The notes beneath the pieces were generated by a model. The model was not told the origin of the DNA. It saw nothing but the letters and a program-made list of their open reading frames with translations, and did no database searches. Shown here piece after piece: positions 1-64,000 of a stretch of DNA of 64,000 nucleotides. The first letter of the stretch is position 1, and each line of letters starts with the position of its first letter. Source of the stretch: Narcine bancroftii (Eukaryota); the NCBI RefSeq assembly GCF_036971445.1, contig NC_091469.1, forward strand, positions 67,704,001 to 67,768,000, in the 5' to 3' direction. The position numbers were made by a program, and so were the translations under genes.

Positions 1-1615
1 AAATAATTTAAATGGGCATATGCTATTTATTAAGGATTGCATTGTCAGATGCAAAAAATGGATCATGAAACTGATTATCCAACTACCTCTAGACAGAGAT
101 ATAATTGTACATCAAAAATAGTGATTCACGTAAAAAGACCAAAAAAAAGTTGCAGTGTGTTTTTTCTTTCTTACCTTTTATTGCTTATGGGCTCTAAGTG
201 CATCCCTCATCAATAGTCATAGAACACCCCAGAAAGCCTGCAGATGAATCAAATTTCAATAAGAAATTCTAAGCTAGTTACAAATGCAGAAAGTAGCTTA
301 AGCCAGTGTGCGACGAGATGCATTTCAGCTATTAATTGATTCTTTTCCACTTTGGTCCTGTTTGTTCCATCTTTTATTCAGCTATTGTTTTCTCAATAAA
401 TTCCTATTAATGTTCTTTACTTATGTCTCACTTTTTAAAAAAAATAACTGAGCTCAGTACAATGAAAATTAGCTAACTGATTTAAAGCAGGAATATATTT
501 TTGATAGGTTTCTCAGCATCACTTGCCATTACTGGCCACTTGGCCCATTCACTTTTCCCATTAATAAATAAAACTCCTCAAATGAAATTAAAAGTAAACT
601 TCTTGAAAGTTAATTGTTTTTCCATTTTTTTTCAAACCTGCTTCACCAGTGTGCAAGGGGCTCCTGGACATCCTGTGAATGTTAGCAACATTAATTCCAG
701 TGGTCAGCAGAAATACAGCCCAACTGTTAATGCTCCATAAAATTGTAGGTGAAGGGTTCCTAATGCCTATACAAGAAACATGAGATGTTGCAGCTGCCCT
801 TTAATATTCCTACAAATACAAAACATTCTGCCAAGCATCACATAACATTTGCCCAGCCTCAAAAACCCTCACTAGAAATTCTACCTTTGATCTTAAAAAA
901 TTGAAAATCTTAACAAATTGTTTCAGCAAATATCAAACTTTGTCTTATGCAGTTTTTCTATAGCTGCTTATGGATCAGATCTATCCAATAGTTGTGCAAA
1001 GTAACATGTAACTGGATAAGGTAGGAACTACCGGGTACGTCAACAATAATTACAAACTATTAGTAAGGGGCATACAAAACCTCCTAAAACTCTCTCCAAA
1101 AGAAATGCACATGATACAGATTGAGAATAATCCTAAAATAGTTTTGTCAGTAACCTTTTGTTCTAGTAACTTTAAATTGCCTGAGATGATTCTTGGATTT
1201 TAAATACAAATAACTCAACAACATGGAGGGAAATAGTTTAAAGGAATTGTTTCCAAGAAAGGAAGAGAAAAAGAAATACTTTGGAAGAGAGTTAATTTTA
1301 AAGACTAAGACCCAGCTACCAAAGTAGAGAAATTGAAATTGGCGATTAGGAGGATCAGACATAAAAAGAACATCTAATTATAATAAAATCATGGCACAAG
1401 AGGAAGAAAAAACAACAGCGATAAAAACCAGATGATGCTTCCACAAAACTACATTAAGATGGAGAAAATAAAAATAAACATACCATTGGCTATCATTATT
1501 CCCAGCATTCATGGGATTATTGTCTTCTTAGCAAGGAATGGCTGAGTGGTGGCAAAAGCAAGTGAAGATTCATGAGGACAAAGACTGTCAGTGATGGAAT
1601 CAAGACCATAACAGT

Positions 1616-1753
1616 AATATAGAACATAGAACATTACAGCACAGTACAGGCCCTTCAGCCCTCAATGTTCTGCTGATCCATATATTCCTTAAAAAAGTAC
1701 TAAACCCACCCTACCCCATAACCTTCTATTTTTCTTTCATCCATGTGCCTGTC
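1616..1753 (-). mobile_element. CR1-type LINE 3' end fragment
   Basis: atagaacatagaacattacagcacagtacaggcccttc is the reverse complement of a CR1 3' UTR with a (TTCTATG)n tail. Confidence 0.75.
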
Positions 1754-1791
1754 AAGATTTATTAATTCCTATATTTATGCAAGTATTAGAT

Positions 1792-4700
1792 TGTAGCATC
1801 CCACTTACCAGCAAGCGAACCATCTCCCAAAATGGAGGATATGCTGTGGAAAATGCGGAAAATTGACCTGCATCCAACACAGGTTTTTATCTGGGCTGAT
1901 GTCAACACTGATGATGGCACTTCCTGTTCATGTGACAGAGGCCAGCACACAAGCCTGGAGATGTCAGTCTTGCACTAAACTCCACAGCGTGTACATCAAC
2001 TTCCCAACATATACAATGACTTGACAATATGTACAGTGATTCCACAATGTGCACACCAATGTTTATAGTAGCTCAGTACAGAATACTTCACTACATTGGT
2101 GACCCCAACGGTCTGAACAATATTTTGACCCCAATATGGAAAATTTTTCTTTGATGCATGCCATGGCTCTAAAGCTGCTAATGTTTTGGACTTCACAACC
2201 ATATGTATGGTTTGACCAACCAGAAGTCCAATTCCAGTTGAGGCAGATAACATCTGATTCCACGTGGTACTACTATGCAGTAAGTGCCCTGGATCAAGAG
2301 ACACCATGCAGAGTTTCCAATTTTTCTGCAGCATCCTGCAGAGGAGGACAAGTAGATGGCGCTCCAAAGTCTGCTCATCCTTACCTTTGGCCTCTCATGA
2401 CGTGAGCAAGTGGCCTGTTTACTTCACTTGGATGGCTTGGGAGACAGGACCCCTTCCATGCTCAAAATGCTGGCACTAGCAGAAGGGTATAGGCCCTGCC
2501 TCATGTTCGAGCAAGCTTTCCTGGGGCAGTTGCCAGAAGATATCTACATGCTGCTGGCCGATGAGGATTTCAGTGACCCACAGAGAGTTGCAACCCATGT
2601 TGACATTCTATTGCGGGCTAAGCAAGAAAATGTGACATCTGTAGGACAGGTCAACAGATCCTGTTCACAGCAGCAGGACTGTGCAAATCCAACATTAGAC
2701 CAACAGCAAGGTCAAACCATTTGGCCAGGAGATAAGGGAAAGAAAATAGCACCCATTGATGTTTCTACCATTGACGATGGGGCTCAGAAGCTCATTGCTG
2801 CTGACCTCCCTGTGCATTTTAGGGAAACTCTATGGCCAGCCGTCACTAATGGGTGTGGTGGCTGGCCATCGAGACAGCCATTTTTACGTCTGGGATAGAC
2901 ATTCCAGCTGGCGTTTCTTGGTGGATACATGGCTGAGATCAGCATGCTTCAGTCTTCAGGGTATGGCATGTAACAGAAAACCTGGGCCATCACTGAAAGC
3001 CACAAACTGCAGAACTATCCACACACTGGCAAGTATAAAATTATACTTCATTTCGGCGATACTCAGGTTTTTTTTGAAAATTTTATTTAAGAATTTTACA
3101 AAACCAAAGAAAGTACGAAGTATAATCTAAAACTACCCCCCACTACCCCCCGCCCTCCTTCCCCTCCCCACTTTGGAGCTTATTTAAAAAAAACATAATA
3201 ACATCAAGTTATAACAGGCTGTTATACGGTGTGCCATCCATTTACATCTCTCAACACATACAAGGCTTTTACTTAATAGGTGATACTAAGTTCATGTGGA
3301 CATTCACATTAGCTGCAGACACACAACCGCTACTAGGAACAGATTTTCTCAGAGCGCGTGATCTGCTGGTCGATCTAGAAAAAGGCTAGTTCATATCAAC
3401 ACTTTCCAGACCTTCACCCTAAGCTGCCAGCCCCGCATTTAGACTCCTTACTCTTTCAGAAAATGAATTTGCCAGGTTGTTTGCAGAATTCCACGCAATA
3501 ATTATGTTGCAATTCACCTTGGCGATGCCGAAACATGGGGTGCAGTGCCACATACCAACCAAAGGCTCACCACTGCATGCCAAAGCTTACAGGCTCCCTC
3601 CAGATAAACCATCTGGCTAAAGAGTTGTTTGAAAGGATGGAGAAGATGGGTATTGCACAATGGCCTGTAGCTCCTGGGCCTCCCTGCTTCACAAGGCCAC
3701 AGGTGGATGAAGACCTTGCAGTGATATCGCAGGTTGAACGAAGTTACTGCACCGGATTGCTACAGGATTTCGATTCCAACCTGCAGGAAGCCTGCATCTT
3801 TTCCAAGGTGGACCTGGTCTGGGGGTAGAATCAGATCCTGGTCCACCCGGATGACATTCCAGAAATGGCTATTATTACACTCTTTGGCTTTTTTGAATTC
3901 AGAAGGATGTCTTTTGGGCTCAAGAATGCTACATAGACTTTCCAATGTTTAATGGACAGACTGGGATGCAATCTCAACTTTACCTTCATATACCTAGACA
4001 ACATACTTATTACTAGCTTCAGTCATCAGGAACATCTGTCCCATCTGGGCAAGCTTTTCACTCGTTTGAATGAGGTGACCACCAACCCAGCCAAGTGTCA
4101 ATTCAGGTTAGCAACCATTGACTTTCGGGGCCATAGAATCGACAAACATGAAGCAAAGCCACTACTGGCAAAGGGCAAGGTGATCTGGGCATTCCCTAAG
4201 TCCAGCACAGTTAAAGGGCTCCAGGATTTCATTGGAATTGTGAACTTTTATTACTGGCTTCTACCATGAGCAGCTCACATCATGCACCCTCTCTTTGCCC
4301 TTATGTCAGGCAAAGTAAAGGACATCACTTGGGATGAAGAATCATCAGCAGTATTTGAGAACTCCAAGGAATCACTGGCTAATGCTACATTGTTGGTCCA
4401 CCCAAGAACGGATGTACTGACAGCCCTGATAGTAGATGCGTCCAGTACGGCAGTAGGAGTGGTGCTTGAAAAGTACATCGAAGGACATTGGAAACCATTA
4501 GCTTTCTTTCACAAGGACCTAAGACTACTAGAACTCAAGTACGGTGCTTTTGATGGAGAATTGTTGGCATTCTACCTAGCTATCAGACATTTCAGGTACT
4601 TTCTAGAAGGAAGGCAATTCACTGCTTTTACTGACCACAAGCCGTTTACATTTGCCTTCACTAAGGTATCAGATCCATGGTCAGCTCAACAATGGAGACA

Positions 4701-6343
4701 TTTATCATATATTTCTGATTGTACGACAGCCATCGAACACATCTTAGGAAAGTTCAACGTAGTGGCAGATGCGCTATCTCACCCAGCTATACAATCCATG
4801 CAGACCTTAGCCCAAGGGGTGGACTATGTTGCTCTCGTGAAAGCGCAACAGGCAGATGAAGAAATTCTGCATTACGGAGCAGGAGATGAGAACTTACAGC
4901 TGGAAGAAATTCCATTAGGCCCGGGGGAGCTCAAACACCTGAGTGACATATCTACAGGTTATTCTCACCCAATCGATCCAGTGGCCTGGAGGTGGCAGGT
5001 ATTTGACGTGGTACACAGGGTGGCATATCCATCGATCTGTCCAGATGATAGCCAAAAGATCAGTGTGAATGGCCTTTGAAAACAGGTCATCAATTGGGTG
5101 AAGACATGCACTCATTGCCAGACATCCCAAGACCAGCAACACATGAGAGCCTCACTACAATATTTTGAGCCGTCGTATCGGAGGTTTGACCATGTACATC
5201 TAGATATTGTAGGCCCCCTGCCGGTGTCACATTGTTTCCGTTTTCTTCTCACTATAATGGATCGGGCCATGTGGTGGCCAGAGACGGTTCCACTGGCAGA
5301 CATGACTACCAACATCTGCGCCAGGGCTTTCATTTCCACCTGGATTGCATGGTTTGCCAGCACACATCACGTCAAACAGTGGTTCTCAATTCAAATCAGC
5401 AATGGCCATTCTGATTCGAACAAAGTTGTACCACACAACTGAAATTGGCCCTTATAAAAACATCTGCAGGGACCTAACTGGGTTGATGAATTGCCATTGG
5501 GTACTCTTGGGCATACAAACGGCACCCAAGGATGATTTAGGTGTCTCATTGGCAGACATGGTCTACGACGCACCCCTGATGGTTCCCAGGAGAATTTGTA
5601 TCAGACTCACAAGGATGCCCGCAGCAGTCCTAAGCAAGTTCCACAGAAGCTTGGTTCTTCAGCGCCTATACTAAAATCTCAACACGGTCAGGCCAGGTCC
5701 TATATACCCCAGAACTTGCAGGATTGCAAGTATATTTTCGTACATAAAGGAGCACACCTAGCACCATTCCAGCATCCGTATGATGGTCCCTTTTAAGATG
5801 CAATGGTTTGATGTACATTTTGGACATAGGAGGTAAAGAGGAAGCTTTTGCAATTGACTGCCTCAAAACTGCCTATCTAGATCTAGATGGACCAGTTGTG
5901 GTTCAGGTGCCTTGGCGGAGGAAGGCCGTCCAAAAGAAAAAAATACACGTACTTTTGGAGACCGCAGCAGAATTTCCAGTTCTGTGGTGGGGGGGGGGGG
6001 GGGGGTGGGGGAAGAGGGGCCCCTGTAGCAACCCACTTACCAGCAAGTGAACCAACTCCCAAAATGGCAGATGTGCTGTGGAGAATGCAGGAAATTGACC
6101 TCCATCCAACACAGGTTTTTATCTGGGCTGATAATGTCACTGATGGCATCATTTCCTGTCCATGTGACAGAAGCAGTGATGCATATAAACCAACATGCAA
6201 GCCTGGAGGTGACATTCTTGAACTAGACTCCACAGCATGTAAATTGACATCTCAGCGTATACATCAACTCTACAATGTGCACAGCGATTCCACAACGTGT
6301 ACACCAACATCTATAGTAGCTTAGTATAGAATACTTTGCTTCA
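1792..6343 (+). mobile_element. Full-length degenerate Gypsy/Ty3 LTR retrotransposon
   Basis: LTRs 1792-2095 and 6024-6343 (TG...CA) with 4-bp TSD AGAT. PBS TGGTGACCCCAACG at ~2097 (tRNA-Trp type); G-rich PPT at 5986-6020. Frameshifted gag, protease (FLVDT), RT (YLDNIL), RNase H (VDASSTAVG...FTDHKP) and integrase (HLDIVGPLP, GPF). Confidence 0.95.
3067..3278 (-). mobile_element. 5'-truncated poly(A) retroposon (L1 3' UTR-like) inside the Gypsy protease region
   Basis: Minus strand has AATAAA followed by an A-tail. Imperfect 12-bp TSD: GGCGATACTCAG (3055-66) and GGTGATACTAAG (3279-90). Confidence 0.75.
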
Positions 6344-6585
6344 AGATCAGGCTTTGGAAACCCATATTCTTCCAGAATAATTTTCGATGGCAATAATTAC
6401 AGTGATTCCTAAAAAGGATAGGGATTCTTTAAAACCTTCATCTTATAGACCTATTTCATTATTAAATGTAGATTATAAAATTGTTGTGAAACTTTTGACA
6501 AATAGGCTGATTAAATTGCTGCCTCAATAAATATGGATCAAATAGGTTTTGTAAAAAAAAGACAGTCGTCGGAAAATGTAGGTAG

Positions 6586-7468
6586 TGTATCGACCTGGAC
6601 TGACCCATATCACAGAGATGCAGGCTCGCACTGGGCTGACATCACAATGGTCCCAGTGGGAGGGGCCTAAAAGGATCATGGGAGTGGTGCTAATAAGCTC
6701 TCAGAGAGTTCCAGGAAAGTCAGGTGGTTGGTTCAACTCACTCACAGCTTCTGTTTTTTTTTGGTTGCTGCACAGCGCACCGACCACAGTGGTGACCACA
6801 GCCTATGGGCAGTGTTGACACAGTTCCTAGGGACCCAGTTACATCACACCGTGGCCTACCACCCACAGTCTAACATCCTGGTGGAAAGATTCCATCAGCA
6901 TTTGAGGACAGCCCTCATGGCACAGTTCCGAGACACAGATTGTGCGAGAAAGCTGCCTTGGGTGCTCCTTGGCATCTGCACAGCGCCAAAGGAGGATTTG
7001 GCCACATCCTCCACTGAACTTGTCTATAGGTCCCCGCTGACAGTCTTGGGAGAGTTTGGCCCCTATACCAACTTCTTGCCATGCTCCAGCATGGCAAGAA
7101 GTCTGTCTTCATAAGGAGAGGTGCGCACCAGGTGCTCTTTCAGCATCTGTATGAGGGTCCACAGGTGTTACAACACAATTGGATAAAGGCCTTTTGAACA
7201 TTTGAGGTAGGCAGGAAATGTTTACGGCTGACCTCCTCAAACTGGCACACCTTAACCTCGACAATCAGTAACTGTTCCAGCTCCACGGCAGAGAGGTCAG
7301 CCTCCCAAATGAACAAACTGTTTGCAAACTGTGGACTCAGCACCTCCAAACACCGGTTCTGGGTGATGTGGGGGAGGGGGGACCATGCCATGTAGTGAGC
7401 TGCACTGATCGACAAGCGAATCAGGTAACAATGTGGAGGCTTGCACTGGGCTGACATCACAATGGTCC
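6586..7468 (+). mobile_element. Internally deleted Gypsy element (LTR, PBS, integrase C-half, PPT, partial LTR)
   Basis: 5' LTR 6586-6788 and TGGTGACC at 6790 are followed immediately by integrase (TQLHHTVAYHPQSNILVERFHQHLRTAL). PPT at ~7369-7382; 3' LTR from 7391 shares aggctYgcactgggctgacatcacaatggtcc and is cut by a CR1. Confidence 0.8.
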
Positions 7469-8540
7469 TGGTAGGACCTCCCCAACCTCCTCTGCCTCCA
7501 GGCACATGTTGCCTCCTTTATCCTTTAGTGGCCCCACCTTCATTCTTGTCACCCTCCTCTTCACACATGCATAAAATGCCTTGGGGTTCTTCTTAATCCC
7601 ACTTGCCAAAAACTTCTTATGCCATCTTCTAGCTCTCCTAAGTACTTTATTAAACCATATATTTCTCATGTGCCCTTCCTGTTTCCTATTTCTAACATAT
7701 GTTTCCTTCTTCCTCTTGACTAGTTGCCCTATCTGTTTCATCAGCCATGGTTCCCTTTTCCTACAATCTTTTCCTTGTCCCAGTGGGACAAACCTATCCT
7801 GAACCCAACAATCTTGGTCCCTAAACTTCATCCAAATCACTTCTGTGCTTTTACCACGAACTTTGGTTTCCAATTTACTCCTGCTAGTTCCTGCCTCATC
7901 CCTTCATAATTAGCTGTTCCCCAGTTAAGCACTTTGCCATTTTGTCTGTTTTTATCCTTTTCCATACCTTTGCTGAAGGTGAGGGAGTTGTGGTCACTCT
8001 CATTAAAATGCTCCTCCACCTTGAGGTCTGTCACCTGACCACTATCATTCCCCAGAACCAGATTCAGTATGACCTCTCCTCTCGTCAGCCAGTCCACATA
8101 CTGTGTCAATCCTTCTTGAACACACCTGACAAACTCAGCCTCATCCATTGCTCTTGCAGTCAGGAGGTGCCAGTTAATATTAATGAAGTTGAAAACACCC
8201 ATAACTACAACCCTGTATTTCCCACACCATTCCAAAATCTACCTGTTTATCGGTTCTTCGTTGTCCTGAGGGCTATTTGGGGGCCTATAAACTACTCCCA
8301 GTACAATAACTCCCTTCCTATTTCTGACTTCTACCCACACCGACTCAGTGGACACTCCCTCTGCAGTGTCGTCCTTTCTATTGCCACGATACTGTTCATG
8401 ACCAGTAATGCTACTCCCCCCACTTTTCTACCTGCATCAGCCAATCCTGCCCTTGCTCCAGCCACGTTTCAGTAATAGCCACAATACAGTAGTTCCACAC
8501 ATTGATCCATGCTCTAAGTTCATCCCCTTTATTCCAAACA
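7469..8540 (-). mobile_element. CR1 LINE ORF2 fragment (endonuclease and linker)
   Basis: ORFs 7837..8235 (VVMGVFNF..INW..FVRCVQEG.LTQYV...SDHNSL) and 7457..7873 (KKNPKAFYACVK...VGPLKD). Confidence 0.9.
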
Positions 8541-9139
8541 TAGGTTTTTAACCCCTTTGTCCATAATTTCAAAAACCGAACATTTTTTTTACCATGTGCT
8601 CACCAAACATGATCCGACACAACCCATACTCAATTCATGCTTGAAAACCCCATGTCAGTCCATATCATTAATTAGTGAAACATGAGGGAATGCTCACTTT
8701 ATGTGCCACTGGGAAAAAAAAGAGTCCAGTGCATCTGACGTCCAGCAACCATCCACAATGTCCAGCACTGCTGCAACTTCCCCTGATGCTCAACACTGCG
8801 ACAACTCCTCCTCATCCAGAAATCTCAATCCCTGCCACCTGCACTAACTCTTCAGCCACAGATTCATCTGCCACAACTTTCTGTTCCTACCCTCTCTGTG
8901 TGACACAGGCAGAAATCCTGAGATTACCACCCTAGAGGCCCTGCTTTTTGACTTTTCCTAATAATACGTGGTGTTGTTGCCACCTCAGACTATGCCGAAG
9001 GTTTGTTAATCATAGTTGATCTGACTGGAATTGTAAATATGGGATAATTCTAATGGAGGCCAAAATTCATTTCAATATAAAAGTAAGGTGATTTTGATGC
9101 AACTTTACAAGGTTGCACCATCAGTGTCGAAGTGAAATA

Positions 9140-9285
9140 TGAAAATCTGCAGATACTGTCCTTGAAGTAAAAAAAATGCTGGAGGAACTCAGCAGGTCTT
9201 GTAGAGACCATAGGAGGTAAAGATTAATAACCAACATTTCAGGCCTGAGCCTTGAAGCCCTGCTGAATTTTCCAGCATTTTTACC
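9140..9285. mobile_element. Penelope-like terminal repeat remnant
   Basis: aatgctggaggaactcagcagg ... ctgctgaattttccagcatt inverted ends; same family as the copies at 29048-29625, 49660-50445 and 63915-64000. Confidence 0.6.
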
Positions 9286-9309
9286 TTGAATGTTGAGCAC
9301 AGTTGTGGC

Positions 9310-9560
9310 CTCTATACTTAACTACACTGGACCTCAGAAGAATGAGAGATTACCTTACTGAGATTGTAAAACAGATTCATCAGGTGGATGTTGAGATGAT
9401 AGGTTCTCGAACGAGAGCACAGTATGTAAAACTAAGAAACCGTGTGCCTGAATAAGGAGTCACAATGGAAGCATGGAGAAATTTCTCAAGTTTCAGAGAT
9501 GGAGCCATAGAAACAAGATGTTTGAAGTACAAGGGATTTAAGAGGTATTTAAAAAGAGAG
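9310..9560 (+). mobile_element. Degraded CR1 3' fragment
   Basis: ctggacctcagaagaatgagagattacctt resembles the CR1 C-terminal LE.RR.RGDL motif. Confidence 0.5.
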
Positions 9561-9659
9561 TGGGCAAAATTATATTGACCCTTTCTCTATACACAGATGC
9601 AGTGCGACGTGAACATTTCTAGCATTTTCGGTTTTTATTATTTGAGGTCAAGTGAAGGA

Positions 9660-9960
9660 CAAGTGGACAAACAGGTCACTTTACAAACTCAACAGTGTTC
9701 CTCAAATTTGTCACTCCACCTGCATTCAGTTTCTTCAATGCAACACCATTGTGAACACCAAATGCAATACATTAAACTGGAAATGCAAGTGATTTTCTGC
9801 ACCTAGAAGGATTGTGTGGGGATTGAAAAGTGGGAAGGGAAGGGATGAAGTGGTAGAATTTGCATTGAAATGTGCCTTGGGAAGAGTTGTTGTTGGTGGG
9901 AATGATGAGAGAGTCGAGGAGTCAGAGCAAATTTCTTTCAGAATATTAAGAAGGGAGTTG
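9660..9960 (-). mobile_element. Penelope-like GIY-YIG fragment
   Basis: Minus strand reads ...TCISSLMYCIWCSQWCCIEETECR, a degenerate Y-C-I-x-C...YIGET signature. Confidence 0.55.
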
Positions 9961-10984
9961 TGCCTGTCATTTTACTAAATGGAGGGCATTGGGTGTCATG
10001 TCACTAATTATAACATAGAGGCTCTCATTGACCCATCTGAATATGCTCATCAACAGAGAAATACAATGATACAGCATGGAAACAGGCCATTCATGCTCAT
10101 CCATATTAACCACATCTTCCACCACCTACCTAACAGCCTTTAATAAATGCTGTAGCAACTCTGCTTCCACGAATCTCTAGCAATGCATTACAGCTTCTTA
10201 CCACCCTCAGGGTGATCACCTCTGAATCTCTTATCCCTTACCCAAAATTTACGGCCTAGTTTTATTCACCACTGATAAGGGGAAATATTTCCTGCAGTCG
10301 ACAAACCTCCGTATGTCCCTCCTAATTTTATGCACTGCAATCCTCCTCCTCCTCTCTAGAGCAGATCTAGCCTCACCAGTCTCTCTTCAGAACTGACCTC
10401 CCCACACCCTGTCCATCAAGATTGCATCTTTCTTCTAGTAATGTACTACCAGAACTGTACACAGTAGTCCATCTGTGGTTTTATAAAGTTGGAATATACC
10501 TCCTTTCTTTGGTCCAACTAATGAAGGCCAGTGTTCCATAACTACATTATGTACCAATGCTATCACTTTCATGGATCATTGGATTATGCAAGGTTCCTCA
10601 GTAATCCCTTGGTTCTATTCATTCTTTGGGAATGGCCCGCCCTCATTGGTGCTCCCAAAATACATCACATGTATCAGGAATTCACTCCATCTGCCATTTC
10701 AGAAATACATTGATATCATCATGTACCGAAGACTACCCTCCACTCTATCTACAACTCCACATTTTCCACAACTCCTCCAATCTTCACGTCATCTGCCAGC
10801 TTACTTATCATGAGACCTGCATCCAATCCACATACATGATAAATGAAAAAGGTCCCAGCACTGATCCTTGAGCAATACCACTAGTCAGAGGCATCCAGTC
10901 ACGAAAATAGCCTTCTACTATTACCTTTCGTTTCTTATTGCCAAACCAATTTGTATCCAATTTGGCAATTCATTTCTGAGTTTT

Positions 10985-11120
10985 TGTTCAGGCAACTGTC
11001 TGAATTTTGTTCATACTTTGATGAAGGGTTCAAGGCCTACATGTTGGTTTTGTATCTTTATCTTTGCTATATAAAGTTCATGTTTTACCTAATGAGTTTC
11101 TTCAGCATTGTGTTTTTACT
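10985..11120 (+). mobile_element. Penelope-like terminal remnant with a decayed hammerhead motif
   Basis: catactttgatgaagggttcaagg...gttgg ... atgagtttcttcagcattgtgttttt. Confidence 0.65.
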
Positions 11121-11134
11121 GGATCCTTTCCTTT

Positions 11135-11805
11135 GGATCAGATTTCCAAGCTAACCTGGACACACATCTCATTTGTCAGGAAGATCCAACAGCGACTGAA
11201 CTTCTTGAGATGTCTGAGGAAGGCAAGGGTACTGGCTACCATCCTGTTAACTTTCTACTGGAGATCTATTGAGACCACCTTGGCTGGCTGTATCACAAAG
11301 TGGGATGGTTGCTGTAGAGCATTGGATCAGAGGTCAATCCACAAGACATTAAGAGCAGCAATGTCACTGGGGTTTCTCTCCCTTCTATCGATGGGATTTC
11401 TCTCCTTTCCGTCGATGGGATTTACCAAGGTTGTTTTCTAAAGAGGGCTTGCAAAAACAGTGAGAACCCCTACCATCTCACACTCAGCAGCTTTTCCAAC
11501 TATTCCCGTTAGGAAAGAGATACAGGAGTATCAAAGCCAAAATCATCAGACTTAAAACCTGCTTCTTTCCATGGGCAGTGAGACTGCTGAATGACTGATG
11601 ATCTGTTCTTAAAAATCATCCATAATTGAGTGCTTGTTTAACAATAATATTTATTTATTTAAATTTAGCATATACATACTTTGCAGATGTATCATTAATC
11701 TGTAGGCGTGTTATATCTGTATGTGTGTTTGCAGCTTGTTGCATCAAAGACGGGTGAACGCTGTTTCATTGAGTTGTACTTGAACAATCGGATAATGAAC
11801 TTGAT
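11135..11805 (+). mobile_element. Rex1/Babar-type LINE 3' fragment
   Basis: LTWTHISFVRKIQQRLNFLRCLRKA...LLTFYWRSIETTLAGCITKW (ORF 11064..11441), followed by a 3' UTR ending in aacttga. Confidence 0.8.
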
Positions 11806-13121
11806 AAATATGAAGTGAGACCATGTCAAAATCCTTACTGAAATTCATGCAATCATCATCTATGGCATTAACAGTACACTTTATTACATACTCAAAAAAT
11901 TCAGTCAAGTTGGTCAGACAAGGTATGTTCTTGACAAAGCCATCCCGACTATCTCCGGCCAGTCCGTTTTTCTGAGTGATTAATTATCCTCTCCCTCAGA
12001 ATTTTTTCCAATAATTTCCTCTATGACCAATGATTGATTAATTGGTCTGTAATTAGCACGCTTTTCCCTGCTGCCCTTGCTAAAAAGGTCTGAATCATCA
12101 AACATTTAAAAATCTCAGCTAGAGCCACAGCAATTTCTTCACTTGCCTCCCATGGTAGCCTGGCATAAACCTCATCGAGTTTTAGGGGTTTTAAGACTGT
12201 GACGGCATTACATACCTCCGCTTTATCGAGACTTGCACTAGAATTTCATCTTCCCCTTCAATGAATTCTCAAACTGGTCTGTTTCCTTTTTAAATACAGT
12301 ACTGATAAAATAATATTAATTTACACCTACATCTGTCTCCATGCACATTTCTCTGGTTATTCTTTTGTCCTTAATATATTTATATTTTTCATTTTTTTGT
12401 TGAAGGACCAGAAAAATCCTTGCAAGAGATTGCTGGAGGGTCCTCCAGGAATGAGAAATCTGGAAAAACACATGTTAATACAGGCACCAGTGTTCAGACG
12501 CACCATATTCTTTACATTTGCCTTTCAAACCCCTCTTGAAATCTGCAACACTGAATTCTAGAGCGAATTCTGTGGCAGAATGTGGCACTGTCTGATATTT
12601 TAATAGGAAGTTAGGTAGACAAGGAATCATGAATTTAAATTTATACAGAATTTTGAACTCACACAGTGATTATGCTTTCCTTTCTGATAACAGGATTTTC
12701 AGTTATGTGACTGAAGCATCCACATGAAAAATAAACATCTGTCCAATCGACCTTAGTTTTCAACTAATTCTTGCCTGGTAAAATTGGTCACTCTTGCTAG
12801 GCATATTAGCAATTCTAATCATTTGCCATTATAAGTGTTAGATGCATTTTATTTGATCTGGTATCTTTGGTATGTCTTGAGAATCTCAAAGGTTGATGGA
12901 TGACTTTTATTTCTTTTAGGTGTCTCTCTCATGTAAGGACAGAATGAATGAATACAGATGATACCACTGTGCATTTTGCTGCTTCTCACCATTTCATCTA
13001 GTAGCATAAATGCAAATCTAGATATGCTCGATTGTAGTCTGATTTCATGCTGTGCAGACTCCAGTTCTGTACACTCCTGTGAACAATTTCCTCTCTGTGA
13101 GACATTCATTCAATTTCAACA

Positions 13122-13214
13122 TTGTTTCTGTGAATGAAATATTTGCCCTTCCGTAGGATTACCAGATTTGTTTCTGCGAATGAAATATTTGCCCTTCCGT
13201 AGGATTACTAGATT
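13122..13214. repeat. 46-bp tandem duplication (2 copies)
   Basis: ttgtttctgYgaatgaaatatttgcccttccgtaggattacYagat occurs twice, starting at 13122 and 13168. Confidence 0.9.
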
Positions 13215-13571
13215 AGTAAAAGTGGAATAGGTCTTTATGTTAATCTGTCAAGACACATAATCCTTCAGAACATGTTTAGCCTTCAAAGAAATGTGTTAAT
13301 GTTAATATCATGTAACATGTTACATCACTGTCACATAATTTTCATTTATTGTTACATACAAATACACCACTCATTGTTAAGACGACATCCCAAAGTCCTC
13401 CTCCCAATTATGAACTGAACTGCTGCTTCACTTTTGGTACATATTGAGAACATCAAAGATAAATGGATGAATTTCTTGATTTCATGTTGTCAGTGCCTCT
13501 CCCACGTTACCACGTTATGACAAGACTGATGATTAATCAGTATGAATGAATATAGTTTAAACCCGCATGCA

Positions 13572-13660
13572 CAGTGCCCTCCATAATGTTTGAGACAGAC
13601 ATTTTTTTCTTTTATTTGTCCTGTGTTCCACAGTATTAAATTTGCAATCAAACAATTCAC
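13572..13660 (+). mobile_element. Tc1-type MITE left end only
   Basis: CAGTGCCCTCCATAATGTTTG, the same TIR as the element at 49799-50358. Confidence 0.7.
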
Positions 13661-13679
13661 ACCCACCTGTTTCTCATTG

Positions 13680-14280
13680 CCCTTGATCCCTCTAATATTC
13701 AAAAACTGAACTCCGTCTTAAATATAAGGCTGCCTTCACTGCTTTCTTTGGCAGAAAATTCCATAGATTCTCTACTATCTGGAGAAGCAGTTCATCTTCA
13801 TTATCTTAAATTTACTCCCTAAAATCTTGAGGCTAAATCATCTAGTTCGGGTCTCACCTTCCATTGGAAAGAGCCTCCCTGCTATCTTATTTATTCCTTT
13901 CATAATTTTATTTGTTTTTTATGAGATACACACTCATCTTTTAAAATTCCAATAAATATTGTCCAAGGCTATTCAATCTTTTCCTCTTAAACTAACCTCA
14001 TTACTGGAATCAACTGGTGAACCGCCTCTGCATCACTCTCAAAGCTACAACATTCCTCATGCAAGGACTCCAGAATTGTGCACAGTACTCCAGCTGTAGC
14101 CTTTTCAGTATCCTGTGCAGCTGTAGCAGAACGTCCCTGCTCTTACACTAAATCCCTCTGGCAATGAAGTTTAACATTCCATTTGCATTCTTGATTACCT
14201 GCTGCACTTGCAAACTAACCTTTTAGATTCATGAACAAGCACTCCCAGGTCTCTCTGCACAACAGTATGTTGCAATTTTT
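13680..14280 (-). mobile_element. Degraded CR1 3' fragment
   Basis: ccagaattgtgcacagtactccag is the reverse complement of LEYCAQFW; the flanking sequence is CR1 C-terminal. Confidence 0.75.
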
Positions 14281-15560
14281 CTTTGTGATAGTCTTGCTGC
14301 ACTCTGCCTAATTTTAAAGAAAAAACAAAATGCCTCCGGGAAAGAGCCTGATGTCCTCAAACACCCGAGATGCCTCTTGTGAGCAGACTGCTCACCTCAT
14401 GACTGTTGCTCAATAAAGATAGTATTCACAAGCATGTTTCAGTTCTTGAGGAGCAAAGAAATGATTACACATTAACACCTGCCTGTGACACATGATTTGC
14501 TCTCCTACATTAGCAGAGGGGAGGCAGAAAGAGCACATCCTTGCCCAAGAATTGTACATGTGAACTTGTCCCTCTGCAAGAAGACACACAGCCCCTACAC
14601 TTCTTTACTGCAAAGCATATCAACCTCAGATTACAATGCTCTCTAGTAAAATGTATCCCAACTTTGGATTGTAGAGTGCTGAGGAGAAAGATGCCATCCA
14701 ATCCAAGTGCCTCTGGTAAGTAAATTCAGAACAAGCCAACATAATCTTAAACATTGGATCAAGACATGAAAGATCATCAGGTGGCAAATTGAAAATGTAT
14801 AATGGTCTCCCCAGATGTTAACAATGCTGACACAGCATAATTTTCATGATAATGAGCTAAGATGGATAAATAAAGTTGTGCTCGATTTCAGATGTGTTCT
14901 CAGTCTGCTAGTAGGGGCTAAGAACCCACGTTCTACACTAGAAACCTTTAGAAGTCATCAAAGAAGAAAAATATAACCAAGATCATTCTTCCTCACACAC
15001 TTATAACATACAAGAACATTCCATCAGAGGTGAGTTGAATGTTCAATTGGTAATACATTAAGAGGAAGGTGGACTGTATAAAATTGTCTATTCTTCTGAA
15101 CACTGATAATACTGAATGTCTGATTAACATTATTCTAGGAAACCATGCAACATCCCAAATGACCAACTTTCAAGAGCATATTGCTACATTACCATTCTTC
15201 TTCCATCCTGTGAAATATAAATGTATAAACTTTGAAAAAACAAGCAAAAATTCATTGTTGTACATTTTTTAGGGATACCTTGTATGACATGGTTAATACA
15301 TTCCAAACAAGTTCAGTGTTATGAAAAAGTGCACTGTTTGAAGCATTATTACAATGTACTTTACTGTAATACATTCTAACCCTATAATTATTTATTATTT
15401 TACCTAGAACTCTTAAGCAAACATGTGGATAAAATATTTAAAAGGGATATCTAAACTGAAAAATGACAAATATCTTTATTGGCAATAAGGGAACATTGTT
15501 TATTTAAGAAAATATTTGTCTGATGTAGTTTGCAATTCTTTAGTTCCAGCCCCCTCAATG

Positions 15561-15880
15561 ACTGCCCGCTCGGGACGGTGACTGACTGCTCAAGACGGTG
15601 ATGGTAAGTGCCCACTCGGGGTAGTAAGTGCCCACTTGGGATGGTGACAGTGTCCACCCAGGATGGTGTTTGCCTGCCTGGGACTATAACTGCCCACTCA
15701 CGGCCGTGACAGTCCATCAAGATGGGGACCAACCGCTCGGAATGGAAACTGCCTGGGAAAGTGACCAACTGCCTGGGACTATGAATGCCTGCTTGGGCCG
15801 GGTCTGATCATCCGGGATAGTGACCGTCTGCTTGAGACCGTGACCACCTGCTCGAGACGAAGACCAACCGCTTGGGATGA
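15561..15880. repeat. Degenerate ~20-bp GC-rich minisatellite
   Basis: Recurrent units resembling ACTGCCCRCTCGGGACGGTG within AT-rich flanks. Confidence 0.7.
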
Positions 15881-16217
15881 AGATATACACATTTGCCTTG
15901 AAAATAAATAAATCATTGACCATGTGTCATTTTGAATTGGCTGTAAATTATATGCTGAAAGAATGGCTAATCACCTGAAATCATACCAAAATAGGCACAA
16001 GGTCAATCAACTATGCCACTAATTTTACAAGATGCAAGGAGAAATAAAAATCTCTAATTGTACCTTCATCCTGGAGAAGAAATGCAGAAATTAAATTTTT
16101 ATCAGATTAAAGATAGAATGAAAGTGCATGGACCGACCTTGGAATGGGGACTGACTGTGTTATATCAAAACCTGCACTGTTCAAAACTGTATTATACACG
16201 GTATGCCTGTAGTTAGA

Positions 16218-16955
16218 TCAATTAAACAAATATTCATTTGTAGATTTCTGTTTTCCTTCTTCTTCTCCATCTAAAATATTGATGTTCTGATTCCACAACA
16301 GGCAATTTGCCAAAGATGTGCCAGATGTTGAGGCAGCAATGTCAATCTCTGGATCACTTTTTTTCCACAAAAACTTTTCATTCTTTTTCCAAAGAGAGCT
16401 ATCCCATTCTTTTTCCCTCCCTTTACGTTTCAAAGGTGCAGTTTCACTAAACCTTTCTGTCACTGAAAAATCTGTTAGTGCACTGACAAACTCTTCATTA
16501 CTTTTATTCAAAAAATCCCAAAAATCTCTAGGCTTAGTTTTTCTTTTTGGCACATGCCCAGAAGTTTTTTTTGGCTGTACGGTAAGGTTTCTCTTCCTGC
16601 CAAACAATGGATCCAGTATGGAGGTATCACCAAGCAGCTCTGTAATTAAGTCGGTTTTGAGTTGCGTTATTTCTTGGTTGTTATCTGACATGCACTTTGG
16701 CCCTTCCACTGGTGGACCTATCTCTTCGCGTTGTTGTTGCAGATTCACAGCACCTCTGGAGTTTGCCCCACTGCTGTCCAGTTTACTCTTTGAGAGTGAA
16801 GTCTCTGAAGGACTTGAACAACACATATGATCATCAACACCTTCTCCAACATTATGAACATATTTGTCAGGCATCATATTATAATTTTTTAATGAGCTGT
16901 CCTGACTTATAATTGTATTTTTGTGAACTAAATGATGTGTTTCAAAAACACAGAT
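16218..16955 (-). CDS. ERCC6L2: Open 3' part of the ERCC6L2 terminal exon
   Basis: 245 open codons to TGA at 16218-20 (includes ORF 16218..16877). Contains the ERCC6L2 C-terminal motifs LLGDTSILDPLF, PRDFWDFLNKSNEE..LTD and SLWKKNEKFLWKK. Confidence 0.8.
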   Translation of the reverse strand: MCVFETHHLVHKNTIISQDSSLKNYNMMPDKYVHNVGEGVDDHMCCSSPSETSLSKSKLDSSGANSRGAVNLQQQREEIGPPVEGPKCMSDNNQEITQLKTDLITELLGDTSILDPLFGRKRNLTVQPKKTSGHVPKRKTKPRDFWDFLNKSNEEFVSALTDFSVTERFSETAPLKRKGREKEWDSSLWKKNEKFLWKKSDPEIDIAASTSGTSLANCLLWNQNINILDGEEEGKQKSTNEYLFN

Positions 16956-17238
16956 CTATTTCCATCAGGTTCTTTTTGCTTAAACTATTTATTCTGCCAG
17001 CTGGTTCTCCACAAATAAAATAACTGACGTTTTTTCAGCCCTTCTGTCAGAACTACTTGTGGCCGCAAAGCCCTTTGAACTGTGTACAATGACACCATCC
17101 TCAATTTCAGACTTGGAAAGGCTAATTCAGCTCCAGATGCTGAGTCAGGTGGGAGTCGGTCAGCACTTCCAGCTGGTGCTCCAGGTGCTGCTTAGAGCCT
17201 GCTCAGCTAAGCCTTCCGCAGAGATATAGGAGCTCTTT
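16956..17238 (-). pseudogene. ERCC6L2: Eroded 5' part of the ERCC6L2 terminal exon
   Basis: Acceptor ttccattttaag|A at 17239-40. Reads KSSYISAEGLAEQALSST, then in a shifted frame EHQLEVLTDSHLTQHLEL, resembling human [32 protein letters not shown]. All three frames contain stops. Confidence 0.6.
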
Positions 17239-19528
17239 CTTAAAATGGAACATCATAAAATAAGTATTTCAATATCTGAAGAAAACCAGTATGAAGAAAA
17301 CCAGTAGAGTGGAAGTACAGTAAAGAACATTTTGCTAAGCAGAAGGAAACTGCCTACAATCGCTGAGCCTATCTTTTGCCTTCTTCCCCTTCATCTCCCA
17401 CAGTCCCCAACAAACCAGTTAAAGCTCTGAAGCACTAAGCTGACACCAGGCAATGGGATGATCAGCAGCACCATTCCTTCTATTACGAATGTTGATTAGT
17501 CTCTTACTGCTCAAGTGCTAGCCAAGTGTTGCTGAGTATTTGACTGGTACCAACTAAAAAATGATCAATTGCTTTGGGTTAGCGTATGGTAATGAAGACT
17601 ATCTTGATCCTTTCTGAACTGCTCAAAGTACTTGTTGATAGAATGTTTTCTGTCACTGCTGCCAGTTTAAATGGTTAGCTGAAAGGCAATTCAATGCTTT
17701 ACTAACCCGACATGCTGGAGTCATTGCAGGTTAGTTATCCCAACAGGTCAGAGGTCCACAAAAGTTTTTTTGTTAGAGACATGGTTTGGGGACAGGTGTG
17801 GAATTTACAGGGAAGAGAGAGTTGATTGGATGGGGAAGGAAAGTTACACAGTACACATTAATGAGTTTGTGGTATTTCTTCAATGTCTCATTTTCTCCAT
17901 CCTTTCTGTTATTCTATAATATGTGATCCTATACTAATCATGTTCTTCCCAATATAAAATAAAAAAACACATTTACATCTTGCCAATAATGTTGGGTTTT
18001 CTAGAGTCCCCAACCTGGAGGCCGAATCACTCATCTTAGCTTAAACTTCACTGCAGCTTTTAAATGTCTATTATTCTTGATCACAATACACATGAACAAT
18101 GAGAACGTAATGAAAAGCTTAGCTTTCACAATCAACAAGCCATTCAAACATTCACGTGGTTAATAATTCCAGTTGGAATGAAAATCCAACATATTGCAAT
18201 CATAGATAACCCAAAAAAGTAGTCTCCTACTAATTTAAATGGAAAATCTTCAGCAATGTGCAGCAGAACTTGTCTCTGCCTACATTTATGTTTATCTAAC
18301 CAGGATGTAGCAGATAGCTCTATTGCTAATTAGCATAGTTTCATAACAAAACATTAGACCACTACTAATACTTCCTCTCTTTTGATCTTAAACTTCCTCC
18401 CATCCTTTCATTATCATTCAGACATGGGATTCAGTACATTTTATTCAATGAGCAATGTGCAGAGTGTAAAATTTCCACCAGATATTCAATACTTTCCTAA
18501 TGTATCCCTTTGCTCTGGCAACAAAATCGCTGCAATAAAACAGTATGTTTTCCGTTGCTATTTCCAGTTCTACATGAAGGCATTATTTTCAGATCCATCA
18601 CTAATCCTATTTGCAAACTCCTTCTTTGATAGTGGGCAAAAAAAAGTGCTTCTTTGGAATGCTTATACAGCTGCATCACCAGGTCTTGAGCAGAGACCGC
18701 CAGTATCTGCAACCTAGCCTTCAGAACCTGTGTGGGCTGTGTGCATTGCATTATTCAGCACAACACCAATGAACAGCTGAACACAAACAAAAAAAACTGA
18801 CCATAACACATATGCGGCCTTTAGGTCCACACATGATTACAAATAAAGGCTTAATTGTCATGTTCCACATAATCAATTCATGCTTTGCCTTCACATTCAT
18901 CAGTGCTCAATTATCATGTGATGGCGAAGCCTGTCAAAACAAGACTTCTTGAATTAGTGATCCAGAGAGCGAGATGATGAAAAAGGGAGCCTGAAATTCT
19001 GTACAAATTTCCTTACAAAGACCAGATTCACAGAGGATGTGACACGACAATGTAATCAGAAATGACAGGAAATACAATGGTTTTTAGAGAAGTACTGGCC
19101 TGCCACTCAAAATGAAGCTTTGCTGCTCAGTCTACATTCCTAGCCTGGCTCTGCAGCTGTGACTGCCTTTGACAGGTCCTGCACTCTGACATCTTTACCA
19201 CTATGAAATGCTTTAACAACCTGAATAGAAACAAAATGGTCAGTGGAAGAATAGACTAAGTATTTCCAGTACACGTATTCTCCTGCTGTCCTACCGTTTG
19301 GCAAATACTTTAGGTCAGCATACCTATCGAGAATGGTCTGGACTAACAAGATCACATTACTAGTGCTCAATTTCTTTCTGGACTGTTGCAAGTACAAAAG
19401 AGCAGCTATGGTGTCATCTTTAGGTAGAAGTATCATATGACCATGCTAAGGGAAAATGAGTTCAGCTGCCTTTACAGAATGAAAGCAGGGCCTTTTGACC
19501 TTTGACCTCAGTCTTCTAGTTTACTCAC

Positions 19529-19599
19529 CTACAGATTCCTTTGGGTGCTTCCTTTATAAAGGTGCTGGTGCCAGCTGCTTGTTGGCCCTTCCCCTCTAT
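19529..19599 (-). CDS. ERCC6L2: Putative shortened penultimate ERCC6L2 exon
   Basis: Perfect donor AG|gtgagt at 19527-28. Encodes IEGKGQQAAGTSTFIKEAPKGIC(R), resembling human TTFIIGETPKGIRR. The only phase-0 acceptor downstream of the in-frame TAA (19666-68) is cttctccacag|ATA. The ancestral exon probably began near 19713. Confidence 0.55.
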
Positions 19600-21237
19600 C
19601 TGTGGAGAAGGATGCACAAGTGACAGGTGGGTTAAACTTCTGACCCTCATTTGTTTGGAGTTGCTTTAAGCATTTTTGAGGGGAACTAAGTACATGACCA
19701 GCTTCATAAAATACTCAAAACAAAAAAAATTAAAATAGTTTCAAGGATATGATCTTAAAATATTGCATAGAATTGACCCTGCTGCTAACTTCAGATACAG
19801 AAGAAGCTGTGTCAAACAAAAAAAAATTCCAAGCACCTCATTCACATCACTCAGCTCAGGTAAATTGGAAAATCTGAAATAACATACTTTTATTTAATTT
19901 TATTTAAAGTACTTCAAATCAAACACTGTTGCATTAGTTTGGACCTAACATACAGCACTTCTAAAAAAAACTTCAAATAATTAAAAAAATTAATGTAAAA
20001 TTTTAGTTTTTAAATAACTGTTGCATTTATTTTTTTTAATGATTGTTGAAGCATTATCTGGTCTGCACATTATACCTTTTGAGCCTTGCCATTTTGGGTC
20101 AGGGCAGCCAGTCAATACCAATTAGTCTAGAGAGGCAAACCTGAATTTACCACATAACTCTGTGGTGATTCTGGAAGGTTCTTACCACCAGCAAGTTCTG
20201 ATCTGATACATTTAGACATACACTTTCAAAATATACAAGTTAATCCAGCTTTAGCCAATTGAAATCTTGGTATGAGAACTTTTTTTTGTAAAGATGAGAG
20301 AGTACAGTTATATAGATAGAATGGAAAAGCTGGAATTGTTCATTTTAGAGACGAGGGCATATGACATTCAAGAACCAAAGAAAAACCTTTCAGGATCATG
20401 AAATATTAAAGACTTCTACATTGTTCAGCATATGAAACTAGGCACAGAGTAGATGGGTTCAAGGACGTTTCTGTGCTGTGGTATTCTATGGTTCTATAAT
20501 AATACAGAATATAGGTCAGCACATTAAAATCTGCAGGGAATGAGCTGATTAATAACCCCTTTAAGATGGTGATCTATCACTGCGTGTGAACCATGAATCC
20601 AGGTCCAAAGGCAGAGACCACACTAGGTACCGATAGCCATTATATTTAAGCATCCAAATCCAGAGTTAATGGATGTGTCATAGATTGATCACAAAATGGT
20701 GACAGAAATGCAGCCCTTTGCCTGCTCTGCTTGAATGCACCTTGTACAAATACTGGGCATGAGCATCATTGCCCTCATCTGTTGCCTCAACAATGCAATA
20801 AAAATGTAATATTACTAATGGTAATTAGGGATTAAAGTGTCCGTTCACTAAATTTTGGAGCAGGAAATAGAAATTCAAAGTAAGAAATACATGTGAAAAT
20901 TTGGCCACATTATTTCAGAAATCGAATGAATTCCTTACTGAATTTAGTTAGTTAATTTTATTAACACTACAAATTTGTGATTGACATGTTGATTGTCAGA
21001 AAGAGATTTGCCAAGATAGTGTAATATCTGAAGGCGGTATTATTTAATGTCAAGGACACACGGAAATAAACCAGAACAATAAATATAATTTGAGGAACCT
21101 GAAGTACTCATCTATTATCTGGATTACAGATCAGAAATAAATGATACACAGATATGCGCTCTAAATAAAAAGTATTTTTTGAGGGCTTCAGTTTTATATT
21201 AATTAATATTTTCAATTCCTTCTCCAGGATAACTTAC

Positions 21238-21392
21238 CTGACTTGCATGGAAGGCAATGTTTGCAGGTATCTGGGAATACTGTTTTAGTTCAAATACATC
21301 ACGAATTGCAGTATGGGTCAGTTGGTTTTCAGCTTTGCTGGATCCAACCACACGCTGATTTGAATGAATGAAACCCACTTCTTGTACATTAC
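21238..21392 (-). CDS. ERCC6L2: ERCC6L2 exon encoding the VIGSSK motif
   Basis: tttactag|GT ... CAG|gtaagt; 155 nt, phase 1/0. Encodes [52 protein letters not shown] (human [46 protein letters not shown]). Confidence 0.95.
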
Positions 21393-21639
21393 CTAGTAAA
21401 TGAAGTATTAAATATATCATCAACAATCCCTGCTGCTTTAAAATAATTTGTTGAAGTGTCCTTCAGCAAATTATGTGATTTATCTTATTTTCCACATATC
21501 TAATTCTGATTTGCTCCTCTTGCTTTCAACAAGTTGGGCGAAATTCAAAATAATTTTACCACTGATAAAGGTTTTAAAGGTTTAAAATGCACCAAAGTTC
21601 TCCACAGTTGATTAAACTTGAGCAGAAGAACTTTCGGCA

Positions 21640-22105
21640 ACAAGGTATCTCTCGATTCCCTGGATAACTGTCCTAGAACGCAAGTCCCTGCAGTAGATAG
21701 TAAAGACTGCTATAAGGAGATTACTGGGGTCTCTCTCCCTGCCACGATAGACATTTATAATGGCTGTTGTTTGCGGAAAGCCATAAATCTTGTGAAGGAC
21801 TCCACACCCCTCCCCTCCCCCTCTCAATCCATTCTCCCTCCTGCCATCCAGGAAGAGGTACCAAAGTGTTCAGGCCTTCATGACCAGATGGCGAAAGATA
21901 TTTTCTGCACAAGTCGTGAGGCTTCTGAACACCAGGGACACAGCATATGTAACATAATATTTATGTCATATGTTATTTATAAAAAGTTTCTGATGAAATT
22001 TAGCCATGTAAATAACCAGCTCCACGGACCGGAGAAATGCTATTTCATTTTCACTGTACATTGTAGTGGTTATGGTATGAACAACAAATAAACATGACTT
22101 GACTT
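21640..22105 (+). mobile_element. Rex1/Babar-type LINE 3' fragment
   Basis: EITGVSLPATIDIYNGCCLRKAINLVKDS; tail aataaacatgacttgactt. Confidence 0.7.
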
Positions 22106-23354
22106 AACATCTGAACCTATAACCTACCATCTTTGATCAATGCAGACTTCTTGTGTTTGTGGCTTTTCTCATCAAGATACACTGTTATTTTGGGCAGGGG
22201 GCACGAATTGTGCAAAATCCGTCTCTTTGGAAAAATTATTTTAAAAATCCTTGTAAATTATCCTATTTTGATTTAGACCTGGCCTGACTAATCACCTAAA
22301 CCGGTTATAATTCGAAGTTCTCAACAATTCTAATTAAGGCACAACTTTAAATTTTGAAGTAAAAAATTGAAAAGGAAAAGATGAAGCTTCAATCAAATTC
22401 ACTACAATAAATCTCTTGGTGCATTCACAACACAACTGGAACAAGCTTGATACTGGAGGAAAAGATTTTGGTTCTATGCTTGATGCTTTAAAGGCTGCAT
22501 ATCCCTGAAGTGGGCATCACAAGAATAATGAATAATTTTGATTTAGCAGTATCTACACATTTGGAACGAGTTTTCAATCTCAAAGATTGTCAGGATGCCT
22601 CCAAGAATTGAAGATTTACTTCGAGACAACTCTGCAAACAGATGGTAAAAATGGCTTCTTGACTGGACAGAATGGATTGAGGCCAGCAGGGGTCATGTCC
22701 TGGAATATGTCCCAACAAAATCAGTACCCTATTCGGGTGTGCCTTGTCATTTTCTAAGTTTATGACCTGGGGTTTATCGAGATGTTGGGGGCATTTTTGC
22801 TGTTTGTTGCTCCACAGTAGTTTCCTTTATAAAAAAATCAAATGTGAAATACAACTTTGATTTGACTGATTGTTGCATCGGTCAAAACAAACAAAAAAAA
22901 CAAGGAAGACATGATATACATTTGTGGCATGCAATGTACAGTATGTGCCAAGTGTTCTTTAGCCCCTTAATTTGACACTCATAGGAAGAGGGCCTCATAA
23001 ATGTAGCACCAGGACCAATGTCTGTGCTTGCTTACCTGTGCTATGCTTGTCTGAGCTTACATTCCATTTACAACCAAAAATCAGGCTGGCAGTACACCAA
23101 TATCTACCCGCAAAACATGCTATTATTCTAACATCAACAGTTGGAAGTACTTGCCTATTTCTTGGGTCTTCACATTTAATTCCCTCTAGTCTAGTGCCAG
23201 TGCCAAGTAGCATCAGCTTCATCCTAAAGTTGTTCTTGTGAAATATGAGTGTAACATTGATCTGCTATGTACTCACATCCCTCAGACACAAAACTTTTGG
23301 AATACACAGACACATCCTGACCCTTCACTCTTTAATTGAAAGATCTGTAGTTAC

Positions 23355-24510
23355 CCAACATGTTGTCCATTGATGCCAACTGTTTACTGTTAGTTTGCCT
23401 CCAATTCCTGTACCCAGGTACAGCTCCATCTTTGGCAATTCCACTCCACCTCTTGTGAGATCTAAACGGAATTTTCTTGCACTTTTGCTTGCTGTTATTT
23501 CTACTGATCCCATTGTTTACATTTAGTCGGGACTGCTTAGTGGCAATGTCATCTTCAGAAGATGAAAATTCCTCCATGTTGTATTGCGCCGTCCTTTTTT
23601 GAAGTATAGCTTGAGCATTACTGTTTCCTCTGCCCGTTTCGGCTCTATGATCAAATTGATTCGATGTTATGTCTGGTGACTCTGCAAACATTTCAACATC
23701 ATCTGACTCATCACTGATGCTGTCTGTCCATTTCGGCTGTGCTTTCAGTTTGGCAACTACGATCAAGGGTTTTTCTTTTGTTATCTTGGAAGAATCACCA
23801 ACAATGCATGGAACTGCACCAATACATCGTGAAGTTTTAGAAGATAAAAAAGATTTTTCTTTACTGCACACATGTGCAAAGTTTTCATCATTTGAATCCT
23901 CTGAATCTGTCGATAGGAAGCTGACATTAGATTTCTTCCTAAGAAACGAATTTTTCTTTTGTCCCAATACATATGAAGTACTGATCATGTTTCTCTCATT
24001 ACTGTTAGTGGCTTCCTTGTCAAGTGCTAATTTGGCTTTTCCCTTGGATTCAATGAATGAGCTACAGTTCCGACTGTACTTTGACTGATTAGCATGTCCA
24101 TAATCCCTTTTTATTGGTTGAACATCTGAATGGATATCTGGGACCAGATGACCAGACACGTCCACAGCAAAACCCAAGCTTGTGCTTACTCCTGTGCTCT
24201 GCTTCTCTAATAATTCACCATCAGAACTGCAGTCACTTTCACTGGATAACTCACCACTGCTTGCTTTTCTGTCAAAAAATTTGGAAAGCCCACATTGGAC
24301 TAAAGTGAGCTGTCCACCAGTATCCAGATGGTGATTGATTTCCACTGGATCTGCTTCACTATTCTGTTTTGTCATGCTTGAAGGCTCCGTTTCACTGTCA
24401 CTACTGAAGTCAAAAGATTGTTGTAGATTTCTTAAGGTTGACCTTTTTCCTTTGTTAAGTTGCATCAACAAGTCTAGGTTCTCCTCTTCCATATTTGCTG
24501 TGTCTGTGGT
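23355..24510 (-). CDS. ERCC6L2: ERCC6L2 large Ser/acidic low-complexity exon
   Basis: Lies within ORF 23332..24537. Acceptor ctctttaatgttcag|ACC and donor TTGG|gtaact; 1156 nt, phase 0/1, consistent with both neighbouring exons. Ends ...ASMDNML-G. Confidence 0.9.
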
Positions 24511-24539
24511 CTGAACATTAAAGAGAGAAACAAACATTT

Positions 24540-25470
24540 ACAGATGCACCAAATAATATGTATATCAGAACACTCAGCAGATCTGGCAATATCTGTGCAA
24601 AGAGAAACAATGTTAATAGTTCAATATTAATGGAAAAGCAGCTCAGAAATGCATAGATGAAGTTTATAAATAAACTCCGTAGGTTTTTCACAGAGAATAG
24701 TCTCTCTAAGACTTTCTCATCCACTCTTCCCTCTCCACCCATCCTTTCACCCCCTTAAACACTTCCTGCTGTAACTGCAGAAAGTGTGAAGCTTGTCCCA
24801 CATCTCTTCCTTCTCCTTCATCCACCAGGTTTATAAAATTAACTTCCAGGTGAGGCAAAGCATTATACGCGTATTATCCAACCTAAGTTCCTGCATTCAA
24901 TGAACACTGTCACCTCATCTACATTGGTGACACAAACACAGACTGAGTGACCACTTCGCTAAATATCTGAAAGTTTGTGGCTCTAAACCTGAACTTCCTG
25001 TAGCCAACCACTGGAACTCACCCAACATTTCCTACAATGACATGTCTGCTCTTGACTTCATCCATTGTTGGGATGAGGCCAAAAGTAAACTTGAAGAACA
25101 ACACATCATTTTCCTCCTTGATACCCTTAAATCTAATAGCATGAGCATGGATTTTTAAAAAAAATTAGGTAATCCCTCACCTGACTCCACTGTTTCAATC
25201 TCTTCTTTACCTACACCAATAAATAAAATCCCCCCTCTCTTCCTAATAGTTTCTCCTTCAACTTGTCTCTCCACCTTTCACATCTTCAGTCCAATCACCT
25301 TTGGCCCTCTCTCCAGCTTCTTTTACAAACATAATATCATCACCTTCTCTCTAGTCTTGATAAAGTGTCCAGACACGAAACCTTCACTGACCATTTCCAT
25401 CCATGAATGTTCTCTGACCTGCTGAGTTTCTCCAGCAATTTATCTGCTCATGATTCAAGCATTTGCCTGT
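24540..25470 (+). mobile_element. Penelope-like element fragment (GIY-YIG C-terminus and terminal repeat)
   Basis: C..C..C, FQVRQ, IYIGDT, PVANHWNS...DMSAL...HCWDEAKSKLEEQHIIFLLDTLKSNSMSMDF. Hammerhead-like motif at 25357-25381; ends ctgacctgctgagtttctccagca. Confidence 0.85.
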
Positions 25471-26929
25471 GAAATATTTTATATTTGTCTTCATAATCCA
25501 CCAGTGATCTTTTGTTCTACAGCAGAGTTAGGAGCAAGATGGTGATTACCTTCTTGATGGATGACAGCTAAATGGCAGATGGAAGTTGATACTTGAATTA
25601 ATGCACTATTTCCCACTCATTACCATCTTTACCCAATTCCTCCTTGGCAATCACACAACATGCCACTTCCTGATGAACAAGGTCCCCCACCTCCACTCTG
25701 GCCTGAGATCCTCTGGCAATGGTTTTGGGGCTTGGATATCCAGAGAATATCAACCAACTGAAGATTTGCATAGTCTACTTTCGCCACTGCTAAAGCAAGA
25801 AGAGTTGCACCATGTGGAAAGAGCACCAAATGGTAGGAGCTTGATAAAACATGAAAGTTTTTAAAATAAATTCTCAACAAAATAAAAGCATCTATTGGTA
25901 CCATTCCTATATATCAATTACAGAACCTATAAGGTAGTCAAGAAGTGAAGATCTTCAGTTAAATAAGTGGATGGATTTGGGGTGATGGCTTTAATATGTT
26001 ACTTCTTGCAGTCAACATTAATAATTGAAGCTTTGTGCTTTGAAGGCACAAATAACAGTAATCCATGCATTGAACAAGCTAAAGGATATCTTCATCTCTT
26101 TTCTCTTCAGAAAATCCACAAATTATTCTCTTCTTTCCTGTACAATATTATGCACAAGCAACATATTAACATGAATATGGAGGTCTTCACTTGCACACAT
26201 AAAAGGGCATATGTTCAACAATCTGATGGCATACTCAGTGACTTCTGATACACAAATAACTTGCCCTGCAGAGGTCCTGTGCCTTATGATGCGATTCCTC
26301 AGAATTTTCAGTCAAGTTTTAAAGAGGGTTCCTATGTTTCTCAAGAGTTAGCACTCAAATCTGGAACAAAAAGTTTTGAAAAGTTGGATTTTTGTGACAA
26401 TATAGCACCACAACTGCCCAGGGATTCTGGCAGAGGCTTGCATGTGGTAGTCAACTCACTGAACAGTGGTGCTCTTTGTGGTTGATGAATACTCCTGGCA
26501 GTTGTAGTGGAGCTAGGATTGGCATTTATATGCAATTAAAGCACTCTGTGCACATGGAAAACCTGCCAGAAGAGGAAATAAAATGCCCATTCATTGCAGC
26601 TATCCTGGTCATAGCGTCAAGCGACAGAACTGGTTAGCCTGTGAAACAATTCAGTTGTGCCTACCCATCTGAGTGATCCTTTAGGTATCATTGGTAGTCC
26701 AAAGGAAGGAGACAGAACAAAGAAGTTGAGGGTGGTGGCGACTTTGTCAGAGGTAACTAATGGGAGGCCACCAAGTTTGGCAGGGAAGAGTTGATCTTGA
26801 AGGACATTACAAATATTTTTGACTACCAACATCAGGAAGTAGCCCTTTTCACTCCAAAGATGTAATATCACTGGTTCTCCATAGCTCTGGATCACCTTGA
26901 AAACAGCAACTCATACATACAGTTCCTCT

Positions 26930-27955
26930 TCATTTACTACAGCTCAGCCTTCAACACCATTATTCCCTCAGTGCTGGTCAAGATTCTCCAAACCCTGGGC
27001 CTGGGCATGTGCACCCATTCTGCAACTGGATCTTTGACTTCCTCATCAGAAGACCAGTCAATATGAATTGGAAACAATATCTCATCCCCACTGACAATCA
27101 GTAGAGGCACACCCCAAGGATGCATGCTTACCTCACTGTTCTATTCACTATGCTATCTACAAATTTACTGATGACACCACTGTTGTCAGTCAAATCATAA
27201 ACAGCAATAGCGTACAGGAAGGAGATAGATCAGCTAGTTGAGTGGTGTCACACCAACAACCTTGCACTCAACAGTAGCAAAACCAAGGAGATCATTGTGG
27301 ACTTCAGGAGGAAGTTAGAACACAGACCAGTCCTCATTGAGGGCTCAGTAGTAGAGAGGGTCAAGAACTTCAAATTCCTGGGTGTCAACATCTCCTAGGA
27401 TCCATCTTGGAGCCTTCATGTCAATGCAATCACGAAGAAGCCTTGCCAGCATCAATACTTTGCGAGGTGTTTAAGGAGTTTCAGGATGCCACCAAAGACA
27501 TTTGAAAACATCTAGAGGTGTACCATGGAAAGCATTCTGGCTGGTTGCATCACAGTCTGGTATGGAAAATGCTGAGGACAAGAAAGGGATGTTAACTCAG
27601 CCTGTGATATCAAGGGCACCAGACTTCACTGCATCAAGGACATGTACAAGAGGCAGTGTCTATCCTCAAAGACTCCCACCAACCAGGCCTTGCCCTCTTC
27701 ACTCTGCTACCCATCAGTGGAAAAGGTACAGGAGCCTAAAGCCAACTTAGTGGCACAAGGACAGCTTCTTCCCCTCTGCCATCAGATTCCCGAATGATCA
27801 ATGAACCTAAGACACTGCCTTACTTTGACTTTTCAAGCACTATTTTTATTTTTTTTTTGTAAGGTGGTTTATATGAATGTTTGGACTGTGATATGCTCCT
27901 GCAAGACAACAAAGTTCGTAACTTGCTCATGAGAAAAAAAATTTCGATTCTGACT
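26930..27955 (+). mobile_element. Rex1/Babar-type LINE, RT to 3' end
   Basis: YSSAFNTIIP..L, CNWIFDFL, RGTPQGCML, KFTDDTTVV, WCHTNNLALNSSKTKEIIVDFRR; tail ttcgattctga. Confidence 0.9.
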
Positions 27956-28186
27956 TATTATTCTCATACTTCTGCAATCCTTTCCTGGGCAGTCCTGGCA
28001 GCATCTTAATGAATCTTTTCTGCACCCCTTCCAACTTAAATGAGTGGGAGTGGATATGGAGAATTAAAGGGGCCAAGCAATTGGGTTGGGTAGGAGATAT
28101 AAAAAGTTGATGATGTTGAATTAGGGCTATTTAAATAAAAAGGTGAAAGTCTTAATGTGTTTTTTATTTATATATATATATATATA

Positions 28187-28340
28187 TTTCTTCTTCTTTG
28201 GCTTGGCTTTGCGGACGAAGATTTATGGAGGGGTAATGTCCACGTCAGCTGCAGGCTCATTTGTGGCTGACAAGTCTGATGCGGGACAGGCAGACACGGT
28301 TGCAGCGGTTGCAGGGGAAAATTGGTTGGTTGGGGTTGGG
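28187..28340 (-). mobile_element. RTE-clade LINE 3' end inserted into a (TA)n tract
   Basis: PNPNQPIFPCNRCNRVCLSRIRLVSHK zinc-finger-like C-terminus and a (GAA)n tail, with (TA)n on both sides. Confidence 0.8.
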
Positions 28341-28361
28341 TATATATATATATATATATAT

Positions 28362-28402
<41 letters not shown>
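28341..28402. repeat. Compound (TA)n(CA)n microsatellite
   Basis: Directly visible in the sequence. Confidence 0.95.
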
Positions 28403-28405
<3 letters not shown>

Positions 28406-29047
28406 TATTTAGAACACTAATTTCCAGTAAAGCAATACAGTCATAGTGCAGATGGATAAAGGTGGTACAAATTTTCATTTGCACACAAAGTGAAAATTAT
28501 TTTGAATTTTAGGGGATGTTGTGGACTGAAGCCACCACTTTCTTAAAATTCAAAAACACTCTACATTCCAAATTGAACACTTGTAGATTAATTTTATTTC
28601 TTTAACAAGTTTCCTATGTCTCAAGGTCACTGCAAAATAAAAATCACCATACATCACTCGGATTGAATCTTCCACTTCTGAACAGTGACTCCTAACAAGG
28701 TGTAGCCTTGATACAACCATACAGTCCATCATCATGTTGGCTCTATCTCTCTTCCTCCCATTCCATTCCTCACCATTTCTTCCATCAAGCCTATTCCCTC
28801 AAACAGTTTGACTGAGGACAGTGAAAACACAGCTGGATAAAAATGACAGCATTTTAACCAGAGATTACCAATTAAGGAGAAGGAAAGTTAAGTTTGTAGG
28901 GATGCATTTTTCTCTACCTCAAGCATCCCAAAGTAATTTACAGTCAAAGAAGTGGGTTTAAAGTGTAAACACTTATAGAAAACGTGGCATTTAGCAGTTA
29001 ATTCTCAAAAAAAGCAAAAAGATCAAGAGCAAATAATCTGTTTTAGT

Positions 29048-29625
29048 TAAAACACAATGCTGGAGAACCTCAGCAGGTCAAACAGTATACTTTATGTAGC
29101 AAAGATAAATATACATAGCCAATGTTTCAGGCTTGAGTCCTTCATCAGGGCATGAACAAAATAGTGGGGTTGGGGGGGGGGGGGAGCGGCAGAGTCCCAA
29201 AGGCAAGAGCTGATAGGTGGATAAAGAAGAGCAGGCACACCAGCAAACAAGGGAAGTGGAATGGCCCTGTGAATGGAGAGAGAAGGGGATGAAGAGCTAG
29301 AGGAAAGCTAGAGGGAAGAGAGGGAAAATGGGGAGTAGGCTAGCAGAAACCAGAGAGGTTGTTATTAATGTCATCAGGTTGGAGAGAGCCCTGTCTGGAA
29401 ATTGCTGTTGTACCCTCCATCCACATTACCTCCTGCATGTGGGTCTGTGCTTCCCCCCCCTGCCCCTTCCCACCACCATCTTGTTCGGACACCTGCCGAC
29501 ATTTTTTTCATACCTTGATGAAGAGCTCAAGCCCAAAATGTTGCTACATGAAAGCACACTTGCTGATTTTTTCCAGTTTTGGTGTTTTTACTTTAATCAT
29601 GGTGTATGCAGGCTTTCATATTTTA
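29048..29625. mobile_element. Penelope-like non-autonomous element with inverted terminal repeats, each carrying a hammerhead motif
   Basis: Left arm is a minus-strand terminal repeat (motif at 29124-29148); right arm is a plus-strand terminal repeat (motif at 29515-29542). Confidence 0.75.
29114..29154 (-). ncRNA. Minimal type I hammerhead ribozyme motif (Penelope-associated)
   Basis: 5'-catgcc CTGATGA agg-actcaag-cct GAAAC att ggctatg-3'. Core boxes, stem II and stem I are intact; GTT appears as ATT, consistent with CpG decay. Confidence 0.65.
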
Positions 29626-30221
29626 ACTCTAATCTGCAAGAAGGGTAAATAAAGACCAGGATGTTAATGATTAACTCTGTTTTTGAACAAGTGGCACAAG
29701 ACCAATTACATCCACGCAAGAGAGTGGGCAGGTCTCAGTTTAATGTCACACCTCGAAGAAGACATCGACAGTGCATCGAAACTTCAACATTCCAGTGAAT
29801 GCCACGCAAGGTTTTTTTGAAACTTGTAATCTTTTGACTTGGAGTGCCAACAACTGAACCATAAATCATAGGAGGTTATGTTCACAACTAGCGGGTGGCT
29901 ACTGACTCTTAAAGGAACTTGCTAAAAATCATTTATCCAAGTTTTAAGTTTGTGAGACAGGCAACATTCGCACTGATGATATAAAAATATGGTGAGAAAG
30001 GGCTTTTTCACATTGGCGCAGATTCATTCAACACAGGAAAACTATAAAATACTACAATTCCCGAGATGTATCAGGCTTATTTCCAAGATTGTGGTTTGTT
30101 TTTGGAAATGTGGCACAACTTGCTGAAATAATTGTTGATGTTTGAACTGCGTGGACATTTGACCAGGAAGTTAACTGACTTTAAACATTACTGTAGTAAT
30201 AAAAAATAGGGTCCTAAAGTC

Positions 30222-30655
30222 AGAATTGAGCAGTATGGAATCAGGCCCTTCAGTCCACCTCATCCATGCCAACCAGATTGTCCATCTCAGCTCAACTTAT
30301 TTGTTTGCATTTGGTCTATTTTCCTATCCAAGTACCTCTCTAAATGTCTTTTGTATATCACAAGTGTACCTGCCATGACAGATTCCTTTGGCAGCTCGTT
30401 TCACATACCTATCACCTTCTGTGTGAAAAGGTGCCTCTCAGGTCCATTTTAAATCTTTCCCCTCTCATTTTAAATTTGTGCCTCCTGGTTTCAGATTCCC
30501 TCTCTTGAGGAAAAGGTTTGTGACCAATCCCATTCTTCATCCCTCTCGTTATTTTAAATCTCTCTAAGGTCATCCCTTGGCCTTCTGCACTTCCAGCCTC
30601 TCCAGCATCTCTTAACCCAAGCCCTGCTAATTTGAATCTTGTCTCCACCAATTCC
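30222..30655 (-). mobile_element. CR1 3' end
   Basis: ORF 30412..30735 ends ERFKITRGM...ESETRRHKFKMRGERFKMDLRGTF; CR1-type 3' UTR follows (cagtatggaatcaggcccttcag on the plus strand). Confidence 0.8.
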
Positions 30656-30660
30656 AGCTT

Positions 30661-31231
30661 AATATCTGCAGTATTTACTTGGCATAATGGTTGTAAGAAT
30701 TCAATGTGATCTGTGAAAGCAACAGCATGCAGCACGAAGCGGCAACCTTACTTTTCCATCTACGGAGTTAACAATGTTAGCACCCAGAAAATCTATAACG
30801 TTTCTGCTGAGCTTTCATTGTCATTTATCATAGCACAGTACAATGGACTAAAAGAATTGCCTTCCAGTGTCTGAAAAACCTCCTGTTCTAGCAGAAATTC
30901 TACACAGGTATCATAACCATTATAAAATGCCCAGTGCAGAGGGGTGTAACCATGATTGTCTGAAACTGTGGAAGCAATATCCATCGAGTATGCAGCTTGA
31001 AGAAGGGCTCCAAGCACTCCTACATGTCCACAGGCTGCTGCCAAATGCAGAGATGTGCTGCCCTTGCAGTCCCGAATTAAAGAGTTGGCATTGTGTTGAA
31101 TTTTCGACGCACTCTTCATGACCAGTAACTGCCCCTCTGTGCAATGCTGTTGGATCCCATTTGTCTTTGGCATCTACATTTGCTCCCTTATTAATAAGTG
31201 AGTACACACAATCTGTATGTCCATTCAAAAC
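30661..31231 (-). pseudogene. ANKRD28: Processed pseudogene fragment of PP6 ankyrin-repeat subunit A
   Basis: Intronless and frameshifted: VLNGHTDCVYSLINKGANVDAKDKW..TALHRGAVTGHEECVE / SLHLAAACGHVGVLGALLQAA...DNHGYTPLHWAFYNGYDTCVEFLLEQEVFQTLEGNSFSPLYCAMINDNE / LHAVAFTDHIEFLQ. Closely matches recalled ANKRD28. Confidence 0.9.
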
Positions 31232-32370
31232 AAAACAAAAAAAACTTGGTTGTAGGAGGGGCATGATTGGCAGCTCAATATTACAGGATTCCATTGTTTT
31301 TGGCTTTATAGAACTGGGGGGTTAAAAGGTGGAGGAGTTGCATTGCTTGTTGGAGAAAACATTACAGCAGTGCTATGGCAGGATAGATTGGAGGTCTCAT
31401 CCAGTGAGGCTATTTGGGTGGAATTGAGGAATAGGGAAGGCATGAAAACACTAATGGGAATGTATTTATAGACCACCTAAAGGGCTGAGGAAATTAGAGG
31501 AGCAAATTTATAAGGAGGTAGCATATATGCGTAATAAACACAAGGTGGAGATTATAGATTTTAAACTTTCCACACTCTTGCCCAGTAGTTCTAGGCCCCA
31601 CTTTAATTTTTCAAAAAAATGTACGCCAAAACATATATTCAAAAGAAGTTTTAATTAAATCATTTACTGCAACTGTATTTCAATGCAACTGAAGTCGGGA
31701 ATACACTGGAACATATATTTGATATTCAACTACTATTTCAATGTCAACCATCTCAAACACACATTCAACAATTGTTGTCACTTCAGTGGGAACCTTGCCC
31801 TTGCCGCTGGCTGCAGATATTTTTTGATTCGAGGGACTAATTTTGTTAGTTTCAACCTTAAATCTCCACGTTTTGTAATTTCCAGTCAGTTTCTCTTAGC
31901 TTGTAGCAAATCACTAATAGCACTGAAGCCACATTCTACTAAATAAGATGATGGAAAATGTATCAATAGTTGCCTTGCTAAAGTAGTTCAGTTTGGGTAT
32001 TTCTTTTCGATCTCGTTACACAGGCACATTATGATTCCTTTCACTTTGAACAGAGTTTCACAGATTCATCATGTTGCAACTCAATTAACTCCTCTTGGTA
32101 TTGCACTGGAACTTCAGATAATTCCACCAGCAATGGCTGAGTTAACCAAGAGGGAAAATCCATTGCCTTTAAATCACAAAATCTATCATTGAAGTCAGTA
32201 ACTAACATTTTCAAATAGTTAACAATGACGTTTGTAGCAGCATTAGTTACCTCACACTTATTTACCCAATAGAATTGACTGAAATTTCTTGCAGAAATAT
32301 TCCTTTAGCATAATTCTAGAAGTCCCATGAATCCAAATATCTTTGTTTTTGCATCAACGAGCGTCATATT

Positions 32371-35300
32371 AGGGGCATGGCATGATGGCGTAGGGAAAAG
32401 AGGTGGAGAAACACCTTCCCCAGCAGAACTACTCAAAACCCATTTTACAACTTTTTATAAAATTTTTTAATCCGTTGATATTATTGTTGAAGAGTCCTAA
32501 TCTGCAGCTATGAGGAAAATCAAGGCTCAAATGGTGAAAAAAACAGCAATTAAACAGCTTGGAACTGTGGAAGAAACTCAGCCTACCATACAAATGGAAC
32601 CTCCACCTCAGCCCAGGCCACAATGATCGTCTATGGGTAGGTCATATAGCACACCGGTGCCGATCTTGCGTACCGCCATGCAAGATGGTGGTGGTGACAA
32701 ACAACGATCCTCTCCTGAACAAGAAGATCAACCGCGTATGCACGCTACACCCAAACTGGCCCAGTCTGCGGGGGGACATGACTTAACTCAGCCCAGTGAC
32801 TCTGGGCGGGGGGGGAGTCCGCACCCACAGTCGGGCAGCCCAATCTCCGTGGTGATGGAGGAGGAAGAGGAGGACATTGCTGGATTAGAAAAAGAGGAGG
32901 AACAACTTTTGGAAGTAGAAGAAGGCCTGAACTGAGAAAAACTTTTAAGCTTAAATCAAACCCAGTGTATTCTAATCCTGCTTTATCTGATATATCAAAC
33001 AAATGGAGTATCTGGCTGTGCAGATGAGCCAGGGATTCTCAGTGGTCAAGGAGCAATTTAATGAGATGAAAGGTGCAATGTCTGACATGAAAGGCAAAAT
33101 ATTACTATTAAAATGGATGTTAATAAGTGCTTGAGTTGTGGATAAGGTTCAAGATAATTTTAAAAAAGATAGAAGAGGCATTTCTTGATTGAAAAGATGA
33201 TGTGGAGCAATGTAAAGAAAAAATGGAGCAGATGGAAGATTCGTTCACAGTTTAGGAACTTCAAAGGAGTGATTTACTGAAGAAGATTGACGTATTGGAG
33301 AATCAGAGTCGGAGAAATAATGCTAAGATTGTGGGTCTTCTGGAAGATTTTGAAGGTTCGGATCCAGTTCAATTTTTTTGCAAGTGGATTCCCGAGGTTC
33401 TAGAAATAACTTATTTTCCAGAAGACTTGGAACTGGACAGGCCTCAACGAGCGATTAGAAGGAAACCACTTCCAGGTCAAGCGCCATAATCAGTTCTGAT
33501 TCGATGCTTGCATTATCAGGATCGAGAGATGATTTTGAGACTTGACGTGCAGAATGCCAGACGTAATCAGGGCCCTTTGATTGTTAAGAATAATAGAGTA
33601 TTCTTTGATGCAGATTTGAGCCAAGCTGTTATTAAGTCTTAAAGAATTTAATTTGGCTAAAGCTGTTTTGTGGAAGAAGGGTTATAAGTTTGCCTTTCAT
33701 TACCCTGCTGTGTTAAAAGTTTTTTATGGGAATTATCAATCTCAATTTTTTGATAATGATCATGAAGCTCTTACTTTTGATAATTCCTTGCCTGTTAATA
33801 AGCAGTGTCAAGATCAGTTTACTCAACAACTTGTGTCGGTCCTGAAAGGAAAGAATGGAAAATGAGAGATGGAAATTCATCAGTTGATTGATATTGGTCT
33901 TGATGCTGATCAGGTTAACCATGATTTGGAAGCAGCTTAATCGTACTTGACTTGATTATATTATTTTTTGCTGTTTATTCTGTTCGGGGGGGGGGGGGGG
34001 GGGAGTATGGAGGGAGGTGGTCCAACTGCAATTTCTTCCGAAGTCGTCGGCCACTTTGTGGCATTTGTCATTCCCGTGTAATTGATGGGGGTACTACACT
34101 TATATTGTTGTAGTTTCTTTTTTGGGGGGGGGAGCTTTTTTTCTTTTTCATTTTTTTATAGGGGTCTGACTGTTCTTTCTTTCTTTGAGGAGTTCTTTGT
34201 TATGAGCCATGGAAGGTGCTTTGCCACTGTGGGGTGTGAAAATAGCTTGTTATAGCCAACTTAAATTTTGCTACTTTTAATGTTAATGGGCTCAATAATC
34301 TGATCAAGAGAAAGAGGGTATTAGCGTATATTAAAAAAATGAAAGTTGACATTGCATTTTTGCAAGAGACTCATCTAACTGAAAAAGAACATCAAAAGTT
34401 GAAAAGAGATTGGGTTGGGCATGTTATTAGCTTCTTCCTTTAATTCCAAGGCAAGGGGTGTTCCTATTTTAATTCATAAAAAGTTATCTTTTACATTGTA
34501 TTCAGTTTCTGAAGCTGTTGATTGTTAATTGTAGAATTTTTTCAGAAGCTTGGACGTTAATGAATATTTATGCTCCCAGTGTGGATGATGAATGATTTAT
34601 GGTGGATGCTTTTTTTAAATTTAAATCAGGCTTAAGATAAGGTATTGGTTGGAGGTGGCTTTAATTGTTGTCTGGAACCATTGTTGGATAAATCTCCAAA
34701 ATAGGTAGGTAAAGCGAAGATGACTAAGCAATTAATGACAGTAATGAAGGATTTGAATTTGGTACAGATTTGGAGAAAGTTAAACCTGACCGAGAAGGAT
34801 TTCTCTTTTTATTCATCCAGGCATAATTCTTATTCGAGAATAGATATATTTTTAGTGTCAGCGCAATTGCAAGGAAGAAATTTCAAGGTTGAATATAAAT
34901 GTAGGATTTTGTCTGATCATTCATTGTTATTAATTTCTTGTACTGGTCCTGAGGATGTAGAGAATGTGAATCGATGAAGATTTAACCCGATGCTGTTGAA
35001 AAATCCTGACTTTATTAAGTTTTTGAGAGATCATATACAGTAATTTTTGAAAATAACTGTGGGTTCGGTTGATAATAAATTTGTTTTGTGGAATGAATTG
35101 AAATCTTATTTGAGGGGACAGATTATTTGTTATACAGCTAGAAATAAAAAAACATTTGGCTCAGGTGAATGATTTAGAGAAGGAGATAAGAGATTTTGGA
35201 GAAAGACGTTCAGCAAGATGCGACGGAAATTAAAAAAAGTTTATTTAACTAAGTTAAAATTAAGGTATAATTCTTTACAAACTTAAGTTTGAGAAATTAT

Positions 35301-38300
35301 TGCAGAGAACTAAACAACGCTATTATGAATTAGGTGAGCGTGCTCATAAAGAGTTGATGTGGCAAATGAAGACTGAACAGGATTCCAGGATAATAAATGC
35401 TATTAGACGGGATATGTTGATTACTTATAAACCCCAAGAAATTAATGATGAATTTCGTTCATTTTGTGAGAAGTTGTATGCTTCTTAAGTATTGGAAAAT
35501 GCCAAAATTGACACCTTTTTGACTGATTTAGCTTTACCATCTTTAAAAGATGCAGAGGTTAGGGATTTAGATGCATTTTTTTTTATTGTTGTGGAGGTTA
35601 AAGAAGCACTAAAGGCAATGCCCAGTGGGAAATCCCCAGGAAAAGATGGTTTTACTTCAGAATTTCAAGATTTGTTACTTCCTTCGTTGATGGAGGTTTT
35701 GAAACAGGCTACAGAGAGTGGTTCTTTTCCAGATTCCTTTTTTAGAGCATTGATTACAGTTATTCCTAAGAAGGATAGGGATCTGCTGAAAGTGGGATAC
35801 TATAGACTGATTTCTTTATTAAATATAGATTATAAAGTTGTTGCCAAGGTTCTGGCTAATAGATTAGCTAAATATTTACTGGATTTGATTCATGTGGATC
35901 AAGCTGGTTTTATTAAAAATCAATATTCTGCATATAATATTGTAAAATTGATTTCTTTAATTAATGTTTCTCAGGGGCAATCCGGCCAACCTATGGTAAT
36001 TGCTTTCGATGCTGAGAAGGCCTTAGATAGAGCGGAATGGGTATTTTTTTTGTTTAAAGTGTTGGAGAAATTTAAATTAGGGCCACTTTTTATTGGCTAG
36101 GTAAAGACTTTATATAAAAATCCATCGGCTAGAGTGGTGACAAATGGACAAGTATCTCCTTTGTTTGTATTATCTACATCGACTAGACAGGGTTGTCCTC
36201 TGTCGTCAGCTCTCTGCATTGGTGAAAGTGTAGCCAACCACTACAAAGAAGCACACAAACACAGTGTGGCAGGTTAAGCTCACTGTTTTATTAGGGCTGG
36301 AAAGGCTGCTTTTATACTGTTCAAGTTCCTACCGTTTTTTGCTGATTGACTGAGTCATCCATATGAATAACAATAGTGGGCGGGAATAACCATGCATATG
36401 AATGCTATTCTTTCCTAGCCTGTTTCTACTGAGTTAGCTGGGCAGCTTGGCCAACACCATTTTAGGGCTGTTGGTCTGATGTTGCCCCAGCTTCTACCGC
36501 CGGTTCGTTGTCCTGGGAGTCACTTTAGTGATATCTGTCCACGTCTGCTGCTGCGCGATGTGGCGGCCCGATCTCCGCAATTGAGGGCCGCCACGATCCC
36601 CCTCCAGAACCAGCGTTACAGTCTATAGTGTCCGTAGGTATAGTCCCCAAAGCCTTTTGTGGTCTGCCTCTGCATCAAGGTGTTGGTGTCTCCACGGGTT
36701 CTGTGGGCAGGTTTGAGTTTATCTTTAGTGAAGACCTTTGGTTTACCACCAATGTCCAGCCCAAAGGTGGCTCTGTTGTTCCAGATGACTTGAAAGGGAC
36801 CTTTGTATGGCTTCTGCAGTGAACGGTGGAGTCCTCTGCATACAAAGACGTACTCACAGTCCTTGAGTTGTTTGGGGATGTTTGGCTTGGCTTGTCCATG
36901 TCTGGAGGGTGGGATCGGAGCCAGTTTACCGACCTTCAAGCGCAGCCTCTCCAGGAAGGTGGTGGTCTCCTCCTGCTGTCCTCTGGCCTGTGGAATGAAA
37001 TCCCCAGGAACTGTGAGTGGGGCTCTGTAAACGAGTTCAGCGGAGGATGTGTGGAGGTCTTCTTTCGGTGCTGTTCGGATGCCCAGTAGTGCCCATGGTA
37101 ACTCATCCATCCAGTTGGGGCCCTTGAGTATGTTCAGGAGGGCGGTCTTGAGGTGCCTGTGGAAATGCTCCACCATGCTGTTGGCTTGCGGGTGGTATGG
37201 CGTCGTATGGTGTAGCTGAGTGCCCCACAGGTTGGCAATGTCGGTCAACAGCTGGAGGTGAACTGTGCGCCTTGGTCAGAAATTATGTGCTGTGGAAGTC
37301 CAAATCTTGCAATCCAGGATGAGAGGAGTGCTTTGGCACAAGACCTGGTGGATGTGTCAGCCAGGGGGATTGCTTCTGGTGAAGCGGTCGACAAATGTGA
37401 ACAGGTAGCGGAAACCCTGAGAGACTGGCAAGGGTCCCACTATGTCCACGTGAATGTGGTCAAACTTGTGTTCCATTGGCTCGAAAGGCTGTGGGGGGAC
37501 CTTGGTGTGTCGCTGCACTTTGGCTGTTTGGCACTGCATACACGCCTTGGCCCACCCCCAAACTTGTTTCTGCAATCCATGCCAAATGTATTTGCTGGCC
37601 AACAGCCGGACCGTAGTCCTGATGGATGGGTGTCCCAGCCCGTGGATGGAGTCAAACACTCATCGCCTCCATGCCGTTGGGACAATAGATCGAACCTGCC
37701 CAGTGCCCATGTCGCACAGGAAGGTAGTAGTACCTGTGCCGACTGGAACATCCTGAAGTCGAAGGCCTGTGACAGTGGTCCTGTACTGCGGGATCTCGTC
37801 ATCCTGCTGCTGTGCCTCTGCCAGTGCTGTGAAGTCCAGACCGTTGAACAGGGAGTGGATACTGTGTCTTGACAAGGCGTCTGTGACCACATTCTTTGCC
37901 CGAGATGTGCTTGACGTTGGTGGTGTACCCCGAGATGTAAGGCTAGTGTCTCTGTTGGCGGGCTGACCAAGGATTGGAGATTTTAGCCAGGGCAAAAGTC
38001 AGTTGTTTGTGGTCCGTGAAAGCCCTTCCCTCGAGAAAGTATCGGAAGTGGCGGATGGCTAAGTACAGTGCCAGCAGCTCTCTTTAGTTCAGGGGGCCAG
38101 AGGTGTTTGCTGAAGAAGGCTAGTGGGTACCAACTTCCTTCTATCTGTTGCTCCAAGACACCACCAATCACTGTTCCCGAGGCATCGACTGTGAGGGCTG
38201 TGGGTACATCTGGTCTGGGGTGGGTCAGGAGTGCAGCTTTGGCCGGGGCTTCTTTAGTTTCCACAAACACACATGTGGATTCGTCGTTCCAGGTCAGTTC

Positions 38301-41300
38301 CTTCTCCTTGCCAGACATCATGATGAACAGAGGGCGCATCACTCGAGCAGCTGCTGGGACAAACTTGCTATAAAAGTTTATCTTCCCCACGAACTCCTGG
38401 AGACCTTTGGTTGTACTGGGCTTCGGGAAGCTGCGAATAGCCTCTACCTTGTTGGGTAGTGTTGTGGCCCTGTCCTTTGTAATCCTGTGGCCCAGGAAGT
38501 CGATGGTATTCAGGCCAAACTGGAATTTGGCCAGGTTGATGGTGAGGCCGAACTCCTACAGACAACTACAGAGATTTCGAAGGTGCTGAAGGTGTACCTA
38601 TCGCGTTCTACTTGCCACGAGGATATTGTCGAGGTAGACGAAAGTGCCATCCAGGTCTCAGCCTACTGCGTTCATCAGTCACTGGAATGTCTGTGCCACA
38701 TTTTTGAGCCCGAAAGGCATCCTCAGGAACTTGAACAGCCCAAATGGAGTGATGATGACCAACTTAGGGATGTCAACAGGGTGCTCCATGATCTGGTGAT
38801 ATCCTCGCACGAGGTCCACTTTTGAGAATATTGTTGCCCTGTGCAGGTTTGCCGCAAAATCCTGGATGAGTGGTACAGCGTAATGGTCCAGGGTAGTGGC
38901 TTCATTGAGCCGGCGATAATCGCCACATGGTCTCCAGCCCTCAGTTGCTTTAGGCACCATGTGCAGGGGTGAGGCCCATGGGCTGTCTGACCGTCGAACA
39001 ACACCCAACTCCGTGAGCTTGCAGAACTCCTCCTTAGCCAATCTGAACTTCTCCCGGGGAAGTCATCTTGCCCTTGCGTGGAGAGGTGGGCCCTTGGTCA
39101 GGATATGATGTCTGACGCCGTGTTGAGGCATCTTCGCTGTGAACTCATCCTCCAAGCGGTGGACGGAGTCCAGGTGCATTGCCAGAAACCTAGCGCCCCT
39201 CAGTGCGATGGTCTTGGTGTGGACGAGTCGCTTACCCTTAAGGTCCACTAGGAGCCTGTGGGTTCGCAGGAAATCCGCTCCAAGGAGTGGTTGTTCCACT
39301 GCGGCCAGTGTGAACTCCCACAAGAAGTGACTGCCCCGAACAGCAGCTCGGCCCTATGAGTGCCATAGGTCTGTATACTGCTGTTGTGGGCAGTCCTCAA
39401 CGTGGGTTAAGCTAGTCTACGCCTAGAGTCCAACCCTATCTGGGGTATCACGCTGACCTCTGTTCCTGTATCCACCAGGAAGCATTTGCCGGACATGCGA
39501 TCCCAGACATACAGGAGGCTCTCTTGGTGGCCAGTCATCATGGCCATCAGCAACGGCTGGCCTTGTCACCTCCCTGGAACCCAGAGGGGAACTGGCATCG
39601 GCAGGCCTCGGTGCCCCATGTCCAGTGGTAGAAGCACCAACTGTCGCTGGACTCGTTCCTGCCTCTCGTCTGCTGTTCCTGCTCCGGTCTGATTGTGGGA
39701 CTTCTTTACAAGCCCCATGGTAGCCGAGCACTTCTGTTTCTGTTTCCACAGAACTTCAGCCCGTGCTGCAACTTTCTGGGGGGTTGGTGAAATCTGCATC
39801 TGCCAGGAGCAGTTGGATGTCTTCAGGCATCTGTTCCAGGAATGCCTGCTCGAACATGATGCCATGTTCATCTCCCAGGAGGGCCAGCATTTCGTTGATG
39901 AGTGCTGATGGGGGATCTGTCTCCAAGTCCATCCAGGTGGAGCAAACGTGCTCCTTGCTCTCACCATGAAAGTCCGAATGTCTCGGTTAATAGCTCTTTG
40001 AAGGCAGTGTAAGTGCCTTCCGATGGTGGCCTGTGGATAAAGTTGTCCACTCTGTCTGCAGTCTGTGGATCGAGGGCACTGACCACATGGTGATGCCCCG
40101 GATCTGGAACGAAGACTCAGCCTGGTCAAACTGTCCAGAAGGTCAGAAGCTTCAGGCCGACTGTGCTAACTACTGCTTCATTCTCCATCGCTAGGTTTAG
40201 ATTCCTTCTAAACTGTCAGGTTCACCAATTGTAGCCAAACACTATACACACACACAGGTGTGGCAGGTTAAACTCACTATTTTGTTAGGACTGGAAAGGC
40301 TGCTTTTATACTGTTCAAGTTCCCGCCATTTTTGCTGATTGACCGAGTCAGCCATATGAATAACAATAACGGGCAGGAACATCCATGCATTTGAATGCCC
40401 TTCTTCCCCACCCTGTTTCTGCTGTTAGCTGGGCAGCAATGACCAATGCCATTAGGGTTGTTGGTCTGATGCTGCCCCAGCTTCTACCCCTGCCGGTTCT
40501 TTGTCCTGGAAGTCGCCTATTGCCAGCCCGATCTCCGCAATTGCAGGGCCTCCACAATAGAAACTTTGGTTCAATTGATTAGACAAGATGGTAATATTAA
40601 AGGGTATTAAGGTGAACGAAGAGGAGTATAAAATAAATTTATTTGCAGATGATGTTTTGATATATTTAACACAGCCTATGCAATCTTTGGGGAATCTACA
40701 TGCGAGACTGGAACAGTATGGTGAATTGTCAGTTTATAACGTTAATTGGGATAAGAGTGAAATAATGCCTTTAGGGGCTGTAGATTATTCATCTTGCAAG
40801 CATCTTGCAAAATTTAAGTGGTCTGATCGAATCAAGTATTTGGGAATTATAATAGTTGATAATTATCATTTATTTGAATTGAATGGTTTGCCTTTATTGT
40901 CTTAAAATTAAGTGATTTAAATCAGTGGAAAGATTTACCTATAACCTTGATAGGGCAAGTAAACTGTGTAAAAATTAATATCTTTCCCTGTATACGATAT
41001 CTTTTTCAGTCTATTCCATGTAGAATCCCCCCAAATTTATTTTTAGATACTTGAATGCTTTGGTGTGGATCTTTTTTATTGAAAGGTAAAATGGCAAGAG
41101 TGTCGTTGCAAAAATTATCTTGGAAATATGCTTTAGGGGGATTGCAATTTCTTCATTTTCAGCATTATTATGAATTGGCACAATTGAAATTTATTAATAG
41201 AATGTTTGAAGTGGATAAACCTTTGCTTTGGGCTAAGATTGAATTGTCCCAGATTAGTGAACAAAGAACAGATCATTTTATTTATAAATGGAATCCTCAG

Positions 41301-42514
41301 CTTCTACAGAATTACAATTTATTAGTGTTGAAGCATTTAATGGAGTTATGGAGTAATTAGATGTGTTATAGGTATTGAAGGTAAAATTTCAGCTAAATCT
41401 CCTTTGTATCAGAATAAACTTTTTTCTTTTTCAGTGAACAATCATCTTTTGAAAATATGGGAACAAAAATATATTAAGTTGTTACAAAGCTGGGTATTTT
41501 ATTTCTTTTCAGAGAATGAAGGAAAAAATATGGAATTTCTTCGAATACCTTGTTTACTAATTATCAGGTTCGAGCCCTACTTTTAGATAATTTTGGACGT
41601 ATGTCAAGATTACCCTTACAATCTAGATTTGAAAGTTTACTTACTGAAGGAGGTAAGAAGGGATTTATATCTGAGATGTATGTTTTATTACAACATAAAA
41701 TTAAAAAGCCCAATGTTTATAAATCTAGGCTTAGGTGGGAAAAAAGATTTGTCTATTTCTATGTCTCAGGACTATATGTGAAGATAGTATGACTAAGTTA
41801 GTGAATGTAAGATATAGATTGGTTCATTATAATTTTATACATCAACTTTATTGAACTCCTGAGAAGTTAAAGAAATAAGTTTATTTCTTCTGACTTATGT
41901 TTTAGATATAATAAACATTGGTTCTTTTTAACATTCTACTTGGTTGTGTGAAACAGTGAAACCTTTTTGGAATAGAATTATGGAATTTTTAGAGGGTTTA
42001 TTAAAATTCAAAATTTTGCTTGACCCTTTGGTATTTTTATTGGGTTATATTAAAACTTGACTTTGGAATTAAAACCAAATAAGTTTGAAATTGCATTTTT
42101 GAGACTGGCATTAGCTGTGGCATGAAAATGTTTGACTATTACCTGGAAAAAATGAGACTGATTTAAGCATCCAACGGTAGCATTCGGAAATGAGGTCTTG
42201 TATTCCATTGGAAAAGATCATGTATAATTTACGTAATAATTATCACTTTTTGTTAAGGTGTGGTGCCCGTATATGAAATATATGGGTTTAAATTTGTAGT
42301 AGTTTTTTTTTTAAGCTCCTGCTGTTGGGGTTGCACCAACCATAGTGATACTGGATGATTGTTATGTGATTTGATCTCTTCTCTTTCTATTTTTTTTCTT
42401 TGGGGTAGTCTAGTGGGGGATGGGGAGGGGGGGGTTATAGGGGCAAAATATTATGTACAATTGTATTTTGCTTTTTATTGTATGCTTTATTTGATAAATA
42501 AAATTTTATTAAAT
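32371..42514 (+). mobile_element. Full-length decayed L1-clade LINE
   Basis: 15-bp TSD AACGAGCGTCATATT (32356-70) / AGCGAGCATCATATT (42515-29). ORF1 LENQSRRNNAKIVGL...LELDR; ORF2 from ~34255 (ATFNVNGLNN..KRKRVL...LQETHL, SDHS, YRLISLLNIDYK, DAEKALDR, TRQGCPLS, LFADDVL); AATAAA at the 3' end. Confidence 0.95.
36229..40556 (-). mobile_element. Full-length degenerate Gypsy/Ty3 LTR retrotransposon inside L1 ORF2
   Basis: LTRs 40230-40556 (5') and 36229-36595 (3'); TSD AAAG/ATAG; PBS TGGTGAACCTGAC at 40215-27; PPT at 36596-36606. RT (SPWASPLHMVPK..WRPCGDYRRLN), RNase H, and integrase (HVDIVGPLP, YHPQANSMVEHFH, YKGPF). Confidence 0.95.
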
Positions 42515-44427
42515 AGCGAGCATCATATTTGTTACTTGAAGTTGCTTGTTCAATTTACTTAGTTTCTCAAAAATGTCCATCAAGTAACTCACATAAGCTT
42601 TGCCATCTGTTGTTAGCAAGAGTTTCATTTCAGGTTTGTCTTTCAAAGCTAACTGAGGAGATCAAACAGTTTCTTAAACCTTTTGAAGCAGTTTTCTTTT
42701 GACAACCATTTTACTTCAGTATGAAGCAATAATCTCACAGGTTCTGCATTTTTATCGACATAAAACTGTTTAAACAGACATTCACATTTGGCATTAGCTT
42801 TGATGGCATTGATACACTTGATCACAGAATGCAGTATCTCATGTAGAACAGGGAAACTTTCTTGGCAGCTAAGCTTTCTCAGTGGCTAACACAATATACA
42901 ACCAACATGTTTGGATTTTCATTCTTCATTAATTTTAAACATCCTGGTTTTTACCCATCATAGCAGGTTCACCATCTGCAGCACAAGATACACTGTTTCC
43001 TTTTGGTATTTCATTTTCATCCAAATAATTTTTGAGCTTGCTGTAGATATCAACTGCAGTTGTGCTTGTTTCTAATGATCCACAAAACAACATCTCTTCT
43101 TGAAACATTTCCTAATCAATATATCTCATGTTTGCCAATAACAGAGCCTCACTGTCCCGTATGGTAGATTCATCCAGTTGTATTGAGAATTTTCATGATT
43201 TCAACTTCTCCATAAGCTGTTTTTCAACATCTTGACCTATGTCATCTATTCTGATGCTGACGGTCCTATTACTCAATGGCATTGCTCGGACATCTTTGTC
43301 ATCCTTTTGCAGAACTGTTTTGAGAAACAATAATATTGCGGATTTAATCAGTTCCTCCCCAATCGTATGATTCTTCCCATGTTTTGCTATCAGCAGAGAA
43401 ATTTCATAGCTCGCTTCAAGGAGACGATTCAAGGCTGTAGTTTGCACAGAAAATAATGAAGAGATTTTTGATCTATTTTAAAACTTCTCTTTCAGTGATT
43501 TAAAATATTCCAATTTTGAATTGACATGGTTGGGATGTTATACACCTAAATGTGCTTCATGACGACCTGCTTTCATTGATTAATTTGTCAAAGTCTGTTG
43601 GCATAATAGGCAGAAAGGTGCACGTTCATTGTGTATAGCAGGTATAAACTCAAACTTCAAGAACTCCACTGAAAATTGATGAACCTTTTGCTTGCTTGGT
43701 CTGCTCATTTTGAATATACAACAGCACAAGCTCCCTGAAACAGATTAATACAACAGCGCGAGTTTCCTAAACAGATTAATCAATATTTTTATGATGTCTT
43801 AGAATTGAAAAATGTAATAAAAGTAATGACCCAAAAAAACATGAAAAAAAACACCAGCGCAGTTTCTGACATTTTTCCTTACTGAGAGTGCATCAAAACT
43901 GCGCTAGCTATGTGCTTTACTTTTTGGGGTCCCCATTTTTTTCCTGATTTTGCCACCTCCCCCTCAGGAACCCGCCCCCATTAATACGCCAGTTCACAAA
44001 GATACACACAGATACAGGTCTCACTCACTACTGAACTGAAAAAGTAAAGGGGTATGGATGGAAACATGATTGTTGAGATAATTTGGAAAGGATAATAATA
44101 AGACCGGTCAGAAAAAATGATGTTTACCAAGGATAACAACAGTTAAAGAAAAACAACAGAGAAACATTGGAAGAGTAAAAACATGTTAAGAAAATAAAAA
44201 GAACAGAGATGTTACTTGGAAGTTACCACAATTGTGTTGAACTGACAGTGGTGCCAATTCACATTTTTCTCACCAACATAACAAGTTTATTTTTTCAAAC
44301 CAACTTTTTAATTATTTCCAAAAATATTCCTATGCCCCACTAAAATATTCTTAAGCCCCATGCCTCACCAAAGTATTCTCACGCCCCACCGGTGAGGCGT
44401 ACACCCCACCTTGAGAATCTATGCTCA

Positions 44428-45354
44428 AGCCCCTTTCACACTTGCAAGTGATCCCAGGAATGAACCGCTAATTGGCCTTTAAAGCAAAATCAGCTCAACG
44501 TCGGCATCAGATGACGTCATCTCATGCCGGAGATCAACGGCTTCGACCCCTAATACAGTCCCTGGCATCTGCAGATGTCGGCGTTGCAATCAGGGAAGTA
44601 TGAAATGGGTAATTGCATTATAAGATTGAAATGACCTAAGTTTTTGCCTGAGTGCAGGAACATGAAGGAAGATTAAAATGAAAGTATAAACTTCGCCGTG
44701 GGAAGAGAGTGGAAGAGAGGAAATAAAAAGCAATAAACAGCAATAGTGGACAATATTTAAACAGCATGGGAAAGTTGGTAGTGCTATAGTGCGCAATTTA
44801 TAAAGACTGTGGGAAATGCCTTGAGGCAGAGAAACCCTTCCATAAATGCTCCATTGCTCCCCTTTCTCTGCTGCATGAAATTCTGGGAGGGCAGGTCCGC
44901 CATCGCTTTTTCCCACGGCATTTATAAATTGTACACAATAGTGCTACCGACTTTCCCACGCTATATAAATTGTTCGCTATTAACATTTATTGCTTGCATT
45001 TTCCCACACTCCCTTATAAAGGTTTATATAGGTCGGCACAACAACAAGAGGTTGAAGGGCTCATACTGTGATGTACATAAAGCTTAATTATGTTATAATT
45101 AGGCAAGATTAATTTTGTTCAAATAGAAGATCATAATTCATTGATCAAAATTTAGGGCAGGTTCACCATTGCTCAATGTGTCATGACATCACCAGTAAAA
45201 GGTAGAACAGTCCTAACTCTGGGGATAGCTCCTTGCAAGTGTGAAAGCGTTCAGTGTCCCAGTTAGGAGTGGTCAAGTGTGAAAAACCAAACCCTCATTC
45301 CTATCCCGAGACACTTAACGGCCAAATTAGTGGGATGTAAGTGTGAAAGGGGCT
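44428..45354. mobile_element. Non-autonomous TIR element, probably PIF/Harbinger-type
   Basis: TIRs AGCCCCTTTCACACTTGCA and TGTAAGTGTGAAAGGGGCT; no ORF; internal inverted repeats. Confidence 0.75.
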
Positions 45355-45894
45355 AATGTCTAGGACGCCCATAGTGTAAAAAGGGCTGGATGGGTTGGAG
45401 TTGGTCAAATGTGTTTGGGATTTTTTTTTTACATCAATACATAGAAGAACTGACTAGAGAGGGTATTGGATCTCCTATTAGGGAAAGAGATAGGTCAGGT
45501 GACAGAGGTTTGTGTTGGGGAACACTTTGGGTTTAGTGATCATAATACAATTAGTTTTAGGTTAATAATGGAGAAGGATAAGGCTGGGGCTAAGGTTGAG
45601 ATTCTTGATTGGAATAAGCCAAATTTCGAGGAGATGCAAAAAGATTTAGAGGATGTGGCCTGGGATAATTTATTTTCAGGGAAGGATTTAACACATAAAT
45701 GGAGGATATTCAAAGGGGAAACTTTGGGAGCAGAGTCAGTATGTACCTGTGAAGATTAATGGAAAGGTTAGAAAAATATAGGGATATTGGGAATTTGATT
45801 TGGAGGAAGAGGGATGTGTACAACATGCATTGACAGCAGGGAATAGATGAGGTGCTTGAAGAATATAAGGAGTGTAAAAAAAATCTTATAAGAA

Positions 45895-48800
45895 AACAAA
45901 TTCAGTATTTTTTGCATATAAATTCTAATTCAGTAGATAATAAATTTATTATACGGGAAGCACTCAAAGCTTATTTAAGGGGGAAAATAATGTTATTCAG
46001 TTAAAAATAAGAAAGATTAGAGGAAAGAGAAATCAGTTGGAAAAAGAGTTGCAAAAGAAATCAGAAAAGAAGAGAATTAATTAATAAAAAAACATTTTAA
46101 TACTATTCAGACATACAGAACTGAAAAATTAATTCAAAAAACAAAGCAGAAATATCATGAATTGGTAGAAACCTCAAAATTTTAGCTTGGTAATTGAAAG
46201 CATAACAGGTATCTTGAACAATTAAAAGTTAAAAACAACATTCTGGGACTATTACATATAAATCACAAGAAATAAATGATTCTTTTAAGAAATTTTATTC
46301 AATCAGAATCAATTCAAAATGAAAATAAGATTAATAATTTTTTTTATCTCAAATAGATTTACCTAATTTGAATGTTCAGGAGAAAAGCACTATGAATTCT
46401 CCTTTTACAGCGAAGGAGGTAATTGAGGTAATGAGTTCATTACAAAGTAGTATGTCACCAGGGGAAGATGATTTCCTGTAGAGTTTTATAGAAAATTTAA
46501 GGATCTTTTGATACCTCCATTTATAGAGGAATTAAATCAAACATTGAAAACACATTCTCTGCCAGATTCTTTTTCAACAGCAGTTATTACTATAATACCT
46601 GAGATCCATTGAAACCAGCTTCATATGGATTGATTTCATTATTAAATGCTGACTATAAGATATTAGCTAAAGTGTTAGCAAACAGATTGATAAAATATTT
46701 ACTGAAGTTAATACATATGAATCAATCTAGCTTTGTTAAAAATAGGAAATCTGCAGATAATGTGGGAACATTGATCAGTTTAGTACACTTAGTTTAAAAA
46801 AAATGGGTGATATAATTGTTGCAATTGCTTCAGATGCAGAAAAACCATTTGATAGACTAGAATAGGAATTTCTTTTTAAAATTTTGGAAAAATTTGGGTT
46901 AGGGTCAATATTTATTGATTGGATTAAAATAATATACAAGAACCCTACTGCGAAAGTAGTTATGAATTGTCAACTATTAAAAACTTTTTGAATGACTAGA
47001 TCAAGTAGACAAGGTTTTTCACTGTCGCAGGCTTTATTTGTTTTAGCAATTGAACCCTTTGCTGAATTTATAAGATAGGATTTAAAGATAAAAGGTATTA
47101 AAGTTAATCAAGAAGAACACAAAATAAGTTTGTTTGCAGATGAAGTTTTGATTTATTTAACAGATTTTTTAAATTTGTTGCGACAACTTAAATTTAGATT
47201 AAAAGAATATGGAGAAGTATCCAGTTATAAAATTAATTTGGAAAAAAGTGAAATTATGCCTTTAGTAGAGGGGGATTATCTAAAATGTAAGAAATTAATT
47301 GATTTTAAATGGCCAGATGTGGGAATAAAATATTTAGGTATTCGTGTGGAAGCGGAATTAAAAAATGTATTTAAATTATTCTCCATTATTAAAAAGAATA
47401 AAAAGATTTGGAAAGATGGAATACATTACCTATTACTTTAATAGGCAGAGTCAATTGTGTTAAGATTAATGTTTTTCCTAGAATACAATATCTTTTTCAA
47501 TGAACTTCTATAGAAATTCCTAAAAAAATCCTTAAAGAATTAAATGCATGTGTTAAGTAATTCTTATGGAAAGGAAGGATGGGAAGAGTTTATTTGGATA
47601 AATTATGGTTTGGTGGAATTACAGTTCAGGTTTGCATCTCCCTAATTTTGAGTGTGAGTGCTGCTGCGCGAATAATCCTGACGCAAAGACCACACAGACT
47701 GTACAGCAGGCTTTAATTAGTTTAAACTTATACACACCAGGTTTCAGTGTACTCCTGGCTGCATATGTCTGACTGTCCCCAAAGGGATTGGCTCAAGTCT
47801 TTATACGGGCCAGTGATTGACAGCAAGTACAGTAACTTGTATATAACTTGTAGGTACCTACCTGCAGGTACAGTGGCTGCCCCCTGCAGTAGGCTGGTAG
47901 GAGTGTGGTCAGTGTAGTGGTTGTATCACAATGAGTTACAATAAAGCAGCCCAGTTGAATTTTGCTAATGTATTAAATAAATAAAATTCCAGTTGAACTT
48001 AGTAAAATGGAGGATTCAAGCCCACAAGATTTTATTTATAAATGCAATTCAAGGTTGTAACAATGAATAGAGAAACTCTCATATTGAAGCATTTCATTGA
48101 GCTTTGGAATTAGGCTGATGAAGAAATTGGGGGAAGGTTTATTGTCTGGAAAAACACCATTATTATAGATTGATTGCGTTTTCCATGGGAAATAAATTTT
48201 TTAAGATTTTCTAGTGTCGAGGAATTAAGAAGATCAAAGATATTTTGAACCAGGGAAATATATTTCTTTTAAAAGAATGAAGAAGTTAAAGGTACCTGAA
48301 AATACAAGATTTTTGTATTATCACATTATGAAATATCTACGTGAAAATTTTAGTCAAGAACAGTTATTACCAGTAGAGATCAAATTAGAATTGTTGTTAG
48401 AATGTAATGTTATGTAATGTAAAGAGATTTATCTCAATGATGTATAGGCCAATACAAAAGAAAGCCAGAAAATTAGGATTTAATAAATCTAGACAAAGAT
48501 GGGAAGTAGCATTGGGATATATAGAGAAAATATGAAAAGCGCAATAAATGAGATATGGAATGGTTTAATATAATTTTATTCGTCAGTTATATTTAACACC
48601 AAACAAGTTTTAAAAAATTGAATCAGACTTTATTGTATCTATGTTTTAGATGTGGACAGAAATTGGTACATTTTTGCATTCTTCTTGGAAGTGTCCGAAA
48701 GTTAAACATTTTTGGTTAGAAATATGCAATTTATTGGAATGAATAATGGGGGTTAAGTTCCCACAGGATCCAATATTATTTTTATTGAATAATGTTAAGG

Positions 48801-49045
48801 ATGTTAATCCCAAATTGAAATTGAGTATGTATTAAAAGAAGTTTGTTCAAATTTCTTTAGCAATAGCAAGAAAATGTATTTCCATAACTTGAAGTCTAAT
48901 ATGGATCTAGGTATCGAAAGATGGGATGCTGAAATTCGGAGTTGTATACCACTTGAGAAATGTCACATGTATTTGTATTGATTTGTATTATTTTTAATCA
49001 TGTGTATACTTTTATGTAGTTCTAAATTTAGAAATAATTTTTTTA
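45895..49045 (+). mobile_element. 5'-truncated decayed L1-clade ORF2
   Basis: EALKAYLRG, SYGLISLLNADYKILAKVLANRL, RSSRQG..LS, LFADEVLIYL, KYLGI, CFRC...GTFLHSSWKCPKV. Confidence 0.9.
47653..47930. mobile_element. Solo LTR inside an L1
   Basis: TGTGA...TCACA termini and 5-bp TSD TTGAG/ATGAG; interrupts L1 LPNFE|SYNKAA. Confidence 0.8.
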
Positions 49046-49659
49046 AAAGTTGTATAAGGCATTGATGAGATCAAATTTAGAATATTGTGTGGAGTTTCGG
49101 TTACTAAGTTATAGGAAGGATATAAACAGAATAGGGAGAGTGCAGAGGAAATTTACAAGAATGTTGCCTGAATTTCAGGGTTTGAGTTACAGGGAAAGGT
49201 TGAGCAGGCTGGGACTTAATTTCCTGGAGCATAGAAGATCGAGGGGTGACTTGATAGAGGTATTTAAAATTATGAGGGGCACAGATAGAGTCAATGTGGA
49301 CAGGCTTTTCCCATTGAGAGTGGGGGAGATTCAAACAAGAGGATATGGATTGAGACAAAGAAGAAGTTTAGGGGAAACTTCAAGGGGAATTTCTTCATTT
49401 AGAGGGTGGTGCAGAATGAGCTTCCGGCCGGTGGAAGATGTGGGTTGGGTTTTAATATTTAAGGAAAAGTTGGATAGGTATATGGATGAGAGAGGTGTGG
49501 AAGGTTATGGGGCAGGAGCGGGTCAATGGGACCAGGTGGGAGAAGATGTTCGGCATGGACTAGAAGGGATGAACTGGCTGGTTTCTGTGCTGTAATTGTT
49601 ATATGATTATATGCATATGATACTCCAACTTGCACAACAATTTGTACACCTGTAGCATG

Positions 49660-50445
49660 ATAAAAACAGAAATGCTGGTGGAACTCAGCAGGTTTTGCAT
49701 CCATAAGAGGTAAAGATAGATAACCGTTTCAGGCCTGAGCCCTTATTCAAGGTAGCTTCAATACCTTAAAGAAGGGCTCAGGACCAGGACTTTAGTTACA
49801 GTGCCCTCCACAATGTTTGGAACACTTTTTTCCTTTATTTGTCACTGTGGTCCATAGTTTTAAATATGTCGGACATACATTTGGGGATTTTTCTTAATGA
49901 TGTTCCATACTGTTGATTTTGGTAATCCTAAAGTTTGTATGATGTCTCTTACTGTTTTATTCTTGTTTTTCAGACTCAATGGCTTATTTAACTTTCAGTG
50001 GCACAACTCTGGACCTTGTGTTGAAAAATGGCAACTACAGACTCCAAAGATGATCAAAGCTTAGAACTAAGCCTAGCTTTCCTATACATGCATTAATGAA
50101 GCACTTAAACATATCTGAGTATTCACAATCATCTGTGAAGCCAAATGTGCCAAACATTATGATGCCCTAAAATGAGGGTACTATGTATAAAATTTTGTAA
50201 TTTCTACATTGTCAAACCAAAATGTATACAAATAACCTTAAATAAAATCTGGAATGTGCATCTTAATAGCATTAATTGTTTAATCACAAATTTAAAACTG
50301 TGGAGCATAGGTGCAAAGAAAAAAAGTGTCTTTCCTCCAAACATTATGGAGGACTCTGTATGTACCTATACATGAGACCTGCTGAGTTCTCCAGCATTTC
50401 TGTGTTTTTACTTCAGTCACAGTGTCTGCAGACTTTTGTGTTCAT
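49660..50445. mobile_element. Penelope-like back-to-back inverted terminal repeats interrupted by a Tc1 MITE
   Basis: aatgctggtggaactcagcagg...cctgagcccttattcaaggta / taccttaaagaagggctcagg ... cctgctgagttctccagcattt. Confidence 0.7.
49799..50358. mobile_element. Tc1/mariner non-autonomous element (MITE)
   Basis: TA|CAGTGCCCTCCACAATGTTTGG ... CCAAACATTATGGAGGACTCTG|TA: TIRs with a TA TSD. Confidence 0.85.
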
Positions 50446-50449
50446 AACT

Positions 50450-50965
50450 GTAACATGGCGTCCCACTTCTTGCACTCAGTGATCTGATCACTGAAGCCAA
50501 GTGCGCCAAATTCCTTTTTCACCACCATCTATTAGTTCCATCACTTTAAAGGAATGACGTACCTGTTCCCGAGCCTCCATGCTCTATAACACTCTCCAGG
50601 GTCCAGTTATTTCTTGCATGTGCTGCCCTAGTTTGACTTACAAAATTACAACACCTTATCATTGTCTGAATTAAGTTCCATCTTCCATTCTTGGCTCCTT
50701 TTCTCATTTGATCTAGATTCTGTATTAATCCTGGTCAACCTTCTTCACTATCCATTACACCACCAATTTTGATGTCCTCCACAAACTTGCTAACATACAT
50801 TGTTGTTCCTCATCTATATTTACAATTTGGATGATAGTCGGCCCAGTAATGAACTCTGCAGCATAACACTTGGTCACAGGCCTTCAATCTATAATACAAC
50901 TCCACCACCATCCTCTGACTCTTTCACACAAGCCAATTTTGAATTGAATTGGCCAGATCATTAAA
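50450..50965 (-). mobile_element. Degraded CR1 RT fragment
   Basis: Minus strand reads KFVEDIKIGG, PVTKCYA.. and W..ELNSDN.KV. Confidence 0.7.
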
Positions 50966-51499
50966 AATAAGTCAGATCTCAACCACTTACTCTAAAAGTA
51001 AGTTCTGTTAGATGGAAGGGCAAATGTCTTGAGCAAGTACTATCCATGAAGCTGAATGATCAAGTGAGTTGTTCATATTCCTACCTAATGTTCTCAAATG
51101 CAAATGGAAAGAATAGTTCAGAGTTTCTCATGATATTTAGTCATTCAAATGCACAAAGTTTGGAAACATCTATTCATCCATTTCAAGCACACGTGGCAAA
51201 TGTCAACTAAAAACAGATATTTTAAGATATCTAATGTCCATGGAATATACAAATACACCAAAGAACATTGCACACAGTAACAATTATCTTGTAAAAAGTG
51301 TAGTTAAAAGGTGTAATCAAAATCTATCCTGATTTCCAGATGAGTCACGCATCCAGAGCTTGAATAGCATTAACCTATGGGAAAGTGAACTATTAACCCA
51401 GGTGCCACATTGGGAAGCATACGAGAGGTGAGGAGTCACCCGAGGACAATGGTTTTCAGGTGAAGCATTGCATGCCTGCATGAGATGACAAAAACTCAC

Positions 51500-51580
51500 C
51501 GTTTCCTGTCTTTCCACAGGAGGTTCTTCTCTCAACTGTGTCGTGGCTGTCATCACTCCTGCTTCCACTTGGCCCTCCCT
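51500..51580 (-). CDS. ERCC6L2: ERCC6L2 internal exon
   Basis: tttgtag|AGG ... ACG|gtgagt; 81 nt, phase 0/0. Encodes [27 protein letters not shown] (human [21 protein letters not shown]). Confidence 0.95.
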
Positions 51581-52242
51581 CTACAAAGAAATGTAGAAGA
51601 AATCTCATGCTTTAGTTGTATTAAAAACAGAGGATATGTGTGTAATGAATAATTGCATACTGAGAAATTTTGGTGATGCTCTTTAAAAAAGTCTAAACTA
51701 GAAGCCACAGAAAAGTAAACCTATTCCACTTGATTGAGTTTACAATTGCTCTCTAAACATCTTATTTTCCTGCATGTAGTGAACTGTGACAACCTAGTAT
51801 GTAATTTCAGGAAGTGAATTGTATTTATACCCAGCGGTTACAACCCACATTTTCTTCTCAGAGAAGGATTTAAACTGGTACAAAAATTCTGAGGTATTTA
51901 AAAAAAATGGTTTAAAGAGTAGACATTTAAATTACACTCGCACTCTATGAAGCCCATTAAATGTTGTCATCGTGTAGTACAAAAAATGTAGCACTTAATT
52001 TGCACACAGTTAACCTGATCGAGAAACAGCCACATAATAAATAACCACACAAATGAGGTTAAAATTGATCTTTGGTCACCAGCACTCAATGCACAATTTT
52101 GTAATGGTTTTAGATTTCTATTTGTTTCCAGAATTCTGTTCCATTGACCAAATTAAATTCTGGAAGCATAATAAAATGCATTTCTAGTTCCCCAAATGCA
52201 TTTTTAACACTAGCAAACCAAGGATGAATAAAACAATAATCA

Positions 52243-52915
52243 GAAAATGCTGAAAGTACTTAGCAGAATTGGACTCATCCTTAGGAGGAGAAACTGGGTA
52301 AACACTTCAGCTCAGAGATCCTACACAAGAACAGCAAAGAAACTTGTAGAGCTGCAGGAAGGAGAATGTCTCTGCTGGGGCAAATGGGTGTGGCCACAGG
52401 GATAAGCTATAAACAAGATTTTCAGAATACTGAGCTTCCCATGGCCTGAAACTAATTCCTCATCTCACTCCCACTTGTGGCCTCCTGCACGGTCACAGTG
52501 AGGTCCACACAAGTTTGAGGAACCACCTCATTTTCTATCTGGGTACTTTGAGCCTTCTGGACTTGATATTGAATTTTACAACATCTGGTAACTTGATTAA
52601 TTTGTCTGTATCAGGCATCCATCTGTGAAATTAGCTCAGGTTTATTTTTCTCTCTGGGAGTGAGTAGAGGTCAAACCCAGCCTGACATGCTGGGTTTGTC
52701 CTCCTACTCTGCATTTCACATTCTTTTGTCCAGATCCTTAGTTGTCACTCATTGACCAGAAAAACTTTAGTTTATCCCCAAGATCATCCTGGTTTCACCT
52801 CATCAGGGGCATCACCTGTCCCCCACCCCACTTGCACCTTAACAAGTTTCTTTTGTCTCTTTCCCAGTTCTAATAAAGGCTTTTCAGCCTGAAACATCAA
52901 TTCTCTTCCCACAGA
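52243..52915 (+). mobile_element. Penelope-like remnant (GIY-YIG C-terminus and terminal repeat)
   Basis: GLLHGHSE...NHLIFYLGTL; decayed motif ctaataa-aggcttttcagcct-gaaac at ~52870-52895. Confidence 0.6.
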
Positions 52916-53195
52916 TATCATAGAGTCATACAGCACAGAAACAGGCCCTTTGGCCCAACTATGCTGACCAAACTGTTTAACTAGGGTAGTCCCTTATTCC
53001 TGCATTTGACCCGTATCCCTCAAAATTTTTTACATCCATGTAAATATTGAATATGCCCCTGATGAGGTGTCTGTTTGTGCCCACCTCTATCACTTCTTCT
53101 GTAAGCTCATTCCACATATAACCATATAACCACTTACAGCACAGAACAGGCCAGTTCGGCCCTACTAGTCCATGCCGTAGCAAATCCCCACCCTC

Positions 53196-56078
53196 CTAGT
53201 CCCACTGACCAGCATCCGGTCCATACCCCTCTAGTCCCCTCCTATCCATGTAACTATCCAGTCTTTCCTTAAATGTAACCAATGATCCCGCCTCGACCAC
53301 GTCTGTCGGAAGCTCATTCCACATCCCTACCACCCTTTGCAAAAATAAATTTCCCCTCATGTTCCCCTTATAATTTTCCCCCTTCAATCTTAAACCATGC
53401 CCTCTAGTTTGAATCTCCCCCACTCTTAATTGAAAAAGCCTATCCACGTTTACTCTGTCTGTCCCTTTTAAAATCTTAAACACCTCTATCAAGTACCCTC
53501 TCAATCTTCTACGCTCCAGAGAAAAAAGCCCCAGTCTGCACAACTTTTCCCTGTAACTCAAACCTTGAAATCTTGTCAACATTCTCGTGAACCTTCTCTG
53601 CACTCTCTCTATTTTGTTTACATCTTTCCTATAATTTGGTGACCAAAACTGTACACAGTACTCCAAATTTGGCCTCACCAATGCCTTGTACAATTTCATC
53701 ATAACCTCCCTACTCTTGAATTCAATACTCCGATTTATGAAGGCCAACATTCCAAATGCCTTCTTCACCACACCATCTACCTGAGTATCAGGTTACCACA
53801 ACTCCTAAATCCCTTTATTGCTCTGCATATCTCAATAGCCTACCATTTAATGCATATGACCGATTTAGATTTGCCTTTCCAAAATGCAACACCTCACACT
53901 TATCTGTATTAAATTCCATCAGCCATTTCTCAGCCCACACCTCCAGCCTTCCTTCTACGGTAATCTTCCTCACTGTCCACAACACCACCAATCTTTGTAA
54001 CATCCGCAAACTTGCTTATCCAATTCTCCACCCCTACTTCCAGATCGTTAATATATATCTAACAAACAATAGTGGACCCAGGACCGATCCCTGAGGAACT
54101 CCACTAGTCATCGGCCTCCAATTGGACAAACAATTTTCTACCACTACTCTCTGACACCTCCCATCCAACCATTGCTGAATCCATTTCACTACCTCCTTAT
54201 TTATACCTAATGCCTCCACCTTTTTTCCTAACCTCCTGTGGGGAACTTTGTCAAAAGCTTTACTAAAGTCTAAATAGACAACATCCACAGCTTTCCCTTC
54301 ATCAACCTTTTTTGTAACCCCTTCGAAAAACTCAATCAGGTTTGTCAAGCATGATCTACCCCTGACAAAACCATGCTGATTACTCCCTATCAATCCCTGT
54401 ACCTCCAAATATTTGTAAATACCATCCCTCAGAACACTTTCCATCAACTTACCCACCACAGATGTCAGACTCACGGGCCTATAATTCCCAGGTTTACATT
54501 TGGACCCTTTCTTAAACAGCGGAACCACATGCGTCACCCTCCAATACTTTAGCACTACCCCCGTGACCAGTGACATCCTAAATATCTCTGTTAATGGTCC
54601 CACTATCTGTCCACAAGCCTCCCTGAGTGTCCTTGGGAATATTTTTTCCGGTCCCGGAGATTTATCCACCTTTATCTTTTTCAACACAGCCATCACTACC
54701 TCCTCGGTTATCCTTATATGGTTCATGACCTTCCCACTATTTTTCTTTACTTCAACTGGTTCAATATTTTTTTCCCTAGTGAATACCGAGGCAAAGAAAT
54801 CATTCAAAATTTCCCCCATTTCCTCGGACTTCTCACTCAGCCTACCTTCGCTATCTACAAGGGGTCCAATTTTATCCCTCACTAATCTTTTACTTTTAAT
54901 GTACTTATAGAAACCCTTTGGATTTATTTTTACTCTGTCTGCCAAAGCCTCTTTGTGCCTTTTTTTGGCCTTTCTAATTTCTTTCTTAAGATTCCTTCTA
55001 CACTCCTTGTAGTCCTCCTTCAAACTGTCAGCTCCCTGTTCTTTATACCTCTTGTATACCTCCCTTTTTCTCCTAACCAAATTTCCAATATTCCTTGAAA
55101 ACCAAGCCTCCCTATGACTTCCAGCCTTTCCTTTGATCCTCACTGGGACATAACTACTCTGTACCTTCAAAATTTCTCTTTTGAATATCCTCCATTTTTC
55201 ATTTACACCCTCACCTGAAAATATCGTGTCCCACTCAATACTCCCCAAATCCCTTCTTATTCCTTCGAAATTTGCTCTTCTCCAATCCAGAACCTCAACT
55301 TTAGGCCCTTCCTTGCTCTTCCCTAAAACTACCTTAAAACTAACAGAATTATGATCACTAGACCCAATTGGATCTCCAACATTAATGTCTGATACCTGAC
55401 CTAGCTCGTTCCCTAACAGGAGATCCAGTATTACACTGTCCCGAGTCGGTTCTTCTACTAATTGATTCAGAAAACAATCTTGAACCATTGAACGAACTCT
55501 AGCCCATCCAGCCCTCTAACTGTATGGGTGTCCCAATCAATGTGAGGGAAGTTAAAATCTCCCATGATCTCTACCTTATAATTCTCACACATATACGTTA
55601 TTTGTTCCTCTAGTTTTCTTGACCCATTTGGTGGTCTGTAATACACTCCTATTAGCACCCTCATGTCTCCTTCACCCCTCAATTCCACCCAAACAGCCTC
55701 ACTGGACGATCCCTCCAGACCATCTTGCCACCTCACGGCAGTAATGTCCTCCTTAACAAGCATAGCAACTCCTCCCCCTTTTTTACCCCCTGATCTATCA
55801 CATCTAAAACAAATGTATCCTGGAACGTTAAGTTGCCAGTCCTGCCCCTTTTGTAGCCAGGTCTCACTAATTGCCACAATAATGTGACCCCAAGTATCTG
55901 TCCATGCCCTAAGCTCATCTACCTTGTTCACTATGCTTCTTGCATTAAAATATATGCATTTCAGAGAATGACCCTCACATACATTCTCTTTTCTACCTTC
56001 TACCCTAATCTCCATCCTACCTTTGTTATCGTTTTTATTCTTATCTAGGTGGCCATGCTCCCTTGATACTGCTCTCAC
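53196..56078 (-). pseudogene. CR1 ORF2 (APE endonuclease and RT), frameshifted
   Basis: CIYFNARSIVNK, ISETWL, GDFNFPHIDW, SSDHN, NYRPVSLTS, YLDFSKAFDKVPH, SGVPQGSVLGP, LEYCVQFWSP. Confidence 0.95.
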
Positions 56079-56104
56079 ACTCTGTTCCCCACCCCCCTGC
56101 CAAA

Positions 56105-57022
56105 CTAGTTTAAACCTTCCCCCACAGCTCTAGCAAATCTGCTTGCCAGCACATTGGTCCCCCTCCAGTTCAAGTGGAGTCCGTCCCTTTTGTACAGGTC
56201 TGACCTTCCCCAGAAGAGATCCCAATGATCCAGCAATCTTATCCCTTGCCCCCGCACCATCTCTTTAGCCACGCATTCATCCTCCACATTCTCCTATTTC
56301 TACCCTCACTAGCGCGTGGCACCAGCAGCAATCCAGAGATTACTACCTTGGAGGTCTTGTTTTTTAACTTCCTACCTAATTCCACATAATCCTGTTTCAG
56401 GACCTCATCCCCACTTCTAGCTAAGTAATTGTCCCCACATGGACCACGACTTCTGGCTGTTCTTCTTCTCCTTGCAGAATGCTATGAACTCGATTAGAGA
56501 TATCCCTGACCCTGGCACCAGGGAGGCAACATACCAACCTGGATCCCCGATCTCGTCCCACAAACCTTCTATCTGTCCCTCTGACTAACGAGTCCCCAAC
56601 TACAAGTATCCTGTTCTTATCCCTCTTTCCCTTCTGAACCTCAGGGGCAGCCCCCATGCCAGAGACCTGACCCCTACAACTGTTCCCCCCAGCAGTATCC
56701 AATGCAGAATACATATTGCTGAGTGGCACTTCCACAGGGATACTCTGCACTGGCACTCTCCCTCCTTTCCTCACAGTCACCCAATTCCCTGACTCCTGCC
56801 TTCTAGGGGTGACTGTTTCTCTGTAACTCTTCTCTATCACTGCCTCTGCTTCCCTTATGATCCTCAGTTCATCCAACTCAGCTCAAGCTCCCTAACACGG
56901 TCACTCATTATATGCAATTGGATGCACCTTTTGCAGGTGTAGTCATCAGAAACAGCTGTGTTGTATCTGACTTCCCACATCCTACAATTGGAGCACTTAA
57001 CTGCCCCAACTGACTCCATTTC
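56105..57022 (-). pseudogene. CR1 ORF1 (zinc finger, coiled coil, SGNH esterase), frameshifted
   Basis: VKCSNCRMWEV...YTCKRC; ILVVGDSLVRG, CCLPGARVRDI, VVVHVGT, DGLHLN. Confidence 0.9.
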
Positions 57023-57073
57023 CTCCTTTCTTAATATAAATACACTTCCCACACAAGTAGCTCCTTCTCGCCG

Positions 57074-57257
57074 AAGTCCCTCGAGCCAAAGTCCTAAGAC
57101 CCCACTCCTTCACTGGGCCAAGTCCCTCGAGCCAAAGTCCTAAGGCCCCACTCCTTCACTGGGCCAAGTCCCTCGAGCCAAAGTCCTAAGGCCCCACTCC
57201 TTCAATGGGCCAAGTCCCTTGAGCCAAAGTCCTAAGACCCCACTCCTTAACTGGGCC
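57074..57257. repeat. 4 x 46-bp tandem repeat in the CR1 5' UTR
   Basis: aagtccctcgagccaaagtcctaagRccccactccttcactgggcc starts at 57074, 57120, 57166 and 57212. Confidence 0.95.
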
Positions 57258-57345
57258 GCTCACTCACTGCGCCGCTCCTCGCTGGCCGCTCCCTCCCTTT
57301 CTACTCCTTTTATTAGCCCTTACCAATTAACCCCAATTAACTCCC

Positions 57346-57676
57346 GGCTCCTCCTCCTCTCACCCGACACCAGGCACTGACTCACTGTCTCCTCCAACCC
57401 CGAGTCTGACCTTTCTGAGCCCAAGCCCCGGTAAGTCCAGCTATTTATTATACTCACCCTCTGATGCTGTCTCATGGCTCCTCCTCCTCTCACCCGACAC
57501 CAGGCACTGACTCACTGTCTCCTCCAACCCCGAGTCTGACCTTTCTGAGCCCAAGCCCCGGTAAGTCCAGCTATTCATTATACTCACCCTCTGATGCTGT
57601 CTCTTGGCTCCTCCTCCTCTCACCCGACACAGGCACTGACTCACTGTCTCCTCCGACCCCGAGTCTGACCTTTCTC
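57346..57676. repeat. ~2.5 x 130-bp tandem repeat at the CR1 5' end
   Basis: ggctcctcctcctctcacccgacacc... starts at 57346, 57476 and 57606; copies are nearly identical. Confidence 0.95.
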
Positions 57677-58574
57677 GTCTGTTTAAAAAGGTGCCCTTCA
57701 GGTTCCTTTTAATTTTTTTTCTGCATTCACCTTAAATTTATGCCCTCTCATTTTAGACTCCTCTACCCTGGGATAAAGACTATGACTATTTACATGTCTC
57801 ATGAATTTATACACCTCTACAAATGTTACCCCACTGGTTCATACACTTCAGGTAGAAAAGTCTTAGTATATCCAGCCTCCAAGTCTCCACATCCTCACAA
57901 TTCTTTACTGCATCCTTTCCAGCTTAATGACATCATTCCTAAAATTGGACAAATAGAACTGCACACAGTATCCCAAATGTAGTCTTACCAACATCTTGTA
58001 CTGTTGGAACATGGCATCCCAGTTCTTGTATTCACTGCTCTCACTGATGAAGAGGAGCATGCCAAATGTATTTTCACCACCCTGTCTACTTTAAAGGAAC
58101 AATGTACCAGGACTAGAATGCATAACCTCACACTTATCTGACTTAAATTCCATCTGCCATTTCTTGGACCATTTACTCAGTTGATCTGGATCCTGCTGTA
58201 ATCTCAGGTAATCTTCGTCACCATCCAATATGCCACCAAATTTGGTTCCATTTGTAAACTTACCAGCCACGTAAACTATATTGTTTCCAAATCATAAATA
58301 TAAGTGATCAATGACAGTGGACTCAGCATCTATCCCTATGGCATATCACTGATCACAGGCATCAAATTTGAAACCAGTACCACACTCAGACTCCTTTCAC
58401 TAAGCCAATTTTGTATCTAATAGCCTAGTTCACCCAGGAACTTCAGGAACAGGGCAGCATATTCCTCTTGGACAGCCTTAAAATTAGCAGCATGAACAGT
58501 GACTTCTCCAACTTTAGGTAACCCCACAACCCGTAATGGATCTACTTTTTTTTGGTCTCTTCTTTACCTATACC

Positions 58575-61500
58575 TGTAAGGAAAAGCAAATTAATGGATG
58601 GAAACCAGAATGTTAGAGCAGAGAGCGAGGTGGAGGAGGATAAAGATCATGCGAGGACTGAATAAATAGATAGAAATCTAAGGTTTGTACGTGACATAAA
58701 TGTTTTCAAGTGTATTTATTTCAGTGCAAGGAGTATTGTTAGAAAGACAGACAATCTTGGGGCATGTGAAATTATGACATTATTGCTATTAGTGAGACTT
58801 GGTTGCAGGAGGGGCAGGACTGGCAGCTCAATGTTCCGGGGTTCCGTTGTTTGAGGGTCGGCGTCATGGGGGACATTTGCGGGCATGGCCACCACTTGCG
58901 AGGTGCTGTGCCCCCATATGCTTGCAGCCATCGCTCACCATCAGACCCACTCCTGCCCACGTCACTAGCGTGCATCAAGTGCCACTAGTTGTCTAGCTTG
59001 ATGCACGCTAGTGACTCTCCATGCAATAAAAGCAGTGCTTTCAGCTGCTACATCAGAGGGATGAAGGAGGTTTACATTCATTTGGCAGGTAGGCCACTAC
59101 CAGCATCCCCATGCCCCGTTGAGCAAATCTACAACTGTCGGACTGTGCCTCCTCCCTGGACCCCTGGTTACCCTAAACTAATATTAGTTCTGGTGCTGAC
59201 CCTGACGTGATAGAGAGGGAAGGATGAAAGGGAGAAGAGTCGCATTGCTAGTCAGGGAAAATATCACAGTTGTGTTTAGATAGGACAGCCCAGAGGGCTC
59301 GTCCATAGAGGCCATATGGGTGAAGCTGAGGAACGGGAAAGGTGTGACCACACTGATAGGGTTGTATTATAGGCTGCTCAACAGTCAGAGAATTGGAGGA
59401 GCAAATTTGTAGAGAGATAGCAGGCCAATGTAAGAAACAGAAAGTTGTGATAGTAGATTTTAACTTTTCACATATTGACTGGGACTCCAATACTGTAAAA
59501 GGGCTAGTTGGCTTAGATTTTGTCAAATATGTTCAGGAAAGTTTTCTAAATCAATATATAGAGGTACCAATGAGATAGGATGCAATATTGGTCTCCTATT
59601 AGGGAAACAGACAGGTCAGGTGGCAGAAGTAGGTTTAGGTGAACAGTTTGGATCCAGTGACTATAATGTCATTAGTTTCAAGTTAATTATGGATAAGGAT
59701 ATGTTTGGTCCTTGAGTTGAGATTCTAAATTGGAGAAAGGCCAATGGATTGGGATAAGTTGTTTTCTGGCAAGGCTGTATTCAGTAAGTGGAAGGCCTTT
59801 AAAGGGGAAAATTTGAGAGTGGAAAGTTTGCATCTTCCTGCCAGGATTAAAGGCAAAGTTAACAGGCATAGGGAACCTTGATTTTCAAGGGATATTGGCG
59901 ATCTGGTTAAGAAGAAGAGGAGGTGTATTGCAGGTATAGGCAACAAGGAACAAATTAGGTACTAGAAGAATATAGAAAATGCTTAAGGAGGAAATCAGGA
60001 AGGCAAAAAGTAGACACGGGGTTGCTTTCGCAGATAATGGGAAAGTAAACCCAGAGGGTTTCTACAAGTATATTAAGAGTAAAAGAATAGCAAGAAACAA
60101 AATTTGTCCCCTAAAAGATCAGAGTTGTCATCAATGTATGGAGATCTTAAAAAGTTTTTTTGCATCAATATTTACTCAGCAAACTGGCATAGTGTATAAG
60201 GAAGGAAGGGAAACAAGCAGTAATGTCATGGAACATATTGATATTTAAGAGGTGCACATGCTTGCTGCCTTACAGTGAATAAAGGTAAATAAATCCCCCG
60301 GACCTGACATGATATTCCCTTGGACCTTGAGGGAGACTAGTGTAGAAATTGCAGGGATATTTAAAATGTCTTTAGCCTCGTGTGAGGTGCCAGCGGATTA
60401 GAGGGTAGCTCATGTTGTTCCATTGTTTAAAAAAGGCTCCAAAAGTAAACCAGGAAATTACAGGCGAGTGAGCCTGATATCAGTAGGTGGTAAATTATTG
60501 GAGGGTGTTCTGAGAGATCGGATTTACAGGTATTTGGACAGCCAAGGGCTGATTAAGGATATTCAGCACAGCATTGTGTGTGATAGGTAGCGTTTAATGA
60601 ATTTTAGAGTTTTTCTACCAAGAAAGTACATGAAGGAAAGGCTTTGAATGTTGTCTACATGGACTTTAGTAAGGCCTTCGACAAGGTCCATGCGAGAGGT
60701 TAGTTTAGAAGATTCAGACACTAGGTATGCAATGAGAAATTGTAAACTGGATTTGAAATGGGCTAAATGGGAGAAGTGGATGACTGCTTTTTAGACTGGA
60801 GGCCTGTGATCATGGTTTGTCTAAAGGATCAGATGTCTGCATCAATAATCTGGTAAATTAGATTATCAAATTTGCTGATGACACTAACATTGGAGGCATT
60901 GTGGACAGTGAGGAAAGCTTTCAGAGGGATCTGGACCAACTGGAAAGATGGGTCAGAAAATGGTAGATGAAATTTCATGCAGAGAAGTGTGAGGTGTTGC
61001 ATTTTGGAAGGACAAACCAAGGTAGAAGATACACAGTAAATGGTAGGGCACTGAGGAGGGCAGAGGGACAAAGGGATCTGGGAATATAGATACATAATTT
61101 CCTGAAAGTAACATCACAGGTGGTCAGGGTTGTAAAGAAAGCTTTTGGCAACTTCCCCATCATAAATCAACATATTGAGTATAGGAGTTGGGATGTTAAG
61201 TTGGTTAAGACATTGGTGAGGCCAAATTTGGAATATTGTGTGCAGTTCTGGTCGCCCAACTACAGGATGGATTGAAAGAGAGGAGAGAACTAGTATTTAC
61301 TAGGATGTTGCTGGGTCTTCAGGAGTTGAATTACAGGGAAAGATTAAACAGGTTAGGATTTTATTCCTTTGAGCATGGAAGAATGAAGGGAAATTTGATA
61401 GATGTTTACAAAATTATGAGGTGTATAAACAGAGTAAATGCAAGTAGGCTCTTTCCAATTATGAGAGGACATGGCTTTAGGATGAATGGGGAAAGGTTTA

Positions 61501-61735
61501 GGAGAACATTAGGAGGAACTTCTTCACTCAGAGAATGGTGGGTGTGTGGAACAAGCTGCCATCTAACATGGTAAATGTGGGCTCACTCATAAGTTTTAAG
61601 AATAAATTGGATCAATAAATGGATGGGAAAGGTCTGGAGGGTTATGGACTGGGTGCAGGTCAATGGGACTAGCGGAATAATATTTTGGAACAGACTAGAA
61701 AGGCCTGTTTTCTGTACTGTTCTATGGTTCTAATG
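58575..61735 (+). mobile_element. Decayed CR1 LINE covering almost all of ORF2
   Basis: CIYFSARSIV, ETWLQEGQDWQLNVPGFRC, DFNFSHIDWD, NYRRVSL, VYMDFSKAFDKV, KFADDT, LEYCVQFWSP; tail ttctatggttcta. Confidence 0.9.
58855..59202. mobile_element. Unclassified 348-bp insertion in the CR1 (MITE-like) with an internal perfect hairpin
   Basis: Interrupts CR1 between GFRCL and RDR. Termini GGGTCGGC / GCTGACCC are each flanked by TGA; 19-bp perfect inverted repeat at 58961-59015. Confidence 0.65.
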
Positions 61736-62219
61736 TTATTTCTTCCTCTCAATGACACCCTAGTATCTAATCTTGGAATGAGCATTAGGTTACAAATTTG
61801 CTGCATCATTAATATAGCCTATTTTAATCTCCGCAACATTACCCATTGCTGCTCCTGCCTCAGGAGAACCACTGCTAAACTGTCATCCATGAGCAAATGC
61901 TCATTCTACTGTTGACTGTTCCAACAAATTCCTAATCTCCCAGTCTGCCCTTCTGTGGACTTGAGGTCATCCAAAATTCTGCTGCCCAATACAGCATCAT
62001 TATTATATACATTTAAATACCTTAATGTTAAATTGTTCTTGTTTGCAATTATTTCCAGAGACCATCCCATCATTCCTCTTTGAATTCCTGATCCATGCCC
62101 ACAATCATCCTCAAATAAAATTTACCAGAAATATTCAGTAGGCTCTGGGCCTAAAATGTTAACTTTTTACCTCACCCTATGGATGCTGTCTGACTTGCTA
62201 AGTATTTCTTGTTTGTATA

Positions 62220-62440
62220 CAGGTACACGATCCTTTATCCGGAACCCGTGGGGGACAGTGTGTTCCGAATTTCTGATTTTTCCGGATTTCGGAAAGCCCA
62301 CCCGAATTGTGCTGCAGTATCCACCCCCACCCCCTTCCAGTCCCCCGGCCACCAGTCACCGGGCCGCCTCCCCCTGCCACCCGGTCCCCACTTGCCAGAT
62401 TTTGGAGCTTTCCAGATTTTAGATGTCCGGAGATAGGATC
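62220..62440. mobile_element. TIR MITE remnant (TA|CAGGTA..., Tc1/pogo-like)
   Basis: gatcctttatccgga on the left and tccggagataggatc on the right; the right terminus is truncated. Confidence 0.55.
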
Positions 62441-62727
62441 AGATTTCCAGCATCTGCATTTTTTTTGCTTTTTGAACGGTCTTCTAAATTTTACTTCTGA
62501 GGAATTCCTAATTTTAATTTTTCTGCCACAAGCAACCTTGTTTACAGCTCGCAAATAAAACTGTTCATGTAACTTGAAGCCAGATTTTGTTTCAAGAGAC
62601 ACCCTTCTAAATCACCAAGGAAAATTTTACTCCATCAAATGAGTATATGAAAACATTTCAGACAGGTAGAACTTAATAGGATTTGGAAAGTTATGATCAT
62701 ATCCATAAACAAAAGAATATTTAGTGT

Positions 62728-62992
62728 TGTAGTGGCCCACGCATGGAGAAATGGCAGATATGAGGGGTGACACCAGCCTGCGTCTCAGCTGACCTCCCAC
62801 ATGGTGGGAAAATGGGGAAATCTGGCGGGAACGCCAGCTAATCTTAGGCTGGTGATCCAATGACGTGGGACCCTTACGTCAGTGCCTGAGGCCCACATAA
62901 GCACGATGGCCAGAGCAATAAACCAGTCTCATTTTCCAAGGCTTTGCTGTGCGTGTCGTTCTTCTCCGTGTTTGCGTAGCGTGAACGCTACA
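62728..62992 (+). mobile_element. Solo LTR
   Basis: TGTAGTG...CGCTACA termini, AATAAA at ~62917 and a perfect 4-bp TSD GTGT. Confidence 0.9.
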
Positions 62993-63326
62993 GTGTCACT
63001 TTTTCTTTATGATGTCTTCCATCTATACCAAAAGTACACAGCAAGGAGTTCCTTCACATTCATATCATAACATCAGAACAACAATAATTGGGGCTGGGGG
63101 GTGCATTTGAGAAAGGTGGGTAATGCTGGCAAGAGATAGAATGGAGAGAGCTAATGAAGCTGAGACAGGCAGAGAAATGGAGAGAGTGCAATAATGACTG
63201 GTAGAAGAAAACATCAAAAGTGAGATATTTCTGTCCAAATATGCTTCTAATGGGCTTGATAGAGTTAACAAACACAAAAGTCTGCAGGCACTGTTATTGT
63301 ATCAAGACTTGATGCTGTACTCTCAC

Positions 63327-63479
63327 CTGAATGATGTCCCAAGTCAAGCAGGATCCCCCTATTCGTAGGTTGAAAAGATTCTGAACACCAAATATTTCGC
63401 CATGATGCTCCTTTGATCCTTGCACTGCATTAAAATAGCGCCTTGCATTTTCACTTCCCACAGCAGCACAATGCAGTTG
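63327..63479 (-). CDS. ERCC6L2: ERCC6L2 internal exon (after the helicase C domain)
   Basis: AG acceptor at 63480-81 and GT donor at 63325-26; 153 nt, phase 0/0. Encodes [51 protein letters not shown], matching recalled human ERCC6L2 [36 protein letters not shown]...GSCLTKDIL. Confidence 0.95.
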
Positions 63480-63914
63480 CTATTGCAATTGAGAAAATAA
63501 ATACGTTACAAACACAACCCAATGTTATATTCAGAAAGCAGACACGAGGCTTTAATTTGAGAGAGCATTAATTTCGAAGGCTAATTTGCCAAACTTACTC
63601 AAGTAGATGTTATCATTGTGGTAAAACATGGCTCTGGCTAAATGCTTTGAATACTGAGATGCCTTTACATTCACATGAACTAAGTTGCAGTAGAACACTA
63701 ACCACTGTTTGTGTGGACTTAACTTTCATTTCAATACTACACCAACATTCAAAGTTCGCAGATTGAATTCAGAAAACGCTCTACATTTTTGTTTTTGTCC
63801 TGGACATAGGCTGTGTTGTTTAAGTTTATTTGCCATATTAAATAAAAACATTAATAATAGGAGCAGATTAGGTGTAAAACACAAGGTTCTGTTGACATTG
63901 TGGTTAAGTAAAAA

Positions 63915-64000
63915 AAACACACAAATGCTGGAGAAACTCAGGAAGTCAAACAGTGCCTTTATGTAGCAAACGTTTCAAGCTTGAGCCCTTCATCAAGGTG
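63915..64000 (-). mobile_element. Penelope-like terminal repeat with a hammerhead motif (runs off the window)
   Basis: Minus strand: caccTTGATGAagggctcaagcttGAAACGTT. Confidence 0.7.

Follow-up and report, generated by a model that had tools for sequence, protein, structure and literature searches.

Splicing past a decayed HEBO module in ERCC6L2 of the electric ray Narcine bancroftii, probably the final stage of a relaxation of constraint that began in the batoid ancestor

In humans, ERCC6L2 is a bone-marrow-failure gene, and the C-terminal half of its product has, to our knowledge, been little dissected so far. The HEBO domain is described as two subdomains with a variable hinge (PMC4886357). 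In mouse, MRI/CYREN is predicted by AlphaFold3 to bind HEBO via T1213, F1214, I1215, I1223, and Y1263. In that study, mutations on the MRI side abolish the ERCC6L2-MRI interaction, and Ku binding requires MRI (10.1101/2025.11.28.691009). The interface is an AlphaFold3 model, and its mutational backing lies solely on the MRI side. A human fragment of residues 1053-1247 that includes the VIGS motif is reported to form DNA complexes, and fragments 1053-1247 and 1248-1561 each reach centromeres (PMC12003248). CtIP binding and condensates have been assigned to parts of the ERCC6L2 C-terminal half (PMC12527916).

The window analyzed here is a stretch of 64,000 nucleotides from the genome of Narcine bancroftii, and it contains ERCC6L2 on the minus strand, to which the features below belong unless another strand is given. 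A sequence-only reading of this DNA had already named the gene, and the name is borne out by an upstream exon that is 100% identical to a Narcine RefSeq protein. In protein comparison, the tail of the terminal exon matches ERCC6L2 of cartilaginous fishes, and this tail is single copy in the genome, as the one match among 31 candidates was the window itself. The SNF2 ATPase and helicase C domains are present (PF00176, 216 bits; PF00271, 87 bits in a Pfam scan), and the ATPase is 88% identical to shark references. A large internal exon for the disordered middle region (23355..24511) is covered by RNA-like contigs of runs X6 and X8 and is 100% identical to Narcine RefSeq. The exon for HEBO subdomain 1 (21238..21392), which carries VIGSSK and is bounded by contig joints, is intact, with 81% identity to shark references over 49 residues; its PF14773 score of 16.6 bits is below the cut-off of 21, as is that of the sevengill shark. 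Compared with the vertebrate ERCC6L2/Hebo long isoform, Narcine keeps the SNF2 ATPase, HEBO-1, and the tail motifs (PMC4886357). It differs in having neither the hinge nor the PF25806 helices and in the degenerate state of its beta-hairpin.

We propose, with a probability of roughly 85%, that splicing of Narcine ERCC6L2 joins 19529 to a new acceptor at 16812 with the frame intact, which removes a decayed 142-codon module and keeps the tail, and that this step likely completes a relaxation of constraint on the module that started in the common ancestor of rays and skates.

The stretch from 17238 to the stop codon at 16218 follows an intact AG (17240-17239), the old acceptor, and measures 1021 nt, that is, one base plus 340 codons, just as the sequence-only reading had counted. 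Read in the frame that the phase-2 donor upstream imposes, it has seven internal stops, at 17162, 17147, 17129, 16991, 16982, 16967, and 16958. They fall where two clusters had been seen (17130-17162 and ~16956-16991), at 17162-17129 and 16991-16958. From 16955 to 16218, 245 codons are open and contain LLGDTSILD, DFWDFLN, and SLWKKNEKFLWKK. A frameshift-aware alignment of the terminal exon with the sawfish, stingray, and sevengill shark proteins places four frame changes, at ~17183 (one that had been suspected from the letters), ~17124, ~17003-17027, and ~16884-16890, and a single stop in the ancestral frame, at 16944. Since the last frame change lies at ~16884-16890, the first ~24 of the 245 open codons are outside the ancestral frame; the frame open over 16955-~16885 is not the homologous one, and the open sequence that is conserved begins at ~16884. 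The damage, which had been placed in the first ~280 nt, thus continues past 16956 to this frame change and the stop at 16944.

All five disruptions lie inside the 426 nt that are now skipped (16813..17238) and none in the 595 retained nt (P ~0.013 for five of five under a uniform model over 1021 nt). The skipped part, corresponding to three predicted RHH_ERCC6L2 helices and a linker, is 60% identical to sawfish over 93 codons and 52% over 46 codons across the frameshifts, and is therefore homologous to outgroup coding sequence. The retained 16812-16360 is 79% identical to sawfish over 151 aligned codons, with no frameshift or stop.

Four RNA-like runs from a single study (X5-X8), none of them recorded as RNA, were analyzed as contigs over 14500-24700, the RNA origin of X6 and X8 being taken from their spliced contigs. 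In these two of the four runs, contigs of 4520 and 4558 nt cross three GT-AG introns. At the donors proposed earlier for a junction check, they join the exon ending at 21238 to 19599 and the donor at 19529 to the acceptor at 16812. The bin 16887-17227 has zero depth in both. Of the words of 16100-17300, a share of 0.57 occurs in each of X6, X7, and X8, where 0.59 is expected if the RNA comprises only the part below 16812. X7, for which ~75% of the run was covered, yields no contig at the junction region, and its word share fits a transcript that lacks the skipped part.

The shift from 17238 to 16812 removes 426 nt, exactly 142 codons, and keeps the frame. The new acceptor AG (16813..16814; …tgtgttgttcaag followed by T) is in phase 2, and the AG/T junction restores a Ser codon in frame. 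The joined exons give the open frame ...KEAPKGIC-S-PSETSLSK..., which is identical to the C-terminus of RefSeq isoform X1 (XP_069785380.1, 1385 aa). Thus, the splice from 19529 to 16812 is already annotated and is in itself an ordinary event; the RefSeq entry is an automatic model that carries no remark on a lost module, and it may rest on the same data as the RNA-like runs. Pyrimidines occupy 9 of the 16 positions before the new acceptor, compared with 11 of 16 before the old one and 4-6 of 16 before the four sites that the sequence-only reading had offered. That reading was right to expect a new acceptor and a product that loses the module and retains the tail, as the spliced contigs of X6 and X8 do. 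The AG in use is at 16814-16813 rather than before 16955, 16905, 16901, or 16896. The tail it had counted as 245 codons is open and bears the motifs, but only its last 197 codons are used. The coding part of the terminal exon in use (16218..16812), which is seen in the contigs and is 79% identical to sawfish, starts at 16812 with one base followed by 197 codons and the stop, and the LLGDTSILD, DFWD, and SLWK motifs are present in the spliced product.

The penultimate exon has also been cut back. Its ancestral 5' part (19600..19715, with an approximate 5' limit), which corresponds to ~38 codons of the HEBO hinge, carries a 1-nt frameshift at ~19627 and is now intron. The newer acceptor at 19599 is strong, with 13 of 16 pyrimidines. 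The shortened exon of 71 nt (19529..19599), defined by the joints 19599/21238 and 16812/19529, encodes a degenerate beta-hairpin with TSTFIK instead of TTFLIG. This shortening, the presence of the splice in RefSeq, and a decay common to seven of seven batoid proteins are points beyond what had been read from the letters.

It is very improbable that the main product is still spliced to the old site at 17238, ending in ...STSWKC* (1213 aa), with the tail as a recently released relic, an outcome that the sequence-only reading had considered. The old AG is intact, the Narcine tail evolves somewhat faster, and in X5 a contig end at 17240, a weak piece of support, fits the donor exon in nine of ten letters, in a run that also covers the skipped stretch. 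However, X5 carries clearly intronic contigs at similar depth and so includes pre-mRNA or DNA, from which its cover of the skipped stretch may come. X6 and X8 show solely the 16812 junction, and a relic tail does not agree with zero disruptions in 595 nt as against five in 426 nt. A truncated or pseudogenized ERCC6L2 is contradicted by a tail that is present in the transcript and undisrupted. Translation of the tail as a separate 219-aa protein from the ATG at 16877, another route suggested earlier, can scarcely be upheld. The ATG and its reading frame exist, but the ATG falls within the intron that is removed in X6 and X8, and a search of proteins of 134-429 aa gave, from 226 candidates, a single match that is a teleost-like fragment; no ray protein made up of the tail by itself was found. 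Assembly error, too, is an unlikely source of the damage, and that the indels and stops are such errors is hardly credible. Independent cover of 17097-17238 is deduced from bin depth alone. Against error, 0.99 of the sampled words are present in four DNA runs, which are possibly the assembly's own source. A contig from another sample matches 16844-17096 with no differences and no gaps, spanning two of the four frameshifts and one stop cluster, and the transcripts skip exactly the damaged stretch.

A different question is whether inclusion of the tail depends on tissue, with some tissues using alternative last exons to make mainly tail-less forms. The 16812 splice could still be used in the other tissues, and we regard such tissue dependence as unlikely without being far-fetched. 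In X5, the contig that carries the 19599/21238 joint has a depth of 80.8, and a loose end at 19528 has a unique match in an exon preceded by AG at G000:C1:67661079 (-), ~62 kb downstream. This exon would give a tail-less ...ICRS* form, which is absent among the four RefSeq isoforms of Narcine seen. RefSeq lists tail-less ERCC6L2 isoforms for Narcine, Pristis, Rhinoraja, and Hemitrygon; in the window, Narcine isoforms use alternative last exons at 210..237 (isoform X3, tail-less, ending in ...ICR-LSGVFYDY*) and 43314 (isoform X4, a short form of 740 aa with the ATPase alone). On the other hand, the X5 data come from one run and cover ~75% of it, contig depth is unable to rank isoforms, and the alternative exons differ among species, as splicing noise would.

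The Narcine exon belongs to a wider pattern. Comparison with other rays and sharks had been proposed for this gene, and it finds the decay in seven of seven batoids with the tail motifs kept. For this comparison, 32 database matches were reduced to one per species and combined with a batoid set gathered separately, for an alignment of 22 proteins from 7 batoids, 8 sharks, 1 chimaera, 5 ray-finned fishes, and 1 mammal, in which the relatives of Narcine are RefSeq protein models. The second HEBO subdomain, for which Pfam gives the fold name ribbon-helix-helix (RHH_ERCC6L2, PF25806), is degenerate in all seven batoid proteins and intact in all eight shark proteins. PF25806 was matched in none of six batoid proteins scanned (Mobula birostris was left out) and in three of three non-batoid proteins. 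No second genomic copy of the subdomain was found in a profile search of the genome, where the control likewise gave no match. HEBO-2 of batoids is 44-58% identical to shark references, that of sharks 77-90%; for the tail motifs the figures are 71-84% and 70-87%, respectively. The hinge is reduced to 3 residues in seven of seven batoids versus 38-42 residues in sharks and the chimaera. From the first helix, all seven batoids are also missing six residues, among them a Phe that the 15 other proteins all have. In the last helix, five batoids have other residues in place of the conserved Phe-Tyr, and in two it is deleted. The skate Rhinoraja is without ~41 further residues, and Narcine is without all 142.

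Branch lengths were obtained on a fixed tree of 20 proteins (two teleosts omitted) whose topology was set by hand, with Narcine placed with Rhinoraja. On this tree, the batoid stem branch measures 0.411 for HEBO-2, 0.054 for the ATPase, 0.072 for HEBO-1, 0.038 for the tail motifs, and 0.096 for the tail linker. Other values make the pattern less clear-cut. HEBO-1, too, has a high batoid/shark root-to-tip ratio, 3.8, computed on 49 columns and with a small shark distance. The Narcine tail motifs are 71% identical to shark references versus 78-84% in other rays, and the Narcine tip branch is 0.175 for the tail motifs versus 0.051 for the ATPase. In the chimaera Callorhinchus milii, HEBO-2 is partly decayed as well (54% identity, tip 0.54, with an equally long tip for the tail linker), the Tyr is replaced by His, and PF25806 scores 44 bits versus 67 in shark. 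This is possibly an independent relaxation.

The sevengill shark region was modeled with AlphaFold2 from 20 sequences, giving a mean pLDDT of 53.6, with 74-93 over the helices and less than 50 for residues 11-101. The modeled module is a beta-hairpin followed by three main helices. Since the exon junction sits at the start of helix 1, Narcine keeps the degenerate hairpin and drops the helices. The sequence-only reading had correctly placed the damage in the conserved helical segment that follows VIGSSK. In a fold search with this model (mean pLDDT 53.6) against solved structures, the best match reached Z 3.3 with an rmsd of 3.0 over 57 aligned residues. In a separate look at solved structures, no ERCC6L2 chain was found among the 60 of 80 entries listed.

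The predicted MRI contacts of mouse ERCC6L2 fall on exactly the module that has decayed in rays (10.1101/2025.11.28.691009). Their spacing of 0, +1, +2, +10, and +50 lands exactly on T, F, I, I, and Y in elephant, and batoids have S, T, L/F, I/V, and R/S/absent at these positions. The contact Phe is Thr in seven of seven batoids and Phe in 13 of the 15 others. The contact Tyr is absent in seven of seven batoids and is found in 14 of the 15 other proteins. Tempering this, rays retain hydrophobic residues at two of the five positions. Unlike in the mouse ERCC6L2-MRI-KU system, then, rays have Thr for Phe and have lost the Tyr, and in Narcine the helices are not encoded.

Because the skipped piece is degenerate in each of the ray and skate proteins compared and its mouse counterpart is the predicted dock of MRI/CYREN, rays and skates would likely have lost or rewired the ERCC6L2-MRI/CYREN link, if the mouse model applies to them. 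The functional side of this argument rests on the mouse prediction and MRI-side mutagenesis. A decay of the predicted MRI-binding module across batoids was not found in the literature searched, which was the main full text of open-licence papers. A broader and more tentative possibility, to which we give somewhat less than even odds, is that rays and skates abandoned the ERCC6L2-MRI/CYREN-Ku bridge for staggered breaks, and possibly CYREN too, and kept the ATPase, VIGSSK, and the C-terminal motifs. They would then be a natural separation-of-function lineage in which the tail has an MRI-independent role. Such roles for the retained HEBO-1 and tail parts are plausible because of the findings on DNA, centromeres, CtIP, and condensates (PMC12003248, PMC12527916).

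A loss of CYREN itself was approached through the Narcine genome, in searches whose blank results, obtained with no positive control, do not count as a sign of loss. The PF15325 profile gave no candidates in the genome, in a search that had no positive control (no shark CYREN sequence). In mammals, CYREN adjoins WDR91, and the search took in a presumed neighborhood of WDR91, caldesmon, and TMEM140 as well as presumed CYREN motifs, whose patterns matched at chance level. The presumed central motif, as a pattern, had 9 matches versus 6 in the control, none of them exon-like, and the presumed C-terminal motif had 4 versus 26 in the control, none encoding the motif. The TMEM140 family had no matches in the genome. 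In the inspected part of the output for 600 kb beside a WDR91-like and two caldesmon-like loci, a search run with no positive control, no convincing CYREN motif was seen. At G000:C23:68726000-68860000, there is no CYREN-like motif between the end of a gene we take to be WDR91-like (~68754430) and the first coding exon recognizable after it, which is presumably MICAL-like (68857800).

The shared states suggest how the present arrangement may have come about. In the batoid stem, HEBO-2 would have lost constraint, an acceptor shift would have dropped ~38 hinge residues, six residues of helix 1 would have been deleted, and the conserved Phe and Tyr would have been replaced. Most rays would still translate the degenerate stretch, as an in-frame linker or spacer, and the Rhinoraja lineage would have deleted ~41 more residues. 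In Narcine, a latent AG within a Ser codon may have become an acceptor. Since the skip is a multiple of three, frameshifts would then have been free to accumulate in the new intron. The reverse order, in which a first frameshift was rescued by a pre-existing minor acceptor, is also possible and would look the same here. The resulting Narcine protein likely keeps the ATPase, the VIGSSK DNA-binding region, and the tail; on the mouse model, its binding of MRI/CYREN through HEBO-2, and with it that of Ku, would be lost. Intronization, or the sliding of a 3' splice site into a coding exon, is a known mechanism. As in intronization, a former exon became intron via a latent in-frame AG and then decayed. 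Unlike in general intronization, this took place twice, in consecutive exons, and removed a domain that is otherwise kept from sharks to mammals, and the old acceptor is intact.

The locus presents graded stages of domain loss, namely in-frame decay, deletion, and removal by a splice shift. One HEBO subdomain is dropped while the flanking subdomain and the tail motifs are kept, which marks them as independently selected modules, and the retained tail motifs point to a function of their own. If MRI/CYREN docks on the dropped module, as the mouse prediction has it, rays would show whether end joining can do without its ERCC6L2-MRI-Ku arm and whether CYREN went the same way.

The surroundings of the gene show some further features. 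The start of the 3' UTR is covered at 15973..16217, where the lower limit is a contig end and not the transcript end (X8 reaches 15973, X6 16014). RNA-like contigs of all four runs extend below the stop codon within 14500-16000, where they overlap in part a repeat at 15450-15900, and AATAAA signals lie downstream of the stop at 15504, 15480, and 15396. Within an ERCC6L2 intron, 30793-31321 (-) holds disrupted intronless frames, which we take to be ankyrin-repeat-like and to resemble a processed pseudogene. Decayed frames, presumably LTR-retrotransposon-like and LINE-like by their motifs, lie in the long introns at 36600-40200 (-), 53200-56900 (-), 34700-36100 (+), and 40500-41800 (+).
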